Positions 1 to 64,000 of a stretch of 64,000 nucleotides of DNA are shown one piece after another. The notes beneath the pieces are model-generated. The model was not told where the DNA came from, made no database searches, and worked only from the letters and a program-made list of their open reading frames with translations. The DNA is from Candidatus Hodarchaeota archaeon (lineage in GTDB: Archaea > Asgardarchaeota > Lokiarchaeia > Sigyniarchaeales > SOKP01). A program made the translations under genes and the position numbers. The stretch lies in NCBI GenBank assembly GCA_048887165.1, contig JBHLJZ010000006.1, positions 8,210 to 72,209 of the forward strand, given 5' to 3'. How positions within the stretch are numbered: position 1 is the stretch's first letter; the number at the start of each line of letters is the position of its first letter.

Positions 1-277
1 ATTTATTATTTAAATTTTCACATCCTAAACCTACAACAATAGCACCATAAACATTTGGATTACTTCCTAATCCAACTAATGTTCTCTGGGTATAAGAAAA
101 ATCTGGTCCAAATTGTCCACAACCAAGAGGATGAGTTATTGCAACAGCATCTTCTATTTGATTAGCAATTTGCTGTGCTACTCGGTTAACACAGACTACA
201 GAAGAGATAATCGCAATTTTGTTCCGAATGCCAACTTTACCTTTTGATCTTTCATATCCTAAAAATTCTTCACTCAT
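1..277 (-). CDS. UxaA-family sugar-acid (altronate/galactarate-type) dehydratase, large subunit, N-terminal fragment; the gene runs off the window start
   Basis: My own minus-strand translation from the ATG at 277-275 gives MSEEFLGYERSKGKVGIRNKIAIISSVVCVNRVAQQIANQIEDAVAITHPLGCGQFGPDFSYTQRTLVGLGSNPNVYGAIVVGLGCE. The GxRN...V.C and HxxGCGQ pattern is typical of the UxaA catalytic domain. Its ATG overlaps the stop of the upstream SAF ORF (ATGA). It is missing from the ORF track because it is truncated. Confidence 0.65.
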   Translation of the reverse strand, partial: MSEEFLGYERSKGKVGIRNKIAIISSVVCVNRVAQQIANQIEDAVAITHPLGCGQFGPDFSYTQRTLVGLGSNPNVYGAIVVGLGCENLNNK

Positions 278-552
278 TTATCAATCCCCTCTAAATAATG
301 ACTTTTTATATTATGAGTATGTATCCAATCCCCCTTCTTTATTTCTTCAGTAGCAAATCCTATTATCTCACCATATTTTATGATTCTTTCTCCCTTACTG
401 ATATTATTTAGTGCAAATTTATGTCCTACGGGAATATATTGAATAATTTTTATAGAATCATCATTAATTAGGATCTCTTCATCTTTTGGAATATCTTCTA
501 AAGAAGTAGCACAATTATCCTCTTTATGCATAATAATAAATTTATTCTTCAT
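274..552 (-). CDS. UxaA-family dehydratase small subunit (SAF domain)
   Basis: 92-aa ORF with the SAF-domain pattern VGHKFALNNISKGERIIKYGEIIGFATEEIKKGDWIHTHNI. It lies immediately upstream of, and translationally overlaps, the large-subunit ORF. Confidence 0.65.
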   Translation of the reverse strand: MKNKFIIMHKEDNCATSLEDIPKDEEILINDDSIKIIQYIPVGHKFALNNISKGERIIKYGEIIGFATEEIKKGDWIHTHNIKSHYLEGIDK

Positions 553-626
553 TTAAAACACATTTATTTTAGCTCTGAAACAAAAATTAACCTAATAGAA
601 ATTAAAAAAATTAAAATAATTTATTG

Positions 627-2468
627 TTAATATAAATCTTTAATTACAAATTCTAATCCAAGTTCACTTAGTGTTTGTTCTGTAGGGTATCCATTTTCAG
701 GATTCCACCCTATAGCTTCACAGTATCCTTTAAAATCTGCTTTATAGTCGACTCCAACTGTCCTTTCAGGTATCTTATTTTTAGCAATATCAACTCCTTC
801 TCGTACTGTAAAAGCTTGTCTTAGGGTTTGGATTCTTACTCCTGCTCTTAATAATTCATCCATATTTATATCCCAACCTGTAGCTGATTTAATAAAATCA
901 GTTAAAGGATACTGTTGAAAGAAATATGCGAATTGACACAAACCTACACAACTAGTTGTCTGCCAAAGTGCAGAAGAAAGCTTTAAAGCTTCATTTCTTT
1001 CTTCTCCAGGGCGTTTAAATTTTTTAGGTAAGCTAAAACCTGGAAATAGTCCATCCGGTTTCAACATAGGTCCTCCCGCCATCATATCTAAACTTCCTGA
1101 TGTATGTCTACCAGGTGTAGGATCAAAAGCAAATGACATTCCCATAGACTTATAATATTTTGGTGAATGCATCCCTAATTCTTGACCCATAGAATGGATA
1201 GCATATTCAGCACTACCTTTCCCGATTTTTTCAGCAGCAATTTTGGACCCGTCAGCTAAAATATCACCAATACCTTCACGATTAATCACTTTTTTAACTA
1301 GTTCTATAATAGCTTCTGAATTTCCCCATTTTAATTTCAATCCTTCAGTATCATCTAAGCCCAGAATCCCATTTTCAAAGCATTCTATTGCAAATGCAAC
1401 TGTTCCACCAGCAGAAATCGTGTCTAAACCTGCTCTATTACATAAGTCATTTACAATGAAGATTGACTTTAAATCATCATTAAGTAACAAATGACCAAAA
1501 CTTGCACATGTTTCATATTCAGGTCGGTGTGTTTCTTCGAGATCAAGGTCTGGAATTTTCATTAAAGCACCGCATTGAACTGGACATCCAAAACAACCAA
1601 ATTTTCTGTCTTTATATTTAACGATTTCAATCCCAGTTAATTTACTTAAATTTTCCATTGGAAAATCTTCAGCAGAAGTTCCACCCCAATTTTTTATAGG
1701 AGCGTCTCCTGTTTTAGCTACCACATCATTCATCCATGGGGTTCCTAAATCTCTCCATAATTGTATTGAACCTGCTTCAGCTGATTTGATACCCTCATTA
1801 TATTGTCTTGTTAAATCAGTTAGAGTAATTTTATCAGCGATGGAAATTGACTGATTACCTTTTAAAACGATTGCTTTTAGTTTCTTTGATCCCATTACTG
1901 CTCCTAATCCTGATCTTGCCGCAATTCTTCCTTTATCATTGACTATTCCTGAAATCAATGATAATTTTTCCCCTGCTTGTCCTATACTAGCAAATTTTGC
2001 TCCAGCAAACTTTTCATTTAGTTTATTTTCGGTTTCTACTGCATCTAAACCCCATAGATCTGAAGCATCAACAATATTCTTCTCACCATCAATTATTGTT
2101 AAAATTTTTGGTATATCCGCCATCCCTTTAATTAAAATTCCATCATACCCGCATCTCTTAATTTCTGGACCAAAAAAACCTCCACAATGTGAATCACCCC
2201 AAGTTCCAGTTAAGGGAGATTTACCAGCAACCATATATCTACCAGTCAATGGTGCTATTGTACCTGTTAATAAACCTGGGAAAAAAGCTAATATGGATTC
2301 AGCTCCCAGCGGATCTGCTTTTGGAGGCATATTTTTATAAATATACTTCGCAGCTAATCCATAACCACCTAAATATTGACGATATAAATCTTCTGGAACT
2401 TCTTCTTCATTAAAAGCACCAGTAGAGAGATCAACCCATAAAATCTTGCCCATAAAACAATTAGTCAT
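627..2468 (-). CDS. aor: Aldehyde:ferredoxin oxidoreductase (tungstopterin AOR family)
   Basis: 613 aa. It has the N-terminal GKILWVDLSTG, the GLGAVMGSKKLKAIV motif, the CFGCPVQC (CxxCxxxC) 4Fe-4S ligand motif, and a length typical of the AOR family. Confidence 0.9.
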   Translation of the reverse strand: MTNCFMGKILWVDLSTGAFNEEEVPEDLYRQYLGGYGLAAKYIYKNMPPKADPLGAESILAFFPGLLTGTIAPLTGRYMVAGKSPLTGTWGDSHCGGFFGPEIKRCGYDGILIKGMADIPKILTIIDGEKNIVDASDLWGLDAVETENKLNEKFAGAKFASIGQAGEKLSLISGIVNDKGRIAARSGLGAVMGSKKLKAIVLKGNQSISIADKITLTDLTRQYNEGIKSAEAGSIQLWRDLGTPWMNDVVAKTGDAPIKNWGGTSAEDFPMENLSKLTGIEIVKYKDRKFGCFGCPVQCGALMKIPDLDLEETHRPEYETCASFGHLLLNDDLKSIFIVNDLCNRAGLDTISAGGTVAFAIECFENGILGLDDTEGLKLKWGNSEAIIELVKKVINREGIGDILADGSKIAAEKIGKGSAEYAIHSMGQELGMHSPKYYKSMGMSFAFDPTPGRHTSGSLDMMAGGPMLKPDGLFPGFSLPKKFKRPGEERNEALKLSSALWQTTSCVGLCQFAYFFQQYPLTDFIKSATGWDINMDELLRAGVRIQTLRQAFTVREGVDIAKNKIPERTVGVDYKADFKGYCEAIGWNPENGYPTEQTLSELGLEFVIKDLY

Positions 2469-2692
2469 GATTTTTAACTCCTATTCCTTCTTTTTAATAC
2501 TATAATCTATAACTAGTTGATATTTATAGATTTGCATTTATAATTCTTTAGATAGTTTAAAAACTATTATAGAGGAATTAATTTTAAAACCTGGCTGAAA
2601 AATCTCTCTATTTACTTTTTCTTTTTTTTCTTATTTTCTAAATAAATAATTATTAAACTAAATAAAAATGAAAAAAAAATAAATTACTTTCA

Positions 2693-3070
2693 TTATAAAG
2701 AAGCAATTGCGTCTATTTCTAACATCATTGAAGCAACCGGGAGATTCGATACCTCGATGGTTGTACGAGAAGGAAAATCTTTACTAACACCATTATCTTC
2801 GAAAAACTTCTTATAGATTCTATTCATTTTACCAAAATTGTTCATATCTCTTAAGTACACTTTGATATGAGCTATATTTGAAACCTTACCCCCAGCTGCT
2901 TCTACAATTGCTTTAACATTTTCTAAAGTAGTGTATGTCTGGTCTTTTATATCAGTTGCACCTTGTTTAGGACCTTGACCTGATACAAACAATAGATTTC
3001 CAACCTTGACACCTGGAGTATAAGGTCCAGCAACAGGAGTTCCAGGATGTATATATTCATTATCTGGCAT
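2693..3070 (-). CDS. ridA: RidA/YjgF-family reactive enamine/imine deaminase
   Basis: 125 aa with the pattern AGPYTPGVKVGNLLFVSGQ...RTTIEVSNLP...LEIDAIA, typical of YjgF/UK114. Confidence 0.85.
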   Translation of the reverse strand: MPDNEYIHPGTPVAGPYTPGVKVGNLLFVSGQGPKQGATDIKDQTYTTLENVKAIVEAAGGKVSNIAHIKVYLRDMNNFGKMNRIYKKFFEDNGVSKDFPSRTTIEVSNLPVASMMLEIDAIASL

Positions 3071-3093
3071 AAATTTCTTAAGCCCCCATTATA

Positions 3094-4182
3094 TTAATAA
3101 TTTTTTCCTCTAGCAAGTATTTCCCATTTACCTATATATTCATTGTTCTTTATGACATGGACATAATCATAAAGATTAATTGTGATACATACATGAGCAG
3201 GAATTAATTCTAGTTTTTGTCCAATCTTAAAATCAGATCCAATCGCTTTTAATTGGGTATGCTCTTCATTCATGACTCTAAACTTTATTTTTGGATGATC
3301 TTTTATTATTGGCTTTCCATCTCCAATAGGAATTGCTTTTGTACCAGCATCAAGAGTAAATTCTTTTTTTCCAGTTTGGTTCTGAATTGTGCTTAAAACT
3401 GTTACAGCAGGTTCAAAAATTGGATTTACTCTATGCAAGTGTTCATCAGAAAAAACATAAGTACCTGGTTGAATTTCCGATACATCTTCAAATTTTGCAG
3501 CATACATGTATGTTGCAGAGCCTGATGTTGATACGTAATCGACATTAAAACCATTTTTACTTAACAGTTTTTTTGTTTCAACAATTTTTTTCATACATTC
3601 ATTTGTCATTAATTCTTTCTGCTCAAGATTCATCATAGGAGTCAAATGTCCTTCATATCCTTGCAATCCAACCAATTTTACCCCTGGAGTTTCTTGTATG
3701 AATTTAGCTAATTCCAACGCAGGTTCACCTGGATCCACTCCAGCTCGTCCTAATCCTAGATTTATTTCCATTAATACTTCAAGTTCTATATTTGCTCGAG
3801 TTGCGTATTTGCTTAGATCTAAAACATTTTTTTTTGAATCGACAGCACATCTTACTAATGCATATCTATTAAGCATTATCAGTCTTTTGATATGATCTGG
3901 ATCGATGACTTGATTCGCAATTAATATATCATCAATACCAGATTGAACAAAAACTTCTGCTTCTCCGACTTTAGCAACAGCAATTCCTTTTGCTCCTCCT
4001 GCTTTTAAAATCATATGTGCAATAATAGGTAATTTGGCTGTTTTTAGATGTGGTCTCAAATTTACCTTATTTTCCTTAACAAAATTTGCCATTGTCTCGA
4101 TATTTTTCTGCATAATGTCAAAATTTAGAACAAGGGCAGGCGTCGGTATTTTATCCTTCCAATTTTCGTCCAAATTTAACAA
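3094..4182 (-). CDS. Fold-type III PLP enzyme of the D-threonine aldolase / D-serine dehydratase (DSD1-like) family
   Basis: 362 aa. It has an alanine-racemase-type N-terminal barrel with LRPHLKTAK (the RPHxKTxK PLP-lysine motif of this family) and a C-terminal beta domain. Confidence 0.7.
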   Translation of the reverse strand: MLNLDENWKDKIPTPALVLNFDIMQKNIETMANFVKENKVNLRPHLKTAKLPIIAHMILKAGGAKGIAVAKVGEAEVFVQSGIDDILIANQVIDPDHIKRLIMLNRYALVRCAVDSKKNVLDLSKYATRANIELEVLMEINLGLGRAGVDPGEPALELAKFIQETPGVKLVGLQGYEGHLTPMMNLEQKELMTNECMKKIVETKKLLSKNGFNVDYVSTSGSATYMYAAKFEDVSEIQPGTYVFSDEHLHRVNPIFEPAVTVLSTIQNQTGKKEFTLDAGTKAIPIGDGKPIIKDHPKIKFRVMNEEHTQLKAIGSDFKIGQKLELIPAHVCITINLYDYVHVIKNNEYIGKWEILARGKNY

Positions 4183-4320
4183 CTCCTATAGTAGTTTATT
4201 ATTTAATATTAATTAAAACGTAATTTTCTAATTAAATTTAATCTTGAACAAAAACGTTAAATTTATTATTTAATTATTTTTTTATACCAATTAATCGAAT
4301 AATTTTGAGGTGAAATCTAA

Positions 4321-4626
4321 ATGGGAAAATTTATGATTAGAGGATGGTATCCACCAAACAAATATAAGGAATTATTGAAAGTTTATATGTCTAAGGACAA
4401 ACCTCCGTACCCAGATTTTCTAAAAAAAACTTTAAATGTAACTACTGTAAATGCAGATGGAAATTGGCAAACTTATGCATTGTATGAATTTCCAGATGAT
4501 AAAACTAAAGAGGCGACAAATGCTCTCTTGAAAAGATACGCTCTTTATACCACTGTTGAGGGTTATAGATTTGTTGTAGAAAATGTTATGGATGCTGAGG
4601 AGGGAATAAAGCTCCTTATGGGTTAA
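4321..4626 (+). CDS. Hypothetical small protein (101 aa)
   Basis: Intact ORF with ATG start and non-repetitive composition, in its own intergenic slot. I recognised no motif. Confidence 0.4.
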   Translation: MGKFMIRGWYPPNKYKELLKVYMSKDKPPYPDFLKKTLNVTTVNADGNWQTYALYEFPDDKTKEATNALLKRYALYTTVEGYRFVVENVMDAEEGIKLLMG

Positions 4627-4814
4627 ATAAAGAATATAAATTTTCTCTTCTAAAATTAACTTTTCTTTATTTTTTAATTAACAACAATCTTACAAATTTA
4701 AAAATTCTATGTTTAATTAGAATTCTATTTTGAAATAGAAAATAAAATAGAAAAAAATATTTTGTAATGTTCTTTCTTTACAATAATTTAATAATTTTTC
4801 TATGGTGTAATTAG

Positions 4815-6164
4815 GTGTCAAAAAAGTTTTCAAAAGAGCCATTGAGAGGGATGGAAGATTATTATCCACCTGACTTTCGTGAGATTAACTGGGTAATTGA
4901 GAATATCCGAGATATTGCGGAACTTTACTGTTATGAAGAGTATGAAACTCCACCGCTCGAACCTATCGAAATCTTTGCTGCAAAGTCTTCAGATGAGCTA
5001 GTAAATGAGCAATCATTCATTGTTGAAAAAAAGGAAGGAGAAAGACTAATTCTAATTCCTGAACTTACTCCTAGCTTAGCTCGTATCGTAGCTCGTAAAA
5101 GTCAAGAACTTAAAAAACCATTAAGATGGTTTTCAGTTCCAACCTGTTTCCGTTATGAACGACCTCAAAAAGGACGACGTAGGGTATTCAAACAAATCAA
5201 TTTTGATATCTTAGGTGAAAATAACCTATATGCTGATCTTGAAATATTTAATATAATAGTAGACATTTTTTCCCAATTTGGTGCAACCTCAAAACAATAC
5301 CAAATTTATTATAATAGTCGTAAGTTCATGGATGCTTTATCTAGTCTTATACTTGAAATTCCTAAAGAAAAGATTCCTTTTATTTATAAAGTATTAGATA
5401 AATCAGATAAAATGGAAGAAGAAGAGTTTGAAAAATATGTTTATGACTTTTTTGAAAACGAAATTGTTGTTCAGAATATCTTGAAATTAAAAAAATCTAA
5501 TTCAATTGAAGAGTTAATGAAAAAATTTGATAAAATTCCAGATCAATTCTATGAATCTGATGGTTATAAAGAATTAGTAAATTTTGAAAAGTTATTATCT
5601 GATGCAAACCTCTCAGAGTATTGTAGCTTCTCTTCAAGCGTTGTAAGAGGTTTAGATTATTACACGGGCATTGTATATGAAGTATATGATACTGGAAAAG
5701 AAAATATTCGTAGTATTTTTGGCGGAGGTCGATATGATGATTTACTATCCATTTTTACAGATGAATTGATACCAGCAACAGGGTTTGGATTAGGTATTCT
5801 TATGTTAACCTTATTTTTAAGAACCTATGATCTGATTCCTGAAGAAATTAAGGAGAAAGATTATACTGATACCGTCTACATAGCATCCATAAGTGAAGAT
5901 GTGTCAGTTTATGCCTTGAAATTAGCTAATTTAGTTCGTGGAGAAGATTTTCCTTGCCTTGTTGATTATCGTTTCAGCAATTTGAAAAATCAATTAAGTA
6001 AAGCTAATGAATTAGGAGTTTTGATAACATTGATAATTGGACCAAACGAAATGGAACAAAATGAAGTCACAATTAAAAATATGAAGACTCAAAAACAAAA
6101 AACTATTAAAATCGAAGATCTTATTGAAGAAATATATAATATAATAGATGAATATGAGGATTAA
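4815..6164 (+). CDS. hisS: Histidine--tRNA ligase
   Basis: 449 aa. It carries the class II motif-2 region RWFSVPTCFRYERPQKGRRRVFKQINFDILG, the motif GGGRYDDL, and a C-terminal anticodon-binding domain. The start is probably the GTG at 4815. Confidence 0.9.
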   Translation: MSKKFSKEPLRGMEDYYPPDFREINWVIENIRDIAELYCYEEYETPPLEPIEIFAAKSSDELVNEQSFIVEKKEGERLILIPELTPSLARIVARKSQELKKPLRWFSVPTCFRYERPQKGRRRVFKQINFDILGENNLYADLEIFNIIVDIFSQFGATSKQYQIYYNSRKFMDALSSLILEIPKEKIPFIYKVLDKSDKMEEEEFEKYVYDFFENEIVVQNILKLKKSNSIEELMKKFDKIPDQFYESDGYKELVNFEKLLSDANLSEYCSFSSSVVRGLDYYTGIVYEVYDTGKENIRSIFGGGRYDDLLSIFTDELIPATGFGLGILMLTLFLRTYDLIPEEIKEKDYTDTVYIASISEDVSVYALKLANLVRGEDFPCLVDYRFSNLKNQLSKANELGVLITLIIGPNEMEQNEVTIKNMKTQKQKTIKIEDLIEEIYNIIDEYED

Positions 6165-6169
6165 AAAAG

Positions 6170-6667
6170 TTGAGTGAAAATATTAGAATTGTACAATTAA
6201 AATCTATGCGTGCGGCATATTTTTACGCGTTCTCAGAGGCTCCAGAAGAGGATTCTTGGAAAAAGATGGAATTCTGGGCAATTAATTCAGGACTTTTTAA
6301 AAAAAGTTCGAAATCTCGCATTTTTGGAAGAAATATTTATCCAACAGAGAATCCAGAACCACATGGATATAGTTACTATATAACAATTACACCTGAAATT
6401 AAAGTTGATAAAGAAATATTCATTCGAATAATACCAGGAGGTCTTTATGCTCTGTCTAGATGTGAGGGTTTTGAGGAAATGAGTAATAGATGGGCTGGTT
6501 TATGGAAATGGGTAAATTCAAGTAAATATAAATACATAGGGGAAACCAAGAGCGAAGTTGGATTTGAATTAGGTTTTGAAGAACACCTTAATTGGTATCC
6601 TTTTATGGTAGAAAAAAGTGAAAAAACTATGATCTTTGATCTCATGCTCCAGTTATGGGAAGAATAG
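6170..6667 (+). CDS. GyrI-like small-molecule-binding domain protein
   Basis: 165 aa with the pattern IVQLKSMRAAYF...IFGRNIYP...YSYYITI...IPGGLYALSRCEG...W..LWKWV, typical of GyrI-like/AraC effector-binding domains. TTG start. Confidence 0.55.
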   Translation: MSENIRIVQLKSMRAAYFYAFSEAPEEDSWKKMEFWAINSGLFKKSSKSRIFGRNIYPTENPEPHGYSYYITITPEIKVDKEIFIRIIPGGLYALSRCEGFEEMSNRWAGLWKWVNSSKYKYIGETKSEVGFELGFEEHLNWYPFMVEKSEKTMIFDLMLQLWEE

Positions 6668-6723
6668 AGTCTTTTGGTAAGAATAATATTATTTAAAATA
6701 CTCATTAGAAATAAGATTATCTT

Positions 6724-7647
6724 ATGAATTTCATTGAACAATTAATCCAATCAATAAAGGAAAAACGCAGCGTTGTGTGTATGGGACTCGATCCCCGGAT
6801 AGAAAATGATGGAGAAATTCCAAAATATTTAATCGAAGAATTAGAAGATCCAAATAAAATTATATTAGAATTTAATAAAACTTTAATTGAAAATACTTTT
6901 GATCTAATCCCAATTATAAAACCTCAAATTGCCTTTTATGAAAAATATGATGCATTAACAGCATTAAAAGAAACGATAAAATTTGCGCATAAACATGATT
7001 TATTAGTCATTTTAGATTCTAAAAGAAATGACATCGCTAGCACATCTAAAGCTTATGCAGATGCAACATTTCAATTATATAATGCGGATGCTTGTACTTT
7101 GAATGCTTACTTTGGAATTGATGGGATTAGACCCTATTTAGATTATTATAAGGATAGGGGATTGTTTATTCTTGTTAAAACTTCAAACCCGAGCAGCAAA
7201 GATTTTCAAGATCTTTTTAGTGCGAGTATACGGGAAGAAATTGACTCCAAAATTCAAGTTGAAGTAACTAATATTACATTAGAGAGAAATTACATCCAAA
7301 TGGCTAAATTGGTTTATAATTGGGCAAGAGATTTACCTAAGTTTTCTGGTTTTCATAATCTAGGAGTTGTAGTTGGAGCAACTTATCCTGAGCAATTGAA
7401 AAAAGTTAGAGATCTTGTAAAAGACTCATTTATTTTGATGCCTGGCTATGGAGCACAGGGTGCACAAGCGAAGGATCTAAAATATGCATTTTTAAAAAAT
7501 GGTCTTGGTGGAATTGTTAATTCGTCAAGAGGCATAATTTATGCTTATAATAAGTCAAAAGAATACTCTCCCCATGAATTTGAAGCAGCAGCTAGAAATG
7601 AGATTATTAATATGAACAGAATTATTAATAAAGAGTTTAAACTATAA
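6724..7647 (+). CDS. pyrF: Orotidine 5'-phosphate decarboxylase, type 2
   Basis: 307 aa with VCMGLDPR, KPQIAFYE, ILDSKRNDIAST and PGYGAQG, motifs of the long (type 2) OMP decarboxylases. Confidence 0.85.
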   Translation: MNFIEQLIQSIKEKRSVVCMGLDPRIENDGEIPKYLIEELEDPNKIILEFNKTLIENTFDLIPIIKPQIAFYEKYDALTALKETIKFAHKHDLLVILDSKRNDIASTSKAYADATFQLYNADACTLNAYFGIDGIRPYLDYYKDRGLFILVKTSNPSSKDFQDLFSASIREEIDSKIQVEVTNITLERNYIQMAKLVYNWARDLPKFSGFHNLGVVVGATYPEQLKKVRDLVKDSFILMPGYGAQGAQAKDLKYAFLKNGLGGIVNSSRGIIYAYNKSKEYSPHEFEAAARNEIINMNRIINKEFKL

Positions 7648-7654
7648 AATTTTA

Positions 7655-8080
7655 TTAATAAGTGTAAACAAGGTCGCCCAATACAAAACCCATGGCAAAT
7701 AATGCCGCGGTAATAGGAACTATCAAAAATATCGCAATTATAATCGACTTTTTAATTCCGATTCTATGTAATAAATTCACAACATTTATTTCGACGAAAA
7801 CTGATATTACAATGGTGGGGATAAGCACTTCTAGAGGAGGTGGCCCACGCCAAATAAACATTCCTAACAACATCATTGGTGAACTTATAAAAAAAATTAT
7901 TCCAAATTGAATTCCAAAACTAATTGCAGTCCACTTCATACTTTTTCTTACTTGTGCTTTAGAAATAGCTAAACCGATTTTTAAAATGAAAATACACGCT
8001 ATTAACAATGAAATCATCATAATAATAGGAGTATAATTATCCATTGAACCAATTTGAGGTTGAAATAGAATTAGCAACAT
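7655..8080 (-). CDS. Small integral membrane protein (about 4 TM)
   Basis: 141 aa, strongly hydrophobic with several 20-residue apolar stretches. No motif recognised. Confidence 0.5.
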   Translation of the reverse strand: MLLILFQPQIGSMDNYTPIIMMISLLIACIFILKIGLAISKAQVRKSMKWTAISFGIQFGIIFFISSPMMLLGMFIWRGPPPLEVLIPTIVISVFVEINVVNLLHRIGIKKSIIIAIFLIVPITAALFAMGFVLGDLVYTY

Positions 8081-8278
8081 CTTAAATTCCTAAATGTATC
8101 TTTAATTTTATGTATTTAATTCATAAACTTATAAAAGATACATAAAAGATTTTTGATTTAAAGTTAATTTTTTTAATCAAAGGTTTTAAAATAAAATAAT
8201 ACATTAAACTTCATATTAATTATAAAACCAAAAAGATTGGAGGAAATTTCAAAAAAAGAAAAGAAGGAATGATATGCA

Positions 8279-10255
8279 ATGGTAGAAACTAAGAACATTC
8301 AAGTTAATGAAAGCGATGATATCCGAATTTTCATTGCAATTTGTCAATGAGGCCTAAATGTTGCAGAAATTATTGACACTGTAGCCTTATCAGAGTTTTC
8401 GAAAACATTACCAAATGTTGTCGAGGCTGTAGACTATATATCATTATGTACTGAGCCAGGAGCAGAATTTATTAAAGAAAAAATGATTGAGAGTAATGCT
8501 AATCGATTAGTAGTAGCTTCTTGTACTCCAAAAACTCATGAACCGGTCTTTAAAAGTGTTCTTGAATCAATGGAGTTAGATCCATCGTTTTTAGAATTCG
8601 TTAATATCCGTGAACATTCAAGTTTCGTTCATAGACAAGATAAACAAGGAGCACAGAGTACCGCAGAAGACGCTATTCGATCTGGAGTTGCTAGAGCTGC
8701 ACTTTTAGAGAAAATTTTAATAAAAGAAGTTGATATAACTAAAAAAGCTTTAATTATCGGTGGAGGAGTTGCAGGCTTAACTGCTGCTGTAGATTTGGCT
8801 GATGAAGGGTTTGAGGTGTACTTAGTTGAGAAAAGTCCTACTATCGGTGGAAAAATGGCGATGCTCGATCGTACCTTTCCCACTGATGACTGTAGTATTT
8901 GAATATTAGGACCAGTTATGCTAGAAGCTGCAAGAACCCCAAGATTAAATCTTTACACCTATAGTGAAATTGAAGATATATCTGGATTTGTAGGAAACTT
9001 TAAAGTAAAAATAAGGAAGAAAGCAAGATATGTAAATAATGACTGTAATGGATGCGGTTCGTGCTTTGAAGTTTGTCCTGCTTACGGGTATGATGAATTT
9101 AATGAAGGGTTGAATCCCCGAAAAGCAATATATATCTCTTTTGCTCAAGCTGTACCTTCTATTGCTCAAATTGATATGACAAGATGTATAAAATGTGGAT
9201 TATGTGAAGGTGTTTGCGAAGTCGATGCAATAGATTTTGACCAACAAGATGAAATTGTAGAAATAGAAGTTGGTTCTATTGCTGTTGCAACTGGTTGGGA
9301 TGAATATAAACCAGAAATAGGATATTTAGGTTATAATGTTTATCCTAATGTTATAACTCAAATGAAACTAGAAAGAATACTAGCTCCAAACGGTCCAACA
9401 GTTGGACATCTTGTTAGACCGTCTGATGGAAAGAAGCCAGAAAAAGTCCTATTTATTCAATGTGTAGGTTCAAGAGATTTATCAAGACAAACCTACTGTA
9501 GTGCGGGAGTATGTTGTATGATTTCAATTAAAAATACTAAGCTCATTAAACAGCATTATCCTGAAATCGATATAAGTGTTGCGTATATGGATATAAGAGC
9601 TGCTGGTAAGAATTATGAGGAATATTTTACAGCGTCTCGAAAAGAGGGCATTAAATACATACGGACTAATGTTTCAAAAATTTATGAAGATCCTGAAACC
9701 CATAATCTCAAAGTCATATTACAAAATACATTAAGTAATACTGGATTAAAAGAGTACGAATATGACATGGTTGTGTTATCTGCTGCAATGCTTCCAGCGA
9801 GAGGAGTAGAGAAAATAGGAAAGATATTGAAACTTGAAACTAGTCAAGACGGATTTTTTAAGGAATTTCACGCACGTTTAAATCCAATAGATACAAAAAT
9901 CCCTGGAATTGTACTTGCTGGAGTTGCACAGGGACCTAAATCAATCGCAGAATCAATTGCTCAAGGTAGAGCTGCAGCATCTTCTCTTGCAAGATTAATG
10001 GGAAAAGATAAATATAGAATTTTGCTGATTCGAGCTACAGTTGATACTGAAAAGTGTGCAAAATGTGGATTATGTGAATTAAATTGTCCTTACGATGCTA
10101 TTCAAACTACAGCCGAAGGTGCTGTTGTTGATGAGATCTTATGTAGAGGTTGTGGCTCATGTTTAGCTAATTGCCCTTCAGAAGCTATAACACTACGATA
10201 TTATCGAGAACCTCAATATGAAAAACAAATAGATGCTATATTAGAGGAAATATAG
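8279..10255 (+). CDS. hdrA: Heterodisulfide reductase subunit A (HdrA), a selenoprotein with two in-frame UGA codons
   Basis: ATG at 8279. In-frame TGAs lie at 8348-8350 and 8900-8902. Translation reads MVETKNIQVNESDDIRIFIAICQ[U]GLNVAEIID and RTFPTDDCSI[U]ILGPVMLEAARTP. Both TGAs sit at Cys positions of the conserved HdrA CxCG and DCSxC motifs. It also has the FAD fold GGGVAGLTAAVDLADEGFEVYLVEK and several CxxCxxCxxxC(P) clusters. The ORF track splits it into 8483-8902 and 8918-10255, which are in the same frame. Confidence 0.85.
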
Positions 10256-10268
10256 AGAGGTGGTTTAT

Positions 10269-10721
10269 ATGGCAACAAAAGATAAAGTAAAGATTTTAGC
10301 ATTCATGTGTTGGAAGTGAGGATATGGTGCTGGGGACATGGCGGGAACTATTCGTGCTCAATATCCTGCAACAATTAGACCGATTCGAATAAACTGTACT
10401 GGAAGAGTTACTCCTGGCTTAATGATGCGAGCCATTGGTAAAGGTGCTGATGGTGTAATTGTCGCAGGATGATATGAAGGAGAATGTGATTATGAAACAG
10501 GTAATCTAATAGCGGCTAAGAATGTTGAATTCACACGTGAAATATTAAAAACTGCTGGAGTTTCACCTGAAAGAATACAATTATTTCACTGCAGTGCCGC
10601 AGAAGGACAAAAATTCCAAGAAGAAGTAACTAGAATAACAGAAATTATTGAAAATTTGGGTAGCAATCCTTTAAAAAAATCTTCAGATTCAGAAGATAAG
10701 AAAAAGAAAAAAACCGAATGA
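10269..10721 (+). CDS. mvhD: MvhD/VhuD-type hydrogenase delta subunit (HdrA electron-transfer partner), a selenoprotein with two in-frame UGA codons
   Basis: ATG at 10269, terminal TGA at 10719-10721, in-frame TGAs at 10317-10319 and 10470-10472. Translation is MATKDKVKILAFMCWK[U]GYGAGDMAGTIRAQYPATIRPIRINCTGRVTPGLMMRAIGKGADGVIVAG[U]YEGECDYETGN. This matches the MvhD pattern (CxWCxY..D.AG, R..CTGRV, GADGV.V.GCxxGxCxY) with U at Cys positions. It is absent from the ORF track because of the TGAs. Confidence 0.85.
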
Positions 10722-10744
10722 ATGAATCTTATGAAAAAAAATTA

Positions 10745-10790
10745 GTCGTAAGATGACAAACCATAAAGCAATGGTCTCGGAAAAATGTTT
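10745..10790 (+). promoter_or_regulatory. Candidate SECIS-like hairpin in the 3' UTR of hdrA-mvhD
   Basis: This is the only relatively G/C-containing hairpin in the 3' flank. The parts are AUGA (10753-10756), stem ACCAU (10760-10764) / AUGGU (10771-10775), an A-rich loop AAAGCA (10765-10770), and a 3' GA (10780-10781). That GA could form tandem sheared G.A pairs with G10755/A10756. Folded by eye only, and helix I is weak. Confidence 0.3.
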
Positions 10791-10944
10791 TAAAACTTAT
10801 TTTTTGATTTTCAGATTATAATCCTATTAATAATATAATAAAAAATTGGTAAATCTTTTTAAACTCGTGATTCTAGTTAAATCCTAATTTTAATTTCATA
10901 GAAATTAAAAGACTATTGAAAATTAAATAAAAAAGTGAAAAAAG

Positions 10945-11595
10945 ATGGGTGAAGTTACAAGTACAACAGAAAAGATTACAGCACCAAAATTACTTGCTTT
11001 CATTGGTATGCTCTATACTCTTGCCTTAGGAATTACTTATTTCTATGCTGCTGCAAATCCCCTGAACATTCTTTGGGGAATAATTTGCTTAGTTATTGCT
11101 TTCTTAATCTTTGTAGCATTAGAACTGGTCGATTTTGGACCAGTTAAAATTCCTTATCAATGGTGGCTAATACTTATCTTTGGTGTAGTTTTATTGTTAT
11201 TTGCACTCTTTTTAGGAGGTAGTTATTTTCCTGCAATTCTCCTATTATTAGCAGCCTTAATTGAAGTAATAATGGAGAAGAAACCATATAAGGCTTCAAA
11301 AATGGTTCTTTTAGTCGGTATCGGTTTTTCAATCTATGAATGTTTCGATTTATTCATATCTGGAGGAGCTATTCCTATTTTAAATGGAGTTTTCGGTTTG
11401 ATTTTACTTATTATTTTACTTCTGATCTTATTTGATGTCGTAGATTTCAAAGTCATAGATTATTCCTGGTGGTTAGTTCTACTAATAGGATTTGTCATCT
11501 TTATTTGGGTATCTCCTTTAGCAACAGGTGTTCTTACTGGATTTGGAGGAACTCTTATATTAATAGCATTTGTACTTATAATGTTGGCATTATAA
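10945..11595 (+). CDS. Integral membrane protein with an internal duplication
   Basis: 216 aa, almost entirely hydrophobic. The two halves share ELVDFGPVKIPYQWWLILIFGVV and LFDVVDFKVIDYSWWLVLLIGFV. Confidence 0.55.
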   Translation: MGEVTSTTEKITAPKLLAFIGMLYTLALGITYFYAAANPLNILWGIICLVIAFLIFVALELVDFGPVKIPYQWWLILIFGVVLLLFALFLGGSYFPAILLLLAALIEVIMEKKPYKASKMVLLVGIGFSIYECFDLFISGGAIPILNGVFGLILLIILLLILFDVVDFKVIDYSWWLVLLIGFVIFIWVSPLATGVLTGFGGTLILIAFVLIMLAL

Positions 11596-11730
11596 ACAAG
11601 TTGAAAATTTAAACATAATCAATTTTTTTTTATTTTTAATTACTATTTTAGAATCAGATCAAGATTAAGAGTAATTTTTAATTTGAAATTTAATTTATAG
11701 AAGTATTCATATAGATATTGTGAATCGTGA

Positions 11731-13038
11731 ATGGGTAAAAATTTACTAGTCAAAGCTGAAAATCAATTTCTAAAAGCTGAAAAATTATTTAAAGCCAGAC
11801 AATTTAAGAAAGCAGGGAAACTTTTCCATAATTCGGGGCAAGGTTTTCTAGAAATTCACAAGTATGAATCAGCTAGAGATAGCTTCATTAATTCTGCTAA
11901 ATCTTTTTTAGAATCTGAGAAATTTGATACTGTTCTTAAACTATATAGGTTAGCCGCTAGAGCATCCTTGCATAATGAAAGGTATCTAGAAGCTAATGAA
12001 TTGTATCGTAATGCTCTTAATTATATCTCAAATTTAAAAAGTGCTAACGATCAAAATGCTCAATATTTATTATTTTCAATATTATCATACCTATGCCTAT
12101 TTATAAAGGCTCAACAAGAAGAAGCTTTGGATTTTTTAAAAAGGATTCAAAAAAAAGTTGATAATCAATATTTTAAGGAAAGTCCTTTAATAAAAATTGC
12201 AACGAATTTAACTATTGCACTAAGAGACAAAAATAAAAGTTCAATTGAGAGAGTAAAGGATAATATAAATGATTATAAATTCAATAATGTTGAAACAGAC
12301 CTTTTAAGGAAAGCTCTGATGATAGCAGAATGTCAAACTTCTCCATTAACGTCATTTGAATTAGACAAAAAGCAATATACTACGAATGATAAGATTAAAC
12401 TCAAATTGGATGTTAAAATGAAACCATTACAAACTATTTTTGAAGATGGATTTTATAACTATAAAACTGAAAATATTGAAATAAATAAAGTCAGCATTCA
12501 TCTATCAGATAATCTTACTGTAAGCAATAAACCTAATTTTCCGCTCAAACTAGAATTAACTAATGATTTTGAAATAAATTATGTAATTAAGCCTCACTTT
12601 CAGCTTGATAAACCCTATATCGGTCCTATGGATCTAATTTTTGAATTAAATGATAATTTGTTATTTATATATACAACAAATATTATTGAACCTAATATTC
12701 TCTCTCCTCCTGCAAGTCTATCTGTCTCAATTAAAAATCTAAGACCTCCGTTAATTGGACAAACATTTCCTTTAGAGATCCTCGTTGAAAATAAAAGCGA
12801 AGGTGAAGCATTAGATGTAAATATTGATGTTGAATTTCCTGATGAATTGAAAATAATGAGAGGAACTACAAATAAACAAATATATTCTCTTAGGTCTAAT
12901 GAAGATTTGAAATGGGAAACAAATTTAAAACCCACAGAAGCAGGAGATTATGTAATAAAATTTAATATTAAATTTACCGATCCTGATCAGAATATGATTG
13001 AAGAAGTTAAAGAGTTTCCATTTTCCATAAAACTCTAG
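11731..13038 (+). CDS. Cytoplasmic protein with an N-terminal TPR-like helical repeat region and C-terminal beta-sandwich (CARDB/DUF11-like) domains
   Basis: 435 aa with no signal peptide. The first ~200 aa are helical hairpin repeats (A..F..AAK.F type). The C-terminus, PLIGQTFPLEILVENKSEGEALDVNIDVEFPDELKI...TEAGDYVIKFNIKF, resembles CARDB-type Ig-like domains. Confidence 0.45.
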   Translation: MGKNLLVKAENQFLKAEKLFKARQFKKAGKLFHNSGQGFLEIHKYESARDSFINSAKSFLESEKFDTVLKLYRLAARASLHNERYLEANELYRNALNYISNLKSANDQNAQYLLFSILSYLCLFIKAQQEEALDFLKRIQKKVDNQYFKESPLIKIATNLTIALRDKNKSSIERVKDNINDYKFNNVETDLLRKALMIAECQTSPLTSFELDKKQYTTNDKIKLKLDVKMKPLQTIFEDGFYNYKTENIEINKVSIHLSDNLTVSNKPNFPLKLELTNDFEINYVIKPHFQLDKPYIGPMDLIFELNDNLLFIYTTNIIEPNILSPPASLSVSIKNLRPPLIGQTFPLEILVENKSEGEALDVNIDVEFPDELKIMRGTTNKQIYSLRSNEDLKWETNLKPTEAGDYVIKFNIKFTDPDQNMIEEVKEFPFSIKL

Positions 13039-13050
13039 AATTAAATATTT

Positions 13051-14190
13051 TTATATTAAGATTGGATCTTTTGGAGCGTAAGTTAATAGTTCACATTTCT
13101 CCTTGCCAATAATAACATCATCTTCTAATCTTAAACCCCATTTATCAATCCAATATAATCCAGGTTCATTAGTATAAACCATATTCTCTTTAAGTGTATA
13201 TTCATCAGGCATATTCCATTTTATTCTAGCTCCAATACCATGAACCTCAAAACCAATTGGATGTCCTAAACCATGAAAGAATAATTTTTCATGATCTATT
13301 CCTTTTTCAGCAAGATATTCTCGACACTTTTTAGCAGGGAGATTATTTGGAGTACCATCAATGTAATAATTGTTTGCGACTTTTTTACAATCATAGATAA
13401 GATTATACGCATTAATAAATTCCTCTGAAGGGTTATTACCAACCCAAAATGTCCATGTAATATCAGAACACATTTGATCGATTTGCAATCCAGTATCAAT
13501 TAATAAAACACCTTGTTCAATTTTTTTATTCGAAGTATTATGATGGGGATCTGCTGAGTGTGCACCACTTCCGACAATAGCATCAAATGAAGGTTTGCCA
13601 ACCTTCATATATTCATATTCCAATTTAGCCTTAACTTCTCTTTCTGTCATCCCAATTTTCACCCAATCAGGAATACTTTCTAAAATCTCAATATTTACTT
13701 TACACACATTTCTAAAATCATCTAAATCTTCTTTTGATTTAACACTTCTAAGTTCATAAATTATAGGAGCAGCAGATAAAAGCTCCGTTTGAGGTACCAT
13801 ATCTTTTATAGAGAAATAATCTCCCGCATAGATATAATCCGCATATTCAGTTCCTGTGTCAATTAAAACATGTTCTCCAAAATTTAGAGCAAGTCGCTGT
13901 TTATCAAGTAATTTACTTAAAATTCCAATTAAATCATCTGCGGTTTTGTATATTAATACTTCTACATTTATTCCTCTGTTCTTTAATGAGCGTTTAATCA
14001 TTGGTGCTTCCATTTCAACAGAAATCACTTTATGATTTCCATCACTAGCTACATATATATAATGTCTTGCATGGGATGCAACACCTAATAAAAAGCGAGA
14101 ATTAGCATCACTATCTCCACAACAAACTATTAACCAACCATCTACATTAAGTTCTTGGAGAATTTTTTGTGCTTTCTGAAATTTATTCAT
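13051..14190 (-). CDS. M24-family Xaa-Pro aminopeptidase/dipeptidase
   Basis: 379 aa. It has a creatinase-like N-domain and a pita-bread domain with the metal-ligand motifs LLIDTG...CSDITWTF, HGLGHPIGFEVHG, YTNEPGLY and LRLEDDVII. Confidence 0.85.
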   Translation of the reverse strand: MNKFQKAQKILQELNVDGWLIVCCGDSDANSRFLLGVASHARHYIYVASDGNHKVISVEMEAPMIKRSLKNRGINVEVLIYKTADDLIGILSKLLDKQRLALNFGEHVLIDTGTEYADYIYAGDYFSIKDMVPQTELLSAAPIIYELRSVKSKEDLDDFRNVCKVNIEILESIPDWVKIGMTEREVKAKLEYEYMKVGKPSFDAIVGSGAHSADPHHNTSNKKIEQGVLLIDTGLQIDQMCSDITWTFWVGNNPSEEFINAYNLIYDCKKVANNYYIDGTPNNLPAKKCREYLAEKGIDHEKLFFHGLGHPIGFEVHGIGARIKWNMPDEYTLKENMVYTNEPGLYWIDKWGLRLEDDVIIGKEKCELLTYAPKDPILI

Positions 14191-14321
14191 AATTGTTTTC
14201 CCTTTTAGTTTTAATTACATTTAAAATTTAAAATACAACACTAAATTAAAAGTTCTTTACAATAAAAATATAAATCCTCAATCTCTTATTTCTCTATAAA
14301 ATACAAAATTTAATTGAAGAA

Positions 14322-15860
14322 ATGAAACTTAAAGTAAAAAAAATTAACTTTGAAACTGGTAATACTAAAGATATCGTTTTAAATATTAAAGACGCTCAAG
14401 AAATAGGTCAAAAAGCAGGAGAACGGGTTTTTCTTAAAAATGTTAAATCAAAATCAATTGATGATAAATTTTGGGTTGCTATTGTTCAAATAGATTATTC
14501 AGGCTTTATTGTAGAACCTGGCGAGATCGGGATTTTCTCAGATATATTAAGAGAGAAGAAGGAGTTAAAAGAGGGTAATATAATATCAGTTAAACCTGCT
14601 GATCCACCTGATTCCTTTAAATATATAAAAAAGAAGATAAATGGAGAGAAAATAGACGGAGAAGAAATAAATAAAATCATTTCAGATGCCATTTCTGGCT
14701 CACTCTCTAAAATTGATCTAGCTGCATTTATTACAGGGGTCTCAATAAACGGAATGGACAATGAAGAAATGACAGCCTTAACATTAGCAGAAGTAAGAAG
14801 TGGAGAAATCTTTTATTTCGGAATGGATGTATATGATAAGCATTCAACAGGAGGTGTTCCTGGAAATAAGGTCTCTTTAATTATAGTACCAATCGTCGCT
14901 GCTGCTGGTTTAACAATTCCAAAATCATCTACAAGGGCAATAACATCTCCTTCGGGAACAGCCGATAGTATGGAAGTTTTAGCGCCTGTTGCATTTGATT
15001 CGGATGAGTTGAAAGAAATAGTGGCAAAAGAAAATGCGTGTATTATTTGGGGAGGTGCACTTAATACATCACCAGCGGATAATATATTGATTGAAATTGA
15101 GCGTCCCCTTCATATGGATCCTATGGGACTTATGATCCCTTCAATCCTTACTAAGAAATTGTCCTTGGGTGTTAAAAAGCTTATTTTAGATATTCCGGTC
15201 GGCGAAGGTACTAAATTTCCTACTCCTGATAAAGGAAAACAGTTTGCTTATATTTTCAAAGAGATTGCTAGCAATGTTGGCATTGAGGCTGAATGTGCTT
15301 TAACATTAGCCCATCAACCAATTGGACACACAATTGGGCCGGGAATAGAAGCAAAGGAAGCTCTTACATTATTAATGAATTATGATGCCGGACCAAATTC
15401 CCTGATTGAAAAATCTACAGATTTAGCAGGGATTATACTTGAAATGGGCGGTAAAGCACAAAAAGGCTTGGGACAAGCTCTGGCTAAAGATATTTTACGA
15501 TCTGGAAAAGCTTATGAAAAAATGAAAAACATTATTGAAGCTCAGGGAGGTGATCCAGATATTAAGCCAGAAGAAATAGAATTAGGACCACATATAAAAG
15601 AATTTTATGCAACAAAAGAGGGACATATCACGGGCGTTAATAATGCAATCATTAACCAAATCGCTAAAACTGCAGGATGTCCTCATTCTAAACGCTCTGG
15701 TGTGGAAATATTTAAGAAACAAGGAGCAAGAATAAAAGAAGGAGAACTAATTTTTAAGATATATTCAGAAAGTAAATCAAAACTTAATAAAGCTGAAAAG
15801 ATTTATAATTCGACTGGAGGCCCCATTATATTAGGGGGTATGATGATAGAAAGGATTTAA
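14322..15860 (+). CDS. deoA: AMP phosphorylase (archaeal DeoA-type, thymidine phosphorylase family with N-terminal extension)
   Basis: 512 aa. An ~85-aa N-terminal extension is followed by DKHSTGGVPGNKVSLIIVPIVAAAGLTIPKSSTRAITSPSGTADSMEVL, which matches my recollection of the archaeal AMP phosphorylase signature rather than bacterial TP. Confidence 0.75.
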   Translation: MKLKVKKINFETGNTKDIVLNIKDAQEIGQKAGERVFLKNVKSKSIDDKFWVAIVQIDYSGFIVEPGEIGIFSDILREKKELKEGNIISVKPADPPDSFKYIKKKINGEKIDGEEINKIISDAISGSLSKIDLAAFITGVSINGMDNEEMTALTLAEVRSGEIFYFGMDVYDKHSTGGVPGNKVSLIIVPIVAAAGLTIPKSSTRAITSPSGTADSMEVLAPVAFDSDELKEIVAKENACIIWGGALNTSPADNILIEIERPLHMDPMGLMIPSILTKKLSLGVKKLILDIPVGEGTKFPTPDKGKQFAYIFKEIASNVGIEAECALTLAHQPIGHTIGPGIEAKEALTLLMNYDAGPNSLIEKSTDLAGIILEMGGKAQKGLGQALAKDILRSGKAYEKMKNIIEAQGGDPDIKPEEIELGPHIKEFYATKEGHITGVNNAIINQIAKTAGCPHSKRSGVEIFKKQGARIKEGELIFKIYSESKSKLNKAEKIYNSTGGPIILGGMMIERI

Positions 15861-15910
15861 CTTTTTAAACATATTTTTTAATTTAGTCACCATTAACATT
15901 TAACAGAAAA

Positions 15911-17413
15911 ATGCCCTTAACTCCTAAAGCTATTTATAAAGATCTCGAAAGTAATGAATTGGATAAATCGTCTGCTATTGAACTGTTAATTGCTTTAATA
16001 GAGAATGCTGAAAATATTAATACCCGAATAGAAAGTATTGAAATATTAGAAAAGGTTAATGTAAAAGATAAAAGGGTTTTCAGTGTTTTAGAAAATCTAT
16101 TTATCTCCGACAGTAATGATAAAGTAAGATGCATTTCCTCTAAAGTGCTAAAAAATCTTTTTTTAGATGAAGCAATTCCTGTATTAAAATGGGGATTGCA
16201 GCATGAAAAATCTGTTAGTCCTCTAATCGCCATAATAACAAATTTAGGTGAAATTAATACTAAAAAAGCAAAATCAGTTCTGCTTAAAAAAATCCAAGAG
16301 ATTAATAAAAAGAAATACAAATACAACGTTAAAAATTTAATTGAACAGAAAACTTTCGATCAGCTTTCAAATAAAGAAATAGCTGAGATATTAATAAACT
16401 ATTATGTTATATCTTCATTAAAATTGAAATTTGGCTATGTTAAATTTGAATACGATAGAAATGGTACTATTATAAATCTCGACTTATCTAATGTAGAATA
16501 TCAAGGTTTAGGATTGAATAAATTAACGAATTCTCTTGAATCGATCCTATCTCTTTCTTTTCTTAAGAAATTGGATCTTAGCAATAATCAGATAAAAAAT
16601 CTACCTGAAAATATCAAAGAATCGAAAATTTTAGAGTATTTTGATATGAGTTTTAATGATCTATCTCGACTTCCAGAATCCATTTCATCATTACCAAACC
16701 TTAAAGTGTTAAATTTGAAATCTAATCATATACGATATATCCCAGAATCAATAGGTTCGCTCGTTAACCTTGAAGTGTTAATTCTGAGGGATAATTATTT
16801 AAATAAACTACCTAATGCGATTGGATTACTTTCAAGTTTAAAGCTTTTGGATCTTCATCATAACCGACTAAATCAACTTCCTCAAAATTTTAATTCTTTA
16901 GCATCTCTAATTGAGCTTGAATTAGGTTGGAATAAATTGGAAACCGTACCAAATAATTTAAAAGGACTTATTTCTATAGAAAAGTTAAATCTTGGACGAA
17001 ATCGATTAAATGAAATTCCTAATTGGTTAGGATCCTTATATAGACTCAAAGAGCTAAATCTTTATGATAATAATCTGAAAATAGTTCCTAATTCTCTCGG
17101 TAACTTATCCCACATTCAAGTAATAAATCTTAGAAATAATAAATTTAGTGACTTACCTAATTGCTTTAAAACTCTTTCTACTCTTAAGAAATTGAATTTA
17201 AGTTGGAATAAGATATCATCGCTTCCTAATTGGATTGACTCTTTATCTTCTTTAGAAGAATTAAATCTCTGGGCTAATAATTTAAAAGAAATTCCCGAGT
17301 CAATCGCGTCACTGCCAAATTTAAAAACTTTATATTTAAATTTCAATAAAATAGATGAGTTATCTAAACCTTTACGAGCTTTAAAAGATAGAGGAGTTAC
17401 TATTAAAATTTAA
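15911..17413 (+). CDS. HEAT-like repeat + leucine-rich repeat protein (paralogue 1 of 4)
   Basis: 500 aa. The N-terminal ~200 aa contain HEAT/PBS-lyase-like hairpins (ISDSNDKVRCISSKVLKNLF). About 12 23-residue LRRs follow (LxxLxxLxLxxNxLxxLPxxIGxL). The conserved C-terminal cap is LRALKDRGVTIKI. Confidence 0.85.
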   Translation: MPLTPKAIYKDLESNELDKSSAIELLIALIENAENINTRIESIEILEKVNVKDKRVFSVLENLFISDSNDKVRCISSKVLKNLFLDEAIPVLKWGLQHEKSVSPLIAIITNLGEINTKKAKSVLLKKIQEINKKKYKYNVKNLIEQKTFDQLSNKEIAEILINYYVISSLKLKFGYVKFEYDRNGTIINLDLSNVEYQGLGLNKLTNSLESILSLSFLKKLDLSNNQIKNLPENIKESKILEYFDMSFNDLSRLPESISSLPNLKVLNLKSNHIRYIPESIGSLVNLEVLILRDNYLNKLPNAIGLLSSLKLLDLHHNRLNQLPQNFNSLASLIELELGWNKLETVPNNLKGLISIEKLNLGRNRLNEIPNWLGSLYRLKELNLYDNNLKIVPNSLGNLSHIQVINLRNNKFSDLPNCFKTLSTLKKLNLSWNKISSLPNWIDSLSSLEELNLWANNLKEIPESIASLPNLKTLYLNFNKIDELSKPLRALKDRGVTIKI

Positions 17414-17478
17414 ATATCTACATTTCGATATATAACTAATTTCATTTAATTATCTCAAATAATTCAAAAGCTTTAGAA

Positions 17479-17718
17479 ATGGCAAATAAATTAAAAATTA
17501 TTACTGATGAAAATTTATGCACTGGTTGCAGAAATTGCCAACTAATATGTTCTTTTAACATCAGTGGAAAATTTTCAATAGAAAAAGCCTATATTAAGAT
17601 TGAAAATGCTTATGCCCTTCTCCCCCATATTAAGTTTCTGGACGAATGTACTAAATGTGGACTTTGTGTGCAATATTGTCTATACGGAGCTCTTAAGGAG
17701 GAAGGTGATTACACTTAG
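17479..17718 (+). CDS. Small 2x[4Fe-4S]-type ferredoxin, AOR-associated
   Basis: 79 aa with CTGCRNCQLIC and CTKCGLCVQYC. Its stop overlaps the GTG start of the downstream AOR gene (TAGTG). Confidence 0.8.
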   Translation: MANKLKIITDENLCTGCRNCQLICSFNISGKFSIEKAYIKIENAYALLPHIKFLDECTKCGLCVQYCLYGALKEEGDYT

Positions 17719-19619
17719 TGAACTTTTTCGGATTCACAGGTAAAATTTTAGACGTTAATTTAACTGACAATAAGATTATCTCATATCAAGAAGATATTGA
17801 GGACCTAAAGCGATTCATAGGAGGAATGGGGATGAATTGTCTTTTAGGCAGTCGAGTTTTGAAACCGGAGAGCGATCCGCTTTGTCCTGAAAATTATATT
17901 ATTTTGGGAGCAGGTCCTTTAGTAGGAACAATTACACCAGGTGCTTCTCGCATTGTTGGATTATCAAAATTTCCTGCAACTGGAGCAATAGCTAATTCAT
18001 GTGGAAGCATGAGTTTTGGTTTAAACCTAAAACTCTCAGGTTATGATCACATAATAATTTCAGGTAAATCAGAAAAACCATGCTATTTAGTGATTTTAGA
18101 TGATTATGTTGAAATTTTAGATGCTAAACAATTCTGGGGTAAAGACATTACTGAGACTACCAATTATTTCTGGAAAAAATATAAAAATAGTAGTGTAATT
18201 GCTATAGGTCAAGCAGGGGAAAATCTAGTTTATGGTGCTTTAACATTAATAGATAAGACATCAACATTTGGTCGAGGGGGATTAGGAGCAGTTATGGGTT
18301 CAAAACTTCTTAAGGGAATAGTAGTTAAAGGAACCGAAGATATAGAAATAGCAAATCCTCAACAATTTAAGAATTTATATGAAAAACAAATTAAGAGAAT
18401 AAAAGATTATCCCCATCGAGAATCATGGATTGAATTGGGAATGCTAAGAAATCTACCAGTAAACATAATGTTATATGCTAAAGGGGAAAAGACTAAAGCA
18501 AGAGAAACTAGTGAAAAATTTTATATAAAAAAGCTAAAAAAAAGACGTTTGGCTTGCCCATCTTGTCCAATGGGAGACAAAGACATCCTTGAAATTAAAG
18601 ATGGTGAATTTAACGGATTAATTACTTACACATCATCAGTTATTAATCCATTTATGATGCTAATAGTTGATGGCATAGACACCTCATACCAGGCAGTAAA
18701 AATTTTCGACTTAATTAGTAGATACGGATTAGATTCACTTACAATAACTTCATTGTTTGATTATTTAAGTAGATTATATGAAAAGGGTATTCTTACTAAA
18801 GAAAGGGTTGGCTTTGAATGGAATCGAGATTACAAAACTTTAACGAAATTAATTGAAATAATAGTGCATAGAGAAGGATTTGGGAATATATTAGCTAATG
18901 GTTGGAAAGATTTAGCTGAAATTAATCAAAAATTTGCGGAAGAAATGTATATAGTTAAAGGTTTAGATATTATTTGGGAACCTAGACTTACAAAACTAGG
19001 AACAATGGAATTTGAGCAAGTAGTAAATCCTAAAGGTGCTCACGTGGCTTCTGGCGGTTCACCAACATATGTTGGTGCGGCGAGTAGTATAGAAAAATTT
19101 AAAACACATTTTAAAAGAATGGGAATACCGGATTATGCTGTTAATCGTATTTTTTCTCCGCCTCGCGAAGCGATGGGTGTGAATGTTGGTAGATTAACCC
19201 GATATTCTGAGGATTGGTATACTGTTTTAACTAGTCTAGGATTATGTGTTCGAGCACAGATGAATCGTTTTTGGGGAATAGAACTAGTTACTGAGTTTTA
19301 TAATGCTGTAACTGGCTTTGATCTAAATTCTAGAGAATTAATAAAATCTGCTGAGCGTTGTTGGAATTTACTAAAGCTCATGAATATTAAGGCTGGTTTT
19401 TCTCGAAAAGATGATAAATTTCCCCAAGGTTGGTTCAAATTGCTAAAGTATGGCGATCAGAATCTCGAATTTAAAGATTTTTTTGGGGGGACAATTATCA
19501 CTAAAGAAATTGCTGATCAATTACTTGATGATTATTATGATGAGAGGGGTTGGAACAAAGACACTGGCTTACCCTCTCATGAAAAGATAAAAGAATTAGG
19601 TTTGGAGAAAAATCTTTGA
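17718..19619 (+). CDS. Aldehyde:ferredoxin oxidoreductase family protein (divergent paralogue)
   Basis: 633 aa with GKILDVNLTD, GLGAVMGSKLLKGIVVKG and an AOR-family C-terminal domain. The cluster motif is CPSCPMGD (CxxCxxxD) instead of CxxCxxxC. Confidence 0.85.
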   Translation: MNFFGFTGKILDVNLTDNKIISYQEDIEDLKRFIGGMGMNCLLGSRVLKPESDPLCPENYIILGAGPLVGTITPGASRIVGLSKFPATGAIANSCGSMSFGLNLKLSGYDHIIISGKSEKPCYLVILDDYVEILDAKQFWGKDITETTNYFWKKYKNSSVIAIGQAGENLVYGALTLIDKTSTFGRGGLGAVMGSKLLKGIVVKGTEDIEIANPQQFKNLYEKQIKRIKDYPHRESWIELGMLRNLPVNIMLYAKGEKTKARETSEKFYIKKLKKRRLACPSCPMGDKDILEIKDGEFNGLITYTSSVINPFMMLIVDGIDTSYQAVKIFDLISRYGLDSLTITSLFDYLSRLYEKGILTKERVGFEWNRDYKTLTKLIEIIVHREGFGNILANGWKDLAEINQKFAEEMYIVKGLDIIWEPRLTKLGTMEFEQVVNPKGAHVASGGSPTYVGAASSIEKFKTHFKRMGIPDYAVNRIFSPPREAMGVNVGRLTRYSEDWYTVLTSLGLCVRAQMNRFWGIELVTEFYNAVTGFDLNSRELIKSAERCWNLLKLMNIKAGFSRKDDKFPQGWFKLLKYGDQNLEFKDFFGGTIITKEIADQLLDDYYDERGWNKDTGLPSHEKIKELGLEKNL

Positions 19620-19722
19620 AATTAAGATCAATTTCGTAAAAATCAATAATTTAATTCTCTTTTTATATTTGTTTTTATTGATCTAAAATAAATTTAAAAA
19701 TTAATTCAAATTTCGAGACTTA

Positions 19723-21222
19723 ATGGAATTATCTCCAGAAATTATTTATAAAAGTTATATTAATAATGAATTAGATAAGACATCAACTATTAATCAATTA
19801 ATTTCATTAATAGATAATAGTGATGATCTCCTTACTCGAGTTAAAAGTATTAAAACCCTAAATAAAATCAAACCAACAGATGATCGAGCATTTCATGTTT
19901 TAGAAAATTTGCTTGTCTCAGATTCACATAAAGAGATCAGATATGAAGCGGCTAGAGGTATAAAAAACAACTTTTTAAATAGATCCTTAGAACCGATAAA
20001 ATGGGTGTTTGCCCATGAAAAATCACTTAAATGTCTTTTAATTATTACTGAAATTATTGGAGAATTCAACACCTCATTTTCCAAATCTCTTTTAATTGAA
20101 AAAATAAACCAGTTTGATAATGATCAATTCAAAAAAAGCATAGAAGATTTAGGTAAAAAAGATAATTTAGAATATTTATCAGGAAAAAAATTATCAAAAA
20201 TTGTTCAAAATCAATTAATTATCGATTATTTAGAAAATAAGTTTGGTCAGGTTAATTACAAACTACACAATGGGATAATAACTCAATTAGATCTATCTGA
20301 CATTAGCACTCATATTTTTGGATGGCGAGTTCTTAAGAAATTTCCTTTTTTTTTGAAATATTTGAATTCAATTAAGATTTTAGATTTAAAATTTAATAGA
20401 TTATCAATTATCCCTAAATCTATAGGGAATCTTAATTCTCTAGTATATTTAGATTTGAGTTATAACAAAATTGAAAATCTACCTTCTTCAATAGGATTTT
20501 TAACATCACTAGAATTCTTAAATTTAAGATATAATAAATTAAGCAAATTACCACACTCAATAGGGGATCTTAAAAAGCTAAAAAAGTTAGACTTAAGATC
20601 AAATAATTTAAAAACTCTCCCCAAAACAATTAAAAAGTTATCTCAACTAAAGATTCTTGATTTACATGGTAATAAGTTAGATAATATAATCTCAAACTTT
20701 AAAGGGCTCTCCTCTCTTGAAGAATTAGAATTAGGTTTAAACAATTTGACTAAATTACCTGAAAGTTTAAAATCAATAAAATCATTAAAAAAACTTGGGC
20801 TCGGAGGAAATAGATTAAAAAGACTCTCAAATTGGATTTGTTCCTTTAAAAAGCTCGAAATTTTACAACTATATGATAATAAACTTATAGAACTTCCTAA
20901 AACTATAGGAAACTTAAGTTCACTTAAAACCTTAGTCTTATGGAATAATAACTTAGAGTCATTACCAAAATCATTTAGTTCACTATATAATCTTAAATCT
21001 TTGAATTTAAGTTGGAATAACTTTACTAAATTGCCTGAATGGATAGAATCGCTAAGATCATTAGAAGAATTGAGTTTATGGGGAAATAAATTAAATAGTC
21101 TTCCACAATCAATGGCAAATCTAAACTCGCTAAAAATTTTGGATTTAAATTTTACTTTTATTATCGATATTCCTGACTTCTTAAGAGATTTAGAAAAGAA
21201 AGGATTAGTGATATATAAATAG
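19723..21222 (+). CDS. HEAT-like repeat + leucine-rich repeat protein (paralogue 2)
   Basis: 499 aa with the same architecture as 15911-17413 (VSDSHKEIRYEAARGIKNNF, about 12 LRRs, C-terminal LRDLEKKGLVIYK). Confidence 0.85.
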   Translation: MELSPEIIYKSYINNELDKTSTINQLISLIDNSDDLLTRVKSIKTLNKIKPTDDRAFHVLENLLVSDSHKEIRYEAARGIKNNFLNRSLEPIKWVFAHEKSLKCLLIITEIIGEFNTSFSKSLLIEKINQFDNDQFKKSIEDLGKKDNLEYLSGKKLSKIVQNQLIIDYLENKFGQVNYKLHNGIITQLDLSDISTHIFGWRVLKKFPFFLKYLNSIKILDLKFNRLSIIPKSIGNLNSLVYLDLSYNKIENLPSSIGFLTSLEFLNLRYNKLSKLPHSIGDLKKLKKLDLRSNNLKTLPKTIKKLSQLKILDLHGNKLDNIISNFKGLSSLEELELGLNNLTKLPESLKSIKSLKKLGLGGNRLKRLSNWICSFKKLEILQLYDNKLIELPKTIGNLSSLKTLVLWNNNLESLPKSFSSLYNLKSLNLSWNNFTKLPEWIESLRSLEELSLWGNKLNSLPQSMANLNSLKILDLNFTFIIDIPDFLRDLEKKGLVIYK

Positions 21223-21255
21223 AATTTTGATAAAAATTAAAAACTAAGATTTGGT

Positions 21256-22635
21256 ATGGAATTAACACCTAAAAAAATTTACGAGGATTTCTTTAACAAA
21301 ATTATTGATAAAGTCTCAGCAATTGAACAATTATCAACTTTAATTGAAAACAGTAACAATATTAATATCCGAGTCAAAAGCATTGAGTATTTAGAAAAAA
21401 TTGGAAAAATTGGTGACAATTCAAATAATAAAGAAGAGAATTTATTTAACCTATTCGAAAACTTGTTGATTTCAGATTCAAGTGATAAAATACGAAATAT
21501 TGCTGCTACTTTTCTAAAAACTAACTTCCTTGAAAAATCATTTGAACCAATGATCTGGGCACTTCATCATGAATCATCACCCAATTGCTTAAAAGTTATT
21601 TTTGAATCACTTATTGGTATCATAAATCAATCAATAAAGAAAGAAGATGATATCTCAAAAGTAAATTTATTTAATAAAATAAAACAAATAAATGAAAAGG
21701 CTTTTAGAATAGATATTGAGTTATGGTGCGAAGGAAAACAAGAGGATGAGATTACAATCAAAGAAATAGCTGAAATTTTAATTAATTATTTCTGTTTAAT
21801 TTATTTACAGAAAACTGTATGGCGTTTAAAATTTTCAATTGAAAATTGCAGAATTGTCCAATTAGATTTTATTTTTAAGGGATTAACTAAATTGCCAGAA
21901 GCTATAAAGCACCTCAATTCTCTTAAAGTCTTAATATTGAGGTATAATCAACTTACTATCCTTCCAGATTGGATTGGTTCTTTAAATTCTCTAGAATCGT
22001 TAAATCTCAATGTAAATAACATAATAGAACTCCCAAAAACTATTGGTTCCCTAACTTCTCTCAAAGAGTTGCTCTTATGGAAGAATGAACTTAATTTTCT
22101 ACCAGACTCAATTGGATTAATGATTTCTTTAGAAAAACTGAATCTAAGATTAAATCAATTAATTGAATTACCCTCAAATTTTGGAAATCTATCATACCTT
22201 AAGGAATTAAATCTTCATGACAATAAGTTGGTCTCTATTCCAGAAACGATAGGTTTACTCTCCTCCTTAGAAATACTTAATCTAAGTTGGAATGAATTAA
22301 AAAAGATTCCAAATACTATAGGGGCACTATCTTCGTTGAAATCTCTAGATTTAGAAAGGAACGAATTATTATCCATCCCGTTATCAATTGGAAATTTAAG
22401 TTCATTAAAAGTGTTAAATCTTAGTGATAATAAGTTAAAAAAAATCCCAAAAACTCTTGGAAACCTGAAAAATTTGGAAATTTTAAACCTTTCCAGAAAT
22501 AATATTACTGAATTGCCTGAAACAATAAAGTTATTAACTTCACTAAAAGAAATTTATTTAGGAGAAAATAATTTTAAGAGTATTCCGAGAGATTTAAAAG
22601 AATTAGAAAGAAAAGGTTTAAAGATTTTTTATTGA
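21256..22635 (+). CDS. HEAT-like repeat + leucine-rich repeat protein (paralogue 3)
   Basis: 459 aa with the same architecture (ISDSSDKIRNIAATFLKTNF, AEILINYF linker motif, about 10 LRRs, C-terminal LKELERKGLKIFY). Confidence 0.85.
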   Translation: MELTPKKIYEDFFNKIIDKVSAIEQLSTLIENSNNINIRVKSIEYLEKIGKIGDNSNNKEENLFNLFENLLISDSSDKIRNIAATFLKTNFLEKSFEPMIWALHHESSPNCLKVIFESLIGIINQSIKKEDDISKVNLFNKIKQINEKAFRIDIELWCEGKQEDEITIKEIAEILINYFCLIYLQKTVWRLKFSIENCRIVQLDFIFKGLTKLPEAIKHLNSLKVLILRYNQLTILPDWIGSLNSLESLNLNVNNIIELPKTIGSLTSLKELLLWKNELNFLPDSIGLMISLEKLNLRLNQLIELPSNFGNLSYLKELNLHDNKLVSIPETIGLLSSLEILNLSWNELKKIPNTIGALSSLKSLDLERNELLSIPLSIGNLSSLKVLNLSDNKLKKIPKTLGNLKNLEILNLSRNNITELPETIKLLTSLKEIYLGENNFKSIPRDLKELERKGLKIFY

Positions 22636-22636
22636 T

Positions 22637-24394
22637 TTATTGTGTTTCATATAACTTTTTTATTTCCTCCACTGTAGTTATATCTTTTGGACCTTTATCT
22701 GGTCTTATTCTTTGAAAAACAGGAAACCTTAGAGAATATCCCAATGAAGAGAATTTATCACTAACCGTAATCTCATCTCCGATGATCTCTATAACTAATT
22801 CTGGTTTCAACCACTGATCTGGTTTGTCATCACAAATAACACTTGGATGCTTTTTTTCTATTTCAAAATTCTTCATCTCTTCCTTTAAATTTTCCATTAT
22901 TTCATCGGTCCAACCAGAAGCTATTCGAGTGAATGCCTCAAATTTATTATTTTCAGGATCAAAAACAGCCCCTATATACGTTCCATAAACACCTTTTCTT
23001 CTGCCCCTCCCATAAAAAGCTCCAACTAAAACGACATCTATTGAATCTTTTAATTTTCCACCTTCTAATCCCTTTAATTTAAGCCATTTATAACCCCGAT
23101 TTCCTGCTTGATAAAAAGAATCATCTTTGATTGATTTTGCCATGATTCCTTCAGTTCCATTTTCCCTTGCCTCATTGAAAAAATCTAGTAGTTCATCAAC
23201 TGAATGTATTAAAACTGATTTAACTAACCGCAATTCATCTGTTTCATCAACAATTTCTTCAAGCTTTTTTCGACGAATAGGTAAAGATTTGTCAATATAA
23301 GACAAATCTTCAAATTTTAAAAGATCAAAAACAAAAAGACAAACAGGTACTTCTTTTGAAATATCTTCCACATCATATTTTCTTCTTCGCTTGCTCAACA
23401 CTTGAAATGGAAGCATTTTCTCATAAAAGGGATCCATAGCAACAACTTCTCCTTCAAATATTACATTTGTTGCTTTAATATTCTCCCTAACTTTTAGACA
23501 AACATCAGGATACTGATCTGAGATATCTAATAAGCGTCTTGAAAACAGAATAATATCATCTCCCTTTTTATGGATCTGTAATCTTTCTCCATCTAATTTA
23601 TATTCAGCTACAAATGGAACTCCTAATCTATTGATAAATTCTGTATAATTTTCTCTTGATGCCAACATACTTAATAAAGGAACACCATATTCAATATCAA
23701 TGGAGCTTAACTCTTCCAAACCCTTTTCTGCTAAGAGTTTTGTAATCTCTCCAAGATCAGGGTATAAAGTATAAGCTCGTTCAATAATATCTTTATTATC
23801 TTTTGTACCTGTGAAAGCAAGTGCTAATCCTTCTATAATTGTAGGAGATTGAATACCAACTCTTAGTGTTGATGTAATGATTCGTAGCAAGAATTTTGTT
23901 TCTAATGGAGAACATTTTCTCATCAATCCTCTTAAGATCCCAAGTTTTATATCGTGAGAACCGGAACCCTCTGTTAAAGCTATCTTTTTTAATTCTGAAT
24001 AAAGCTCAGAAATCTCTAAAGATGTTTCCCTAAACTCATCAGAATCATGAAAATCAAATAACGACTTTTGGGTTTTCTTTTTAGATAAAATCAATTCAGC
24101 TGTAATTCCAATATCTCCCTTTTTTAATAAAACTTCCTTGATTTTCTTAGGATCGATACCAGAATGTAAAGATAATGCCTCGATAATCATTTTTTCAGCG
24201 ATTCCCATTTTAGGAAACTGTTTAATATTTGAAACCAATTGACCTTGTAACAAGTAGATAATTTTATCAATATCGTCAAAGGTTGCACTTTCCTTTATTT
24301 CTCTAAAAAATTTAGATAAAATATCAATCATTTCGAGCCTTTTCGACGTGCTCTCCAATTTGGAAAATAGAATTGCTAGCTTTTTGAATTTCAT
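22637..24394 (-). CDS. lig: ATP-dependent DNA ligase (Lig1-type)
   Basis: 585 aa with the adenylation motif I AEYKLDGERLQIH, plus EGEVVA, EGIMAK and WLKLK motifs. It has an N-terminal DNA-binding domain and a C-terminal OB domain. Confidence 0.9.
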   Translation of the reverse strand: MKFKKLAILFSKLESTSKRLEMIDILSKFFREIKESATFDDIDKIIYLLQGQLVSNIKQFPKMGIAEKMIIEALSLHSGIDPKKIKEVLLKKGDIGITAELILSKKKTQKSLFDFHDSDEFRETSLEISELYSELKKIALTEGSGSHDIKLGILRGLMRKCSPLETKFLLRIITSTLRVGIQSPTIIEGLALAFTGTKDNKDIIERAYTLYPDLGEITKLLAEKGLEELSSIDIEYGVPLLSMLASRENYTEFINRLGVPFVAEYKLDGERLQIHKKGDDIILFSRRLLDISDQYPDVCLKVRENIKATNVIFEGEVVAMDPFYEKMLPFQVLSKRRRKYDVEDISKEVPVCLFVFDLLKFEDLSYIDKSLPIRRKKLEEIVDETDELRLVKSVLIHSVDELLDFFNEARENGTEGIMAKSIKDDSFYQAGNRGYKWLKLKGLEGGKLKDSIDVVLVGAFYGRGRRKGVYGTYIGAVFDPENNKFEAFTRIASGWTDEIMENLKEEMKNFEIEKKHPSVICDDKPDQWLKPELVIEIIGDEITVSDKFSSLGYSLRFPVFQRIRPDKGPKDITTVEEIKKLYETQ

Positions 24395-24510
24395 CTTGAT
24401 TCTTAAAAAATTTCTTTTTTCTAAATATAGAATTAAGTGCTTACTCTTAATAAATATTAAAAAAGCTCTTAATTTAAATTCAGATATTAAAAAAAATTAG
24501 AAAAAAAGAA

Positions 24511-25299
24511 TTATATTAATTTCGAAAGTTCTACAAATTTCTTTTGGATTTCTGTTTTTACATTCGTTGAGATCCCCTTAAAAGAATCTGCCGAAAATGA
24601 AATCTTAGAACCTTCCTTTATAGAGAATTGGCAAATTGGACCATCCATCATTTCAACAGCATAACTCCCATCATCTTTTTTTGAAACCCAAATATCATCG
24701 TAGTGATCCATTATACCCATTAATACAAATGCTATTTTTGCTTCAGTTCTTAGATCTGGTTTTTCAACTCTCTCTAGTTTGGGAGCTTCTACCTTTACTT
24801 CTAATGGTGCAGGTTCAGGTTTTACAATAGGCTCAGGTTGTACAATAGGCTTAGGTTTAGAAGCGGGTTCAGGCTTAATAACAGGTTCGGGTTTAGGTTT
24901 TTCTTTAACTACAGGTTTAATAGCTGGTTTTTCAGCTTCTCTTAATTCAAATGTAACTACATAATTATCTAATTCTTTATAATCTCGGTTTAAAAGTGCT
25001 TGGAGATCTTTATTTAATTCATCGGTAATAGGATCTCTACCGATTTTTCTTTGGTCTATTTCCTTGATGTATTTAATATCACGTCCTATAATACTTTTTC
25101 CAACTTGATAACCATGGCCTTTAAGGGATTCAGCTTGTCTTAAGGCAGTTCTTCTTGCTACTAGTCCCTGACTACTACCATACCATAACCAAACTACTTG
25201 ATTAGTTTCGTCTAAAATAATAATTGATCGATCAGGTGTTAAATTATCCATATTCCAAATAATTGGTTCGCTAACACCTCCTTCTAGAACATCAAACAT
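24511..25299 (-). CDS. Gelsolin-like domain protein with a Pro/Lys/Glu-rich linker and an unknown C-terminal domain
   Basis: 262 aa. The N-terminus, PIIWNMDNLTPDRSIIILDETNQVVWLWYGSSQGLVARRTALRQAESL, follows the gelsolin-repeat pattern (IW.i.n...yILD....iy.W.G..a...e...A...A..L). The KPEP-type linker spans aa ~125-175. Domain call made by eye only. Confidence 0.45.
   Translation of the reverse strand: MFDVLEGGVSEPIIWNMDNLTPDRSIIILDETNQVVWLWYGSSQGLVARRTALRQAESLKGHGYQVGKSIIGRDIKYIKEIDQRKIGRDPITDELNKDLQALLNRDYKELDNYVVTFELREAEKPAIKPVVKEKPKPEPVIKPEPASKPKPIVQPEPIVKPEPAPLEVKVEAPKLERVEKPDLRTEAKIAFVLMGIMDHYDDIWVSKKDDGSYAVEMMDGPICQFSIKEGSKISFSADSFKGISTNVKTEIQKKFVELSKLI
24774..24927 (-). repeat. Imperfect short tandem repeats encoding a (K/E)P-rich linker (KPVVKEKPKPEPVIKPEPASKPKPIVQPEPIVKPEPAP)
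   Basis: Reiterated aaacctgaacc-like units are visible in the DNA, and low-complexity P/K/E/V in the protein. They also create spurious plus-strand ORFs at 24636-24830 and 24779-24964. Confidence 0.6.
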
Positions 25300-25478
25300 A
25301 AGCGCAAATGAAGTAATATCTATCTCAACTCTACTAGTAATTTGAAATCATATTATTATAAAAAAAATAGGTTTGATCAATTTAAAAATTAAGTTTTTAC
25401 ATAATTTTTTAAACAATATTAATTAAGTTCAGAATCTTAGATTTATTAAATCATATATTACAATAATAGATGTGATGA

Positions 25479-26468
25479 TTGATGAATGAGAATATTTTAA
25501 AACTCACGCTTCCTAAAGGGAGTTTACAAGAAGAGATTTCATCATTTTTTGAGCGTGCAGGATTAAAATTATCTTTTTCATCAAATAGGGATTATAGACC
25601 TGCTGTAGAAGATCCCGAAATTTATATTAAACTATTAAGACCTCAAGAAATCCCCAATTATTTAATTGATCAAGATGAATTTGATTTAGGAATCTCTGGA
25701 AGGGATTGGGTTAAAGAAACAAGCGCTGATGTAGAAATTCTCTTGGATTTAGAAATTGGAAAGGTAAATATTGTACTAAGTGTGCCGAATAGATGGGATC
25801 AAATAAACTCGCTTGATGATTTAATACAGAAATTTTCGGAAGATAAAAAAGTTCTAAGAATTTCCACTGAGTATTTAACACTTTCATTGAACTATTTAAA
25901 AGATAATGAAACTTATAAAAAAATATATGGTGATAAAGCACCATTAGTGATAACACCTTGGAAATCTTGGGGGGAAAATGAAAAAGTTAAGATTTTTTTA
26001 TCTTTTGGCGCAACTGAAGCAAAACCACCTGAAGAAGTCGATGTTATTATTGATAATACTCAAACTGGAACTACATTAAGAGCTAATAACTTAAAAATTA
26101 TCGAAATTATTGATACTTCTACTGCGGTTTTAATTGCTAATAAACATGCCCTTAAGGATAATTGGAAAAAAGAAAAAATTAAAGATATTGTAGTACTTCT
26201 TATGGGAGTAATCGAAGCTTCAAAGAAATTACACATATTTATGAACGTTAAGGAAGAAAATCTAAATAAAATTTTATCAGAGCTTCCTGCTTTAAAGCGT
26301 CCTACTGTATCAAAATTGGCTAGAACAGATTTTGATGAATGGTATGCAGTTAATACAATCATTAAAAAAGAAGAATTTTTAAATTTAATACCTCTTTTAA
26401 GAAAATTCGCTCAAGGTTTAGTAGTCCATGAACCTCGACAAATACTTCCATTAGAAAAAATTAAGTAA
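25479..26468 (+). CDS. hisG: ATP phosphoribosyltransferase
   Basis: 329 aa with LTLPKGSLQEE...AGL, LLRPQEIPNYL..DEFDLGISGRDWV and IIDNTQTGTTLRANNLKIIE, typical of HisG. It directly abuts hisD. Confidence 0.85.
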   Translation: MMNENILKLTLPKGSLQEEISSFFERAGLKLSFSSNRDYRPAVEDPEIYIKLLRPQEIPNYLIDQDEFDLGISGRDWVKETSADVEILLDLEIGKVNIVLSVPNRWDQINSLDDLIQKFSEDKKVLRISTEYLTLSLNYLKDNETYKKIYGDKAPLVITPWKSWGENEKVKIFLSFGATEAKPPEEVDVIIDNTQTGTTLRANNLKIIEIIDTSTAVLIANKHALKDNWKKEKIKDIVVLLMGVIEASKKLHIFMNVKEENLNKILSELPALKRPTVSKLARTDFDEWYAVNTIIKKEEFLNLIPLLRKFAQGLVVHEPRQILPLEKIK

Positions 26469-27785
26469 TTGGAAGATGAGTTTTTAATGTTACCAAAAAT
26501 TATCAATTCAGATTTAATCTCAGAAGATGAAATAGATAAATTAATTCCTAGAAGCATAGATAATGAGGAAATCAAAAACAAAGTCTTAGAAATCATCAAT
26601 AAAGTTAAACATTTAGGAGATTTGGCTATCATCAAATTTTCAAAAGAATTTGACGATATCGAATTACATGAAGAAGAGATAAAAGTATCCGAAGAAGAAA
26701 TTCAATTTGCTTATAAAGAAATTGATAATGAATTATTAGATTCATTAAGATATGCAAAAAAAAATCTTATATATTTTCATCGTGCTCAAAAGAAGGAATC
26801 ATGGTCTATTGAAGTTGAAAGGGGTGTTTTTGCAGGTCAAATATATCGTCCTTTAGAATCAGTTGGGATCTATATACCTGGCAGAAGAGCAATCTATCCT
26901 AGTACAGTATTGATGGCTGTTACTCCAGCATATATAGCTGGTGTTAAAAATATAACAATTTGTAGCCCACCTAAAAAAAATAAAAGAATTCCTTCTGAAA
27001 TTATTGTAGCAGCTGCTGAATTTGGATATAAAGATATTTATAAAGTAGGTGGTGCTCAAGCAATTGCTGCAATGGCTTATGGTACAAAAATCATACCAAA
27101 AGTTCAAAAGATTATTGGACCAGGAAATAAATGGGTGAATTTAGCAAAGCAATTATTATCTAATGTTGTAGCAATTGATACACCTGCTGGACCTTCTGAA
27201 ATATTAATTATTGCTGATCAGAACACAGATTATGAACTAGTTATTTTAGATTTAATATCACAAATCGAGCACGACCCAGATAATATTGGGATTTTGGTTA
27301 CAGATTCTAACGAGCTTATTGAAAAGGTGAAAAAAGAATTACCTCAGTTTGTTAATAGAAACAGTAGGAGAAAGATTATAAAAAAAGCTTTGGAAAAGAA
27401 ATCTCTAATTATAAAAGCAAAAGATTTAAAAGATTGCATAAGAGTGAGTAATTTGATTGCTCCTGAACACCTTGAAATCTTAATATTTAACCCTGATAGG
27501 ATAATTGATGATATAAATAATGCAGGTGCAATTTTTTTAGGGCCCTATTCACCAGTTTCAGTTGGAGATTATTGTGCGGGTACTAATCACATCCTTCCTA
27601 CAGGTGGTTATGCAAGAACATACTCAGGTTTAAATATTTACAATTTTCTTAAAATTATTGATGTTCTAAAATGTAGCGAACAGGGACTAGAGATTTTAAG
27701 CAGATCTGCTTTAAAACTTGCCGAATTTGAAGGTTTAATAGGACATAAAAAGTCAATTGAAAAAAGACTAAAAAAGAAAAATTAA
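26469..27785 (+). CDS. hisD: Histidinol dehydrogenase
   Basis: 438 aa with GGAQAIAAMAYGT..IPKVQKIIGPGNKWV..AK, SQIEHDP, APEHLEI and AGAIFLG.YSP...GDY.AGTNHILPT. The start is either the TTG at 26469 or the in-frame ATG at 26487. Confidence 0.9.
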   Translation: MEDEFLMLPKIINSDLISEDEIDKLIPRSIDNEEIKNKVLEIINKVKHLGDLAIIKFSKEFDDIELHEEEIKVSEEEIQFAYKEIDNELLDSLRYAKKNLIYFHRAQKKESWSIEVERGVFAGQIYRPLESVGIYIPGRRAIYPSTVLMAVTPAYIAGVKNITICSPPKKNKRIPSEIIVAAAEFGYKDIYKVGGAQAIAAMAYGTKIIPKVQKIIGPGNKWVNLAKQLLSNVVAIDTPAGPSEILIIADQNTDYELVILDLISQIEHDPDNIGILVTDSNELIEKVKKELPQFVNRNSRRKIIKKALEKKSLIIKAKDLKDCIRVSNLIAPEHLEILIFNPDRIIDDINNAGAIFLGPYSPVSVGDYCAGTNHILPTGGYARTYSGLNIYNFLKIIDVLKCSEQGLEILSRSALKLAEFEGLIGHKKSIEKRLKKKN

Positions 27786-27828
27786 ATTATATAAAGTCAT
27801 TACATAAAATATTAATTTATTAAGATAG

Positions 27829-27850
27829 AGCTCAAATTGAGCTTTTTTTA
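27829..27850 (+). terminator. Possible hairpin + oligo-T transcription terminator between hisD and hisC
   Basis: AGCTCA-AAT-TGAGCT (27829-27843) is a perfect 6-bp stem, followed by T7 (27844-27850). In a genome this AT-rich it could arise by chance. Confidence 0.3.
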
Positions 27851-27872
27851 AATATTTATTTAGGTATATACC

Positions 27873-28964
27873 ATGGAACTTGATAACTTATTAAGAGATT
27901 CATTAAAGAAATATACAGCGTATGAGCCTGGTGAACAACCAGAAGAAGAAGGATGGGTTAAGTTAAATACAAATGAGAATCCTTATCCCCCTGTTCCAGA
28001 AGTAATAAAAGAGATAAAAAATGCAATAGATGGGAAAGATCAATTGAGAAAGTATCCAGATCCTTTAGCATTAGAAGTCAGAAAAGCAGTATTAAACCAA
28101 CTCTTGTTAGATAAGAAAACATTAACTAATCGAAATACAATCTGTATTGGAAATGGTTCTGATGATCTTATTGATCTAATATTCAAAATTTTCGTCGATC
28201 CAGGAGATGAGGTCGTTATATTTTATCCAACTTATGGGCTTTATAAAGTACTAGCGACTCTATATGGCGCTAAGGTTACTGAAATTAAACTAAATGATGA
28301 TTTTTCAATACCAGAGGCTGTTTTTGATGTAAAAGGTAAACTTCTATTTATTAATTCACCAAATAATCCGAATGGTAAATCATTTGATAATGAGACAATT
28401 CTAAAAATTTGTACTCATTTTCCAGGAATCGTTGTGGTTGATGAAGCTTATGCTGATTTTTCGGAGAAAACATGTCTACCTTTATTAAAACAACTAAAAA
28501 ATTTGATTGTTTGTAGATCATTCTCAAAAAGCTTTTCTTTAGCTTCATTAAGATTAGGATATGCTTTAGCAGATGCACAAATAATAAAACTAATGAATGA
28601 GGTTAAATTACCCTTCAATACAAATTATTTAGCACAAAAGGCAGCATTATCTTGTATTAAACATCGAAAAAAAATTTTTGAACAAAATAAAAAAATTATT
28701 TCAGAAAGAAAAAGATTAACCGAAAATTTGAATGAATTTAATGGAGTGAGTGTTTTACCTTCTGACGCTAATTTTATCTTTATAAAATTTGACGACAAGT
28801 CAACAACATTAAAATTTTTGTGGGATCTAAAAGAGTTAAAGATTCTTGTAAGACATTTCAGTAAACCAGGTCTCTATAATTACCTTAGAGTTACTATTGG
28901 AACTGAGGTTGAAAATAATAAATTTTTGTCTGCTTTCCAAGAAGTAGCTAAAAAATATCTATAA
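27873..28964 (+). CDS. hisC: Histidinol-phosphate aminotransferase
   Basis: 363 aa, class II aminotransferase pattern: LNTNENPYPP, YPDP, GNGSDDLI, VDEAYADF and the PLP-lysine motif RSFSKSFSLASLRLGY. Confidence 0.85.
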   Translation: MELDNLLRDSLKKYTAYEPGEQPEEEGWVKLNTNENPYPPVPEVIKEIKNAIDGKDQLRKYPDPLALEVRKAVLNQLLLDKKTLTNRNTICIGNGSDDLIDLIFKIFVDPGDEVVIFYPTYGLYKVLATLYGAKVTEIKLNDDFSIPEAVFDVKGKLLFINSPNNPNGKSFDNETILKICTHFPGIVVVDEAYADFSEKTCLPLLKQLKNLIVCRSFSKSFSLASLRLGYALADAQIIKLMNEVKLPFNTNYLAQKAALSCIKHRKKIFEQNKKIISERKRLTENLNEFNGVSVLPSDANFIFIKFDDKSTTLKFLWDLKELKILVRHFSKPGLYNYLRVTIGTEVENNKFLSAFQEVAKKYL

Positions 28965-29059
28965 ATTTTTAATCAAAATTCAAAAGTTTTATATTTTTTT
29001 AAATCAAATTATTTTATGTATTCTTTCAAATTATTAATAGGGCTTTTCCACATGCGGAG

Positions 29060-30235
29060 TTGAATAATAATATGTTCCCTACAAATAAGGATAAGGTAAA
29101 ATGTGAGCATTGTGGATATACTATTGTAAAACCTTATCCAAAAAATCAACTTTGTCCAAAATGTAATAAATTTTTAGCTAACTTATTTGAATACAAGGAT
29201 GATAATATTAATTCTACTAAAATCAAACCAAAAAATTTTGAAACAAAAACTACTACAGTTTCATCAAGGTTAAAGGGAGTTAGTGTCAAGAGTAAACAAC
29301 CTCAGTTTTCATTAGAAGATGAAATCATTTTTTTAAAAGATGAGGAAGAATATGTCAAATTTTGTGGGGTTACCTCTGTTGATCGAAAACAACTATTTCA
29401 TAGTAATCAGAAATATAAATATTTATTAGAATTGACTAATAATTTGGACTTTATAGCGACGGGTATTCTTGGAGGAGAACTTGATAAGATGCTTCTCATT
29501 TCTAAAGATTATAAAGAAGAAAAAGGCCAATTTTACGTCAAAAATGGAATAATCTATATAGTATATGGTGTGTTTCCTGATAAAAAAGGAAAATGGATAC
29601 TTGAACAAATGGCAAAATTTTATTCTGATTTAGTAAAAGGAAAGGATGTAAATAATCTTAATAAACTTGAAGAAAGTGAGATTAAGAGAGATTATAGAGG
29701 GATTCTAAAATCTATTTTAAAAGAATATTTAGCTTTACAAGATGTCTTTACAGACCAGGATCTTCCCTATTTAGAAGATTGGATAAGAATTGATTATCTT
29801 GGTCTATCTTCAATGTCGATTGGAGTGATTTCTCTTCTTTTAGATCAAGGGGAATATTTGCAAATTGAAGCACCTGAAGAATATGATAATCCTGCTGAAG
29901 AAATTGAAATGAAAGAGTCATTATTAACCGCAAAAATCGAAGCAATTGCAGCAAATACTTTAGGTAATACTGGTGCCTATCCTCGATGGATAGCGGTTAA
30001 ATTAGGATTTCAAAATTATAGATTCCTAACTTTTAAGAAGTATCAAAATGATTATTTTCTTTCTTTTCTTTCTGAAGGAAATTTAAAAAAGATTGAAAAC
30101 GTTGAAAAAGAATTAGAACCTTTATTACATCATGGTATTGATTCACCCTTTTCAGGTAATTTAAAACCTTTCAATAGATTAAAAGCGACTCTAACGGAAA
30201 AATTCAAAAATGTACCAGAAAGGAAATTCTCATAA
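29060..30235 (+). CDS. Hypothetical zinc-ribbon protein with two putative roadblock/longin-like alpha/beta modules
   Basis: 391 aa, with ATG at 29072 the likelier start. It has an N-terminal CEHCG...CPKCN zinc ribbon. The later segments YIVYGVFPDKKGKWILEQMAKFY and YRFLTFKKYQNDYFLSFLSEGNLKKIENVEKEL have a roadblock/longin-like pattern. That pattern is an inference by eye. Confidence 0.35.
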   Translation: MNNNMFPTNKDKVKCEHCGYTIVKPYPKNQLCPKCNKFLANLFEYKDDNINSTKIKPKNFETKTTTVSSRLKGVSVKSKQPQFSLEDEIIFLKDEEEYVKFCGVTSVDRKQLFHSNQKYKYLLELTNNLDFIATGILGGELDKMLLISKDYKEEKGQFYVKNGIIYIVYGVFPDKKGKWILEQMAKFYSDLVKGKDVNNLNKLEESEIKRDYRGILKSILKEYLALQDVFTDQDLPYLEDWIRIDYLGLSSMSIGVISLLLDQGEYLQIEAPEEYDNPAEEIEMKESLLTAKIEAIAANTLGNTGAYPRWIAVKLGFQNYRFLTFKKYQNDYFLSFLSEGNLKKIENVEKELEPLLHHGIDSPFSGNLKPFNRLKATLTEKFKNVPERKFS

Positions 30236-30288
30236 TTATATATATATTTTAATGCATGAAATAAACATTTACTACTAATTTATGGAAA

Positions 30289-31248
30289 ATGGCTTCATCT
30301 CCCAAGAAAATTTATGAAGATTATATTGAAAATTATGTAAATAGAACTATTGCTATAGAGTTATTGATTTCAATAATTGAAAATTCAGAGAATGAATCTA
30401 ATAGGTTTGAAGCTATTGAAATTTTAGATAAAATCAAGGCAAGTAGTCCGGAGATTTTTAAATTATATGAAAATTTGATGATTAGTGACTTAAATTCTAG
30501 AATCAGAGCACGTGCTATTTTATATCTTCCAAAATATTTCGTAGAAGAAGCTTTACTTCCATTAAAATGGGCAATTAGACACGAAGATTCATATGAATGT
30601 TTAATCAATATTATTAAAACTCTTGAAAACTACTATCCAAAGGAATCCCATTCAATCTTTTTAGAAGAAATAAAAAAAATCAGGAAGATTCGCTATTTAA
30701 ATTATGAAAAAAGGTATGAGAATAGAAAATTCAAAAAAGCATTAAAAAAGTTAATAAAATCGAGTCAAATTAAAAATTTTTCAAAAAACAAATTAGCTGA
30801 AATTTTAATCAATTATTTCACCATTCAAAATCTCTCTAGTAAATTCCCTAATATGTTTTTTGAGTTAGAATCGCAAAATGCTTTAGTAAGGGAATTAGAT
30901 TTATCTGATTACTTAGAGCATGAAGTTAAAGGAACTCCTTGGGGCTGGAAGAATAATATTCAATCAATTTCAGAAATAACTGGATTGGAAAATTTAAAAA
31001 ATCTAAAAAGTTTAGATTTATCTAATAATCTAATAAACGATATAAAAGATTTAATCGAATTAAAGAATTTAACTCATCTAATTTTGTCAAATAATAAGAT
31101 TAGTCATCTTGAAAATCTTGACTATATAAAAAAATTACCAAATCTTAAAGTTATAGATCTTAGTGGAAATGATATTGTTAATTTTTTTAATCCTGAAGAC
31201 TTTAAGACAAAAACTAGAATTCTCGTAAGAAGATCACTTATAGAATAG
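30289..31248 (+). CDS. HEAT-like repeat + short LRR protein (paralogue 4, SDS22-like 22-residue LRRs)
   Basis: 319 aa. The N-terminus is homologous to the other three (PKKIYEDY...AIELLISIIENSENESNRFEAIEILDKI, ISDLNSRIRARAILYL, AEILINYF). About 4-5 LRRs follow (LKSLDLSNNLINDIKDL...). Confidence 0.75.
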   Translation: MASSPKKIYEDYIENYVNRTIAIELLISIIENSENESNRFEAIEILDKIKASSPEIFKLYENLMISDLNSRIRARAILYLPKYFVEEALLPLKWAIRHEDSYECLINIIKTLENYYPKESHSIFLEEIKKIRKIRYLNYEKRYENRKFKKALKKLIKSSQIKNFSKNKLAEILINYFTIQNLSSKFPNMFFELESQNALVRELDLSDYLEHEVKGTPWGWKNNIQSISEITGLENLKNLKSLDLSNNLINDIKDLIELKNLTHLILSNNKISHLENLDYIKKLPNLKVIDLSGNDIVNFFNPEDFKTKTRILVRRSLIE

Positions 31249-31281
31249 AAAAAATAAAAGTATAAAATAAAAATTAATTTA

Positions 31282-32628
31282 TTATTCTATTAACTGTGTT
31301 TTCCCAGTACCCCATATTCCAAGAGCTTTACCTAATTCTTCATGATCCTTGGCATATTTACTAACCGAAATACCTTGCATAACCGCATCAATTGCTTGTC
31401 TAAACGCCTTTGCACCAGAAATGGGACCATCGGGATGACTATGAATACCTCCTCCACTTCCTATAAGTATGTCCAATCCAGCTTCTTTTATACATTTTTC
31501 TACCATACCTTGCGTTATTCCACCACTAGGCATTGGTAAGGTAGGTTTTATATGTTGGAATGGATACCTAAGAGCTTTTAAATTTTGTTCATATCTTTCT
31601 TCAAGAATTTCTGCCTTTCCATAAGGGGCGGGGATTACAACAGTATCTGCTCCACACATCCTAGGGAATTTTGCAAGTACTAACATCGAAGTCAGTCCAG
31701 TCCACTCACCTCCAATATATGCCCCACCAAAATCCATATGCCCTAAAATCGGTACTTTTATTGAAGGATCTTCGGCAATCGCTCTCAATGCTTCAAAACC
31801 TGAAGTTAGATAATTAAGCATTAATGCATTAGCTCCAAGTTCTATCATTTTATCAGCATATTCAAACATTTCGGGAAACTTTGTGGTAATATTAATAGTA
31901 TAAAGTGTTTTTTCTCCTTTTTCTGAATCTGCTCTGTCAACAGCTTCCATTACCTTCACAATTCTATCTTCTAACCTGTTAAAAGAAGGATCCGAAATCA
32001 ATTCGTCATCTTTCACAACATCACAGCCACCAACAGCTGCTTTATATACTAAATCAGCAGCAACTTCACAAGTGTGACCTGTACATGGTTTAACCATATT
32101 GTTTAATAAAGGGCGCTCTGGTATTTTCATAAGCTTTCTTATACCATCAATTCCAAATTTGGGTCCTTTAAATTCTTCAAGATATTCTTTTGGAAATGCT
32201 AAATCAACTAATTTTAAACCATGAGTTAAACTAATATTACCAATTACTGTAGTAAGAAGCATTGGGATTCCCATTCCTTTAATATTTACAATAGGGAAAC
32301 CAATCTGAGCGAAATAATATCGTTCTTTCACATCCTTTGGTATAACGTATTCATAATGAGGTAATTCATACACTCCAAGTACTCTTGCTACATGATATTT
32401 TCTAACTTCTTCGGTTTCTGCAGGAACTCTAACCCATGTTCCTGTTGATTGTTCTATTGCTGCAAATCTAGATAAGTAATTAACATTCATTCCTTTTGGT
32501 CTTTTAATAATGAAGCTTGCAATTATATATTTCTCCAAATCAATGCCGTCTAAGCCAATAGCTTCTGGGATATCAAAATATTTTTCTGTACTGTCCATAA
32601 TTATATCAAGAAAGTGTAATTTTTTCAA
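31282..32628 (-). CDS. RuBisCO large-subunit family protein, probably a RuBisCO-like protein (form IV-like) rather than a carboxylase
   Basis: 448 aa. EQSTGTWV, GNIS, VKDDE and the C-terminal GSGGGIHSHPDGPISGAKAFRQAIDAVMQG are very close to archaeal RbcL. However, VKPCTG replaces KPKxG, GHMDFGG replaces GHRAMH, and VVIPAPYG replaces LHVGT. The comparison is from my memory of form III sequences. Confidence 0.7.
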   Translation of the reverse strand: MKKLHFLDIIMDSTEKYFDIPEAIGLDGIDLEKYIIASFIIKRPKGMNVNYLSRFAAIEQSTGTWVRVPAETEEVRKYHVARVLGVYELPHYEYVIPKDVKERYYFAQIGFPIVNIKGMGIPMLLTTVIGNISLTHGLKLVDLAFPKEYLEEFKGPKFGIDGIRKLMKIPERPLLNNMVKPCTGHTCEVAADLVYKAAVGGCDVVKDDELISDPSFNRLEDRIVKVMEAVDRADSEKGEKTLYTINITTKFPEMFEYADKMIELGANALMLNYLTSGFEALRAIAEDPSIKVPILGHMDFGGAYIGGEWTGLTSMLVLAKFPRMCGADTVVIPAPYGKAEILEERYEQNLKALRYPFQHIKPTLPMPSGGITQGMVEKCIKEAGLDILIGSGGGIHSHPDGPISGAKAFRQAIDAVMQGISVSKYAKDHEELGKALGIWGTGKTQLIE

Positions 32629-32692
32629 CTTGAAAAATATTATGATTATCTATAATAGAAAAAAATTAAAAAAAAGGAAAACGTAATTGAAA

Positions 32693-33796
32693 TCAGTCTT
32701 TAGATTTAGTTCTGGATTTTAAATTCATATAAGTATTTTCGAGAACATTCAAATATTCAATTAGTACTTTATCTGCTTTAGATTTTTTCTCGTATTCTGC
32801 TTTAATGATATTCAATAGATATTTTGGAAAGATGAGATCTAAATAGAAATCCGTGAGTAAAGCATAATATTCATTACCTCTTTCATCTTGAAAAACTTGG
32901 ATCATTTGACTCTCCCAGAGCATTCTTAAAACTTCGTTTATATCTTCAACTCCTTTCTTTTTAAGCTTTTCAAGGTCATTCTTAGTAACTATCGCTGTTC
33001 TTAATAGCCTTAGAGTCTCATAAACTTGAGGATTAATGATAACATCGATAATTCTAAGATTATCTTGTTCTGAGGGTTTATATCCTTGGAAGAATTTCTT
33101 TGTTTCAGTTCTATAATCTTCAGCAAGTCGTATAGGCAAACCTCTATCAGCAGGATCTTTTAGAAGTTGTACAGGAGGAACTCTTAAGATTAAGATGTCA
33201 TTTGTCAAGAAAATTAATTCAGAAGGCATACCTTTTACTGATGTTTCCTTAATTATTTCTCGTTTAGTTAATTCAATTAGAACACTCTCTAAATTTAAGA
33301 ATCCTTGTTTATATTTATCTTTTAACCATAACATTAATTCTGATTTAGAAACTACACCCTCGTCTCTAAGCCGATTAATTATCATTCTCTTTATCTCATC
33401 TTGAAATATCATGGCCAATCTCTGTTCAGCATTAAGAGAAGGGTAAACTGATAGACTTCGGAATAATGAAGGAACCATCGTCAAATAATTATCATCTTCA
33501 AGATTCTGTAAAATAATCCTTGAAGTGTCAATTAAACCACCTTCATAAGCGTCGGGATCATCATCTAAGTTTAATAATAAAAGAATATAATAACCATTTT
33601 CTGGACCGGTATAATATGAAGCTATGTTCAATGAACCTACCATTAGACTTATCATTCCTGATTCTCCACTGTACTCATGAGTACTATATACCTGCATCAA
33701 AGTTTTTTCAGTTACAATAATTTCTTCAGGATATTTTGCCAGTATTTCAGTACCGATTCTTTCATTCCATTTCATTAAGACTAATCCTACAGGCAT
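32693..33796 (-). CDS. Cassette A, gene 2: cytoplasmic protein with an N-terminal longin/roadblock-like domain and two winged-helix-like domains (paralogue of 35734-36843)
   Basis: 367 aa, about 60% identical by eye to the 369-aa ORF at 35734-36843 (MPxGLxLMxW, MISLMVG.LNIAS.YTG, INRLRDEGVVSKSEL, SVKGMPSEL, KKGVEDI, EYYALL). Its ATG overlaps the stop of the upstream membrane-protein gene (TAATG). Domain assignment is by pattern only. Confidence 0.5.
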   Translation of the reverse strand: MPVGLVLMKWNERIGTEILAKYPEEIIVTEKTLMQVYSTHEYSGESGMISLMVGSLNIASYYTGPENGYYILLLLNLDDDPDAYEGGLIDTSRIILQNLEDDNYLTMVPSLFRSLSVYPSLNAEQRLAMIFQDEIKRMIINRLRDEGVVSKSELMLWLKDKYKQGFLNLESVLIELTKREIIKETSVKGMPSELIFLTNDILILRVPPVQLLKDPADRGLPIRLAEDYRTETKKFFQGYKPSEQDNLRIIDVIINPQVYETLRLLRTAIVTKNDLEKLKKKGVEDINEVLRMLWESQMIQVFQDERGNEYYALLTDFYLDLIFPKYLLNIIKAEYEKKSKADKVLIEYLNVLENTYMNLKSRTKSKD

Positions 33797-34227
33797 TATA
33801 TAACGCCTCCTCTTGATTCACCCATTTGAGGTAATTTCTTCTTTTTTTTTGATTCTAATCCTAATATAACTTCCAAAGATAAGCCTAGCATCGCCCATTT
33901 ATCTCCGAATTTCTTAACCATATGTTCTTGTTTTGAGGGATATAAAAGGGAATCTGATATTGACTTTCTACTCTTTATATTTTTACTTATTTCTCTTGCT
34001 CTTTTTACGAATATTGGAATTTTTGCTTTTTGAATTGCTATGTATATGACTAAACTCCCTACAACTGCAACTACTACAATTACTATCATTAGGAAGTAGA
34101 ATATTGGAAATCCAAACATTTCTACCATATCGACAATAACCGTCGAAAATAGTGCTAGCGTTGTAATTATTAATACTAAGAAAAGTAAGATTAAATATTT
34201 AGATTTTGAATTCGTTTTAAAACTCAT
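33796..34227 (-). CDS. Cassette A, gene 1: small two-TM membrane protein carrying the conserved TM + basic cytoplasmic tail module
   Basis: 143 aa with two hydrophobic helices. The tail, IQKAKIPIFVKRAREISKNIKSRKSISDSLLYPSKQEHMVKKFGDKWAMLGLSLEVILGL, is homologous to the C-terminus of the 1443-aa protein at 36843-41174. Confidence 0.6.
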   Translation of the reverse strand: MSFKTNSKSKYLILLFLVLIITTLALFSTVIVDMVEMFGFPIFYFLMIVIVVVAVVGSLVIYIAIQKAKIPIFVKRAREISKNIKSRKSISDSLLYPSKQEHMVKKFGDKWAMLGLSLEVILGLESKKKKKLPQMGESRGGVI

Positions 34228-34600
34228 ATATTCAGAACCATTTTTTATAAGTTAATATTACTTTATAAGTTATTCTTTCAAATAAGAATTTTTTATCACT
34301 ATTAATGAAAATTCAAATTTTAGGAATTTCTTAAATTTTTCAATTTCGTATAATTTATAAAAAAAATATTGAGGTTAATAAAATTTTATGATTTTTCATA
34401 ATCTTTTAATACTCATATTTTCTGAAATCTATAATTAAAATCTCCTAATCTTTTAGCATTCACACTTATAAGAGATATTTAGCTTTTATAAAAGTTTAAA
34501 TATTTTAATTTAGATTGAAATATCAAAGAAAAGGTTATCTATAATCTTACAAAAACTTTAATAATATAAGATTTTTAAATTGCAATTTAGGTACTGAAAA

Positions 34601-35644
34601 ATGCTAAGACAAATTTATATCTTAAAAGACGGTAATGTTTTATACGAAAAGAACTTTGGAAAAGCGTTAACCCATGAGTCATTTCAAAATATTTCTCAGG
34701 AGATTTTAAAAGAGGCATCTCGAGGTTTGGGAAAGGATTTCGGAAGCACTTATTTTTTTAAACACAAAATCGTATATTCTTACGAGAAAGAATGCGGTTT
34801 ATTATTTATATTAATAGTGGGTTTAAACGATGAGATGAATCAAGTAAAATCAGAGATAACAAAGTTAAAAAATGAGTTTATAAACATTTTTGGAGATAAT
34901 CTTGATAATCTTGATACTTCTCTCATTGAGTTATTAAATCCTTTAATCTTTTCAATATATAAAAATATTAAAACAAAAATCTCTTTAGTAGGTTTTTCTG
35001 GAGTTGGGAAAACAACCATCACAAAATTAATCAGATCAGAAGAAATACCTGATGTACATATCCCTACCATAACTGGAAAAGTGTCAGCAATAAAGATAGG
35101 AAAATTGTATTTTCATTTATGGGATTTTGCTGGACAGGAACAATTTAGTTATTTATGGAATGATTTTATATATGGAAGTGATGCTGTTCTCGTAATAACT
35201 GATTCTTCATTAGAAAACGTTGAAAAGAGTAAATTTTTCATTGAATTACTAAAAGAAAATGCGCCAGATGCTCATGCTGCAATTATTGGAAATAAACAAG
35301 ATTTACCGGACGCCTTAAGTGTTGAAAAAATAGAAGAAATTCTTAAATTAAAAACTTATTCAATGATTGCTATAGATCCGGATAATCGCAATAAAATGAT
35401 TCAAATTATAGCAGACATATTAGAAATTAATACAGAGATATCACCATTACTAAAACCCCTTTTTGAAAGAGATTCTTTAATTTCTCAAGCTGAAACTTAT
35501 TTGAAAGAAGGAAACATGGTAAAAATTCACGAATCTTTTGAGAAAATCTCTGAGTTATGCTATGAACTAGGAGATTTCATTCTCTATAAAGAATTTCGTG
35601 AAAAAGCTGATAAAATTAAAGGACATTTAGGATATATTTTATGA
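34601..35644 (+). CDS. Longin-like domain fused to a Ras-superfamily small GTPase, with a C-terminal helical extension
   Basis: 347 aa. G-domain motifs are G1 GFSGVGKTT, switch-I PTITGK, G3 WDFAGQEQF and G4 GNKQDL. The N-terminal ~115 aa (IYILKDGNVLYEKNF...YFFKHKIVYSYEKECGLLFILIVGLNDEMNQVKSEITKLKNEFINIF) follow the longin profile. An ~80-aa helical tail follows the G domain. Confidence 0.65.
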   Translation: MLRQIYILKDGNVLYEKNFGKALTHESFQNISQEILKEASRGLGKDFGSTYFFKHKIVYSYEKECGLLFILIVGLNDEMNQVKSEITKLKNEFINIFGDNLDNLDTSLIELLNPLIFSIYKNIKTKISLVGFSGVGKTTITKLIRSEEIPDVHIPTITGKVSAIKIGKLYFHLWDFAGQEQFSYLWNDFIYGSDAVLVITDSSLENVEKSKFFIELLKENAPDAHAAIIGNKQDLPDALSVEKIEEILKLKTYSMIAIDPDNRNKMIQIIADILEINTEISPLLKPLFERDSLISQAETYLKEGNMVKIHESFEKISELCYELGDFILYKEFREKADKIKGHLGYIL

Positions 35645-35733
35645 GAGATTATATACTCATTAATTCTCTAATTGCAAAGGGAAATTCCTAAATTTAATAA
35701 AAATTTTTAACAATTAAAAAAAATAAGAAAAAA

Positions 35734-36843
35734 TTATTTTTCTGATTCTGATTCTATTGGTAATTTAGTATGTCGGTAAGTATCTTCAAGTACTTTTAAA
35801 TATTCCAATAGAACGTTTTCAGATTTAGATTTTACCTCATATTGGTGCATTACCGTATTTAAGACATACTTAGGATATATTAAAGACATATGAAAGTCAG
35901 AAAGTAAAGCATAGTACTCAATACCGCGATTGTCTTGAAAAACATGAGCAAATTTATTTTCCCATAGTTTTCTTATTCCTTCATCGATATCTTCAACGCC
36001 CTTCTTTCTAAGTTTTGCTAAAGCGTTTTTAGTTACAACAGCAATTCTTAATAGTTTTAAAATTTCATAGATTTGTGGATCTGTAATTAAATCAATAATT
36101 TTTAAACTATCCTCTTCAGATGGGCGGTATGTCTGGAAAAAGCTCCGAACTTTTGACTTGTATTCACTTATAAGGCTTTCAGGAAGGCCTCTCTCTTCTG
36201 GCTTTTTTAACAACTTTATTGGAGGTCTCCTAATTATTAATGGATCATTAATAAGAAATAATAATTCTGAAGGCATCCCTTTTACTGAGGCTTCTTTTAT
36301 TATTTCTTTTTTAATTAATTCCATTAAAGTTGCATCTATATCAAAAAATCCTTTTCGATATTTATCCTTAAGCCATACTTTTAGCTCTGATTTCGAAACT
36401 ACACCTTCATCTCTTAATCTGTTGATTATCAATCGATTTACATCATCTTGGTAAGTTAAAGCTAAATTCTGCTCATCAGTTAAATAAGGATATGCGGAAA
36501 GTCTTTGAAATAGAAATGGTAGCATCTCCATATATGCATTATCTTCAATGTTTTGCATAATAATCCGAGAGATATCTGTCAGCCCTCCTTCATAAAGATC
36601 CGGATCATCTTCCAAACTTAAGAGAACAATTATGTATAATGATCTTTCTTTTCCTGTATAAAATGATGCTATATTCAAATGACCAACCATCAGACTAATC
36701 ATTCCTGGCTCTCCTGTATATTCATGAGCAGCATATATTTGCATTAAGGTTTCATCAGAGACTATTAATTCTTCAGGATATTTAGTAACAATTTCCGTTC
36801 CTACTTTAGGATCCCATCTCATCAATATTAATCCTAATGGCAT
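35734..36843 (-). CDS. Cassette B, gene 2: longin/roadblock-like + double winged-helix-like protein (paralogue of 32693-33796)
   Basis: 369 aa, full-length paralogue of 32693-33796, with the same TAATG stop/start overlap with the upstream gene. Confidence 0.5.
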   Translation of the reverse strand: MPLGLILMRWDPKVGTEIVTKYPEELIVSDETLMQIYAAHEYTGEPGMISLMVGHLNIASFYTGKERSLYIIVLLSLEDDPDLYEGGLTDISRIIMQNIEDNAYMEMLPFLFQRLSAYPYLTDEQNLALTYQDDVNRLIINRLRDEGVVSKSELKVWLKDKYRKGFFDIDATLMELIKKEIIKEASVKGMPSELLFLINDPLIIRRPPIKLLKKPEERGLPESLISEYKSKVRSFFQTYRPSEEDSLKIIDLITDPQIYEILKLLRIAVVTKNALAKLRKKGVEDIDEGIRKLWENKFAHVFQDNRGIEYYALLSDFHMSLIYPKYVLNTVMHQYEVKSKSENVLLEYLKVLEDTYRHTKLPIESESEK

Positions 36844-39800
36844 TATTCAGTATCTCCTCCATTTTTAATTAATTTATCCTTCCTTTTTGACATTTTAATC
36901 CTCATATCCTTTACTCCATAAACATCATCTAAAGAAAGACCTAACTCTTTCCATTCCTCTCCGAATAATTTTATCAAAGTCTCATCTTTCGAAGGAATAG
37001 AAATAGTTTCAGTTATAGGCTTTTTAGATTTTATATAGCCTTTCACTTTCCTGATCTTCTTAATATGTTTTGGAATTCGAGCTTGTTGAATTACTCTGTA
37101 TCCTACAAGACTACCAACAATACCTAAGGATCCAGCAACTATCAAAATGAAATAAAATGTAGGCATTCCAGGAAATACTTCTTTCATCTTTATTGTTATG
37201 GTGATATCGATTTCCTGAGTAGTAAAATTCGCTTTTTGAGCAAAGATTGTTCCTGGAAAAGTTTGTGAAATGAAGAAAGCTTGAATTTCATCAGTCTCAA
37301 AATTTAGTGTATAAGTACCAGGTGATTGTTCCTCGAAATAATAATCAATTTCTTGAGCGCGTAAAAAGACTGTAGCGTTTTCAAGAGGTATATATCCTCT
37401 AGATTCATCCATTAAATTGATTGTAATTTCGATATCATTTCCCTGAACGGCGCTAACTTGCTTTCCTTTAATATTAGTGGCATCAAGAGTATAATCAATC
37501 TCTCGATACCTAATTTCTAAATTAATAAGAGCAAATCTAGATTCGTAATTATTCTTTTGGAGATTGATATACAGAAAATAGAATCCAACACTCCTTATTT
37601 CAGTATTGAAATCCAATGAATAAGTTTTGTCTGCTTTTTGACTTAATATTCCAGAGCCATCAATTCCGGGGATAATTGATCCATTCGAATATAATTTTTG
37701 CCATGTATAAGAAGCAATATCTAAATCTCCAAGTATTTGACCACCTAATAACGTATCAGCATAGGAATAAGTAAAGTTTATTTCATCCTCAACCCATATC
37801 CAAGGGTTAGAATATGCGATAAATGAACTTCCATTTATAGTTGTTGGTCTCTCTAGAACTTCAAGAAATGTGTTAATTGTCTTTGATGTATAATTTTCTT
37901 TCAAGGCTGTTATTGTGATTGGATACTTACCAACATTTATCGCTAAACTTGTATTAATAGTACAGTAATAATAGTTATCATCAATAGGATCTTCAATAAA
38001 ATAAATGAGTGGTTGAGTAAGCCAATCAAATGTAATTGTTGCTCCATCTAATTTACTATCTGGAGGTACATAATATCTAACTGTAATATTAATGATTTCA
38101 CTAAACTCTTTTTCTAGTTCTGATATTTGTAGATGTGTAGCATAATCGTATAAATCTAGACTTGTTGCTGTAGCATTCACTCTTACCTGGTGATAATAAG
38201 GTTCTGGAGATTCATATCCTGGTACTAAGCCATCAATTATAAACCAGTAGTTTTTATAATTATTTCCAGCAGATAATTTACTTGAATTAATAGTAAGAGA
38301 ATAATTCATTAAAGTAAGGCCTTCATAATTTGCTGTTAAATCTACTATTAATACTGTTTGACCAGTATCCCAATCTTCTATATAACATGTAAAGAATCCT
38401 TCATCAGGCACTAAGTACCAATTAGTTCCATCGTCAGAATATGATATATTAATAGTTATATGTAAATCTCCAATACCCCATATTGCTTGCGAAATTTCAG
38501 CAATTATATCTATCTGAGTTTCTAATGTAGGTGGTGGGGGAGTTGCTTCATAATCAAGTATAATAGATGAATTTTGGTTCAATGTGTAATTATATTCAGA
38601 AACTTCTCCAAGAGGTTCCCATTGTTTTGGAGATGTGTTATTTACTGTAAAGTTAGCTGCAACTCCAATTCTCCTAAGTGTTATATTATAACTAAATCCA
38701 ATTCGAAATATAAAAGGTTCATATTCAGTATCGCTATGAGACGCCCAGCCATCGTTGTTTGTAGTTAAAGTTGTGATAATTGTTGTACCATTCCAGATTC
38801 TTACACTAACAAAAGGAACGGGATTATATGAATCATCATCATCAATAACCCTTACATTCATTTTAGATAAAGCTGTTTTGTTATAGATGTTAGTTAATTC
38901 TGTAGTATTGATCTTTATTATACCTGTATGAGCTCCAGCATTATAACCTTGAACATCAACTAATATACCATAAACTTCGTAATTCTCTCCCTTTAATTTA
39001 TCATTATCAACTGTTCCAATATCGATAGATTTAAAATATGATGTGCCTGACATAGATAGATTTTGATAAATTATATTCCCTGATGTTTGATTATATTTGT
39101 CAATATAGTAAATTGTCATATTATCAATCTGTTGATCCATCGATTCCAACGTTATATTAAAATTAATCAGCTTCTTATTGCTAAAATCACTCATCGATCC
39201 TCCGGTGTAAATACGTTCATTAACTTTATAATAATCTCCAGGATCTTGGTCGTAAATATTTAGGGATAATGAATGGTCAAAATACTTATCATATTGGGTG
39301 TAGTCAGATCGGTAAATGTAGCTTGAATTCAAAAGAAAATCATTAACATTATATCTTGTGTTATAGAAGAAAACCTCATAATAGTAAAATGATGCATTAT
39401 TCCATCGAAATCTTGCTGTACCATTAACTAGTGATATCTGCTTTAATAGAGTACCTCCACTATCATTGTAGACCTTCACGTATCCATCATCAAAAAGATC
39501 ATCATCCCAATCTACTATTTCAAAATCAATTGTCCAAATGTCCAGATATAAATCATATATATGGGATAATTCAGATACATTGTATAAATTCCAACTAGAT
39601 GTTCCAAAATTATCTCTTGTACTATTGAATACTTCATCTTCATAACTAGGGATAAAAGTATAATTCACAGAGAAGTTATATATGCCAAAATTTAAACCAG
39701 TAAAGATTGTTTGACCTGTTTGATCAGTAGTTTGCTTTTTTATTAATGTTGTATCCTGCATTAATGAAACTTCGGCATTTGGAACAATCATACCATCAAT

Positions 39801-41174
39801 ATCCCGAGCTATAACAGTAATATCGGATTTTTGTGTCTGTATCTCATTTAATTCAACTGTTATATCATCACTATAAGTGAATTCAACATCATCAACTTGG
39901 ACAAAAGCAGTATCATAATTACCCACAGTATTTTCATCACCATACATTCCAAATTCTAATGAAATGTTTTGACCCATATAATTACTTAGATCAAATGTTA
40001 CTAAACCTGTTAAATCACCTTGGGATGTATCAAAAGTTCCTGTTATTATACCAGTAGTGTAATTTTGTAATGAATAATAACCTTTATTATTATGAGTAAT
40101 TCCCTTAAAATATTCTAAATACTCACCAATTTGTTGATGTTGATCTGGATCGACGAATAGATTGGAAGCATTAATTACTCGAACAAAATATCCATCATTC
40201 CAAGCCTTAGATGAACTCCCATCAAATCCCCAAGTTTTAACGTTCTGCCAGAATCTTATATAAATACTCCCACTACCATCATTAACAATTGGAACGGTAA
40301 ACGGGTTGGTATAAAAAACTCCAGCATATTGATCGTCGTTACCCACACTTTCAGTTATTGAAGTTTGATTCGAACCCCATTTATAAGTATATGTTCCTCT
40401 TACTTGTTCTACGCCTCCAGGTACGTCAATTAAACAATTTTGCCACCATTCAGTTGCTTGATCTTCAGTTTGTGAATCTTCTCCCACATCTGGAGGTCTG
40501 GGTGCAATATCATCAGGTACATCATCAGACCAATTCCATCCTACTGGATTATAATAGTGAGGTGTTATTGACGGATCACCAGTTGGATCGTCCCCACTCG
40601 GCACATATTCGAAGTCCCCATTTTTTACTAATCCAATACCATACTCAACTGCAGTAGTCTCAACATCCATATTTCCATAGTATAAATATACATCAGTTTC
40701 GGTATTACTAGAGGCAGAAAGATTTGTATTGAAATATATTGCTGCGTCGCCTATTGAATAATCTTCACCATTGAAATCTTGAAAAATGTAAAACTCTCTT
40801 TCAATCGGTTCATTATTGATATATTCTATGACTCTTATATCTTTTAAAGTATCATTTACTTTACCTTGATATTCAGGATCTCCATAAGGAAGATTTACAA
40901 CAACTCCATAATTTTTTAGGTCTACACCAGCTAGATTTGTTATATTTACTAGTGACCTATAAGGCCAATCAGAATCCCACCATGGATGATCACCAGCAAT
41001 ACTTGATCTAGGATTTAATATTGTATCATCAAACTCATTCTCACCTATAGGATTCAACTCAAAGAGAAATGGAGCTAAACTATAGTAAATGCTCCCAGAA
41101 GTTATCGCTATTAATATAACCGACAGTGAAAGTAGTTTTGTAATCTTTTTTTTTCTATTCATAGTTTCTATCAC
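36843..41174 (-). CDS. Cassette B, gene 1: giant type-I surface glycoprotein (DUF2341-like, carboxypeptidase-regulatory-like and Ig-like beta domains) with the conserved TM + cytoplasmic tail module
   Basis: 1443 aa from the GTG at 41174; ATG at 41162 is more likely (MNRKKKITKLLSLSVILIAITSG, a signal/anchor). WWDSDWPYRSLVNITN...DIRVIEY...VYLYYGN resembles DUF2341. DITVIARDIDGMIVPNAEVSL...TDQTGQTIFTGLNFGIYNF resembles a CarboxypepD_reg fold. There are dozens of NxS/T sequons. The C-terminal TM is FYFILIVAGSLGIVGSLVGY, followed by the basic tail. Confidence 0.6.
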   Translation of the reverse strand: MIETMNRKKKITKLLSLSVILIAITSGSIYYSLAPFLFELNPIGENEFDDTILNPRSSIAGDHPWWDSDWPYRSLVNITNLAGVDLKNYGVVVNLPYGDPEYQGKVNDTLKDIRVIEYINNEPIEREFYIFQDFNGEDYSIGDAAIYFNTNLSASSNTETDVYLYYGNMDVETTAVEYGIGLVKNGDFEYVPSGDDPTGDPSITPHYYNPVGWNWSDDVPDDIAPRPPDVGEDSQTEDQATEWWQNCLIDVPGGVEQVRGTYTYKWGSNQTSITESVGNDDQYAGVFYTNPFTVPIVNDGSGSIYIRFWQNVKTWGFDGSSSKAWNDGYFVRVINASNLFVDPDQHQQIGEYLEYFKGITHNNKGYYSLQNYTTGIITGTFDTSQGDLTGLVTFDLSNYMGQNISLEFGMYGDENTVGNYDTAFVQVDDVEFTYSDDITVELNEIQTQKSDITVIARDIDGMIVPNAEVSLMQDTTLIKKQTTDQTGQTIFTGLNFGIYNFSVNYTFIPSYEDEVFNSTRDNFGTSSWNLYNVSELSHIYDLYLDIWTIDFEIVDWDDDLFDDGYVKVYNDSGGTLLKQISLVNGTARFRWNNASFYYYEVFFYNTRYNVNDFLLNSSYIYRSDYTQYDKYFDHSLSLNIYDQDPGDYYKVNERIYTGGSMSDFSNKKLINFNITLESMDQQIDNMTIYYIDKYNQTSGNIIYQNLSMSGTSYFKSIDIGTVDNDKLKGENYEVYGILVDVQGYNAGAHTGIIKINTTELTNIYNKTALSKMNVRVIDDDDSYNPVPFVSVRIWNGTTIITTLTTNNDGWASHSDTEYEPFIFRIGFSYNITLRRIGVAANFTVNNTSPKQWEPLGEVSEYNYTLNQNSSIILDYEATPPPPTLETQIDIIAEISQAIWGIGDLHITINISYSDDGTNWYLVPDEGFFTCYIEDWDTGQTVLIVDLTANYEGLTLMNYSLTINSSKLSAGNNYKNYWFIIDGLVPGYESPEPYYHQVRVNATATSLDLYDYATHLQISELEKEFSEIINITVRYYVPPDSKLDGATITFDWLTQPLIYFIEDPIDDNYYYCTINTSLAINVGKYPITITALKENYTSKTINTFLEVLERPTTINGSSFIAYSNPWIWVEDEINFTYSYADTLLGGQILGDLDIASYTWQKLYSNGSIIPGIDGSGILSQKADKTYSLDFNTEIRSVGFYFLYINLQKNNYESRFALINLEIRYREIDYTLDATNIKGKQVSAVQGNDIEITINLMDESRGYIPLENATVFLRAQEIDYYFEEQSPGTYTLNFETDEIQAFFISQTFPGTIFAQKANFTTQEIDITITIKMKEVFPGMPTFYFILIVAGSLGIVGSLVGYRVIQQARIPKHIKKIRKVKGYIKSKKPITETISIPSKDETLIKLFGEEWKELGLSLDDVYGVKDMRIKMSKRKDKLIKNGGDTE

Positions 41175-41357
41175 TTTTATAAAATGTTTTCAATTTGATT
41201 CTTTTTTTTTTTAAAAATTTTTTTAAAAATATTTTAAGAATGTTGTAACCACATAGTATAAAATGTGTTATTTAAATACTTATAAAAGGAAAAGCTATCA
41301 ATCTCATAAAAAAGTAAAATATTAACTTTACAACTAAAACACTTTTTATATCAATAT

Positions 41358-41987
41358 TCACTTTTTTAGTAATAAAAAAATCTTACGCTTTTTAGGGCTA
41401 TTCGGATTATCAATTATTAAGTTTCCTTTAAAATTAGTATTATTTATGATAATTTTACTCAAATTATCTAATATCTCTTTACTTTTCGGATAAAATTGAA
41501 TTATAGCCTTGGTATTAGGTCTAAGAATTCGAAAAAAGGACTTAGCTAAATCTATCATTTTATTCTTCATAATTTCATCATTTGAATCTCTATATATCCA
41601 TTGTAACGCTGAAATTGAAATAATAGCATCAAAAGAATTAGGCTTAAAAGGAGAAAAACACATATCTGCTGTTATAGGGTTTAATTCTTTAATATCATAG
41701 AAATATAGGAATCTTGGAATAAGATCGAGTGCCACAGTCTTAAATCCTTGTTCATTTAAATAAATTGTTGTAAATCCAGGACCACAACCAGCATCCAATA
41801 TTAAAGAATCTTTTTTTTTGAGATCCAAGATTTCAAGAGCTCTTATTGTAATTCTTTCTTGGATCTTCATCATATTTTTTGATTTTGCGTATCTGGAAAG
41901 AGTTTCTTCATCATAATAGTCTGTGACTTTATTAAACAATTCCTCTGGTCGTTTTCTTTTTATATTAAAATCATAATTGTTATTCAA
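41358..41987 (-). CDS. BUD23/WBSCR22-like class I SAM-dependent methyltransferase (putative SSU rRNA m7G methyltransferase)
   Basis: 209 aa. PEELF...YDEE...Y......IQERITIRALEILDL...LILDAGCGPGF, PFKPNSFDAIISISALQWI, IIQFYP and the C-terminal IIDNPNSPKKRKIFLLL are collinear with my recollection of eukaryotic BUD23. Confidence 0.65.
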   Translation of the reverse strand: MNNNYDFNIKRKRPEELFNKVTDYYDEETLSRYAKSKNMMKIQERITIRALEILDLKKKDSLILDAGCGPGFTTIYLNEQGFKTVALDLIPRFLYFYDIKELNPITADMCFSPFKPNSFDAIISISALQWIYRDSNDEIMKNKMIDLAKSFFRILRPNTKAIIQFYPKSKEILDNLSKIIINNTNFKGNLIIDNPNSPKKRKIFLLLKK

Positions 41988-42142
41988 ATTACTTATACCA
42001 ATTTTATTTAAACCAAATAATTCTTATTGTATAAACAAATCATAATTCTAATCATAAATCAAAAATTTTATTAAATTTTAAATATTTACTATTTTATCAA
42101 GCTTTCAATTCTAATTGGTTTTAATTTAAAATGTGATAAGCA

Positions 42143-42442
42143 TTGTCTGAAAAAGAAGAAAAATTAATGGTAAGAAAAGCTACATTAAATTTAAGGAGAA
42201 AATATGGAAGAACTAAGCAAATTGATATTGTAGAACGTGATGCTTTTATTCCTAGTGCTTTAGAAAAAGAAATAAGAGAATCAATTACTAAGAAGAAATC
42301 AATTCTCGCATCAGACATTGCCTTAAAATATGATATTAGAATCTCTACTGCTAATAACTTACTGAAGCAATACGCTGAAGAAGGATTGATAAAACTTCTT
42401 GATCCTTCCCTAAAGGTAAAAATTTACGTTCCTAATTCTTGA
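42143..42442 (+). CDS. rps25e: Ribosomal protein eS25 (S25e)
   Basis: About 91-99 aa (TTG at 42143 or ATG at 42167). It has a basic N-terminus and a winged helix, ILASDIALKYDIRISTANNLLKQYAEEGLIKLL, as in archaeal S25e. Confidence 0.7.
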   Translation: MSEKEEKLMVRKATLNLRRKYGRTKQIDIVERDAFIPSALEKEIRESITKKKSILASDIALKYDIRISTANNLLKQYAEEGLIKLLDPSLKVKIYVPNS

Positions 42443-42563
42443 GTTTTTAATTTTTAAAGAAAAATTGGTTTATTTTATTTTTAATTTAGACTAAATCCTA
42501 TAGGTAAAAAATTTATATTTTTTATCATTTATCCATAGTAGATATAGTATTAAAATATCTAAA

Positions 42564-42667
42564 GCAGATGTAGCCTAGATGGTAAGACGCCGGCCTCGAG
42601 TGTTCTTAAATGTACCTAGAGAGCCGGTGCGTGTAAGCGCGCGGGGGTTCGAGTCCCTCCATCTGCG
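42564..42667 (+). tRNA. tRNA-Ser (anticodon CGA) with a 21-nt intron at the canonical 37/38 position
   Basis: Cloverleaf drawn by hand. Acceptor stem GCAGATG / CATCTGC (42564-70 / 42660-66), discriminator G42667. D-loop GG at 42581-82. Anticodon stem CCGGC / GCCGG (42590-94 / 42623-27). The loop CTCGAG|A carries anticodon CGA at 42597-99, with the insertion at 42601-42621. There is a ~15-nt variable arm (class II) and the T-arm GGGGG-TTCGAGT-CCCTC. No CCA is encoded. The region stands out as a G+C-rich island. Confidence 0.85.
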
Positions 42668-42699
42668 CTAATTAATTTTTATAACTTGGTGATTTATTA

Positions 42700-43785
42700 A
42701 TGGCACAAAATTTAATTGTTTTAGGAGAACTCCATCAAGATTTATATTATGAAACTGATTTTTATGAGGATCTAGTAGAAAAAATTGTTTCTAATATTAC
42801 AAACTTTGTAAGATACAATCCTGATGATATAAGTAAAAAAATTCTTGAAAAATTGGTGCAAAGAGGATTCTCAGATACTCCAAAAAAAATTGAAGGCCGC
42901 TGTTTTTTCAAAAGAGGAGGTAATGGAAATAACTCTTCTGAATATTTTGCAAGTTTGGGAGTTCCAACTAAACTTATATCTGTGATTGGAAGGGGAAGTG
43001 AATGGATGATTGATGAACTGAAGGAACTAGGGATAAATACTGACTCAATATTTCAGATAGATGAAATAACACCTGTAAGTACCATTATTAAATCAAAATT
43101 TACTACAAAAATACATTTAGCTCCAAACCTAAAAGAAAAGATGAATTTTGATGGATTGAATATATCTAATGGATTATTGGATAATGCAAAGTTAATATTT
43201 TCAACTCCTATAGCACAAAAATTTATAAATTTATTTAATAGAGGTGCAAATTCTGGATTAATTACCGCCTTTAATATTGAAAGACAAAAAATTCATACTT
43301 TAGAAGAACTCTCAGAATTAATTAAGGAGAAAAAACATTTATCTTTTCTTAATGTAAAAGATGCCTATCGAATTTTAGATAAAAAACTTTCAATAGATGA
43401 AGTAGATGAAATCTTTAAACAATTTGCACAAATCCGAATTTATACTGCAGGGAAAGATGGCTCCTATGTGTTTACAGACTATCTGAAGATTTTTTATCCC
43501 GGGATAGAAGTAGAAGCAATAATTGATAGAACGGGTGCAGGCGATTGCTATGCTGCGGGTTTTTTAACTAAATTATATGAACTTGTCGAAGATAAAAATC
43601 ATTTAGAACAATTACTTAAAAAGGAAAAATTAGAAATAACTAAGAAAATTCTAACTTCATGTATTGAATACAGTACTCATGCAGCAATATATAAAATAAC
43701 TAAACAAACTACTCCAACCAAAATTGAAATGGATAATTTTATTAAAACTTTTAAAATTAAGAATAAATTAAATGTTATTGAATAA
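42700..43785 (+). CDS. PfkB-family carbohydrate/nucleoside kinase
   Basis: 361 aa with GGNGNNSS (GG motif region) and the C-terminal IDRTGAGDCYAAGF (DxxGAGD motif). Confidence 0.75.
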   Translation: MAQNLIVLGELHQDLYYETDFYEDLVEKIVSNITNFVRYNPDDISKKILEKLVQRGFSDTPKKIEGRCFFKRGGNGNNSSEYFASLGVPTKLISVIGRGSEWMIDELKELGINTDSIFQIDEITPVSTIIKSKFTTKIHLAPNLKEKMNFDGLNISNGLLDNAKLIFSTPIAQKFINLFNRGANSGLITAFNIERQKIHTLEELSELIKEKKHLSFLNVKDAYRILDKKLSIDEVDEIFKQFAQIRIYTAGKDGSYVFTDYLKIFYPGIEVEAIIDRTGAGDCYAAGFLTKLYELVEDKNHLEQLLKKEKLEITKKILTSCIEYSTHAAIYKITKQTTPTKIEMDNFIKTFKIKNKLNVIE

Positions 43786-44707
43786 TCTGTAAGATAAGAT
43801 TCTCCATTTGGGGTTTTGCAGCTTCAATCTTATCTAATACTTCAACAGTCTGTCCTAAATCTTCTTCATTTTCTTCAATTATGAATAATAAGTAGAAATC
43901 TAAATTTCCAAACTTTAGAACCTCAACTACACCAGAATATCTGTCTCCATTTTCAAACTTATCAGAAAATTCAAATAATGTCCTATTTTCATCAATTATT
44001 TTCTTTTGAGCTTCCAAATATTTATCATAAATTCTCATTTTTTCGGTAAGATGCAGATGAGGGCGGTAAAATTCTCCAATTGTTATTCCTTTTACATCAA
44101 ACAATGAAATCATAATAGCATTGTAATTTTTACTTATTTCAGCAAATAATTGTGATACCATCTCTATTTTGTCAAACAGTAAAGAAAGCCCACTTGAAAA
44201 TGCATCCATTACAGATTTAATGTCATATATAGTTGTTTCAAAGAAAAAAATATCAAAATCATGACTATATCGTGTTAAAGCTTGCTTAATTGTCAAAATT
44301 CTCTGATTTATAACTCTATCTTTAACAAGTTGGGGATCAAATTTGTGGAACAATATACAAATCGGAGGATATTCTTGCTCTTCTTTAAAGTAAAGTAATA
44401 ATCGATCAATATAATCTATAGATTCAACATATCGATCGAAATCTTGTGCATCAATGACATAAAAAACTAAATCTGTTCCTGCAATATACTTATTAGGCTT
44501 TTTTAAGTATTCTTCTCTATATTGCGATTGACCTCCAAAATCCATCCTTACAAACTCAACACCTAAAAATTTAAAGGCGTCTCGAGCAACTTTTCTTGTT
44601 GGCATTAATTTCGAGACTTCCTCTTCAAATCCAAATCTTTTTGTGATAACAGTAATTATACTAGTTTTACCTGCATTATCTAATCCTAAGAAAGCAATTT
44701 TTTGCAA
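43775..44707 (-). CDS. Rag/Gtr1-family GTPase (G domain + C-terminal roadblock domain)
   Basis: 310 aa. G-domain motifs are G1 GLDNAGKTS, G3 DFGGQSQY and a Rag-type G4 HKFD (ICILFHKFDP, compared with RagA CLVHKMDL). TTIYDIKSVMDAFSSGLSLL is collinear with RagA [19 protein letters not shown]. The C-terminal ~130 aa alpha/beta domain has the size of the Rag roadblock dimerisation domain. Confidence 0.8.
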   Translation of the reverse strand: MQKIAFLGLDNAGKTSIITVITKRFGFEEEVSKLMPTRKVARDAFKFLGVEFVRMDFGGQSQYREEYLKKPNKYIAGTDLVFYVIDAQDFDRYVESIDYIDRLLLYFKEEQEYPPICILFHKFDPQLVKDRVINQRILTIKQALTRYSHDFDIFFFETTIYDIKSVMDAFSSGLSLLFDKIEMVSQLFAEISKNYNAIMISLFDVKGITIGEFYRPHLHLTEKMRIYDKYLEAQKKIIDENRTLFEFSDKFENGDRYSGVVEVLKFGNLDFYLLFIIEENEEDLGQTVEVLDKIEAAKPQMENLILQIIQ

Positions 44708-44856
44708 TTAAATACATCACCAAAGTAACCGGATAAATGATTCCTAATTATATAATCTGCAAATTAATTATGGCACTATGGACTAATAAATACTTACATT
44801 TCTTGGGAAAAAAGGGATCTTTTTATAATAAGTTCTAATAATTAAAACGATACAGA

Positions 44857-45138
44857 TTAACCGCCTGAAATTGGAAATGATAAATAAATTTTATCTCCAT
44901 CAGTAAGTTTTGTTTTGTAATTTTTTAAATAAGTAATATTTCTACCATTTAACAAAATTACCATCTGAGGATTTAACTTTGTCTTATTTTTGTTCAATAT
45001 ACTATCATCCAAATTTTCTTTATAATCTTTAAGAAATTGTGATATAATATCTCCAACCGTCTTACCTTCATATTCAATAGTATTTTTCTTAACTTTCAAC
45101 GCAAATATATTCAGAAGATTTAATTCGACTCTTGCCAT
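44857..45138 (-). CDS. MoaD/ThiS/SAMP-type ubiquitin-like beta-grasp protein with a C-terminal Gly-Gly
   Basis: 93 aa ending in ILLNGRNITYLKNYKTKLTDGDKIYLSFPISGG. The pattern (vN......L.dGDei...PpvsGG) is characteristic of sulfur-carrier/Ubl proteins. Confidence 0.8.
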   Translation of the reverse strand: MARVELNLLNIFALKVKKNTIEYEGKTVGDIISQFLKDYKENLDDSILNKNKTKLNPQMVILLNGRNITYLKNYKTKLTDGDKIYLSFPISGG

Positions 45139-45243
45139 ATTATTTCACTTCACTAAAGCGTAATTTAGATTTTTATAATCTTCATTTCATATAAAAAATA
45201 GCTTACTTTTAAGTTTAATTTTAATATTAGATAAGATATATTG

Positions 45244-46482
45244 TTATAAAATTTTAATTTCTTCAACATCTTCAATATATTTACTAATTAAATCATCAAG
45301 TTTCAAGGAATAATATATCTCTTTCAATTTTTCATAATTAAATTCTTGATTTCTCGGTTTGAAATGGCAATAATCAAATTTTTTGAATTCGGTTGAGATT
45401 TGATTTGAAATTTCAGTGATCTTTTCAAAATCTGATCCAATATTGGGAGTAAATATTGGAAAATGGGAGAATAAGTAATTAAGAGATATTGTCTCTAGTT
45501 CTATTTCATCTGGACATAAGGTTGATTTATTTAGACTAACACCATCTATTATTCCCACTGATTTACGTAAATCAAGAAATTTAGAAATTTCCAATAATCT
45601 TGCTAAAATATTAAGCCTAACTAGCTTACAGATACTACAATAATGTTGTTTATCCTCAATTCTTTCAAAAATTCTTTCTAAAATGTGAAATAAATCCACT
45701 TTTAATAATCTAAAGTTATTTAACGGAAAATAATCTCTTATGATTTCCCAATTGGATACCCAATTTTTAAAATAATTATTATTGTTCATATTATCAAATA
45801 ATACAGGATAAATCACACAACCTCTTCTCATCATTAAAAATCCAGCAACGATATCATTTATTCTACCAATATCCATTACTATTACTTTCTTCGGAGGTTC
45901 TATCGGTAAACCTCCCCAATTATTTCTTATAATTTGGGAGAAAATGTAAGCAAATTCATCTCTAACTTCTATATATATTTTTTTGTTAGGATTAGTTAAA
46001 TTTACTTTTAAATTCAATTCTTTCATATTATCTAAAATTTCTTGTCCAACAACTTTGGCAATTTCCAATGAATTATAATCATGTTTACCAGATCTTTTTA
46101 TTCTAAGAGCGAATGAATCATGATGCTGTAAAATCTCTTTCGCTGCTTCAATTGTTCTCTCTGAAATATTTTTAAGGTTGGATGAGGTTCTAAGTGCAGG
46201 ACTTATAGAATATATTCCAAATACATTTTTTAAAATGTTAATAGCATCAATTAAATCCTCATTGTTAAAAAAAAAGAAAATTCGTGAAGAATCTTTACTT
46301 AATTGATATTTATGAAAAGAAATGTTATTGCGATTGAGTACTTTCTTAATATTATTCATTAATATCTTCAACATTCGAATCTTAACTTTTTGAGATTTAA
46401 GCCAAATTTCTCCATATCGGATTAAAATTAAATTATATTGCTTTAAAATCTGTATTTTATCCATGTTTAACATGAAATCCAA
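45244..46482 (-). CDS. ThiI-like THUMP-domain protein with a degenerate PP-loop
   Basis: 412 aa. The N-terminal ferredoxin-like and THUMP domains are present (LILIRYGEIWLKSQKV, FALRIKRSGKHDYNSLEIAKVVGQ, GGLPIEP). Where ThiI has LLSGGIDSPVAGYLMMKRG, this protein has VMDIGRINDIVAGFLMMRRG. A CxxC motif is retained (HYCSICK). Confidence 0.7.
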   Translation of the reverse strand: MDFMLNMDKIQILKQYNLILIRYGEIWLKSQKVKIRMLKILMNNIKKVLNRNNISFHKYQLSKDSSRIFFFFNNEDLIDAINILKNVFGIYSISPALRTSSNLKNISERTIEAAKEILQHHDSFALRIKRSGKHDYNSLEIAKVVGQEILDNMKELNLKVNLTNPNKKIYIEVRDEFAYIFSQIIRNNWGGLPIEPPKKVIVMDIGRINDIVAGFLMMRRGCVIYPVLFDNMNNNNYFKNWVSNWEIIRDYFPLNNFRLLKVDLFHILERIFERIEDKQHYCSICKLVRLNILARLLEISKFLDLRKSVGIIDGVSLNKSTLCPDEIELETISLNYLFSHFPIFTPNIGSDFEKITEISNQISTEFKKFDYCHFKPRNQEFNYEKLKEIYYSLKLDDLISKYIEDVEEIKIL

Positions 46483-46497
46483 ATGTTAATTGAAGAT

Positions 46498-48093
46498 TTA
46501 AATTAATGTTGCAATATGATAATTTCCTATGATCTTTACTTCTCCTGTTATTAAGTTATGCTCCTTTAAGACAACTAAACCTTTTTTATAGATTTCAATT
46601 TCATTAATAACAGCATCAAAATGTTTCGAACCAAGATTTCCTCCATTTGAAAAAATAGTATTCTCAATTTTCACATTAAATGAAATGCTCGGTGAACTAT
46701 TTAATACTAAATCTATCTGAGAACGAGCAAATTGAGATAAAACATCACCAGAGTCTATTAACTCCGTTCTCCAAACGCTCAGGGGTGTAGGAATAAGGCT
46801 ATGAAAACAACACACACCAAAAATTTTTTGATGACTAAGTGATAAAACCTTTTCAATAAACTTATTCAATCTCTTTCTTCCTATAAATCCTACATTCGAA
46901 TCCCGAGTAGTAGAATTCATTCCTTGAAAATAAAAAATATCATTCTCAAATAAAGGGTCAAAATCTCCGATATATTGACTCCAGTATTCCCAAGCTGGGG
47001 GGATAGAATCTGTATAACCCGGAACAACTATATATGGATAATTTAATTGATCCAATTTCTGCTTAGCGATTTTAAATTCCTCTCTTAAACTGTTTTTTGT
47101 CAGATTTCCAGCATGAACTACTAAATCAATATCTTTTAGCTTATTGATTTTTTCAATTGCTCTATCAAAATTAGTAGTTTTATCTTCAGAATCCTCTGAA
47201 ATTAGAGAATTAGATATTTGAATAAATCTACTAATAGGTTTTTTATGTTTATCAAGATGTAGTGGAATATAATAGTCTACTTCTCGATGTATCTCTCTCT
47301 TTGAATTATTGTCTAGAATAGGAATAATTTTAAAACTAAGATTATTACCTTCTATATCAATAATAGCGTAGCTAAACAAGTCTCGATATCTTGTTTTATT
47401 ACAAGAAAAGGTTCCTGCATTAAATATTAATAAATCTTTCTCACTACTACTTACAGTGTATAGATTAGAAGTGTGCCTATGACCATTTAAAACTAAATCT
47501 GCTTTTGTTTCTAAAAGCATCTTGAGCATATCTCCTGAATCGTCAATTGCAGAACGCTCCTTTCCAGTATTAGGAATGGGTATAAGTTGATGATGAAAAC
47601 AGACAATTTTGAATTTTTCTTCTCTTTCTTTTTTTTCCAGTCTTTCTCTAACAGCTCTAATTACATTATGATGAATAACTCCCCCTGGTAGATCAGGTTT
47701 AGTACTATCTATTCCAATTACATATATATCTTCATCTTCATACTCGTAATGCCTTCTACCAATCATTTCTTCGAAGAGTAAATATCCTACATTTAAAGCA
47801 TCATGATTTCCTATTAAAACCATAATTGGACTTTTTGAGATTGGTTCAAACTTCTTAAATTGTTCTAGCGCAAATTCATAATCTAATAAAGTCCCTAAAT
47901 GAGTCACGTCGCCCAAATGAAGATAAAGCGCAACATTCTTTATATTATTTACTTGTTCAATTCCTAAGTTAAAAGCATGCAGATTAAAAGCGCCCTCAGC
48001 ACGAGTAATATGGGTATCTGAAATAATAACTAACCTTTTTCTAGATTTAGGGCGATCCTGTGATTTTAATTTTACACTTTGTTCAGTTATCAT
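46498..48093 (-). CDS. Tandem (double) calcineurin-like metallophosphoesterase
   Basis: 531 aa. The first domain has VIISDTHI, HLGDVTHLG, LIGNHD, CFHHQL and NGHRH. The second domain is more degenerate (VVHAGNLT, VVPGYTD, CCFHSL). It overlaps the upstream gene by 11 nt. Confidence 0.75.
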   Translation of the reverse strand: MITEQSVKLKSQDRPKSRKRLVIISDTHITRAEGAFNLHAFNLGIEQVNNIKNVALYLHLGDVTHLGTLLDYEFALEQFKKFEPISKSPIMVLIGNHDALNVGYLLFEEMIGRRHYEYEDEDIYVIGIDSTKPDLPGGVIHHNVIRAVRERLEKKEREEKFKIVCFHHQLIPIPNTGKERSAIDDSGDMLKMLLETKADLVLNGHRHTSNLYTVSSSEKDLLIFNAGTFSCNKTRYRDLFSYAIIDIEGNNLSFKIIPILDNNSKREIHREVDYYIPLHLDKHKKPISRFIQISNSLISEDSEDKTTNFDRAIEKINKLKDIDLVVHAGNLTKNSLREEFKIAKQKLDQLNYPYIVVPGYTDSIPPAWEYWSQYIGDFDPLFENDIFYFQGMNSTTRDSNVGFIGRKRLNKFIEKVLSLSHQKIFGVCCFHSLIPTPLSVWRTELIDSGDVLSQFARSQIDLVLNSSPSISFNVKIENTIFSNGGNLGSKHFDAVINEIEIYKKGLVVLKEHNLITGEVKIIGNYHIATLI

Positions 48094-48835
48094 ATTTTTT
48101 CTTGTTTTTCAATTTAGCTGGATGACCCGAATATATTATATTTTCTTCTAAAATAGAATTATAATTTGTATAAGAATGAGCGGACATTTTTGCTCCTTTT
48201 TTAACTATAGTACCAGGTAAAAGCACACATTTTGCTCCTATTAAAACATCATTTTCAACAATTATTCTTTTTAATATAAACTTTTCTTGTTCAATACCAA
48301 AACTGATCAACGTGCTATTCATTCCAATAATCACATTTTTTCCGACCTCTACAAATTCAGATGATATCCAACTATTATCGCAAATTGTATTTTTTCCTAT
48401 TTTGACTCCGAAAAATCGCAAAGTAAAGCGGTTTTTAAACCAAGGAAAAGGATTTGAAGCGTTAAGAAACAACGGCCACTTTTTTATTATATTCCTTATA
48501 TTCCAATAGAAGTAATCATTATCAGATATATCCCTTTTAAATTGGCCTTCTTTGGGTAAATGGATCAGATTAACAATCTTTAACAATAAACTTGAAACTA
48601 AAATTGCACTCGATAAAAGAATATAAATAGAAATTATCGCATTTAAAGGTATGAGTAAAAGAAAAAACCAATAAAACCCTTCTTTCCATAATACTATAAT
48701 CAATAAATATTCAAATAAAGCTAGTGGAAAGCTACTTAAGACTATGATTAATACATAGAGAAAAAAATATTTCTTTCTTAGTTTTTCATCAAAAGGTACA
48801 GGTGATTCTCCTTTTAGACTTGCAGGTTGAAACAT
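48083..48835 (-). CDS. Membrane-anchored hexapeptide-repeat (left-handed beta-helix) transferase-like protein, paralogue 2
   Basis: 250 aa with N-terminal TM helices, then FGVKIGKNTICDNSWISSEFVEVGKNVIIGMNSTLI...IVENDVLIGAKCVLLPGTIVKKGAKM (hexapeptide periodicity). Confidence 0.65.
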   Translation of the reverse strand: MFQPASLKGESPVPFDEKLRKKYFFLYVLIIVLSSFPLALFEYLLIIVLWKEGFYWFFLLLIPLNAIISIYILLSSAILVSSLLLKIVNLIHLPKEGQFKRDISDNDYFYWNIRNIIKKWPLFLNASNPFPWFKNRFTLRFFGVKIGKNTICDNSWISSEFVEVGKNVIIGMNSTLISFGIEQEKFILKRIIVENDVLIGAKCVLLPGTIVKKGAKMSAHSYTNYNSILEENIIYSGHPAKLKNKKKYDN

Positions 48836-49690
48836 TTATTTTTTCTCCTCCTTTGATCCGCTTATTTCAAATCCATCTTTTACTTTTTTAATACGCTCTG
48901 CTTTTTCTTGAGATTCTTCAACAGATTGGATTGGTAGGGTCACACTTACAGGAAGACCTACATGAATTAAATCCCCTTCTAGTTCCTGTCCAATGGAAGT
49001 ATAACTATTAACTCCTAAAACCGCTCTGTCTTGCATAATCGTACCAGGAGTAATAATAGTATGGGGTCCAACTACACAAGCTTCTCCTATTTTAACTCTT
49101 TTTATTAACACTTTATCATGATATAATAAATGCGAAAAAATACATATGTTTAATGAAGTCATAGTAAAATTGCCAATTTCTACAAAAACAGGATCTATAT
49201 AACCTTCATACAACACTACGTTTTTTCCTATCCTGATACCGAAAAAACGATACACTATTATATCTAACCAAGGTAAAGGTAAGGCTCTAGCAAGCCAAAT
49301 AGGAAAATAAGCAGTCCAGAACCTTCTATGCATGTATTTCCAATCTTTACTCCCTCTTTTAAAAATGCCTTCTCTTGGACGTGAAATCTTGTTTATAAGT
49401 CTAAAAATTAACGCTGAAACCGCTATGACTGAAAATGTAAATAAAAAAATATTCCCATATATATTCAATGGCAGTAATAACCAGTAATACCATTCTGGTC
49501 TCATTATTAAGGGATAAAAATTATTCCCCGTCAGAAGATAATATAGACCATTAAAAAACCACGCATTGACAAAAACAATTATTAATCCACCAATAAATAA
49601 TTGAAGAATGATAATTAATGTAAATGGTGTCTTGTATACTCCTGAACTTGAGATATATTCAACTTCATAATCTAATTTCATTTCTCCCAA
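48836..49690 (-). CDS. Membrane-anchored hexapeptide-repeat (left-handed beta-helix) transferase-like protein, paralogue 1
   Basis: 284 aa with the same layout as 48083-48835 (FGIRIGKNVVLYEGYIDPVFVEIGNFT...KIGEACVVGPHTIITPGTIMQDRAVLG). It directly abuts its paralogue. Confidence 0.65.
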   Translation of the reverse strand: MGEMKLDYEVEYISSSGVYKTPFTLIIILQLFIGGLIIVFVNAWFFNGLYYLLTGNNFYPLIMRPEWYYWLLLPLNIYGNIFLFTFSVIAVSALIFRLINKISRPREGIFKRGSKDWKYMHRRFWTAYFPIWLARALPLPWLDIIVYRFFGIRIGKNVVLYEGYIDPVFVEIGNFTMTSLNICIFSHLLYHDKVLIKRVKIGEACVVGPHTIITPGTIMQDRAVLGVNSYTSIGQELEGDLIHVGLPVSVTLPIQSVEESQEKAERIKKVKDGFEISGSKEEKK

Positions 49691-49910
49691 ACTAACCTAC
49701 TCAAATCTATCATGAATTATTAATTATATTTTATTCCCATTAAATAAATATATTTTACATAATTGTTTTTTTAAATTTTTGATATTTTTTGATAGGATTA
49801 ATTTAAATATTTAAACTCTTATATAAAAAACAATTAAAAAACTGTTGATTTATAATATATATAAAATTAAAAATAAATTCAAGATAAAAAGATAAAAATA
49901 ATTATAAGGT

Positions 49911-50765
49911 GTGAGATTCGTGTCGATTGACTGGGCTAAAGCTGAAGAAAAGCCTGATAAGAAGCAACCTGTCGAGGGAAGATTCTTATTAGATCTTAGG
50001 GCAAAGGTAAATGATTTAGAAAAACAATTGAGTGAAACAAAGAATGAATTGAATCAGACGAAGAATGAATTAGGCTCTACAGCAAGTGAATTGCAGAAAG
50101 CAACAAACAATCTAAAATCAACAAAAACTACACTAGAGGGAACTAAATCAGAGCTTGATAATACGAAATCAGCACTATTAGAAGCTCAAAATGAACTTGC
50201 CAGTTTAACCAAACAAATCGAAAGTCTTAATTCCCAGCTTTCTGAGGTAAATACCAAAGTAAGTGAACTGGAAAGCAGTTTAGGCAATAAAGAGAGTGAA
50301 ATATCTAATTTAACTTCAGAATTAGACTCTCTTAAAAAATTGGAGAGCCTTCCGGATGAATTAGCTAGCCTGAATGCTCAAATTGAAGAATTAAACAATA
50401 AACTTGCAGAAGAAACCGAAGAGAAAAACAATCTAAATACTCAATTAGGTGAATTGAATAATTTATTATTACAAAAAGATTCAGAGCTAGAAGAATTGAA
50501 AGTTACTTTAGGTGATAAAGATAAATTAGTTGCTGCTCAAACAGCTCGTTTAGAAGAAGTAGAAGGTGAATTACAAGAGTTAAAACCTCCAGACATGGGT
50601 GCAGGAGGTTTTGCTAGTGAAGAGAGGATTACATGCCCAATGTGTGGAGCTGTTGGTCAGAATATAAAATCTGTAGAAGATAAGTCCAAAGTTTTAAGTT
50701 ATGTTGGTCATATTCCGATGTATGCTAAGAAACATGTTTGTAAAAAATGCGGATATGAATTTTAG
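49911..50765 (+). CDS. Coiled-coil protein with a C-terminal zinc ribbon
   Basis: 284 aa with a GTG start. About 200 aa form a heptad-like repetitive coiled coil (TKNELNQTKNELGSTASELQKATNNLKSTKTTLEGTKSELDNTKSALLEAQNELASL). The C-terminus carries CPMCG...CKKCG. Confidence 0.55.
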   Translation: MRFVSIDWAKAEEKPDKKQPVEGRFLLDLRAKVNDLEKQLSETKNELNQTKNELGSTASELQKATNNLKSTKTTLEGTKSELDNTKSALLEAQNELASLTKQIESLNSQLSEVNTKVSELESSLGNKESEISNLTSELDSLKKLESLPDELASLNAQIEELNNKLAEETEEKNNLNTQLGELNNLLLQKDSELEELKVTLGDKDKLVAAQTARLEEVEGELQELKPPDMGAGGFASEERITCPMCGAVGQNIKSVEDKSKVLSYVGHIPMYAKKHVCKKCGYEF

Positions 50766-50929
50766 CTAAAATTGTAAGTTTTTCTCATTTTTTTATTTAT
50801 TCTTTCTTTTATTATTTAATAGATTTGACTATTTAGGAAATTAATTTTGGGATTATTTATTGAGAGTAAAAAATTCAAGAAAGAAATTTAAAAAAATTAT
50901 AATAAACTCTGCGATTTAATCTATCTATT

Positions 50930-52237
50930 ATGGATTATAAGAAAAAATTCATCGGCTCTTTACCTCAAAAAGAGTTACTTAAATTATATGCAAAACACGT
51001 AAATGCTCCTAAAGTTAAGTTCTTTAAAAATATTGGTTTGGGTTTAATTCCTGGAGAACGAAATGGGATAAAGTTAAAGACATTAGCGGGTCCAAAGCAG
51101 ACAGATCCACCCTTAGAACTGTTTAATTGCAGAACTTCCGGCGGTGTATATAATTTAGGGCATTGTAATCCTAGAATCTTTCAAATTGTTAAAGACGCTT
51201 TGGATGCAGGTTTAGATATTGGTGATCATATTCTATTATCTGAGCAAAGAGCGCTTTTAGGAAAAAAGTTAGCAGACTTGCTACCCGGCGATATTAGTAA
51301 AACCACCTTTGGAGTTAGTGGAGGAGAGGCAATCGATTGCGCTATAAAATTTTCTAGAGCCTATACTAAAAGAAAAGGATGTATATCTGCTATTGGTGGT
51401 TATCATGGACACACTGGTTTCGCTTTAGCAACAGGAGATCCGAGTTTTAAAGATCATTTTCTGTGGAGTCTGCCAGAGTTTAAGCAAGTTCCATTTGCTG
51501 ATATAGAAGCATTAAGGAAAGCTATCACAGAAGAAACAGCATGTGTTATTTTAGAAACAATTCCTGCCACAGCGGGTATCTTGATCGCACTAGAGGGATA
51601 TTTTACAGAGGTAAGAGAAATTTGTGATGATTCAGGTACCATGATGATTATCGATGAGGTACAAGCAGGTCTTGGTAGAACTGGTGAATTATGGGCTATA
51701 TATGGTGGATTACACCCAAATGAAAAAGTTATTCCCGATTTCATGGTATTAGGAAAAGGAATGAGTTCTAGTATTTATCCAATATCCACTTGTAGTTATA
51801 AGCCATTTATAGAAAAATCTGTATTTAAAGAAGATCCATTTATTCACATTTCCACCACAGGAGGTTCTGACATCGGCTGTGTTATTGCATTAGAAATGTT
51901 AGAAATTCAATCTGATCCGAAATTTTTAAATCATGTCAAAGAAATGGGTAAAGTTTTTAAGAACGGATTGGAAGAAATAAAAGAGGATTTCCCGGATTTA
52001 ATTAAAGATGTACGAGGAAGAGGTCTTATGTGGGGAGTAGAATTTTATAATGACGATGATAGTCAATTTGCTATGCTTTATATGATTAGAGAAGGGGTTC
52101 TACTTGATTATTGCGGAAATAAAAAAGATACTCTTAAAATTTTGCCCCCGTTAATCGTTCAAAAGAATGATCTTGAAGAAATTCTTTCACGAATAAGAGT
52201 GGGAGTTTCGAATTTGAAAAAACTTAAAAATAGATAA
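50930..52237 (+). CDS. Class III PLP-dependent aminotransferase (ornithine/GABA/acetylornithine aminotransferase-like)
   Basis: 435 aa with SGGEAIDCAIK, GGYHGHT, IIDEVQAGLGRTGELWA and the PLP-lysine LGKG. The substrate is not inferable. Confidence 0.8.
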   Translation: MDYKKKFIGSLPQKELLKLYAKHVNAPKVKFFKNIGLGLIPGERNGIKLKTLAGPKQTDPPLELFNCRTSGGVYNLGHCNPRIFQIVKDALDAGLDIGDHILLSEQRALLGKKLADLLPGDISKTTFGVSGGEAIDCAIKFSRAYTKRKGCISAIGGYHGHTGFALATGDPSFKDHFLWSLPEFKQVPFADIEALRKAITEETACVILETIPATAGILIALEGYFTEVREICDDSGTMMIIDEVQAGLGRTGELWAIYGGLHPNEKVIPDFMVLGKGMSSSIYPISTCSYKPFIEKSVFKEDPFIHISTTGGSDIGCVIALEMLEIQSDPKFLNHVKEMGKVFKNGLEEIKEDFPDLIKDVRGRGLMWGVEFYNDDDSQFAMLYMIREGVLLDYCGNKKDTLKILPPLIVQKNDLEEILSRIRVGVSNLKKLKNR

Positions 52238-52254
52238 AAAATAAAAAGTTATTT

Positions 52255-53646
52255 TTAAACTCTTTCTTTCTTTGTAGTATGAATTTCTTGGAGCTTTTCT
52301 TTAACAGCTTTTAATTTTTCTCCATCTAAAGGATATTTATATATGGCTAAAATAGCAATTGCTAAAGCTATAACTGGAAATAGAAACATCAGTATTCTTA
52401 ATCCAAGTACCACATCGGCTATTAACGGAAAGGCTTCAAAAGTTGTCCAACCAACAGTACTGAATACAGATCCTATTGCAAAGATCACTAAAACATTTGA
52501 AAATCTCAATATAAATGCATTTACACCATAATAACCAGCTTCTCTTCTCATCCCTGTCGCAATTTCGTCTTCATCAACGATATCAGCAACAACTAAATCG
52601 ATAATATATAATGATCCTGCTAAACCAATCCCTAGTAAAAAGAATGCTATGATACCTGAAGTAAAATCTGCTATAAACATAAATGGTACCAAACCCAAAA
52701 TCCAAACAAACATTGAGAGCATCCATGATTTTCTATTACCAATTCTTTTAACAACGGGTCTCCATAGTATAGTTATAAAAATGGTTGCTGAAATAAATGT
52801 TAAACCCAACAATACTGAAGCCAAGAATGCATCTGTAACATTAAGAACGTATTTTGAATAAAGTGGGACTATGGTTGGAAGCATACCAAACACAAACCAA
52901 TTCGCAGTTTCCGATATTATATACCATCGAAATGATTTACTTTTCAGGCAAAATTTTATTGTATTGAAGAAACTAAACGCATTTTTATAATCCTCTGAAA
53001 ACTCTGGTTTTTCCTTTGGTCCCAAAAATAGAAGAACTAAAGCTGCTATTATAATTATTATTCCTGCTATAATTCCAAAAACTTGATATTGGGGCAATGA
53101 TGCTGGATTTGCATAATCAGAGATTACTAAACCTGGTAAAATGAAGGCAAATATTAAAGCAACTATAGTAAATATTTGCCGAATATTATTACCTTTTGTC
53201 CGTTCTTCTTTAGACATAAACACTTCTGGGAAAAGTGAGGTATAATTTAGGCTAAATGTAGTATATATGAGTTCAAAGACTAAAATTATTATAAAAAAGT
53301 AAATAAAATTGCCAATTTGATTCGCTGGATCAACTGGTAATGGTGGTGTAAATAAGAGAAACGTTACAATACCTAGAGGAATAAAAAAAATCATAATATA
53401 AGGTAAACGACGCCCCCATCTTGTATGTGTTTTATCTGAAAAATAACCTATAAGAGGGTCATTAATAGCATTCCACACAGCCCAGATCGCATAGCCAAGA
53501 GTAATTAACCACACATCAATTCCCACAACAGCAAAATAAAATGTAAAAATCAACAGAATAAACGATTGATAAGCAGTTTGATCGCTAATTTGTCCGAAAC
53601 TATAGAAAACAGCTTTTTTCATTATACCTGATTCTTTTTTACTCAT
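52255..53646 (-). CDS. GPH-family (MelB/UidB-like) glycoside-pentoside-hexuronide:cation symporter
   Basis: 463 aa, about 12 TM, with the signature GYFSDKTHTRWGRRLPYI. Tandem paralogue of 53788-55200. Confidence 0.8.
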   Translation of the reverse strand: MSKKESGIMKKAVFYSFGQISDQTAYQSFILLIFTFYFAVVGIDVWLITLGYAIWAVWNAINDPLIGYFSDKTHTRWGRRLPYIMIFFIPLGIVTFLLFTPPLPVDPANQIGNFIYFFIIILVFELIYTTFSLNYTSLFPEVFMSKEERTKGNNIRQIFTIVALIFAFILPGLVISDYANPASLPQYQVFGIIAGIIIIIAALVLLFLGPKEKPEFSEDYKNAFSFFNTIKFCLKSKSFRWYIISETANWFVFGMLPTIVPLYSKYVLNVTDAFLASVLLGLTFISATIFITILWRPVVKRIGNRKSWMLSMFVWILGLVPFMFIADFTSGIIAFFLLGIGLAGSLYIIDLVVADIVDEDEIATGMRREAGYYGVNAFILRFSNVLVIFAIGSVFSTVGWTTFEAFPLIADVVLGLRILMFLFPVIALAIAILAIYKYPLDGEKLKAVKEKLQEIHTTKKERV

Positions 53647-53787
53647 AAATCATCACGAGACTAATTTTTAGTTAATTTTAATCACTAAGATATTTTTTAA
53701 AGAAATTTTAGTTAATTTTAATTAGATGTTATTTTAATTAATAGCCTAAATAAAAACCATTCTAATTAAAAAAAAAAATGAAAAAGA

Positions 53788-55200
53788 TTAGAGTTTTGCT
53801 TGCTTTTCTAAATGGATTTGAGAGCGCTTCTCTTTAACTAAAGTTAATTTATCCCCATCTAATGGATAAAAATATATTGCAATTATTGCAATAAGCAACG
53901 CAATTGCTGGATAAATAAACATTAAACTTCGCAATTCGAAATCAGGTATATCAATTGGATTGAATTGGCCCCAATCGGCGATGAGAAAGACTGGACCGAT
54001 AATAAGAAACACAAATACCGTAGCAAAACGTTGAAAGAAAATGTTTACTCCATAATATCCTCCTTCTCTACGAATGCCCGTCTTCACCTCATCTTCATCA
54101 ACTATATCAGCAATAATTATGTCTATTATGTATATAGAACCAGAAAGTCCAATTCCTATTAAAAAGAATACTATAAAAGCAATTATTTCTAACGAAGGCA
54201 TCGTTGTATTGAGAAAGAACAATGGAGCAAGAGTAATTATCCAAATAGTCATCGATATCAACCATGATTTTCGAGGACCAATTCTTTGAACTAAAGGTTT
54301 CCAGAGGATCGTCATAAAAAGAGCTGCTGATAAAAAAGTAACTCCTAATAAAAGAGAAATCATTAAAGGATCTTCAAATCCTAAAATAAATTCACCATAT
54401 AGAGGCACTATTGTCGGTAACATTCCATAAACGAACCAATTTGCGATTTCAGCAGGAATATACCTCATAAAACTTTTACTTTTTACACAAAACTTAAGCG
54501 TATTAAAGAAATTAGGAGCAGTTTTATAATCCTCAGTAAATTCACTCCTTCCCTTTGGAGAGAATTTCAAAAATAAGAGTCCAGGAATGATGATTATAAT
54601 ACCTACAATAAATGCGAATAAAGGATATTCTCCTGGATTTGGAGCAGTATAACTTGAAATAAAAATACCAGGTAAGATAAAAGCGGAAATTAATCCAACT
54701 ATAGCGAATAATTGTCTAGTATTGTTTCCTTTAGTCCTCTCTTCAACAGATATAAATATTTCGGGAAATAACGAAGTAAAGTTGATATCATACATAGTAA
54801 AGAACAGTTCGAAGAGAATAATGATAATAAGAAAATATATGAAATTTATAATATCATTAGTGACTCCGAAAGTAAAGGGTGGAATGAATAGCAAGATCAG
54901 AATAACTGCAATCGGAATTAACGAAAGCATTATCCATGGAAATCTACGACCCCATCTTGTGTGGGTCCTATCTGATAAATAACCGATAAAAGTATCGTTA
55001 AAGCTATTCCATATTGACCATATGACAAATCCAATAGATATCAATAAGATATCAATTCCCACAACAGCAAAGTAAAATGTGAAAGTTAAAAATGTAAATG
55101 CCTGATACGATGCAATGTCTGATAATTGACCAATACTATAAGCAACCGCTCGCTTATATGAAAATTTTTGTTCTGTTGAATCTAATTCAATTTTGCTCAT
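53788..55200 (-). CDS. GPH-family glycoside:cation symporter (paralogue)
   Basis: 470 aa with GYLSDRTHTRWGRRFPWI, collinear with 52255-53646. Confidence 0.8.
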   Translation of the reverse strand: MSKIELDSTEQKFSYKRAVAYSIGQLSDIASYQAFTFLTFTFYFAVVGIDILLISIGFVIWSIWNSFNDTFIGYLSDRTHTRWGRRFPWIMLSLIPIAVILILLFIPPFTFGVTNDIINFIYFLIIIILFELFFTMYDINFTSLFPEIFISVEERTKGNNTRQLFAIVGLISAFILPGIFISSYTAPNPGEYPLFAFIVGIIIIIPGLLFLKFSPKGRSEFTEDYKTAPNFFNTLKFCVKSKSFMRYIPAEIANWFVYGMLPTIVPLYGEFILGFEDPLMISLLLGVTFLSAALFMTILWKPLVQRIGPRKSWLISMTIWIITLAPLFFLNTTMPSLEIIAFIVFFLIGIGLSGSIYIIDIIIADIVDEDEVKTGIRREGGYYGVNIFFQRFATVFVFLIIGPVFLIADWGQFNPIDIPDFELRSLMFIYPAIALLIAIIAIYFYPLDGDKLTLVKEKRSQIHLEKQAKL

Positions 55201-55371
55201 AATTTAACTACAAATTTTTGTTTAAATGATCATATTTCCCTCTATTCAAATAAAAAACTTCCTTTTCTTCAATAGAGTTTTATTAGATATTAATATTAGA
55301 CAAAAATAAATATTGTTTTAACATTCTAAAAGAATATAACTATATATGATTCCAAAAAAGATATATTAAAA

Positions 55372-56811
55372 ATGAATTTAAACAAATTATTTAAACCACA
55401 ATCTATGGCCGTTGTAGGAATTTCCAAAAAAAATCCTTTAAGCCCTGGACGAATTGTAATGCTAAAGAACGAATTTGAGATGCAAGTAAAAGTTTATGGA
55501 ATTTATCCTGCTGGAGGGGAAATAGAAGGAATTTCTTTATACGATCGTTTAGATAATTTACCAGAAATACCTGATCTCCTAGTTATTGCGGTTGGACCTG
55601 ATGATACCATAGGATATATTCAAGATTGTGCTAATCTGGGTATTCCCGCAGCAGTGATAATTGGTGGCGGTTTTGCGGAAACAGGAATTAAAGGAAAAAA
55701 AAGACAAGACAAATTAGAAAAGATCGCATTTGAGAATGATATTGCAGTTGTTGGTCCAAATTGCCTTGGCGTATATGCACCTCCACTTGTAGATACTATA
55801 TTTTTACCTACAGAACGTATCACTCGCCCACCAAAAGGCTCTGTAGCGCTAATAAGTCAATCTGGAGGCGTGCTCGTTGATCAATTCTTCGTAAAATTCC
55901 AAGAGAGACATATTGGAGTCTCCACGGCAGTATCGATTGGTAATCGGGCTGTTGTTGATGAGGTAATGCTATTGGATTATTTTAGCAAGGTTGATCCTGA
56001 AACCTCCAATATCGCATTTTATTTAGAAGGATTTAAGGAGGGTCGAGCGCGTGAATTTATAAGATTAGCCAAGGAATCTGAAGACACTGTTATTGTCTTT
56101 TTTGGAGGAAAGACTCGTGAGGGAAAAGTGGCTACACTTTCTCATACTGCAAGTTTAGCTGGTAATTTTAAAATAACATATGCGGCTTTAAGGCAAAATT
56201 ATGTTATTCAACCACATTCAGAAAGAGAATTATTAACCTCTTTGAAAGTTTATGATGTTCTTTCACATCGCAAAAATCCCTTTGGCAAAAATGTAGTAAC
56301 ATTTGGTAATGTGGCTATCGTATCTGTTTCAGGTGGACATGGAGTACTTGCCGCAGACATGTTGAAAACATATGGTTTGAATCGTGTAGATTTTACAAAA
56401 GAAGAAAAATATGAAATGGAAAGTTTAATAAATCCTGTTGCTCGTGAAATCGCATCATTCAATAATCCAATAGATCTTACTGGATCAGTTTTAGATACGG
56501 ATATTGAAAACATTATTCGTTATTTATCTGATATTGAACGAATAGAGTGCATTATTCTTCTCTTATTACCTTATCCACCAAATATATCCTTTCAAATAGG
56601 GAGAAGGATTGCTAACATTGTTTCAACTAAAAGAAAACCAACCGTGTGTTTTGTTCCTTATGTTCCAAAATATTCATTAATCATTGAATCATTAGAATTG
56701 GCTTATATTCCTGTATTTCATTCAATAAAAGAGACGGTCCAAGCGGTTTCTGCTCTAAAACACCGGACGAGAATTGATAATGTGAAAAAAGGAAATGTAT
56801 ATTGGGAATAA
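55372..56811 (+). CDS. ADP-forming acyl-CoA synthetase alpha-type subunit (CoA-binding + ligase-CoA domains)
   Basis: 479 aa with LFKPQSMAVVGISKK, ALISQSGG and VATLSHTASLAG (phosphohistidine loop). There is no ATP-grasp beta subunit adjacent. Confidence 0.7.
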   Translation: MNLNKLFKPQSMAVVGISKKNPLSPGRIVMLKNEFEMQVKVYGIYPAGGEIEGISLYDRLDNLPEIPDLLVIAVGPDDTIGYIQDCANLGIPAAVIIGGGFAETGIKGKKRQDKLEKIAFENDIAVVGPNCLGVYAPPLVDTIFLPTERITRPPKGSVALISQSGGVLVDQFFVKFQERHIGVSTAVSIGNRAVVDEVMLLDYFSKVDPETSNIAFYLEGFKEGRAREFIRLAKESEDTVIVFFGGKTREGKVATLSHTASLAGNFKITYAALRQNYVIQPHSERELLTSLKVYDVLSHRKNPFGKNVVTFGNVAIVSVSGGHGVLAADMLKTYGLNRVDFTKEEKYEMESLINPVAREIASFNNPIDLTGSVLDTDIENIIRYLSDIERIECIILLLLPYPPNISFQIGRRIANIVSTKRKPTVCFVPYVPKYSLIIESLELAYIPVFHSIKETVQAVSALKHRTRIDNVKKGNVYWE

Positions 56812-56887
56812 ATTTATAATTTTTCTTCAATAATTTTCAATAGAGAAATTGAATCAAATTATTATTTAAAATAGGAGAAATTTAGAA

Positions 56888-57775
56888 ATGGAAGAAAAAA
56901 TAGGTTGGATTGGAACAGGAGTTATGGGTAAGTCCATGTGTGCACATCTTATTGATGCCGGTCATGAAGTTTCAGTATACAATCGAACGAAAGAAAAAGC
57001 GCTTGATTTAGTTAATAAGGGCGCTACTTGGTGTTCAAGCCCTAAAGATGTCTCTGAGAAAAGCGACATTGTTTTTACAATTGTAGGATTCCCTCAAGAT
57101 GTAAAAGAAGTATATTTTGGAGAGGAGGGAATTCTCAAAGGAATAAGAAAAGGAGGAATTATCGTTGATATGACCACTTCTGAGCCAACTTTAGCAAAAG
57201 AGATATATGATAAAGCAAAAATGATTGGAGTATCATCTATTGATGCTCCTGTCTCAGGTGGAGATATTGGTGCTCGTGAGGGGACTTTAGCAATTATGGC
57301 AGGCGGAGATAAAGATATATATGATAAGATTTTCCCACTTTTTGAACTAATGGGTAAGAATATCGCATATATGGGTAAAACAGGAGCAGGACAACACACT
57401 AAAATGAGTAATCAAATTCTTATAGCCTCAACCATGATTGGCGTTGTAGAGTCTCTTCTATACGCTTATAAAGCAGGAAATGATTTAGGAGAGGTAATTA
57501 ATGTTATAGGGAAAGGAGCTGCCGGCTGTTGGTCAATTAACAATCTTGGTCCAAGAATTGTTGATGGAAATTTCGACCCAGGATTTTTTATAAAACATTT
57601 TGTTAAAGATATGGGGATAGCATTACAGGAGGCAAAACAGATGAACCTTTCATTACCTGGTTTGGCTCTTGCTTATCAGTTCTATGTTTCTGCCATGGCA
57701 GTAGGTTTAGAGAATCTTGGAACTCAAGGACTCTACAAAGTATTTGCAAATATGAATGGTATCGAACTTAAATAA
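56888..57775 (+). CDS. NAD(P)-dependent 3-hydroxyacid dehydrogenase (HIBADH / tartronate-semialdehyde reductase family)
   Basis: 295 aa with the Rossmann motif GWIGTGVMGKSMCAHL, then DAPVSGG..GA.EGTLAIMAGG and KMSNQIL. Confidence 0.8.
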   Translation: MEEKIGWIGTGVMGKSMCAHLIDAGHEVSVYNRTKEKALDLVNKGATWCSSPKDVSEKSDIVFTIVGFPQDVKEVYFGEEGILKGIRKGGIIVDMTTSEPTLAKEIYDKAKMIGVSSIDAPVSGGDIGAREGTLAIMAGGDKDIYDKIFPLFELMGKNIAYMGKTGAGQHTKMSNQILIASTMIGVVESLLYAYKAGNDLGEVINVIGKGAAGCWSINNLGPRIVDGNFDPGFFIKHFVKDMGIALQEAKQMNLSLPGLALAYQFYVSAMAVGLENLGTQGLYKVFANMNGIELK

Positions 57776-57928
57776 AATTTCTATCTATATTTTAATAGGA
57801 ATTTAAGTTATATGGTATCGAAATCTAATCAAACATTTTTATTTACCCTTTTTTGATAATAATGTATAAAAAAGTGTATTGCTTAAGAAATCCTTAATTA
57901 AATTCGTTCAATATTCAAGGTTTTTATA

Positions 57929-58201
57929 TTGGGAAAGAAAAAGTGGGAAGATGTAATAATTAGTGATAATAATGTTGTTCTAGGAAAAAAGATTATTAAA
58001 ACATTAGGTGGAGTAAAAGTTATATGTAAATCTCAAAATGTTTTAGTGGGTGCAAAATGGAGAGTTAAAGCTCCAAATGAATTGAAGAAAATTGCTTATA
58101 AGTTAGGTGCTAATGCTATCATAAATGCGGGATTTAGAGGAATCAGAGATCAACACTTGTATTACAATGGAACTGCGGTAGTAATAGAGGATGAAGAGTG
58201 A
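57929..58201 (+). CDS. Small YbjQ/UPF0145-like protein (tentative)
   Basis: 90 aa, TTG start. LKKIAYKLGANAIINAGFRG...GTAVVIE resembles the YbjQ family core. Weak call. Confidence 0.35.
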   Translation: MGKKKWEDVIISDNNVVLGKKIIKTLGGVKVICKSQNVLVGAKWRVKAPNELKKIAYKLGANAIINAGFRGIRDQHLYYNGTAVVIEDEE

Positions 58202-58223
58202 TTTTTCTCTACAAACTAAGAAT

Positions 58224-59039
58224 TTAAGTCACATCTATAATTTTATCAATTTGTTCGATTGATTTTTTCACATAATCATTATCTTTTATTAATAAAGTAA
58301 TTGCTTTTTGAGGACAAATATCAACACAGCGTCCGCATCCTCTACATTCATCAGAAATTACAGCTCGATTATCAATTAGATGAATAGCATCAACAAAACA
58401 TATCCCTTTACTACATGTTCCACAACCGATGCATTTGTCTGTAACTTTAACTTCTATACCATGCATTCTTTGAATTTTTGTCCCAATTTTGGGATCTAGA
58501 ATCGGAGAGATACGCCATAGACAACAACATGGATCGCAATTACATATGCTCAATAATTTGTATCCTGGTTTTACCCCTAACCATTGCTTGTCCAATAAAT
58601 TTCTGCCAATCATATGAACTAAACCCGCTTCTTTGCATTTTTTAATATGCTCAATAGCTTCTTTCTTTGAGACAAGTTTACCTAATTGAGGATTAATTCC
58701 CAGGACTGCCTCACCAAGAAAAAGACACCCTAAATCGATGGGATAATCTTTACAGTGCATTGATTCTCTGCATATACAGAAATTCATAACCCAATGGTAG
58801 TTTGCTTTCTCAATAAAGTAGTTTAAAACTTCTGTTGGTAAAATTGTGTCTGATTCCTTATCTAATTCTTTATTAATTGAAATGACAGTATCTTTTGGTA
58901 AATATATTATATCATCCCCCTCAAATAACAGTTTGTCAAAAACTCGACCTAGAATCGGTATTTTTGTTAATTTTGCGATAAATTTTATGTTTGGAAATGT
59001 TTTTTCTAAAATATTTACAAACCAGAGTGGTCTTGCCAT
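58224..59039 (-). CDS. Cys-rich Fe-S protein with a C-terminal 2x[4Fe-4S] ferredoxin domain
   Basis: 271 aa with CIGCGTCSKGIC and CRGCGRCVDICP, plus upstream Cys clusters (FCICRESMHC, ICNCDPCCC). Confidence 0.65.
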   Translation of the reverse strand: MARPLWFVNILEKTFPNIKFIAKLTKIPILGRVFDKLLFEGDDIIYLPKDTVISINKELDKESDTILPTEVLNYFIEKANYHWVMNFCICRESMHCKDYPIDLGCLFLGEAVLGINPQLGKLVSKKEAIEHIKKCKEAGLVHMIGRNLLDKQWLGVKPGYKLLSICNCDPCCCLWRISPILDPKIGTKIQRMHGIEVKVTDKCIGCGTCSKGICFVDAIHLIDNRAVISDECRGCGRCVDICPQKAITLLIKDNDYVKKSIEQIDKIIDVT

Positions 59040-59101
59040 ACTATTTCATCAAATTATTGTTTAATTAGATTTATTTTTAAATCTATATAATAACTAATTT
59101 T

Positions 59102-62257
<3,156 letters not shown>

Positions 62258-62311
62258 TCAAAAAAACTCTATTCTATATCCAAAAGTAAAATCAAAAATC
62301 GATGAAGAGTG

Positions 62312-62959
62312 TTACTTTACTTCTGATTTAATTATTGATAACGCAACCTCAGTTAACCTTTTAATCTCATCATAATTCCGGGACGAAATTAACTCTTTTT
62401 TTACAATCCAACTTCCAGCACATGCAATAACATTGCTTAATTTAAGATAATCTATTAAAGAACCAGTATTTATTCCTCCTGTAGGTATAAATTTCGCATT
62501 TGAGTAAGGACCTGCTAAGGTTTTAAGCATTTTAGGCCCTCCAGATAAATCAGCTGGAAAAAACTTAAATATTTTCAGTCCTCTTTCAAGACCCCATTCT
62601 ACCATAGTTGGTGTATTGAGACCAGGAATAATTAAGATCTTTTCCTTTAAGCAATAATCTACAACTGTAGGATTAAAACCAGGTGTAACAATAAATTTTG
62701 CTCCTGCATTAACAGCTTTTTTAATTTGCTCGACCTTTAATATGGTACCTGCTCCAACTAATATATTGGGCATCTCCTTCGCGATATTTAATATTGCTTT
62801 TTCAGCAGCTTCAGTTCGAAAGGTTACTTCAATAATTGGTAGCCCAGCTTCTTCTAGAGTTTTAGCAAGAGCAATAGCGTTATCACTATTCTCTATAGTT
62901 GCAACAGGTACTAGCTTACAGTGTTCAATTACTTCAAATACATCCAAAATAAATCCCAA
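62312..62959 (-). CDS. eda: KDPG/KHG aldolase (Eda family)
   Basis: 215 aa with LVPVATIENSDNAIALAKTLEEAGLPIIEVTFRT, GAGTIL, AGAKFIVTPG, KFFPA and IPTGGI. Confidence 0.85.
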   Translation of the reverse strand: MGFILDVFEVIEHCKLVPVATIENSDNAIALAKTLEEAGLPIIEVTFRTEAAEKAILNIAKEMPNILVGAGTILKVEQIKKAVNAGAKFIVTPGFNPTVVDYCLKEKILIIPGLNTPTMVEWGLERGLKIFKFFPADLSGGPKMLKTLAGPYSNAKFIPTGGINTGSLIDYLKLSNVIACAGSWIVKKELISSRNYDEIKRLTEVALSIIKSEVK

Positions 62960-63013
62960 AATATTGAATAAAAATAATGTTAAATGAACAGAATATTTAA
63001 AAAATAATAATCT

Positions 63014-63610
63014 TTATTGTTTTAGTTTGATCTTCCATCTTGGATTATCAATAATCTCCGGTTTACCACTTTTTTCAATCACTAGTTTTTTAAATCCTTT
63101 TGTTTCAATCGTTTTATAATCATGACCCGCATCCGCTCTAAAAGCAAAAAAAGAAACTAAAGGTTCATCATCAGATATATTTATACTTCTATGAGCATAA
63201 TTAGGTGGGACATAAACTGAAACTCCCGGTTCCATTTCCTGAATTTCCACATTTCCTTCTAAATCTTCCATTAATAAATATCCATGACCTTTAATACAAT
63301 AATAAACCTCTGCAGTCTCTTGTATAGAATGAAAATGCCCTTTAGTCATAAAATATTCGTTTCCTACTTTACCAGGATAAAGAATAGTTGTTCCAAATGC
63401 TATATGCTCTGGTTCTTCTGGTAATCCAATTTCATAAAATTCGTAAACTAAAATGTCTTGCTTATTGACTATTTTTTTTAGAGTTTTATTATCTAAATAC
63501 ATACCATCCATATCAGAGAGCATCCTTTTTTTTGACTCTCTGTCAGGAGATAACCCATTACTTAAATTAAACCTAATTTTCATCGATTTAACATAATTTT
63601 TTTCATCCAA
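63014..63610 (-). CDS. pgiA: Cupin-type glucose-6-phosphate isomerase (archaeal cPGI)
   Basis: 198 aa with GNEYFMTKGHFH, EVYYCIKGHGYLLM, and the cupin metal ligands VPPNYAHRSIN. Confidence 0.75.
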   Translation of the reverse strand: MDEKNYVKSMKIRFNLSNGLSPDRESKKRMLSDMDGMYLDNKTLKKIVNKQDILVYEFYEIGLPEEPEHIAFGTTILYPGKVGNEYFMTKGHFHSIQETAEVYYCIKGHGYLLMEDLEGNVEIQEMEPGVSVYVPPNYAHRSINISDDEPLVSFFAFRADAGHDYKTIETKGFKKLVIEKSGKPEIIDNPRWKIKLKQ

Positions 63611-63629
63611 ATTTCAAACACCTGTTGAT

Positions 63630-64000
63630 TTATTTTACATTTAGAGCTATTTTTGAGATCTCTTCAAATTTGGGTCCACTTGTAGGGATTTTAATGTGAA
63701 ATACTTCAGCTATAGCTCTTGTCCATCCATGAAGAAAATAAACCCAACCATCTTCTATATGAAGATTTTTTTCTTTTTGTTGATTTTTTGCTTGCCTAAG
63801 AAAAAGCAAGTCTCCTCTATAATTATAATCCCATACAAAACCGTTTATTGGGAATTCAGCAGCGTCAGTTAAAGGAGATCCTGGAAAATCCTTACCTGAT
63901 CCAGTACCGTTTATCACTAATGAACCACTCTTCAAATTATTTACAATCTTATCATTATCCGCAGAATAAGGGTGATGTAAATATTCTATAGGAATTCCGG
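63630..64000 (-). CDS. Shikimate/quinate dehydrogenase-family protein, C-terminal part (the gene runs off the window end)
   Basis: The frame stays open upstream of the ORF-track Met all the way to position 64000 (..GIPIEYLHHPYSADNDKIVNNLKSGSLVINGTGSGKD..). LVINGTGSG...VWDYNYRG.LLFLRQA......IEDGWVYFLHGWTRAIAEVF matches the AroE-type NAD(P) domain pattern. Confidence 0.5.
   Translation of the reverse strand, partial: GIPIEYLHHPYSADNDKIVNNLKSGSLVINGTGSGKDFPGSPLTDAAEFPINGFVWDYNYRGDLLFLRQAKNQQKEKNLHIEDGWVYFLHGWTRAIAEVFHIKIPTSGPKFEEISKIALNVK

Follow-up and report, generated by a model that had tools for sequence, protein, structure and literature searches.

How is an hdrA gene read when two TGA codons interrupt its frame, and does it still give one full-length protein? 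This question was raised by a locus of an Asgard (Loki-type) archaeon, which we analysed within a window of 64,000 nucleotides (the whole stretch of DNA studied, with a GC content of 30%). An earlier note, made from the DNA letters, had proposed that both TGAs encode selenocysteine (Sec). The features of the locus are collected in Table 1.

Table 1. Coordinates of genes, UGA codons and RNA elements at the hdrA-vhuD locus (positions in the window)
Feature	Position	Strand	Details
hdrA, complete CDS	8279..10255	+	658 codons and TAG stop (10253-10255); two predicted Sec (UGA) codons
UGA, predicted Sec24 of HdrA	8348..8350	+	C-Q-U-G motif of N-terminal domain; aligned to Cys13 of 5ODC
UGA, predicted Sec208 of HdrA	8900..8902	+	canonical HdrA Sec site, D-C-S-I-U; aligned to Cys197 of 5ODC and X (Sec197) of 9sfi_A
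vhuD (mvhD/flpD)	10269..10721	+	150 codons and UGA stop; two predicted Sec codons
UGA, predicted Sec17 of VhuD	10317..10319	+	aligned to X (Sec) in 9sfi_K, Cys in 9sw2_D and 8rvu_F
UGA, predicted Sec68 of VhuD	10470..10472	+	aligned to X (Sec) in 9sfi_K, Cys in other MvhD chains
Closing helix I, 5' strand	10714..10717	+	CCGA; within last vhuD codons
UGA, true vhuD stop	10719..10721	+	directly adjoins SECIS core
lokiSECIS	10722..10756	+	AUGA 10722-25; 9-bp stem 10726-34 with 10746-54; 11-nt loop 10735-45; GA 10755-56
Hairpin III	10760..10775	+	ACCAU / loop AAAGCA / AUGGU; between SECIS 'GAC' and helix I 3' strand
Closing helix I, 3' strand	10777..10780	+	UCGG; covariation, RNAalifold, MFE folds, paralogue set

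The hdrA reading frame

The earlier note had described a single hdrA frame of 658 sense codons that starts at the ATG at 8279, and all its coordinates proved exact. Between this ATG (8279-8281) and the terminal TAG the two TGAs are the only in-frame stops, and they lie where the note had placed them, in IFIAICQ[U]GLNV (codon 24) and FPTDDCSI[U]ILGP (codon 208). It was also right that the list of open reading frames breaks the gene into two pieces of the same frame, 8483-8902 and 8918-10255. A look-up of the 445-aa fragment in public assemblies gave no exact record, whereas the closest assembly, GCA_048886165.1, has an identical DNA ligase.

The product matched the solved HdrA chain 5odc_A over its full length (query 14-655, E=1e-202), and end-to-end alignments were also obtained with 9sfi_A of M. 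maripaludis (E=4e-196), 8rvu_a and 7bkb_A. Pfam detected Fer4 and FAD/NAD-binding domains. Across the structure-chain alignment, the orthologues and Pfam, the four-domain architecture, the cluster-ligand cysteines and the FAD-binding fold of HdrA were all present; two CxxCxxCxxxC pairs, the C395/C407/C412/C413 set and the N-domain Cys were invariant in orthologues. Judged by this homology, hdrA has as its predicted product a full-length HdrA-type flavin/iron-sulfur electron-bifurcating subunit.

The use of TGA elsewhere in the window was determined from 34 Pfam-supported genes. Their 13,782 sense codons included no in-frame TGA, and five of the genes terminate at TGA; the in-frame TGAs of hdrA are therefore not due to chance. 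The same counts bear on a genome-wide reassignment of TGA, such as the Trp and Gly assignments of codes 4 and 25. Such reassignment is known in some AT-rich lineages, and the genome studied here is AT-rich as well. However, with TGA missing from the sense codons of all 34 genes and in use as a terminator, with the TGAs of the locus aligned to Cys and not to Trp or Gly, and with vhuD itself ending in TGA, its probability is practically nil. No other selenoprotein candidates were found in the window: the remaining open reading frames with internal TGAs either overlap a genuine gene of the other strand or have the TGA at their true stop.

Genes for tRNA-Sec, EFSec/SelB, PSTK, SepSecS and SPS are not encoded within the 64 kb, so the Sec machinery is assumed from related Asgard genomes, for which it is documented (PMC4989117, PMC11227280). 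The only tRNA found in the window (42564-42667), overlooked by ARAGORN, was considered as tRNA-Sec and rejected, as its anticodon is CGA and not UCA; with a long variable arm and an intron it is a type II tRNA-Ser.

Conservation of the HdrA UGA codons

Our comparison covered 80 orthologous Asgard loci and a second set of 41 paralogous HdrA with 43-47% identity. TGA occupied codon 24 in 75/75 orthologues and 40/41 paralogues, and codon 208 in 78/78 and 41/41, respectively. The neighbouring codons drift synonymously in the orthologues, whereas the TGA itself is constant. At codon 57, a third Cys column, 27 orthologues have TGA and 49 have TGT or TGC, an alternation that, as read from the codons, is the classic picture of a putative Sec/Cys exchange. 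Sec and Cys also interchange at codon 309 of the paralogues (15 U versus 26 C). Across the orthologous loci and the paralogues there was not one TGA on a non-Cys column.

The earlier note had assigned both positions to Cys residues of cluster-binding motifs. The correspondence holds for both in 5ODC, and the U at codon 208 also meets the modelled Sec of 9SFI (Table 1); of the two, it is Cys197 for which cluster binding has been documented (PMC9012536). Sec197 of M. maripaludis HdrA was modelled in cryo-EM density in structure 9SFI (PMC13518236). The motifs around the two sites recur in the supplementary Lokiarchaeia sequences of Huang 2024 (PMC11227280; X = Sec), ICQXG 28 times and DDCSIXILGP 198 times.

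If hdrA were a pseudogene or contained sequencing errors, the TGAs would be nonsense mutations or miscalls. Mechanical calling of open reading frames does split the gene, and one base change turns TGT or TGC into TGA. Against this, the two TGAs recur at the frequencies given above in independently assembled orthologues and in the distant paralogues, and none of the orthologues stops at them. Their frames are intact and their protein is strongly conserved, with synonymous drift at flanking sites and neither frameshifts nor relaxed constraint. In addition, the four TGAs of hdrA and vhuD all lie on Cys/Sec columns, and a dedicated SECIS follows downstream. We give decay or miscalling next to no probability, in line with the earlier note, which had argued from the placement of both stops on Cys positions that they are not nonsense mutations.

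A truly split gene would yield a 23-aa peptide and products of ~139 aa and 445 aa that assemble into a functional HdrA. There is a same-frame ATG after each TGA (8483 and 8918), and in some HdrA variants of ANME archaea Cys197 is found on a different chain from the N-terminal domain (PMC9012536). However, this arrangement would lose exactly the conserved Cys columns, together with residues 24-68 (re-start at 8483) and 208-213, and the codons from each TGA to the next ATG are conserved as HdrA in all orthologues. The second break would interrupt the part of the protein that aligns with the thioredoxin-reductase-like, FAD-binding domain of 5ODC, and the SECIS would be left without purpose. We consider a split gene very improbable, and favour a single HdrA chain read through both UGAs.

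On the 3' side of both HdrA UGAs, synonymous-site entropy lay in the 57th-62nd percentile and 60-nt folds had z values of about 0. A bacterial-type or SRE-like element beside the UGAs was ruled out by these ordinary values. As neither local RNA structure nor synonymous constraint adjoins the HdrA UGAs, the 3' SECIS is the sole candidate signal.

The downstream gene vhuD

The earlier note had missed the gene downstream of hdrA, vhuD, with two further predicted Sec codons, as well as the SECIS that the two genes would share. A spacer of 13 nt separates the hdrA stop from the vhuD start. The vhuD product matched PF02662 (FlpD) along the whole profile (positions 1-123 of 123, E=1.3e-42) and has its conserved Cys/Sec residues. 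Solved VhuD/MvhD chains matched the product too (9SFI VhuD, E=1e-35), and on this homology it is the predicted [2Fe-2S] partner of HdrA.

Both Sec positions of VhuD were U in 74/74 orthologues. In 9SFI, the M. maripaludis structure, Sec ('X') has been modelled at three of the four TGA sites of HdrA and VhuD. The VhuD motifs also occur in the Huang 2024 sequences (PMC11227280; X = Sec), FMCWKXGYG 50 times and VAGXYEGE 42 times.

VhuD of the orthologues ends in TGA (17), TAA (21) or TAG (36). A UGA stop of vhuD beside the SECIS agrees with the minimal-distance rule (PMC4989117), and we propose that it escapes recoding because it abuts the element. HdrA ends in TAA or TAG in 80/80 orthologues and 41/41 paralogues; by the same proposal it must do so because a UGA at this place would be read through.

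When the HdrA N-terminal domain was compared with VhuD by hhalign, a probability of 21% and E=0.001 were obtained, with C22/U24/C57/C82 of HdrA on C14/U17/C43/U68 of VhuD. That the two are homologous is a lead only.

The SECIS element behind vhuD

The element begins 0 nt past the vhuD stop. All nine stem pairs form, one of them as G-U, and the apical loop of 11 nt is A-rich (AAAAAAAUUAG). A strict SECIS pattern matched once on both strands of the window, as compared to 0 matches in 200 shuffles. Compensatory changes were found at 9/9 stem pairs in a set of 72 sequences, and [AG]UGA and [GA]A are conserved on the flanks of the stem (alignment A1). Our RNA model (R1) gave a single match in the window and one per related locus.

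The SECIS was found once in 76/77 orthologous loci, and also behind each paralogous VhuD whose downstream sequence could be examined. In one locus, L062, all TGAs are retained and the SECIS is absent; the element may truly have been lost there, or the assembly may be at fault. Among 148 related loci there was no other selenoprotein SECIS type.

The element has the features of the lokiSECIS, or Asgard type I eSECIS-like element: an AUGA...GA core, a 9-bp stem, an 11-nt loop with adenines first and (A)G last, a position beside the last stop, and one copy per HdrA-VhuD pair. The Rfam SECIS families gave no match at the gathering threshold, and none at E<=10 on 10650-10900. The element resembles a eukaryotic SECIS without being a member of the Rfam SECIS families.

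A three-helix junction around the SECIS

Covariation supports a conserved three-helix junction at 10714-10780 that encloses the SECIS hairpin. The CCGA strand of the closing helix I varies hardly or not at all in 72+54 sequences, both where it is coding and where it lies past the stop. Helix I was predicted by RNAalifold and MFE folds and shows one C-G to G-C swap (locus L078). Hairpin III covaries: in the 72-sequence set one of its pairs is AU in 40, UA in 16, UG in 8 and CG in 2. The independent paralogue set had compensatory changes at 5/5 pairs of this hairpin, which is also present in MFE folds. Its loop is often GNRA-like or xAGCx, and its 3' strand leads directly to the closing helix. 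Hairpin III, with its flanking 'AUGA...GGA', was itself considered as the SECIS and rejected; this role falls to the 9-bp hairpin before it.

Helix I and the second hairpin are unmentioned in the main text of PMC4989117, and the conserved junction may be a new finding. It is possible, though in our judgement doubtful, that the SECIS of the HdrA-VhuD operon is a three-helix junction that goes beyond a simple kink-turn hairpin, with a near-invariant CCGA/UCGG helix around the AUGA...GA hairpin and a covarying second hairpin. Such a junction could be a docking platform for an archaeal SECIS-binding factor, and could also be the reason why a single element can act on UGAs as far as 2.4 kb upstream, beyond the cistron boundary. 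It may correspond to helix I of the eukaryotic SECIS and to the 'short extra stem' in the VhuD SECIS of Methanococcales.

Proposed recoding mechanism

Our comparative analysis indicates that the four UGAs of the hdrA-vhuD operon are very probably recoded to Sec via one shared SECIS behind vhuD. The two genes would form a bicistronic selenoprotein operon, with Sec at positions 24 and 208 of HdrA and 17 and 68 of VhuD; from the 13-nt spacer we infer that they are co-transcribed. A single eukaryote-like SECIS with an AUGA...GA kink-turn-type core would be the signal for all four UGAs, with a reach of 252, 405, 1,822 and 2,374 nt across the cistron boundary. Sec would then take the place of Cys at redox or cluster-proximal positions of both proteins. 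The frame, the match of TGAs to Cys/Sec columns, the constancy of TGA, the SECIS with its covariation and the default use of TGA as a stop were observed in the sequences; Sec insertion itself, the trans-acting factors (tRNA-Sec, EFSec and a SECIS binder) and the chemical role of each Sec we infer. Recoding at such a distance (2.4 kb) and past a stop/start junction is not known from experiments in any archaeon.

The UGAs might instead be read as Cys or another near-cognate amino acid, or be read conditionally, with termination dominating under scarce selenium. In eukaryotes, Cys can be inserted at Sec-UGA codons. Methanococcus, according to PMC11097638, changes to Cys isoforms under Se limitation, which also speaks for such a reading. 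Yet TGT or TGC would be a cheaper way to encode Cys, and TGA is invariant at two columns across deep paralogues, which therefore points to selection for what only UGA plus SECIS delivers. A further argument against it is the cryo-EM structure from M. maripaludis, where Sec is the modelled residue at three of the four equivalent positions. We judge it improbable, and retain Sec as the most probable reading of all four UGAs.

Comparison with known systems

Lokiarchaeota HdrA-VhuD tandem selenoprotein genes with one common 'lokiSECIS' were described by Mariotti et al. 2016 (PMC4989117), who do report multi-Sec HdrA; the earlier note had cited them for Lokiarchaeota selenoproteins with multiple Sec. 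The pair studied here resembles theirs in its layout (vhuD follows hdrA on the same strand after a very short gap), in a multi-Sec HdrA that includes the canonical ~200 site together with two Sec in VhuD, in a SECIS downstream of vhuD only (AUGA, 9-bp stem, 11-nt loop AAAAA...AG, GA(C)), and in the stop codons, UAA/UAG for HdrA and possibly UGA beside the SECIS for VhuD. HdrA has two predicted Sec here and up to four among five positions there; otherwise nothing substantive differs.

The Asgard catalogue of Huang, Xiao & Zhang 2024 (PMC11227280) contains the same motifs, and the element found here would be its type I 'eSECIS-like', common to hdrA/frhD. Family-specific lower-stem pairs are given there only for frhA and selD, and no highly conserved nucleotides around key regions, whereas CCGA...UCGG is nearly invariant here for hdrA/vhuD. 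The HdrA-VhuD shared-SECIS arrangement is already known, and the protein-level finding adds no new knowledge because it was published in 2016 (PMC4989117) and its motifs were catalogued in 2024 (PMC11227280).

HdrA (Sec197) and VhuD (two Sec) of Methanococcales/Methanopyrus have their Sec columns in common with HdrA 208 and both VhuD sites of this locus, whereas methanococcal HdrA has Cys at the CxC site that corresponds to U24. The methanogen lineages with Sec-HdrA/VhuD have the euryarchaeal GAA_A-bulge SECIS type (PMC11227280). The methanococcal enzyme acts in CoM-S-S-CoB reduction, coupled to HdrBC and a hydrogenase. In contrast, no hdrB/hdrC or hydrogenase genes are adjacent to hdrA-vhuD here, and hdrB/hdrC are not syntenic in the 80 loci. 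To our knowledge Asgard archaea are not methanogens, so the substrate is uncertain. HdrBC may be encoded elsewhere in the genome, and was found in the Loki genome (Mariotti et al. 2016, PMC4989117).

Eukaryotic type I SECIS have a kink-turn core (AUGA/GA), an AAR apical motif and the order helix I, internal loop, helix II. The element shares with them the AUGA...GA core, the unpaired adenines that open the apical loop, the site 3' of the gene and the predicted distant action on several UGAs; with helix I, it also has the two-helix layout around the core. It differs in its shorter upper stem (9 bp), in a complete extra hairpin in the 3' side of the 'internal loop', and in the two cistrons that it would serve. 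As in vertebrate Selenoprotein P, a comparison made in PMC4989117, several UGAs of one mRNA would be recoded from a far-downstream 3' position. SelenoP has two SECIS and a monocistronic mRNA, whereas here one element would act on four UGAs in two open reading frames.

Implications

For annotation, hdrA would be one 658-aa selenoprotein gene and not a pair of fragments, and vhuD would encode a 150-aa selenoprotein. Such genes are routinely truncated by gene callers, as was also the case for hdrA of Methanocaldococcus (PMC12054007). The locus would be a further example of the most extreme SECIS reach known, with four UGAs in two cistrons and distances of up to 2.4 kb. It belongs to the archaeal lineage closest to eukaryotes and has a eukaryotic-looking SECIS, yet no SBP2 is known in archaea (PMC4989117, PMC9723677). 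Should the junction around the SECIS turn out to be both functional and undescribed, the search for the archaeal SECIS-binding factor would have a concrete RNA to work with, as would reporter assays of recoding over long distances.

Probable selenocysteine recoding of TGA codons in hdrA and vhuD

Reading the frame from the ATG at 8279 to the TAG at 10253-10255 gave 658 sense codons, and the only in-frame stops within it were two TGAs, at codons 24 and 208. A single hdrA gene with two internal TGAs, split by the ORF track, had been proposed in the earlier note, and it was borne out at the same coordinates; the mechanical ORF list gives 8483-8902 and 8918-10255. Among the 34 Pfam-supported genes of the window (GC content 30%) internal TGA was found in 0 of 13,782 sense codons, and the terminators were TAA (26), TGA (5) and TAG (3). 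Since TGA is absent from the interior of these genes and ends five of them, it is an ordinary stop in the host, and the two TGAs inside hdrA stand out as exceptions. In the same frame, another TGA occurs at 8270-8272 (UGAUAUGCAAUGG), three codons ahead of the ATG, in a context that orthologues share ('..DUYAM..'). As no start codon lies upstream of it before the next TAA or TAG (in-frame stretch from 8195), this TGA is part of the 5' leader, not an extra selenocysteine (Sec, U) codon.

The hdrA stop is followed after 13 nt by vhuD, a second probable selenoprotein gene that was absent from the earlier note. Its codons 17 and 68 are also TGA and align with Sec in 9sfi_K, the VhuD chain of M. maripaludis, and with Cys in other MvhD structures.

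Features of the hdrA-vhuD locus, its SECIS region and the genes downstream
Feature	Position	Strand	Description
hdrA TGA, codon 24	8348-8350	+	context ...IFIAICQ*GLNV...
hdrA TGA, codon 208	8900-8902	+	context ...FPTDDCSI*ILGP...
vhuD/MvhD/FlpD, 150 residues	10269-10721	+	PF02662, E=1.3e-42
vhuD in-frame TGA, codon 17	10317-10319	+	'X' (Sec) in 9sfi_K
vhuD in-frame TGA, codon 68	10470-10472	+	'X' (Sec) in 9sfi_K
helix I, 5' strand CCGA	10714-10717	+	from alignment of 72 orthologous sequences; few bases, then AUGA-hairpin-GA-C
vhuD true stop, TGA	10719-10721	+	abuts SECIS core
lokiSECIS	10722-10756	+	AUGA-AUCUUAUGA-AAAAAAAUUAG-UCGUAAGAU-GA, directly 3' of vhuD stop
second short hairpin	10760-10775	+	few bases 3' of SECIS GA-C
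helix I, 3' strand UCGG	10777-10780	+	from alignment of 72 orthologous sequences
216-aa multi-pass membrane-like protein	10945-11595	+	no Pfam match; syntenic with hdrA-vhuD in 28/80
435-aa protein	11731-13038	+	no Pfam match; syntenic with hdrA-vhuD in 71/80

With Cys written in place of both TGAs, the HdrA product matched the solved structures 5odc_A (E=1e-202, query residues 14-655), 9sfi_A (E=4e-196), 8rvu_a and 7bkb_A end to end. Both TGAs fall on Cys columns, as had been claimed: codon 24 aligns with Cys13 and codon 208 with Cys197 of 5ODC. In 9sfi_A the column of codon 208 holds residue 'X', which is the selenocysteine Sec197 of M. maripaludis HdrA; this residue has FAD on one side and the N-terminal [4Fe-4S] cluster A3 on the other, and the authors suggest that it forms a selenylsulfide (PMC13518236). 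Another paper describes Cys197 as ligating the N-terminal cluster in the partner chain of HdrA (PMC9012536). The remaining cluster cysteines (two CxxCxxCxxxC pairs and the C395/C407/C412/C413 set) were invariant in orthologues.

A genome-collection scan provided 80 orthologous loci with 79-92% protein identity, every one of them in a MAG of Asgard archaea (Promethearchaeota and related); the frames of these loci were read through TGA and columns are given in window numbering. TGA was present at HdrA codon 24 in 75/75, at codon 208 in 78/78 and at both VhuD Sec columns in 74/74, and synonymous drift was unhindered beside the invariant TGAs (Gly25 as GGT, GGA, GGC or GGG; Ile209 as ATA, ATT or ATC). 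Codon 57 was variable (27 TGA, 37 TGT and 12 TGC, i.e. 27 U vs 49 C) and codon 82 was TGA in one of 77; non-Cys columns within the gene held no TGA, and all 80 hdrA genes ended with TAA or TAG. A metagenome scan added 68 loci of a paralogous VhuD group, with upstream HdrA 43-47% identical to that of the window. Here TGA occupied column 24 in 40/41 and column 208 in 41/41, the stop was TAA or TAG in 41/41, and column 309, the third Cys of the first ferredoxin CxxCxxCxxxC motif, was Sec/Cys-variable (15 U vs 26 C). The HdrA of the window has Cys at codons 57, 82 and 309.

Judged from these alignments, the TGA conservation bears the mark of Sec codons under selection, and Sec/Cys exchange is ongoing in the HdrA family. 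The same pattern in orthologues and paralogues excludes that the TGAs reflect pseudogenisation of hdrA, sequencing error or code reassignment, and together with the Cys columns it supports the selenocysteine interpretation of the earlier note. When the HdrA N-terminal domain and VhuD were compared as profiles, the match was weak (probability 21%, E=0.001); it puts C22/U24/C57/C82 on VhuD C14/U17/C43/U68. If this match holds, the Sec-variable columns of the N-terminal domain would all be counterparts of the VhuD Cys/Sec set, which we regard as a lead only.

In the genes reported by Mariotti et al. 2016 (PMC4989117), HdrA has several Sec residues, the canonical site being among them in every case, and VhuD invariably comes next on that strand; a single lokiSECIS follows VhuD and occurs nowhere else, and UGA never serves as the HdrA stop. 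The hdrA-vhuD locus of the window has this configuration, and the paper had been cited accurately in the earlier note. Huang et al. 2024 catalogued 1,439 Asgard selenoproteins, and their supplementary Lokiarchaeia sequences (Sec as X) contain the motifs of our locus: ICQXG (28), DDCSIXILGP (198), FMCWKXGYG (50) and VAGXYEGE (42) (PMC11227280). Given both matches, the finding is correct but already known.

Gene neighbourhood

Neither in the window nor in the orthologous loci were hdrBC or hydrogenase genes adjacent to hdrA-vhuD. The genes conserved around the pair were an OMP decarboxylase upstream (66/80) and the uncharacterised 435-aa protein downstream. Elsewhere in the window we observed a cluster of leucine-rich-repeat proteins and two Arf/Rag-family small GTPases (15911-17413, 19723-21222, 21256-22635, 30289-31248 (+); 34601-35644 (+), 43775-44707 (-)), a content typical of Asgard archaea and consistent with the placement from related loci. 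Also present were two aldehyde:ferredoxin oxidoreductase genes, a RuBisCO large-subunit homologue and a GH2 beta-galactosidase (627-2468 (-), 17718-19619 (+), 31282-32628 (-), 59102-62257 (-)), and a 1,443-aa ORF at 36843-41174 (-) without a Pfam family at E<=1e-5. The DNA ligase of the window is identical to one from MAG assembly GCA_048886165.1, which marks the organism as uncultured.

SECIS element and probable recoding

The element behind vhuD fits exactly the lokiSECIS definition of Mariotti et al. 2016, with AUGA, a perfect 9-bp stem, an 11-nt loop (adenines first, AG last) and GA. The hairpin is the MFE structure, the strict pattern matched only once on both strands of the window vs 0 in 200 shuffles, and compensatory changes were found at 9/9 stem pairs in the alignment of 72 orthologous SECIS-region sequences. 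One orthologous locus (L062:5305-5440, JAHLWP010000001.1) was the only one with all HdrA and VhuD TGAs and no SECIS. Its sequence diverges immediately past 'AAUGA', and ~90 nt separate vhuD from the start of the conserved downstream gene; the cause is a genuine loss or deletion, or else an assembly artefact.

The single SECIS would serve the two vhuD UGAs, 252 and 405 nt upstream of it, as well as the two in hdrA, one cistron further back, at 1,822 and 2,374 nt. The UGA stop of vhuD abuts the SECIS core. This fits the proposal in the literature that UGA and SECIS must be some minimal distance apart, and also the rule that hdrA never ends in UGA. Synonymous variation and local folding revealed no local helper element beside the HdrA UGAs: variation there was average (57th-62nd percentile) and folding equalled that of shuffles. 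Synonymous variation dipped only at the hdrA 5' end and in the last ~20 hdrA codons, just before the vhuD start, which would fit translation-initiation signals and possibly coupling of the two cistrons. From sequence, we infer Sec insertion, co-transcription of hdrA and vhuD, and the trans-acting factors.

No Sec machinery is encoded within the 64-kb window. Its only detectable tRNA (42564-42667, +; Rfam 43.6 bits, missed by ARAGORN) carries an intron of ~21 nt within its anticodon loop, and its variable arm is long; the anticodon CGA identifies it as tRNA-Ser and rules out tRNA-Sec.

Extended SECIS structure

In the alignment of 72 sequences the SECIS hairpin sits within a larger conserved arrangement (10714-10780), in which a closing helix (helix I, CCGA/UCGG) encloses it together with a second short hairpin. 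This three-helix layout was predicted independently by RNAalifold and was also seen in single-sequence MFE folds of the window and six divergent orthologues. A covariance model built from the alignment found a single element in the window (88.7 bits), one in 76/77 orthologous loci reaching far enough, and one behind each paralogous VhuD with downstream sequence covered. The second hairpin covaried at one pair in orthologues (AU 40, UA 16, UG 8, CG 2) and showed compensatory changes at 5/5 pairs in the independent paralogue set, with ~91% of cells paired; its loop often takes a GNRA-like (GUGA/GCGA/GCAA) or xAGCx form. The 3' strand of this hairpin leads straight into the closing helix. The latter was almost invariant in orthologues, with one C-G to G-C swap (L078), and invariant in paralogues. 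CCGA was kept both within the last vhuD codons and past the stop, which places the constraint on RNA and not on protein. Lone folds gave a closing helix with exactly two hairpins in 96/123 unique elements vs 82/2,460 shuffles, a biased comparison as the elements were located by anchor motifs.

Four publications (Mariotti 2016, Huang 2024, Sun 2021 and a review from 2026) do not describe the extension in their main texts; family-specific lower-stem pairs were given for frhA and selD only (Huang et al. 2024, PMC11227280). We consider the extended structure very probably real, and the chances that it was previously undescribed are about even. A functional tie to long-range, multi-cistron recoding is a tentative and rather doubtful idea. 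Separate from the selenoprotein finding, the extended SECIS architecture is a moderate lead.

Follow-up and report, generated by a model that had tools for sequence, protein, structure and literature searches.

The closest described relative of the element considered here is the lokiSECIS of HdrA-VhuD gene pairs (Mariotti et al., 2016, Mol Biol Evol 33:2441; PMC4989117). As defined in that paper, a lokiSECIS consists of an AUGA, a 9-bp stem, an 11-nt loop (the first five bases mostly A, with a final G after an A) and a GA. It lies near the end of the coding sequence and, in HdrA-VhuD pairs, is found solely downstream of VhuD; existing SECIS tools miss such elements (PMC4989117). Huang et al. 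termed the lokiSECIS type I “eSECIS-like” and extended it to more than 400 Asgard genomes (Huang et al., 2024; PMC11227280). Lower stems were examined in that study as well, and the available text of the paper reports family-specific pairs only for frhA and selD (PMC11227280). A single SECIS common to hdrA and vhuD over about 2 kb is already known from this work (2016, extended 2024), and the shared HdrA-VhuD SECIS is the standard published example of the archaeal-to-eukaryotic transition in selenocysteine (Sec) decoding. In euryarchaea (Methanococcales and Methanopyrus) the VhuD SECIS likewise lies downstream of vhuD, a gene that there too has two Sec codons; AUGA and GAC/AAC surround its main stem, and a short extra stem lies below (PMC4989117).

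The operon described here lies in a 64-kb stretch of archaeal DNA, the whole of which was analysed (the window; 64,000 nt, G+C about 30%). It provides one more clean example of a shared SECIS rather than a new principle, and the hairpin to which the SECIS had been assigned in an initial annotation of this DNA is corrected. The operon has the following parts:

8279 to 10255, + strand: hdrA (heterodisulfide reductase subunit A), stop UAG at 10253-55, from translation
8348 to 8350: in-frame UGA, codon 24 of hdrA, predicted Sec
8900 to 8902: in-frame UGA, codon 208 of hdrA, predicted Sec
10256 to 10268, + strand: hdrA-mvhD intercistronic gap, 13 nt, holding a Shine-Dalgarno-like GAGGUGG at 10257-63
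10269 to 10721, + strand: mvhD/vhuD (FlpD family), stop UGA at 10719-21, from translation
10317 to 10319: in-frame UGA, codon 17 of mvhD, predicted Sec
10470 to 10472: in-frame UGA, codon 68 of mvhD, predicted Sec

The 13-nt gap and the four in-frame UGAs, both pointed out in the initial annotation, are present in sequence and translation. Pfam finds Fer4 and FAD/NAD-binding domains in HdrA and identifies MvhD by PF02662 (FlpD, E = 1.3e-42); the nearest relatives of the C-terminal half of MvhD, at no more than 93% identity, are Promethearchaeota (Lokiarchaeota) MAGs. Orthologs were assembled from 47 loci of species-representative genomes (all Asgard, and spanning most or all of hdrA where the contig permits) and 80 metagenome loci, 127 in total. 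Within this set of UGA-containing loci the Sec positions are always TGA: 40/40 and 42/42 for hdrA codons 24 and 208, and 122/122 and 127/127 for the two positions in mvhD. The Sec codons occupy Cys-homologous positions, and the remaining Cys are all kept across the orthologous loci. From this pattern all four in-frame UGAs in hdrA and mvhD appear to be genuine Sec codons. The stop codon of hdrA is TAG in 66 loci, TAA in 51 and TGA in none (117 loci), as would be expected if the downstream SECIS acts on hdrA, and the gap between the genes is 10–20 nt in 115 orthologous loci. Together, Sec-codon constancy, hdrA stop usage and the short gap are the same grounds on which a downstream SECIS was earlier argued to act on hdrA (PMC4989117). 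One further position varies: HdrA codon 57 is TGT in the window (8447-8449), TGA in 12 orthologous loci (L008, L020, L021, L026, L029, L036, L037, L039, L042, L043, L045, L047) and TGT or TGC in 29, a distribution that reads as a live Sec/Cys polymorphism inside the family.

The initial annotation held that a single eukaryote-like SECIS lies downstream of mvhD. Such an element was indeed found there, with no second one in hdrA, the gap or the 5′ region. Its position is a different one: judging by sequence and conservation, the true SECIS core is 10722-10756, directly 3′ of the mvhD stop, and the core sits within a larger conserved fold whose helices are called P1, P2 and P3 in what follows:

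10714 to 10717, + strand: P1 5′ strand, CCGA (closing helix), within the last mvhD codons here; from orthologs
10722 to 10725, + strand: AUGA, 5′ half of a predicted G.A/A.G quartet; invariant in MAFFT alignment A1
10726 to 10754, + strand: P2, the predicted SECIS helix; 9-bp stem of AUCUUAUGA (10726-34) with UCGUAAGAU (10746-54), 9/9 paired
10735 to 10745, + strand: P2 apical loop, 11 nt, AAAAAAAUUAG
10755 to 10757, + strand: 3′ GA of the core (10755-56) and a conserved C; from ortholog comparison
10760 to 10775, + strand: P3, the hairpin of the initial annotation; ACCAU 10760-64, loop AAAGCA 10765-70, AUGGU 10771-75
10777 to 10780, + strand: P1 3′ strand, UCGG, pairing with CCGA 10714-17 in the conserved fold
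10788 to 10812, + strand: T-rich tract (UUUU, UUUUUU, UUUU), from the letters only

Several observations bear on the core. It is the MFE fold of its own sequence (−7.3 kcal/mol, z = −3.19), and the strict lokiSECIS pattern matches at this site and nowhere else on either strand of the 64 kb, with 0.01 matches expected from shuffles. All of the sequence-level features by which lokiSECIS was defined are present: AUGA, stem and loop lengths, loop composition, GA, location, and compensatory changes in the stem. An equivalent element is found at or just 3′ of the mvhD stop in 127/127 loci (47 genome, 80 metagenome). Among unique orthologs, the P2 loop is 11 nt in 94/104, it ends in AG in 98/101, and at least four of its first five bases are A in 93/101; the 3′ GA is kept in 103/104 unique sequences and the next base is C in 102/104. 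The stop UGA of mvhD adjoins the AUGA without spacing in the window and in two orthologous loci (L001, L021), and in 14/47 genome loci the UGA within the AUGA itself serves as the stop (L002, L003, L004, L006, L007, L008, L011, L012, L013, L020, L022, L033, L034, L041). Set beside the published lokiSECIS pairs, the window has the same core throughout, none near hdrA, several Sec-UGAs in both genes, the same very short gap after hdrA, an hdrA stop that is UAG or UAA, and a tolerated UGA stop of vhuD beside the SECIS. Documented here in addition are a closing helix (P1) and a further hairpin (P3), which with P2 form a three-way junction.

Covariation supports P2. In the MAFFT alignment all nine P2 pairs change on both sides; paired cells make up 92%, compared with 34–50% in slid controls, and the observed covariation score is reached by 0/500 shuffles. 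Alignments fitted to a covariance model (CM), which lean towards the modelled structure, agree with the MAFFT result on P2. The covariance model R1, built from 48 sequences of mvhD elements only, has one match in the window, 10708-10786, at 91 bits. In the orthologous loci it gives one good match per locus, each directly after a UGA-containing gene, so that the element is associated exclusively with selenoprotein genes.

The 79-nt element at 10708-10786 folds as a three-way junction (MFE −14.4 kcal/mol, z = −3.42, 0/200 shuffles equal), and this junction is the RNAfold MFE structure for most orthologs, the window included. Across orthologs the conserved order is CCGAA, a 3-4-nt spacer, AUGA, P2, GA, C, two or three bases, a hairpin of the form ACC..-loop-..GGU, and UUCGG. 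For P1, every one of the 101 unique orthologs has the CCG/CGG pairs; a fourth pair (A-U) is seen in 99/101 and a fifth in 76/101. Its 5′ strand, CCGAA, is kept whether it is coding or, after an earlier stop, part of the 3′ UTR (this varies by locus), which points to a constraint at the RNA level. The 4-bp P1 of the window is not significant by itself (1105/2000 shuffles reach it), single-sequence tests being weak in an AT-rich context. Since P1 is almost invariant within the mvhD family, its support comes from comparisons across families and with an outlier, locus L046, in which P1 is wholly replaced by AUGUGU/ACACAU. Both the MAFFT and the CM-fitted alignments shift P1 by one column in the CCGAAUAGA subgroup, so that the 74–77% of paired cells obtained there understates P1; an anchor-based count was used instead.

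P3 is the hairpin on which the initial annotation had centred its SECIS. The hairpin, 10760-64 with 10771-75, is real and is kept in 99/101 unique orthologs. It does not form the SECIS core, however, but is an accessory side arm of the same composite element. Its ACC...GGU base is nearly invariant and its loop retains a GC dinucleotide. The inner pairs compensate to some extent (A-U/U-A to U-A/U-G, C-G or, in L055, G-C, with the strands swapped in L046). The AUGA/GA quartet proposed to flank this hairpin is not conserved. The AUGA at 10753-56 consists of the last two bases of the P2 3′ strand and the true 3′ GA (10755-56), and other orthologs have AAGA, AGGA, GGGA and others at this place. The lower helix to which U10777, C10778 and G10779 had been assigned does not hold either: with G10780, the G of the supposed 3′ GA, these bases form the UCGG of the P1 3′ strand, the partner of CCGA 10714-17. 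Taken alone, the 46-nt stretch initially proposed forms only the 5-bp hairpin (RNAfold; z = −1.26, with 23/200 shuffles folding equally well), and a better-supported SECIS, the core at 10722-10756, begins 31 nt upstream.

A second family of genes carries the same arrangement. Prx-like (PrxL) loci of two subfamilies were retrieved by protein searches with Prx-like sequences from the supplement of PMC11227280. In subfamily 2 (FFRGNWUSHCKKH-type; L136-L145) canonical lokiSECIS elements start 3–17 nt around the stop. Their layout is that of mvhD: an AUGA, a 9-bp stem, an 11-12-nt loop ending in GAG, a GAC and a ACCUUGCAAAGGU-like P3. The closing helix differs, being AAUCCC(A)/(U)GGGAUU, and the spacer ends in AGA. 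R1 recovers all seven distinct subfamily 2 elements at full length, with 27–40 bits and E of about 1e-7 to 1e-4. When mvhD and PrxL sequences are combined (72 sequences, in an alignment that is CM-fitted and so leans towards the model), changes on both sides are found in 15/19 pairs, 88% of cells are paired versus 34–51% in slid controls, and 0/500 shuffles reach the observed value on any of five measures. The junction is common to mvhD and PrxL subfamily 2, and so looks general to this class of SECIS rather than an adaptation to two cistrons. The subfamily 2 gene is regularly preceded by a gene for an Arf/Ras-family small GTPase, and in several loci a Sec23-like gene follows it.

PrxL subfamily 1 (INUPYCRWH-type; L128, L130, L133, L134) has no element of the AUGA-9bp-11nt-9bp-GA form near the stop. 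About 10–90 nt after the stop (for example at about 1293-1365 in L130) there is a different conserved three-way junction: P1 is UUUGG/CCAAA, the P3 loop is an almost invariant UAGCCAC (UAGCCAU in L134), and P2, of 10–11 bp with an A-rich loop of 12–16 nt, differs in sequence among the four loci yet is fully paired. Possibly this AUGA-less junction represents a second class of SECIS in these organisms.

Taken together, these observations favour the reading that 10714-10780 is the orthologue of the published lokiSECIS of HdrA-VhuD pairs, with its core embedded in a P1/P2/P3 junction (a probability of roughly 0.8). Of the alternatives, the one that survives best is that the 3′ element acts on mvhD only and that hdrA has a recoding signal of its own, whether in its coding sequence, in the 5′ leader or, as in bacteria, beside each UGA. 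Action over 2.4 kb and across a stop/restart boundary has no experimental precedent in any system, and elements within coding sequence can escape detection. Even so, this alternative is improbable. Apart from the 3′ element, neither R1 nor the strict pattern matches anything in the operon, nor in those orthologous loci that extend over hdrA. The 70 nt that follow each of the four UGAs are no more stable than shuffled sequence (z = 0.16 to 0.99), and the stable hairpin shortly 3′ of the Sec-UGA that marks a bacterial-type SECIS is absent at all four. The intercistronic region, too, folds no better than shuffles and has no SECIS-like element. A loose pattern scan for the euryarchaeal GAA_A element found none in 10701-10944 and one site in the whole operon, which is at chance level. 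The available text of Mariotti et al. describes an RNAz scan of HdrA alignments that found nothing (PMC4989117), and the hdrA stop, which is not UGA in 117/117 loci, is also against a signal confined to mvhD. With no second element found, the single 3′ element would have to act on UGAs as far as 2.37 kb upstream, beyond a cistron boundary.

The Rfam searches, for their part, speak against the favoured reading. No SECIS family reaches its gathering threshold anywhere in the window or E <= 10 in 8000-11100, in line with the published remark that SECIS tools miss lokiSECIS (PMC4989117). The only weak Rfam matches in 8000-11100 are to snoRNA and miRNA models, at chance level and inside hdrA. One of them, a SNORD43-like C/D-box match at 9085-9120 (+), scores 20.6 bits (E = 0.48), far short of the gathering score; it has AUGAUGA and UGA boxes, and chance is its likeliest explanation.

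It is still less probable that the 3′ junction is a terminator or an mRNA-stability or regulatory element without any role in Sec insertion. The junction does lie at the 3′ end of the operon with T-runs next to it (the T-rich tract at 10788-10812, just after the element, is a possible archaeal oligo-T terminator), and P1 and P3 have no described part in SECIS function. Against this, the junction has precisely the AUGA/GA core, together with an A-rich loop and the fixed geometry of SECIS-type elements, and the same architecture recurs after unrelated PrxL selenoprotein genes. No other good match turned up across the 64 kb or, in the fetched loci, in the DNA on either side of the selenoprotein genes; the flanks of the hdrA-mvhD loci likewise hold no further lokiSECIS copies. 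Scarcely credible, finally, is the SECIS of the initial annotation, a hairpin at 10753-10781 with a kink-turn from AUGA 10753-56 and GA 10780-81 around ACCAU/AUGGU: every named base, including the AAAGCA loop at 10765-70, is in place and the 5-bp hairpin is conserved, but that AUGA occurs in 32/101 and that GA in 52/101 unique orthologs, a 5-bp helix with a 6-nt loop departs from lokiSECIS, in which the stem is fixed at 9 bp and the loop at 11 nt, the fold is no better than that of shuffled sequence, and the P2 3′ strand, the true GA, P3 and P1 between them already take up all the bases of this hairpin.

If 10714-10780 is the lokiSECIS orthologue, its mode of action might be as follows. hdrA and mvhD would be translated from one bicistronic mRNA. 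As in eukaryotic SECIS, the AUGA/GA pair is predicted to form a kink-turn with tandem sheared G.A pairs, and the folded 3′ element would recruit archaeal SelB and Sec-tRNASec, directly or through an adaptor. The UGAs 252, 405, 1822 and 2374 nt upstream would thereby be read as selenocysteine, two of them across the cistron boundary. The mvhD stop UGA, adjoining the core, would be too close for recoding; the hdrA stop is never UGA. A ribosome terminating at the mvhD stop would be expected to melt both P1 and the core, in keeping with the published argument for a minimal distance.

The proposed element resembles eukaryotic SECIS of form 1 (RF00031, SECIS_1) in its site in the 3′ UTR, its AUGA...GA quartet, the unpaired A's of its loop and its inferred action at a distance, although RF00031 itself gives no Rfam match even at E <= 10. 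There are also differences. The upper helix of the window element is 9 bp, described in the literature as shorter than that of eukaryotic SECIS (PMC4989117); a hairpin is inserted between the 3′ GA and the lower helix, in place of a simple internal loop; and the element would serve two cistrons. As to a binding partner, the available text of Mariotti et al. reports no SBP2 homologue in Lokiarchaeota (PMC4989117). With the euryarchaeal VhuD SECIS the window family shares the GAC (the conserved C after GA described above), and P1 may correspond to the extra stem of that element; the 3′ UTR of the window has neither the GAA_A bulge nor the G-C-rich upper stem of euryarchaeal SECIS. In methanogens hdrA has its own SECIS, unlike in the operon of the window.

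The three-way junction invites a further, structural comparison. A kink-turn elaborated into a three-way junction is reportedly what Lilley and co-workers call a k-junction. The window element would be similar in topology only: one of its helices has predicted tandem G.A pairs at its base, and a third helix lies between the 3′ GA and the closing helix. As modelled, the sequence is compatible with a kink-turn or k-junction, since AUGA and GA flank P2 and P3 is inserted before P1. Whether the P1/P3 extension is new is uncertain: the main texts of the two earlier papers, in the parts available, make no mention of it (PMC4989117; PMC11227280).

The functional Lokiarchaeal SECIS may even be a k-junction-like three-way junction of about 65 nt (a closing helix P1 specific to each family, the helix P2 flanked by AUGA and GA, and a conserved ACC...GGU hairpin P3 whose loop contains GC) rather than a 35-nt hairpin, a tentative idea to which we give somewhat less than even odds. 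P1 and P3 could act as a docking platform for an Asgard SECIS-binding factor or for SelB, and the eukaryotic helix I and internal loop may also be descended from the state that they represent. If P1 and P3 are needed for function, minimal constructs and searches for binding proteins should use 10708-10786 and not the 35-nt hairpin. The corrected coordinates matter in any case, as a reporter built on the hairpin of the initial annotation would halve the true core.

Other features of the window may be noted briefly. An OMP-decarboxylase-family gene lies upstream of the operon at 6724-7647, and the 216-aa ORF just downstream of the operon looks like a small multi-pass membrane protein. Pfam has no match for the operon-flanking ORFs 10945-11595 (+), 11731-13038 (+) and 7655-8080 (-). 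Long TGA-containing frames elsewhere in the window, considered as candidates for other selenoprotein genes, were rejected as low-complexity antisense or off-frame artefacts. A search of the window for tRNA-Sec with ARAGORN found none (and no tRNA at all). Rfam places a tRNA at 42564-42667 (+; 104 nt, 43.6 bits) that is not obviously a tRNA-Sec. About 25 nt, probably an intron, are inserted in its anticodon region, and its variable arm has 12 nt; these features together suggest an intron-containing class II tRNA of the Leu or Ser type.

Follow-up and report, generated by a model that had tools for sequence, protein, structure and literature searches.

Organization of the locus

In the window of 64,000 nucleotides analysed here (contig JBHLJZ010000006.1, Candidatus Hodarchaeota archaeon), two paralogous cytoplasmic proteins, each encoded behind a membrane protein, bracket the gene of a small GTPase, which raises the question of whether these genes form one functional unit and what it could do. 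The first-pass annotation had suggested a receptor-adaptor-GTPase system. The features concerned are:

adA, 32693..33796, minus strand: 367-aa cytoplasmic adaptor of cassette A (open reading frame)
memS, 33796..34227, minus strand: 143-aa surface-protein remnant of cassette A (ends compared with L010, tail with memL)
memS-LonG intergenic region, 34228..34600, no strand: AT-rich (gene orientation and sequence)
LonG, 34601..35644, plus strand: 347-aa longin plus Arf-like GTPase (Pfam, PDB matches, AF2 topology)
adB, 35734..36843, minus strand: 369-aa paralogous adaptor of cassette B, longin plus two winged helices (62% identity to adA)
memL, 36843..41174, minus strand: 1443-aa type-I surface glycoprotein of cassette B (open reading frame, Pfam, sequons, tail consensus)
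RagL, 43775..44707, minus strand: 310-aa Gtr1/RagA-like GTPase (Pfam Gtr1_RagA, 81 bits)

The annotated outline holds: LonG is the only open reading frame of at least 80 aa between the cassettes, adA and adB are full-length paralogues (360 aa aligned without gaps, E 3e-177), and both membrane protein/adaptor junctions read ...TAATGCC, with the one-base stop/start overlap (TAATG) described before. Judging from gene orientation, the memS-adA operon and LonG are transcribed divergently from 34228..34600, presumably a bidirectional promoter region. Four genes away from cassette B, beyond housekeeping genes (ribosomal protein S25e, methyltransferase, PfkB), is RagL, a possible alternative client of the adaptors that may or may not belong to the module.

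Membrane proteins of the two cassettes

memL combines an N-terminal signal/anchor with an acidic ectodomain carrying 41 N-x-S/T sequons and Ig/CarboxypepD_reg-like repeats (weak Pfam matches to CarboxypepD_reg and Big_1). Its open reading frame starts with GTG, and translation probably begins at the ATG at 41162, four codons further in, giving 1439 aa. The membrane-proximal features are:

memL TM helix, about nt 37092-37163, minus strand: C-terminal
memL tail, nt 36846-37091, minus strand: 82 aa, basic; consensus from 97 cassettes
memS tail, nt 33799-34032, minus strand: 78 aa, basic and cytoplasmic, net charge +12

As annotated, memS and memL have the last TM helix and the basic tail in common (42% identity, 122 aa, E 5e-28), but their tenfold difference in size is not by design. 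memS corresponds to the first 27 and the last 121 aa of its ~1,460-aa orthologue from L010, the closest relative, each segment being 79% identical to the respective end, and is thus an in-frame ectodomain deletion, which was also present in an independent Logan assembly. Cassette A has consequently lost the ectodomain and kept the signal/anchor (27 aa), the TM helix, the tail and the adaptor, and the proposed receptor memS is a deletion derivative. Other complete membrane partners measure 1,220-2,289 aa, with a single exception of 638 aa.

Coupling of the adaptor to the surface-protein tail

Across 76 other genomes, about 100 cassettes have the adaptor gene directly behind a large surface-protein open reading frame, with a junction of -1 to +3 nt; the arrangement is therefore a conserved feature and not due to chance. 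Moreover, TM helix, tail and adaptor are fused into one polypeptide in at least nine representative sequence clusters, in eight of which the adaptor Met is lost, and such natural fusions argue strongly for an association of tail and adaptor. Tail type co-segregates with adaptor type (92 of 93 cassettes), the charges are complementary (net -11 for the adaptor longin, +9 to +12 for the tail), and a ~85-aa tail stays conserved next to a drifting ectodomain, with median identities between orthologues of 37% for the ectodomain, 64% for the tail, 72% for adB and 66% for LonG. The earlier proposal that the tail recruits the adaptor has thus gained ground: universal stop/start coupling, fusions and co-segregation strongly back an adaptor that sits on the conserved tail, to which it would bind physically.

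An ectodomain that evolves far faster than tail or adaptor and is recurrently deleted (cassette A here, a truncated form in one distant locus) could also belong to a conflict or recognition system, in which hypervariable surface receptors detect viruses or partner cells and the adaptor triggers an intracellular response. Fusions of the adaptor with SIR2_2 and TPR in Helarchaeial relatives, for which PADLOC gave weak SIR2 matches, would suit such a role. However, PADLOC gave no convincing match for adA, adB, LonG or memL (LonG: one marginal P-loop match), no match was found on viral contigs, and the locus is chromosomal, stable and highly conserved amid housekeeping genes, unlike a defence island; we regard a conflict function as remote.

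Fold and family of the adaptors

The AF2 model of adA (pLDDT 81.4) has a longin topology followed by two canonical winged helices:

adA longin domain, aa 1-118, nt 33443-33796, minus strand (AF2)
adA winged helix 1, aa 119-212, minus strand (AF2)
adA winged helix 2, aa 213-324, minus strand, C-terminal helices beyond (AF2)

No Pfam or NCBIfam family matches adA. Homologues (783 for adA, 648 for adB) occur in Loki-, Jord-, Baldr-, Odin- and Helarchaeial MAGs, and one JGI record labels a family member as an ArsR-family regulator. In Foldseek searches with adA, the best full-length matches were NPRL2/NPRL3 of GATOR1/SEAC, followed by BLOC-3 and Fuzzy-Inturned; with E values around 1e-3 and TM of 0.19-0.26, these matches are weak, and the MSAs were shallow. 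Isolated longins (Sec22b, VAMP7, Ykt6, zeta-COP, sigma-adaptins) match the adaptor with a probability of about 1. Model topology and structural matches bear out the annotated order of a longin domain and two winged helices; sequence profiles link the adaptor longin neither to the LonG longin nor to any solved longin.

Like the adaptor, NPRL2/NPRL3 of GATOR1 (SEACIT Npr2/Npr3; GAP for RagA) carry an N-terminal longin and then winged-helix-like domains within ~370 aa (Foldseek matches 9o5d_D, E 9e-4; 7t3a_C; 8fw5_C; 9h4q_T), and GATOR1 acts at a membrane, with a small-GTPase partner possessing its own longin/roadblock-type domain, as proposed here. In contrast to GATOR1, there is no sequence-level similarity and no Pfam NPR2/NPR3 match, the family does not conserve a finger of the NPRL2 Arg78 type, a DEPDC5 partner was not identified, the adaptor is tethered to, or fused with, a giant surface-protein tail, and the GTPase is an Arf-like LonG with an N-terminal longin instead of a Rag with a C-terminal roadblock. 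With NPRL2/NPRL3 as best structural matches, the adaptors could alternatively be regulators of RagL and not of LonG, which would amount to a proto-GATOR1/Rag system with a surface protein as its tether, and RagL indeed keeps its relative position, four genes from the cassette, in all Loki loci reaching it, including single-cassette genomes without LonG. We consider this very unlikely, as housekeeping genes intervene, no Rag-like gene was found beside distant adaptors, which pair with LonG homologues, and a conserved arginine finger at the NPRL2/FLCN position was not found family-wide.

In the adaptor family, a W-D-x3-G loop joins longin strands 1 and 2, and even members with only 24% identity almost always retain W10, G15 and P23; adA has the rare substitutions D11N and K67N. 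Position and spacing of the loop are those of C9orf72 in the longin GAP complex C9orf72-SMCR8 (CSW), a counterpart of FLCN-FNIP; the C9orf72 loop W33-D34...G38-P39 is reported to be essential for Arf GAP activity (PMC12290439), and the candidate client is Arf-like here too. Differences lie in the residue after Gly, for which most adaptors have Thr, Ser or Ala and only some distant members Pro, and in the DENN module of these complexes, in place of which the adaptor has winged helices. No conserved basic finger was found in the strand 4-5 loop across the family and no arginine-finger partner was identified, and a GAP role of the adaptor is putative.

The second winged helix is ArsR-like by sequence profile, with matches to ArsR/SmtB-type regulators (PH1932, E 2.5e-4; HlyU, E 0.008). 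Together with the JGI name and with distant members in which the longin domain is fused to a TackOD1 signalling output domain, this could indicate a membrane-tethered transcription factor that the tail sequesters and a signal releases to DNA. The adaptor is, however, acidic (pI 5.1-5.35) with near-neutral winged-helix domains, its putative recognition helix in the second one reads as hydrophobic and acidic, and permanent covalent membrane fusion in several lineages poorly fits release to the chromosome. Furthermore, the tandem winged helices of NPRL2/3 are protein-binding modules, as are those of ESCRT-II, and a DNA-binding role appears highly improbable to us.

The GTPase LonG

LonG comprises two domains and a C-terminal extension of three helices:

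LonG longin domain, aa 1-122, plus strand (AF2: beta-beta-alpha-beta-beta-beta-alpha-alpha)
LonG G domain, aa 123-278, plus strand: Arf-like; GFSGVGKT, PTITG, WDFAGQ, NKQD

Pfam Arf matches residues 122-256 (77.5 bits, cut-off 22.3), which with the longin topology of the AF2 model upholds the annotated longin-GTPase fusion, and the PDB matches are Arf/Arl proteins, among them Asgard GerdArfR1 (8oum). The G motifs are invariant in 40 orthologues, and intact G1-G4 motifs and catalytic Gln suggest that LonG is switch-competent.

Genomic linkage of adaptor and GTPase

LonG is convergent to adB and within 400 nt of it in 21 of 21 loci, and the same layout recurs on other contigs. All 17 single-cassette loci spanning the whole region have neither adB nor LonG; gains and losses of adB, memB and LonG coincide. 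Within Lokiarchaeia the entire 20-kb block is syntenic, housekeeping genes included, so that local linkage there is weak evidence alone. In distant Asgard loci (adaptor 27-35% identical), a LonG homologue, aligning from residue 1, lies immediately 3' of the adaptor in 14 of 17 cases and starts between 4 nt before and about 36 nt after the adaptor stop. Two genes further on, four of these 14 loci encode a tail-bearing 950-1,205-aa membrane protein and a fifth its truncated form; group-1 loci have adaptor and GTPase with no large membrane protein nearby. Adjacency, joint absence and distant operons thus substantiate the suggested link between adaptor and longin-GTPase, and adaptor-GTPase-membrane protein neighbourhoods are conserved across Asgard genomes in two different gene orders.

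Judging from the 17 Loki loci that have a cassette but no LonG, the adaptor evidently does not need a LonG gene next to it to function, which would be expected of a tail-binding scaffold, sorting or biogenesis factor for giant surface proteins that regulates no GTPase, but e.g., anchors them to cytoplasmic structures, positions them on protrusions or assists their insertion, with LonG as upstream recruiter or mere neighbour. The tail-adaptor coupling and fusions, the strongest data, speak for it; non-GTPase adaptor roles of longins are also found in SNAREs and in sigma/mu-adaptins, the latter reading cargo tails, and Loki cells lack an S-layer and carry numerous complex surface proteins (PMC9834061). 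We nevertheless judge this reading unlikely in view of the distant adaptor-LonG operons, of group 1, of the joint gain or loss of adB, memB and LonG, and of the invariant WD..G loop, which sits at the GTPase-contact position of GAP-type longins (PMC12290439).

The bracketing of LonG by both paralogues, here and in at least 21 other loci, could further point to an adA/adB heterodimer regulating LonG like NPRL2/NPRL3 or FLCN/FNIP, as eukaryotic GAP longins act as heterodimers (PMC12290439) and position 67 is Arg in adB and Asn in adA of this window. Across the family, however, this position is Lys or Arg in A and B types alike, i.e., there is no catalytic/non-catalytic split. Single cassettes at the locus in 17 genomes (three in some), distant lineages pairing one adaptor with one GTPase, and a cognate tail type for every adaptor type make the heterodimer, as envisaged in the first-pass annotation, quite unlikely, in particular as an obligatory form.

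Relation to known systems

A close functional analogue is the actinobacterial conservon/AGPS (CvnA-D; Mfp), which has been interpreted as a sensory system of the G-protein-coupled type in prokaryotes (PMC13343842, PMC13621833, PMC4316618). In its operon, too, a small Ras-superfamily GTPase is combined with a membrane protein, a wHTH-type protein and a member of the roadblock/longin superfamily. Its membrane part is a histidine-kinase-like sensor, unlike the giant, short-tailed surface glycoproteins here, its longin and winged-helix parts are not joined in one chain as in the adaptor, its GTPase is MglA-like without LonG's own longin domain, and homology is suggested only by superfamily-level folds. 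The triad of Arf1, AP- or COPI-adaptor and cargo tail, and SR-alpha (SRX longin)/SR-beta (Arf-like), also unite an Arf-family GTPase, a longin-fold subunit and a type-I tail at a membrane, and sigma-adaptins and zeta-COP are among the Foldseek matches. Coat, appendage and mu-homology domains are, however, missing here, the LonG model has no N-terminal amphipathic helix and the locus encodes no vesicle machinery; the resemblance is one of logic only.

The architecture of LonG, a longin fused to an Arf/Rag-like GTPase, has already been reported for Lokiarchaeia (PMC10933270, PMC11914678, bioRxiv 10.1101/2020.10.19.343400), and the adaptor probably belongs to the published Asgard "NPRL2-like longin" families, which include fusions with two-component-type domains, comparable to TackOD1. 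According to these surveys, an operon shared with longin/roadblock genes is not the rule for GTPase genes, and partners can therefore not be paired up (PMC10933270); in contrast to these inventories, a specific adaptor-GTPase-membrane protein linkage is conserved here. The earlier statement that no such system was described thus applies to the cassette, of which our literature search found no description, but not to NPRL2-like longins, longin-GTPase fusions or the conservon.

A proposed membrane-coupled small-GTPase module

On balance, we lean towards an Asgard-specific, membrane-coupled small-GTPase module of surface protein, longin/winged-helix adaptor and LonG. Each cassette would produce a giant, N-glycosylated, fast-evolving type-I surface protein with a conserved ~80-aa basic cytoplasmic tail, which the acidic adaptor (NPRL2/C9orf72-like longin plus two winged helices) would occupy 1:1, both being made together by translational coupling or, in some lineages, as a fusion. 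A longin platform with its W-D-x3-G loop would thereby be placed at the inner membrane face beneath a particular surface protein, where it might engage its dedicated LonG, probably via longin-longin pairing with the WD..G loop towards the nucleotide pocket. In this way, whether the surface protein is present, or which state it is in, could be coupled to location and nucleotide state of LonG, or the reverse; the adaptor faces involved, a GAP, GEF or effector role and the direction of information flow can at present only be inferred. The membrane-coupled longin/small-GTPase module as such is real and Asgard-wide, and apparently undescribed. For the prokaryotes most closely related to eukaryotes, this is a concrete candidate for a receptor-adaptor-GTPase module that can be put to the test.

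Genomic setting of the two cassettes

The genes considered here lie in the window as follows:
15911-17413, 19723-21222, 21256-22635 and 30289-31248, plus strand: four HEAT+LRR paralogues
29060-30235, plus strand: 391-aa protein with an N-terminal zinc ribbon
31282-32628, minus strand: RuBisCO large-subunit-like protein (RLP)
32693-33796, minus strand: adA, the 367-aa adaptor of cassette A
33796-34227, minus strand: memS, the 143-aa membrane protein of cassette A
34601-35644, plus strand: LonG, a 347-aa Arf-like GTPase with an N-terminal domain of longin topology
35734-36843, minus strand: adB, the 369-aa adaptor of cassette B
43775-44707, minus strand: RagL, a Gtr1/RagA-like GTPase

The first-pass annotation had described adA and adB as full-length paralogues, each overlapping the stop of an upstream membrane-protein gene (memS, 143 aa, in cassette A; memL, 1443 aa, in cassette B), and all parts of this description are borne out. 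The adaptors align gap-free over 360 residues (62% identity, E 3e-177), TAA overlaps ATG in front of both, and a stretch of 122 aa made up of the final TM helix and the tail is 42% identical between memS and memL (E 5e-28). Between the cassettes there is a single ORF of at least 80 aa, LonG, as had been stated, with a Pfam Arf match well above threshold.

The GC content of the window is ~30%. Proteins identical to those it encodes occur in an Asgard MAG, and the cassette region belongs to a block conserved over 76 GTDB species loci, with the gene order ThiI-ThiS-RagL-(PfkB)-S25e-methyltransferase-(membrane protein + adaptor, one to three times)-RuBisCO-like protein-HEAT/LRR protein-Zn-ribbon protein-HisC. 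Gene neighbourhoods were taken from MAGs and metagenome contigs, whose taxon labels are unreliable; submitter labels of the close relatives (76-89% identity) vary and are mostly Promethearchaeota/Lokiarchaeia.

Several neighbours deserve mention in their own right. The four HEAT+LRR paralogues are 30-42% identical and share N-terminal HEAT-like repeats ('IY.D...DK.SAIE.L..LIENS'), and the copy at 30289-31248 accompanies the cassette locus in almost every related genome. Synteny is likewise kept in nearly all related loci for the 391-aa protein, which has a CxxC...CxxC ribbon and belongs to no family in Pfam or NCBIfam. The RLP gene lies directly downstream of adA in most related genomes, and its product is, depending on the relative, either 83-96% or only 53-55% identical, a pattern in the sequences that suggests two alternating RLP types at this position.

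Probable association of the tail with the adaptor

The 76 loci yielded about 100 adaptor genes, and nearly all of them begin between 1 nt upstream and 3 nt downstream of the stop codon that ends a long ORF, complete partners measuring 1,220-2,289 aa. This pattern is not followed by four orphan adaptor copies, by a partner of 638 aa and by the 143-aa gene of the window. At L042 (10001) and L055 (425) the TAATG junction reads TAATT, so that the adaptor starts with ATT and is without a canonical start codon, which may mean that translation restarts at a non-canonical codon or that the gene is decaying. Loci L009, L014, L026 and L031 carry an extra adaptor paralogue at ~3550-5474, 69-79% identical to adA, directly after the methyltransferase gene and with no membrane-protein gene in front.

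An exhaustive representative search gave 411 clusters, and these include at least nine single polypeptides of the order ectodomain-TM-tail-adaptor. The initiator Met of the adaptor is gone in eight of the nine (e.g., RREIK joined directly to PNGLVFMKWDER), so that these are evolved fusions rather than frameshift artefacts. The conserved tail unit comprises ~85 aa (consensus YR.IQ.ARIP.FVKK.R...IKGKK.IS.SLLYPSK....GDKW..LGLSL.DILG from 97 cassettes), is recognisably homologous even in the distant lineage L091, and agrees in type with the adaptor in 92 of 93 cassettes. Net charges are -11 for the adaptor longin domain and +9 to +12 for the tails. The proposal that the tail recruits the adaptor is thus backed by fusions, stop/start coupling and type pairing, and binding between the two is, as far as sequence can tell, very likely.

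Predicted fold of the adaptors

Structural statements on adA and LonG rest on AF2 monomers computed from shallow alignments. For adA (mean pLDDT 81, 50-sequence alignment), the N-terminal domain (aa 4-116) shows the beta-beta-alpha-beta-beta-beta-alpha-alpha order of a longin (strands 4-11 and 15-22, helix 30-43, strands 47-53, 56-62 and 69-76, helices 81-97 and 100-116), and two canonical winged helices, WH1 and WH2, follow at aa ~123-206 and ~222-322, with low-confidence C-terminal helices. The longin and two winged-helix folds anticipated by the first-pass annotation are therefore supported by AF2 and Foldseek. The longin assignment holds at fold level and finds no counterpart in sequence families, since adA and adB matched no entry, longin-type or other, in Pfam or NCBIfam.

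The top PDB structural matches of adA were NPRL2/NPRL3 of GATOR1/SEAC (E 9e-4 to 2.5e-3, probability 0.77-0.96), followed by BLOC-3 and Fuzzy-Inturned. Superposition on NPRL2/NPRL3 is globally poor (TM 0.19-0.25, rmsd 18-24 A) while domain order agrees, and as global TM-scores over all Foldseek matches amount to 0.19-0.26, the agreement is one of domain order and folds, not of rigid superposition. Isolated longins were also matched, namely Sec22b, VAMP7, Ykt6, zeta-COP, sigma-adaptins (sigma-AP2) and TRAPP, with probabilities of ~1.0 and E-values of only 5e-3 to 5e-2.

PDB sequences queried with adA by itself or with profile A1 gave nothing useful; only the family-wide profile A5 brought up matches, all of them wHTH proteins and none a solved longin. 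By profile, WH2 is of the ArsR/SmtB type (PH1932, E 2.5e-4; HlyU, E 0.008; profile positions 242-317) and WH1 matched Mnd1 (E 0.023), and hhalign of WH1 against WH2 was not significant with these shallow alignments. The ArsR-like WH2 has suggested a membrane-tethered transcription factor, but this reading is made less likely by the acidic composition of the adaptor, whose winged-helix domains are near neutral, and by its permanent fusion to a membrane protein in the natural fusions.

Linkage to the longin-GTPase

LonG is a member of the Arf family by its Pfam Arf score (77.5 bits against a cut-off of 22.3) and its G1-G4 motifs with WDxxGQ; GFSGVGKT, PTITG, WDFAGQE and NKQD are invariant among 40 orthologues. 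Its AF2 model (pLDDT 77.5) consists of a longin-topology domain (aa 4-122, beta-beta-alpha-beta-beta-beta-alpha-alpha), the G domain and a three-helix C-terminal extension, so that a 122-aa domain takes the place of the N-terminal amphipathic helix of Arf type. Foldseek matches all fall on the G domain, the best being Arf/Arl proteins including the Asgard GerdArfR1, and hhalign of the adaptor longin against that of LonG was not significant (shallow alignments). Arg3, at the extreme N-terminus, is conserved across the LonG family.

In Lokiarchaeia, LonG is convergent with and within 400 nt of adB in 21/21 adB genes, and 17 single-cassette loci that span the whole interval are without both adB and LonG; the membrane gene of cassette B, adB and LonG consequently come and go together. 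As this linkage alone could be explained by inherited synteny, a distant branch was examined. Scanning metagenomes with alignment A4 recovered adaptor homologues 27-35% identical to adA/adB, clusters of comparable divergence being labelled Jord-, Baldr-, Odin- and Helarchaeial; the independence of these loci is based on sequence divergence and cluster names, not on phylogeny.

In 14 of 17 full-length distant loci, the adaptor is followed on the same strand, from 4 nt before to ~36 nt after its stop, by a gene for a 275-284-aa protein. This protein matches LonG over residues 1 to ~274 (32-38% identity) and hence belongs to the same longin plus Arf-like family, minus the C-terminal helices. In two of these loci, only the G-domain half aligns (40-45%). 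Two genes further on, four of these loci carry the gene for a membrane protein of 950-1,205 aa that has TM segments at both ends and the homologous tail, and a fifth has a truncated form of it. The association of tail module, adaptor and longin-GTPase that the first-pass annotation had put forward recurs in distant lineages, where the three components cluster in another gene order, and we regard these loci as the strongest evidence that the receptor-adaptor-GTPase grouping is functional.

The A and B adaptors had also been proposed to act, possibly as a heterodimer, on the GTPase. An obligatory A/B heterodimer is unlikely in view of the occurrence of single- and triple-cassette genomes, the pairing of one adaptor with one GTPase in distant lineages and the separate tail type of each adaptor. 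Some loci are without a neighbouring LonG, and a pure scaffold or sorting factor is accordingly another possible role for the adaptor. RagL (Pfam Gtr1_RagA, 81 bits, with a C-terminal extension) lies four genes from the cassette, in the same relative position in all Loki loci reaching it, and is a possible alternative client. Its conserved proximity and the NPRL2/3 resemblance of the adaptor have suggested that the adaptor acts on RagL, but housekeeping genes intervene and the distant operons speak for LonG-type partners.

Two further observations come from the distant relatives. At L091 (14099-14938) and L099 (4065-4976), the gene of the giant membrane protein overlaps, stop on start, with that of another protein of 279-303 aa, which has a Pfam HTH_47 winged helix above threshold and, by eye, a roadblock/longin-like N-terminus. 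The adaptor HMMs did not detect this HTH_47 protein (279 aa), a search of the window found no homologue, and it may be a second, analogous tail partner. Furthermore, in P0280 and P0281 (Helarchaeial MAG), L106 (8001-9410) and L098 (6822-8615), the adaptor, or the WD..G longin alone, is fused to other modules (SIR2_2+TPR, a TackOD1 signalling output domain with zinc ribbons, or a long coiled-coil/low-complexity extension), and the longin module, from these fusions, appears to be a reusable signalling part.

The surface protein and loss of its ectodomain

The memL ectodomain is acidic and contains 41 N-x-S/T sequons (3.2 per 100 aa vs 0-0.6 in cytosolic neighbours), and its tail is strongly basic, a composition that fits a type-I topology with an N-glycosylated outside and the tail inside. 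Intact partners carry Laminin_G_3 and CarboxypepD_reg-like domains.

The tenfold size difference between the membrane proteins, on which the first-pass annotation had remarked, is real and has its explanation in the lineage of the window. memS corresponds to the first 27 and last 121 residues of a ~1,460-aa orthologue in the closest relative (79% identity per segment), and the same short gene is present in the Logan assembly of a sequencing run, so that the difference reflects an in-frame loss of ~1,300 ectodomain residues. Assembly collapse was considered as a cause of the 143-aa gene and rejected as the main explanation, as a second assembler gave the same junction, maybe from the same reads. 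An independent ectodomain-less form of 217 aa occurs at the distant locus L094 (10430-11083), with signal/anchor, TM and tail kept; the two sequences suggest recurrent shedding of the exposed part with the cytoplasmic module retained. The window's adA departs from the 21 other A-type sequences at 13 positions where these are conserved to at least 95%. D11N (WD..G loop) and K67N (strand 4-5 loop) are among the changes, which may, on thin evidence, reflect altered constraint after ectodomain loss.

Median identities over 19 two-cassette orthologous loci are 37% for the ectodomain, 64% for the tail, 72% for adB and 66% for LonG. The fast-evolving, deletion-prone ectodomain and the SIR2_2+TPR fusions of Helarchaeial relatives hint at a conflict or recognition system. 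However, defence-family matches were absent for adaptors and membrane proteins (NCBIfam and PADLOC searches returned nothing for either), a scan of viral contigs found no relative, and the locus is stable and lies among housekeeping genes.

Does the adaptor resemble known GAPs?

The arginine fingers NPRL2 R78 and FLCN R164 (human positions) lie in the loop that connects strands 4 and 5 of the longin domain. In this loop, Loki A and B adaptors have mostly Lys or else Arg, the window's adA has Asn, and the distant subfamily has no conserved basic residue. We therefore did not assign the adaptor to the NPRL2- or FLCN-type GAPs, as the catalytic Arg is not conserved.

Among 58 family members with identities as low as 24%, W10, G15 and P23 are each conserved to 90% or more, and D11 is nearly invariant within the Loki and distant subsets. 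The resulting W-D-x3-G sits in the loop that joins the first two longin strands and has the spacing of C9orf72 W33-D34...G38-P39. These C9orf72 residues are reported to be required for C9orf72-SMCR8 to act as an Arf GAP, and their GP motif, before strand 2, is reported as typical of GAP-type longins (PMC12290439). In the adaptors, G15 is mostly followed by Thr, Ser or Ala, Pro being confined to some members. Whereas C9orf72/SMCR8/FLCN-type GAP longins have a C-terminal DENN module, the adaptor has none, two canonical winged helices forming its C-terminal part. Judging from these motifs, the adaptor may dock the GTPase as the non-catalytic half of such a platform, act as a GEF-type longin or serve as an effector.

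Discussion

Judged by analogy of parts, the closest functional analogue is the actinobacterial conservon (AGPS), which consists of a membrane sensor, a roadblock protein, a wHTH-type protein and a small GTPase (PMC13343842, PMC13621833). There, a roadblock protein, a DUF742 protein and a small GTPase share an operon, and the parts described here (longin, WH, GTPase) are analogous. The two systems differ in that CvnA is sensor histidine-kinase-like, whereas memL and memS contain no kinase or HATPase domain. Moreover, adA and adB match neither Robl_LC7 nor DUF742 in Pfam; a weak DUF742 trace (E 0.007) was found in the separate 279-aa neighbour protein of the distant loci.

Single elements have been reported from Asgard archaea before, including NPRL2-like longin families and their fusions to two-component-type domains (bioRxiv 10.1101/2020.10.19.343400), longin-GTPase fusions (PMC10933270, PMC11914678) and complex surface proteins on Loki cells (PMC9834061). 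A cassette of surface protein, longin-WH-WH protein and longin-Arf-like GTPase was not found in the open-access literature. The conserved arrangement, in which a giant surface protein is connected through its dedicated tail with a longin-WH-WH protein and the two are linked to one specific longin-Arf-like GTPase, thus appears to be new.

In such a system, the tail of a surface glycoprotein would nucleate a longin platform, at which an Arf-like GTPase would be switched on or off at a defined membrane patch. That the module represents a prokaryotic forerunner of the eukaryotic logic of membrane-protein tail, longin adaptor and Arf-family GTPase is a long shot; if true, this logic would be older than endomembranes and possibly ancestral to coat-adaptor or GATOR/Ragulator-type platforms.

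Small GTPases and longin/roadblock proteins each number in the dozens in Asgard genomes, and according to published structural surveys, partners among them cannot be matched, as the genes are not in operons (PMC10933270). The locus described here offers a matched set of one Arf-like GTPase, one NPRL2/C9orf72-like longin protein and one membrane anchor, conserved in several Asgard classes and with natural fusions pointing to the tail-adaptor contact. The matched set makes it possible to ask, by ordinary assays of binding, GTPase activity and localisation with recombinant proteins or cultured Lokiarchaeia, which function Asgard 'trafficking' GTPases have where endomembranes are absent, and whether membrane-tethered GAPs or GEFs in the form of longin platforms existed at that stage.

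Follow-up and report, generated by a model that had tools for sequence, protein, structure and literature searches.

A three-domain Arf-like GTPase with an N-terminal longin fold and its genomic neighbourhood in Asgard archaea

The genomes of Asgard archaea contain genes for dozens of small GTPases and for longin and roadblock proteins, a repertoire that bears on the origin of the endomembrane and signalling systems of eukaryotes. Fusions of a longin domain with an Arf-like GTPase have been on record in Lokiarchaeota since 2016 (Klinger et al., 2016, according to the citing passage in PMC4917890), and the longin fusions of Lokiarchaeum have been assigned to "Arf-like" GTPases in the literature. 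Such fusions are also covered by an AF2 survey of MKD1 (PMC10933270), and the N-terminal domains of "AArf" proteins have been described (PMC11914678). A sequence-only reading of the gene analysed here had remarked that longin-GTPase fusions were noted in Lokiarchaeota surveys and functionally uncharacterised, which these three sources confirm. Because such fusions are already published, the protein encoded at 34601..35644 adds no new category; in the texts consulted on Asgard longin–Arf-like fusions, no description was found of the three-domain family or of its C-terminal three-helix domain, nor was a published description found of its genomic context, i.e., cassettes encoding giant proteins and a family referred to here as p370. 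The protein resembles the Asgard fusions termed "ArfL" in architecture, taxon, and the absence of a lipid anchor, those fusions being predicted only.

Eukaryotic Arf and Asgard ArfR proteins (HodArfR1/GerdArfR1, PDB 8oun/8oum) match the G domain best in both sequence and structure. Like Arf, the G domain carries the switch I sequence IPTI, an interswitch of Arf length, W174 and W186 in the positions of Arf W66 and W78, and an identical NKQDLP sequence. In eukaryotic Arf, the interswitch toggle releases an N-terminal amphipathic helix that is usually myristoylated at Gly2. Unlike Arf, the protein has neither an N-terminal amphipathic helix nor Gly2 and instead begins with a 122-aa longin-fold domain; its G3 motif reads WDFAGQ, with a Ras/Rab-like Ala, whereas that of Arf reads WDVGGQ; its P-loop, GxSGVGKT, is Rab-like; and extra domains are present at both ends. 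A longin-like domain also accompanies an Arf-related GTPase in the SRα SRX–SRβ pair (PDB 1nrj), SRX occupying rank 38 among the Foldseek matches, although SRX and SRβ are separate chains and SRβ has a TM helix of its own, whereas the two domains are fused here and no TM helix is present. Rag/Gtr–Ragulator and MglA–MglB likewise comprise small GTPases on longin/roadblock platforms, and roadblock proteins were found as partial structural matches; by contrast, the roadblock domain of Rags is C-terminal and mediates heterodimerisation, whereas here the extra domain lies at the N-terminus and has the topology of a longin, and Gtr1_RagA scores low. Furthermore, the combination of Arf GTPase, longin-fold adaptor, and membrane-protein tail in the coat adaptors recruited by Arf1 may have a parallel in the gene content of this locus, although the locus yielded no large adaptin or coat subunits, and what the N-terminal domain matches is the generic longin fold.

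Domain architecture and the Arf-like G domain

The gene lies within a window, i.e., the whole stretch of DNA analysed, of 64,000 nucleotides. Its product comprises 347 aa, ends in ...KADKIKGHLGYIL*, and is identical to an "ADP-ribosylation factor-like protein" (P0001) of a Hodarchaeota-labelled MAG. The gene and its encoded domains and motifs are as follows.

34601..35644, + strand: gene for the protein with a longin-like domain, an Arf-like G domain, and three helices; complete ORF with an ATG start, stop codon included
34601..34966, + strand: N-terminal longin-fold domain, aa 1-122 (AF2, Foldseek, sub-threshold PF13774 in orthologs)
34967..35425, + strand: Arf-like small-GTPase G domain, aa 123-275 (Pfam Arf, PDB profile, Foldseek)
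34991..35017, + strand: G1/P-loop GFSGVGKTT, aa 131-139, invariant in 121/121 homologs
35063..35080, + strand: switch I PTITGK, aa 155-160; T156 aligns with Arf1 T48 in the PDB profile alignment
35123..35137, + strand: G3/switch II DFAGQ, aa 175-179, with Gln179 at the catalytic position; WDFAGQEQ invariant in 121/121 homologs
35291..35302, + strand: G4 NKQD, aa 231-234; N, Q, and D in 121/121 homologs, K232 in 120/121
35357..35374, + strand: G5-like YSM(I/V)AI, aa 253-258; M255, A257, and I258 invariant
35453..35638, + strand: C-terminal three-helix domain, aa 285-346 (AF2), without a Pfam family

The fold model, Foldseek, Pfam, and the motifs all support the architecture proposed in the sequence-only reading, in which a longin-fold domain is joined covalently to the N-terminus of an intact small GTPase and a helical extension follows. 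The protein is thus very probably an Asgard (Lokiarchaeia/Promethearchaeota-type) three-domain small GTPase, with a longin fold in front and helices behind. The linker from the longin-fold domain to the G domain is approximately 3 residues long, and the full-length AF2 model has a pTM of 0.71, with low confidence at aa 136-158 (helix α1 and switch I).

The four quoted motifs, G1 to G4, are intact, as the same reading had stated: each position is retained in at least 117 of the 121 homologs that form the set for motif counts, and G1 and G3 are fully invariant. In switch I, P155, T156, I157, and G159 are present in 121/121 homologs, T158 in 119/121, and K160 in 117/121, and the mean identity of the G domain across homologs is 85%. 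The G1, switch I Thr, G3, G4, and G5-like motifs are those of the Ras superfamily (P-loop, TRAFAC), and, judging from its nucleotide-binding and catalytic motifs, the protein would be expected to bind and hydrolyse GTP. Pfam Arf is the best family for the product (E 1.1e-21, 77.5 bits vs a cut-off of 22.3), compared with 58.2 bits for Roc, 53.1 for Ras, and 28.5 for Gtr1_RagA, the alignment of which is confined to the core of the G domain. TIGR00231 (small_GTP) scores 49.3 bits, over its cut-off of 42.5, and Pfam SRPRB reaches 16.3 bits, under its cut-off of 25. The best 60 PDB profile matches of the protein are all Arf/Arl or Asgard ArfR (E 1e-15), and Foldseek matches the G domain to Arf1, Arl1, and GerdArfR1. 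From the switch I Thr to the G3 Asp there are 19 residues in Arf1 (T48 to D67) and 22 in Ras; the spacing from T156 to D175 is 19 residues. The score to the ArfR crystal-structure sequences is 57 bits vs 61 to eukaryotic Arf1, ArfR being no higher, and we infer that the protein falls under "ArfL", the group of Klinger et al. that is confined to Asgard archaea, rather than under ArfR, the group of Vargová et al.

The longin-fold domain, the C-terminal helices, and the family

The AF2 model of the isolated residues 1-122 has a pLDDT of 91 and a pTM of 0.86. It consists of β4-9, β12-18, α25-40, β48-52, β55-62, β67-74, α79-103, and α106-121; the order β-β-α-β-β-β-α-α is that of the longin topology, an α/β/α sandwich, and DSSP agrees in two independent AF2 runs. 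Foldseek of the isolated domain retrieves ζ-COP, σ/μ-adaptins, Sec22b, VAMP7, Bet5, and SRX (E 4e-5 to 1e-3, TM 0.56-0.76), with 48 matches at E<=1e-3, including σ1/σ2/σ3, the μ N-terminus, and VAMP7 (TMq 0.76). The top structural matches are ζ-COP and σ-adaptins, at 12-23% identity. Longin-fold proteins cover 119-127 columns of the alignment vs 74-110 for most roadblock matches. The longin fold is accordingly upheld on structural grounds, by both the AF2 topology and Foldseek. A Foldseek search with the full-length model was dominated by GTPases and yielded nothing informative on the N-terminal domain.

At the level of sequence profiles, the earlier statement that some 115 aa match the longin profile does not hold for this sequence: the N-terminal domain of this protein gives no match to Pfam Longin even at E<=10, whereas its orthologs give sub-threshold matches to PF13774 over the very segment singled out in that reading. 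Such matches occur in 14/32 orthologous N-domains (best E 0.0043), with scores of 12.7-17.4 bits in ten individually scanned orthologs vs a cut-off of 26.2; their register is constant, placing residues ~47-98 on model positions ~17-66, and no other weak Pfam family recurs nearly as often as Longin in these domains. A PDB profile search with the N-terminal domain returns AP-2 σ in register at E 0.3, along with spurious aldehyde-decarbonylase matches.

In the longins of FLCN, SMCR8, C9orf72, and NPRL2, a GP motif starts β2 and adjoins the arginine finger (PMC12290439). This motif of GAP-type longins is absent here from the β1-β2 turn, the most variable stretch of the N-terminus, in which D10 is found in 63/121 homologs and E or G predominates at position 11, with no Pro. 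The domain also differs from roadblock/LC7 proteins, in which the order is α-β-β-α-β-β-β, as it lacks an N-terminal helix, opens with two strands, and has no Robl_LC7 match in Pfam, and from longin SNAREs, as a G domain follows the longin and no SNARE or TM match was found. An HMM alignment to Arf1 that begins at helix 106-121 suggested that this helix might be the Arf-type amphipathic N-terminal helix. This assignment was rejected as the primary one because the isolated domain confidently models it as longin α3 and longins align over ~120-127 columns.

At the other end of the protein, AF2 places helices at 285-303, 306-323, and 326-346 (pLDDT about 90). The helical hairpin predicted earlier is therefore helical as supposed, but comprises three modelled helices rather than two. 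This domain gives no Pfam match at E<=10 and is kept in 37/55 representative relatives. The absence of a C-terminal lipidation motif was correctly noted from the sequence: Cys among the last 5 residues and Gly2 each occur in 0/121 homologs. The full-length model has no TM segment.

The fusion itself was surveyed among genuine representative matches of at least 300 aa from an exhaustive search with the N-domain profile. An indexed homolog search with the same profile had returned only fragments of the same family, so that the exhaustive search was needed. In 55/56 representatives the G domain comes directly after the N-domain, and 40 of these have 1-5 aa between the two; the N-domain is an obligate partner of the Arf-like G domain. 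The relatives detected via the N-domain all carry that same domain, none having a different one. The orthologs, 64-88% identical, all come from one fairly compact lineage; many genomes have two paralogs, and there is a longer longin–Arf-like family of 600-814 aa.

Flanking cassettes of p370 and giant surface proteins

The GTPase gene is consistently located between duplicated cassettes, on the strand opposite to both. In the window, its surroundings are as follows.

32693..33796, - strand: upstream p370 paralog, 367 aa, 62% identical to the downstream p370
33796..34227, - strand: 143-aa membrane protein with an N-terminal TM, a C-terminal TM, and a conserved tail
34228..34600, no strand: AT-rich intergenic region of 373 bp between the upstream cassette and the GTPase gene, which are divergent; presumed promoters
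35734..36843, - strand: downstream p370, ~370 aa, Asgard-only, convergent with the GTPase gene, without a Pfam family
36843..41174, - strand: giant single-pass surface protein, 1443 aa, with a C-terminal TM helix and a cytoplasmic tail; its stop codon overlaps the p370 start

Downstream of the GTPase gene, p370 is found within 400 bp in 44/44 orthologous loci, and a giant ORF adjoins p370 in 37/38. An upstream p370 is present in 32/38 loci and a second, upstream cassette in 29-32/38. The GTPase–p370–giant core is retained even at two loci (L020 and L025) where the surrounding genes are rearranged. Neighbouring bystander genes provide a control: RuBisCO is retained in 22/24 loci, a methyltransferase in 19/24, and a RagA-like GTPase in 18/24, vs 24/24 for p370. 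As bystanders are also retained, the linkage is partly inherited, and synteny was downgraded as proof of function. Furthermore, the paralogous 600-814-aa family has a p370 neighbour in 0/32 loci, which indicates that the longin–Arf-like module as such does not require p370.

The giants share a TM helix, a juxtamembrane motif, and a cytoplasmic tail (68 aligned C-termini), and the 1443-aa protein gives weak Ig-like/CarboxypepD_reg matches. The 143-aa protein shares 42% identity with the C-terminal end of the 1443-aa giant, aligns with "upstream-type" tails, and retains only the TM helix, juxtamembrane motif, and tail of the giants; it represents either a remnant of the upstream giant reduced to the tail or a minimal form of it. 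The p370 family comprises at least 779 homolog clusters, all annotated "hypothetical"; p370 gives no Pfam, NCBIfam, or PDB sequence match, nor any profile similarity to the N-domain of the GTPase. Its N-terminal RWDxKVGTEI resembles the W33-D34...G38-P39 motif of C9orf72. A C9orf72-like identity found no support in hhalign against a validated C9orf72 sequence (Prob 0.13); the W-D-x3-G spacing, identical in the two proteins, is noted as a curiosity. A defence-island reading was discarded: PADLOC gives nothing for the four neighbours, the genes are core and conserved, and in the GTPase itself PADLOC picks up nothing beyond a VakA match over 30 residues at the P-loop (E 0.0018).

Candidate partners and competing explanations

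Taken as a whole, the observations are probably best explained by a three-domain Asgard GTPase that may act together with the products of the flanking cassettes. The GTPase would cycle between GTP and GDP in the manner of other Ras-superfamily switches. As it has no amphipathic N-terminal helix and no myristoylation or prenylation site, its localisation and choice of partner should come from the two extra domains. The longin domain may serve as a binding or dimerisation platform, as longin/roadblock domains do for Rag, Rab, Arf, SRβ, and MglA, and the likeliest partners would be products of the flanking cassettes, particularly one or both p370 paralogs. The p370s appear to be translationally coupled to giant single-pass surface proteins with a conserved cytoplasmic tail, so that the GTPase might gate the assembly of a cytoplasmic complex on these tails and in this way affect how the surface proteins are positioned, inserted, clustered, or turned over, or else affect outside-in signalling. 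This particular choice of partner and mechanism, a GTP switch targeted by protein–protein contacts to the cytoplasmic tails of surface proteins, is put forward tentatively, as a minority expectation.

The sequence-only reading had offered an auto-regulated or a platform-tethered switch, of which the latter agrees better with the conserved neighbourhood. Intramolecular auto-regulation, in which the longin would dock on its own switches as a built-in GAP, GEF, or pseudo-effector and form a self-contained timer, is suggested by the obligate fusion with its very short linker, by the compact arrangement to which the full-length pTM points, and by the action in trans of longin/roadblock domains on GTPases, MglB–MglA (6h5b) and SRX–SRβ (1nrj) being among the Foldseek matches. 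The lack of the GP motif from the β1-β2 turn nevertheless argues against it, and the only invariant Arg is R3, with no conserved Arg noted at mid-domain, where the arginine finger of FLCN/SMCR8 presumably lies. Moreover, in Ras-fold G domains β1 is entered from the side opposite the nucleotide and the switches, and with a linker of ~3 residues leading into β1 there, it would be geometrically hard for the longin to reach the switches; auto-regulation is considered unlikely. An equally unlikely arrangement is an obligate dimer of the Rag type, either a homodimer or a heterodimer with the longer paralog, in which the longin mainly dimerises and the G domains communicate. For MKD1 GTPases that carry a fused longin or roadblock domain, homodimers were predicted by Tran et al., who describe the G domains of such proteins as Rag-like yet near to Arf. 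Most longin/roadblock Foldseek matches are dimer-forming subunits (LAMTOR, MglB, TRAPP, σ/μ adaptins), two paralogs occur in many genomes, and the RagA/Gtr1-like GTPase kept in 18/24 loci lies ~7 kb off. The Pfam scores, however, favour Arf over Gtr1_RagA (77.5 vs 28.5 bits), the order of domains is the reverse of that in Rags, and helices take the place of a C-terminal roadblock.

The neighbourhood may also be coincidental, the protein acting as a general switch of the cell that has nothing to do with p370 or the giants and the adjacency reflecting genome kinship. This explanation, to which we give somewhat more credence than to the two preceding ones while still regarding it as improbable, accords with the retention of RuBisCO, methyltransferase, S25e, and RagA-like genes almost as often as p370, and with the different context of the paralogous family. 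The opposite orientation of the GTPase gene relative to both cassettes, meaning that it is not co-transcribed with them, points the same way. Nevertheless, only the GTPase–p370–giant core is present in 44/44 loci and survives rearrangement elsewhere, and the position of the GTPase between duplicated cassettes is consistent. A further doubt concerns the N-domain, which might be a convergent or broader α/β sandwich (roadblock, profilin, or PAS/GAF-like) rather than a homolog of eukaryotic longins: the PF13774 matches are all under the cut-off and absent for the copy studied here, the PDB profile search reaches only E 0.3 for AP-2 σ, roadblock proteins are also among the Foldseek matches, and Dey et al. 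placed longins in a broad PAS/GAF superfamily. The order of strands and helices is nevertheless that of longins and not of roadblocks, the longin matches extend over more columns than most roadblock matches, and Longin recurs most among the weak Pfam families in a single register; non-homology is accordingly judged very unlikely.

Under the preferred reading of a GTPase acting with the cassette products, the furthest-reaching proposal, a long shot, is that the GTPase, the two p370 paralogs, and the tails of the giants form one Asgard-specific machine composed of tail, adaptor, and Arf-like switch. If so, this machine would be a prokaryotic equivalent, and possibly an evolutionary precursor, of the system in which Arf brings longin-containing adaptors to the tails of cargo proteins, or else of outside-in signalling by receptors, and a longin still fused to its GTPase would represent the state before the two were split into separate eukaryotic polypeptides. 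The GTPase is unusually conserved, is an obligate fusion, and stands in a recurrent cassette that names candidate partners, i.e., p370 and the cytoplasmic tails of the giants. With partners named in this manner, an uncharacterised Asgard GTPase is turned into a set of testable pairwise interactions in organisms that are now culturable.

The longin-like and Arf-like domains

The gene and the nucleotide-binding motifs of its product are located as follows.

34601–35644, + strand: longin–Arf-like GTPase gene, ATG start, 347 aa, C-terminal end ...GHLGYIL
aa 131–139, + strand: G1, GFSGVGKTT
aa 155–160, + strand: switch I, PTITGK
aa 175–179, + strand: G3, DFAGQ
aa 231–234, + strand: G4, NKQD

The G motifs quoted in the sequence-only reading are present where it placed them, and their residues are invariant or nearly so in 121 aligned homologs, as is a G5-like SM(I/V)A element. 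Residues 122–256 match Pfam Arf at 77.5 bits (E 1.1e-21), where the gathering score is 22.3; Pfam scores of the G domain for Roc, Ras, and Gtr1_RagA are lower, and the NCBIfam small_GTP match exceeds its cut-off. Judged by sequence, the feature is genuine and lies far past chance level. The G domain is nearest to Arf in both sequence and structure searches: the 60 top-scoring PDB sequences all belong to Arf, Arl, or Asgard ArfR (crystal structures 8oun and 8oum), and Foldseek with the full-length model retrieved Arf1, Arl1, and GerdArfR1, with Rab5 not far behind. The Thr-to-Asp interswitch comprises 19 residues in Arf1 (T48 to D67) and 22 in Ras. The protein resembles Arf in its 19-residue interswitch, the switch I sequence 'IPTI', Trp counterparts of Arf1 W66 and W78, and the identical G4 sequence NKQDLP, whereas it differs from Arf in a Rab-like P-loop (GxSGVGKT), in WDFAGQ rather than WDVGGQ at G3, and in lacking an amphipathic N-terminal helix. 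As previously proposed, a C-terminal lipidation motif is absent: none of the 121 homologs carries Cys in the last five residues. None carries Gly2 either, which leaves no signal for prenylation or myristoylation. Residues 136–158 (helix α1 and switch I) are modeled at pLDDT <50 in the full-length AlphaFold2 model, yet are invariant in sequence; the low confidence may reflect alternative nucleotide-state conformations or a shallow alignment.

The N-terminal domain had been assigned to the longin family from a profile resemblance. The profile match did not hold for the window protein, for which a Pfam scan at E ≤ 10 returned no family, Longin (PF13774) included, whereas the fold is borne out by AlphaFold2 and Foldseek. 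When 32 orthologous N-domains were scanned separately, Longin was the most recurrent weak Pfam family (14/32, best E 0.0043; runner-up 5/32), and 9 of the 10 orthologs inspected placed residues ~47–98, the segment originally selected by eye, on PF13774 positions ~17–66 in one register, with scores of 12.7–17.4 bits, all under the gathering score of 26.2. The sole in-register match in a family-profile search of PDB sequences was AP-2 σ (query 26–106 to chain 26–103), at a non-significant E of 0.3. AlphaFold2 yielded pLDDT 77 and pTM 0.71 for the full protein and pLDDT 91 and pTM 0.86 for the isolated N-domain, and both models contain the elements β4–9, β12–18, α25–40, β48–52, β55–62, β67–74, α79–103, and α106–121. 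This order matches the canonical β-β-α-β-β-β-α-α of longin domains, unlike the α-β-β-α-β-β-β of roadblock. Foldseek with the isolated N-domain returned 48 PDB matches at E ≤ 1e-3, headed by ζ-COP, AP-1/2/3 σ-adaptins, the μ-adaptin N-terminal domain, Sec22b, VAMP7, TRAPP Bet5, and SRα SRX, with TMq up to 0.76 for the Sec22b and VAMP7 longin domains. Most longin-fold alignments span 119–127 columns, whereas most roadblock proteins (LAMTOR subunits and MglB) align in part, over 74–110 columns. From these predicted models, we assign residues 1–122 to the longin fold; they are likely to be homologous to eukaryotic longins, although the sequence statistics fall short of proof. GAP-type longins (FLCN, SMCR8, C9orf72, and NPRL2) are marked by a GP motif where β2 begins (PMC12290439); this motif was sought in the N-domain and is absent. 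The C-terminal extension, described earlier as a helical hairpin, is helical but is modeled as three helices (285–303, 306–323, and 326–346; pLDDT about 90), and it has no match in Pfam.

Fusion and relatives

An exhaustive HMMER search of 1.84 billion representatives with the N-domain profile found 125 proteins. The Arf domain begins at residue 114–125 in all 10 long matches scanned with Pfam, and custom domain HMMs located the N-domain and G domain together in 55 of 56 genuine matches of at least 300 aa, separated by 1–5 residues in 40 of the 55; the C-terminal helical domain is also found in 37. Three very long multi-stretch matches were spurious, and P0132, a 151-aa metagenomic protein (profile match E 1e-10; precomputed Pfam domains TetR-type), is probably a chimeric or frameshifted gene call. 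Because of this co-occurrence, the fusion is, at the level of sequence, obligate, and the two domains form one unit that has diversified solely at its C-terminus, the proteins being between 345 and about 800 aa long.

A database entry of identical sequence, from a MAG with the label Candidatus Hodarchaeota, is named 'ADP-ribosylation factor-like protein'. Homology is detectable in 1131 proteins, and the top 120 are full-length, at least 65% identical, and from Asgard MAGs; in a 36-sequence alignment, mean pairwise identity is 60% in the N-domain, 85% in the G domain, and 72% in the C-terminal domain. Among GTDB species representatives, 194 relatives were found, of which the best 80 are all from Asgard MAGs, labelled mostly Promethearchaeota/Promethearchaeia, the former being a phylum within the kingdom Promethearchaeati. 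A paralogous tier in the same genomes (L054–L086, outside the window) comprises longin–Arf-like proteins of 600–814 aa with 55–59% identity and a long C-terminal extension; some relatives of similar length in the representative library show CdvA-like coiled-coil matches. This tier has a conserved context of its own: a same-strand ORF of ~765 aa lies upstream, an opposite-strand small GTPase of ~177 aa lies downstream, and an ORF of ~1080 aa is also present. The Asgard-only family of ~370-aa proteins described below (p370) occurs near these genes in 0/32 loci.

The longin–Arf-like architecture is on record, in agreement with the earlier statement that such fusions were reported and uncharacterised. 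It goes back to Klinger et al. (2016), as cited by Dey et al. (PMC4917890); an AF2 survey of MKD1 counted roadblock or longin domains in 26 of 74 GTPases (PMC10933270), and 'additional domains (such as longin)' are listed at AArf N-termini (PMC11914678). None of the recorded fusion proteins is functionally characterised. Vargová et al. separate an Asgard-only group, 'ArfL', from 'ArfR', the group that is truly sister to the eukaryotic Arfs. From this grouping, and from the assignment of Lokiarchaeum longin fusions to 'Arf-like' GTPases that Dey et al. take from Klinger et al., we infer that the GTPase probably belongs to ArfL.

The p370–giant cassettes

The gene sits between two minus-strand cassettes, each pairing p370 with a large single-pass putative surface protein (giant) or a tail-only version of one.

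30289–31248, + strand: LRR/HEAT-repeat protein, conserved neighbor of the cluster
31282–32628, − strand: RuBisCO large-subunit homolog, conserved neighbor
32693–33796, − strand: upstream p370 paralog, 367 aa, divergent, 62% identical to the downstream p370; start overlaps the stop of the 143-aa protein
33796–34227, − strand: membrane protein, 143 aa, upstream cassette
35734–36843, − strand: downstream p370, 369 aa, convergent; start overlaps the stop of the 1443-aa protein
36843–41174, − strand: giant, 1443 aa, downstream cassette
42143–42442: S25e gene
42700–43785, + strand: PfkB-family sugar kinase, between the S25e and RagA-like genes
43775–44707, − strand: Gtr1/RagA-like GTPase, 310 aa (Pfam Gtr1_RagA E 1e-22)
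49911–50765, + strand: coiled-coil protein, 284 aa, weak crescentin-rod, MscS_porin, and ATG16-type matches

An AT-rich spacer of 373 bp separates the upstream cassette from the divergent GTPase gene. The p370 family comprises at least 779 clusters. Every one derives from an Asgard source and is annotated hypothetical, and the proteins have no family or match in Pfam, NCBIfam, or PDB sequences. At the p370 N-terminus, a W-D-x3-[GS]-T motif is conserved and is spaced as in C9orf72 (W33-D34...G38-P39), although hhalign detected no similarity to C9orf72 despite the equal spacing. Two winged-helix-like segments are visible by eye, where the sole matches are weak ones to eWH_GTF3C1.

Across 48 orthologous loci from species representatives, counted where the flank sufficed, a convergent p370 lies within 400 bp downstream of the GTPase gene in 44/44 and a giant ORF abuts it in 37/38; an upstream p370 is present in 32/38, with an abutting giant in 29/38. 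The overlap of the giant stop with the p370 start suggests translational coupling. Three tandem cassettes occur in L015, L016, L041, and L045. The giants bear Laminin_G_3 and CarboxypepD_reg-like domains. Common to 68 aligned giant C-termini are a TM helix, a juxtamembrane 'YRVIQxARIP', and a basic tail of ~60 aa with the motif 'P[ST]K[ED]E..VK.FGD.W...GLSLE'. The 143-aa protein is the C-terminal portion of an upstream-type giant without the ectodomain; it retains both TM segments, N-terminal and C-terminal, along with the conserved cytoplasmic tail, at a position where most other genomes have a giant of 1200–1950 aa. This tail-only protein, together with L033, L037, and L042, where the upstream p370 lacks a giant ORF, suggests that the cytoplasmic tail is the part under selection.

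A proposed switch and its alternatives

The nucleotide-binding apparatus is intact and under strong constraint, and the longin-fold domain is tethered rigidly to β1 of the G domain. The protein would act as a GTP/GDP switch targeted through protein–protein contacts, and its platform would be the longin domain, possibly joined by the helical C-terminal domain. Its likeliest partners would be p370 and, via p370, the cytoplasmic tails of the giants, so that the switch would govern how a complex assembles beneath the membrane. An alternative is that the neighborhood is coincidental. Much of the synteny is inherited, because unrelated neighbors are kept almost as often as p370 (24/24 loci): the RuBisCO homolog lies upstream in 22/24, a methyltransferase is retained in 19/24, and the RagA-like GTPase, ~7–8.5 kb downstream, in 18/24. 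The GTPase–p370–giant core nevertheless persists in rearranged loci, e.g., L020 and L025. The PfkB kinase looks like a lineage-specific insertion, since the S25e and RagA-like genes are adjacent in the six loci first examined (L001–L006).

Intramolecular auto-regulation, raised in the sequence-only reading, is a further alternative, as is Rag-like dimerisation mediated by the longin domain. In the Ras fold, the N- and C-termini of the G domain exit on the same face, across from the nucleotide site; hence, both accessory domains would be expected to pack there, leaving the switches free for a partner in trans. In Arf-type GTPases this face is nucleotide-sensitive via the interswitch, and by analogy it is conceivable that the nucleotide state is thereby coupled to the longin domain.

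The GTPase adds another protein to a known architecture class. No published description of the GTPase–p370–giant cassette was found in literature whose coverage is incomplete, which does not prove absence, and the conserved cassette may be the only new element. For the switch proposed here, the locus offers concrete partner hypotheses for an Asgard GTPase that are amenable to testing.
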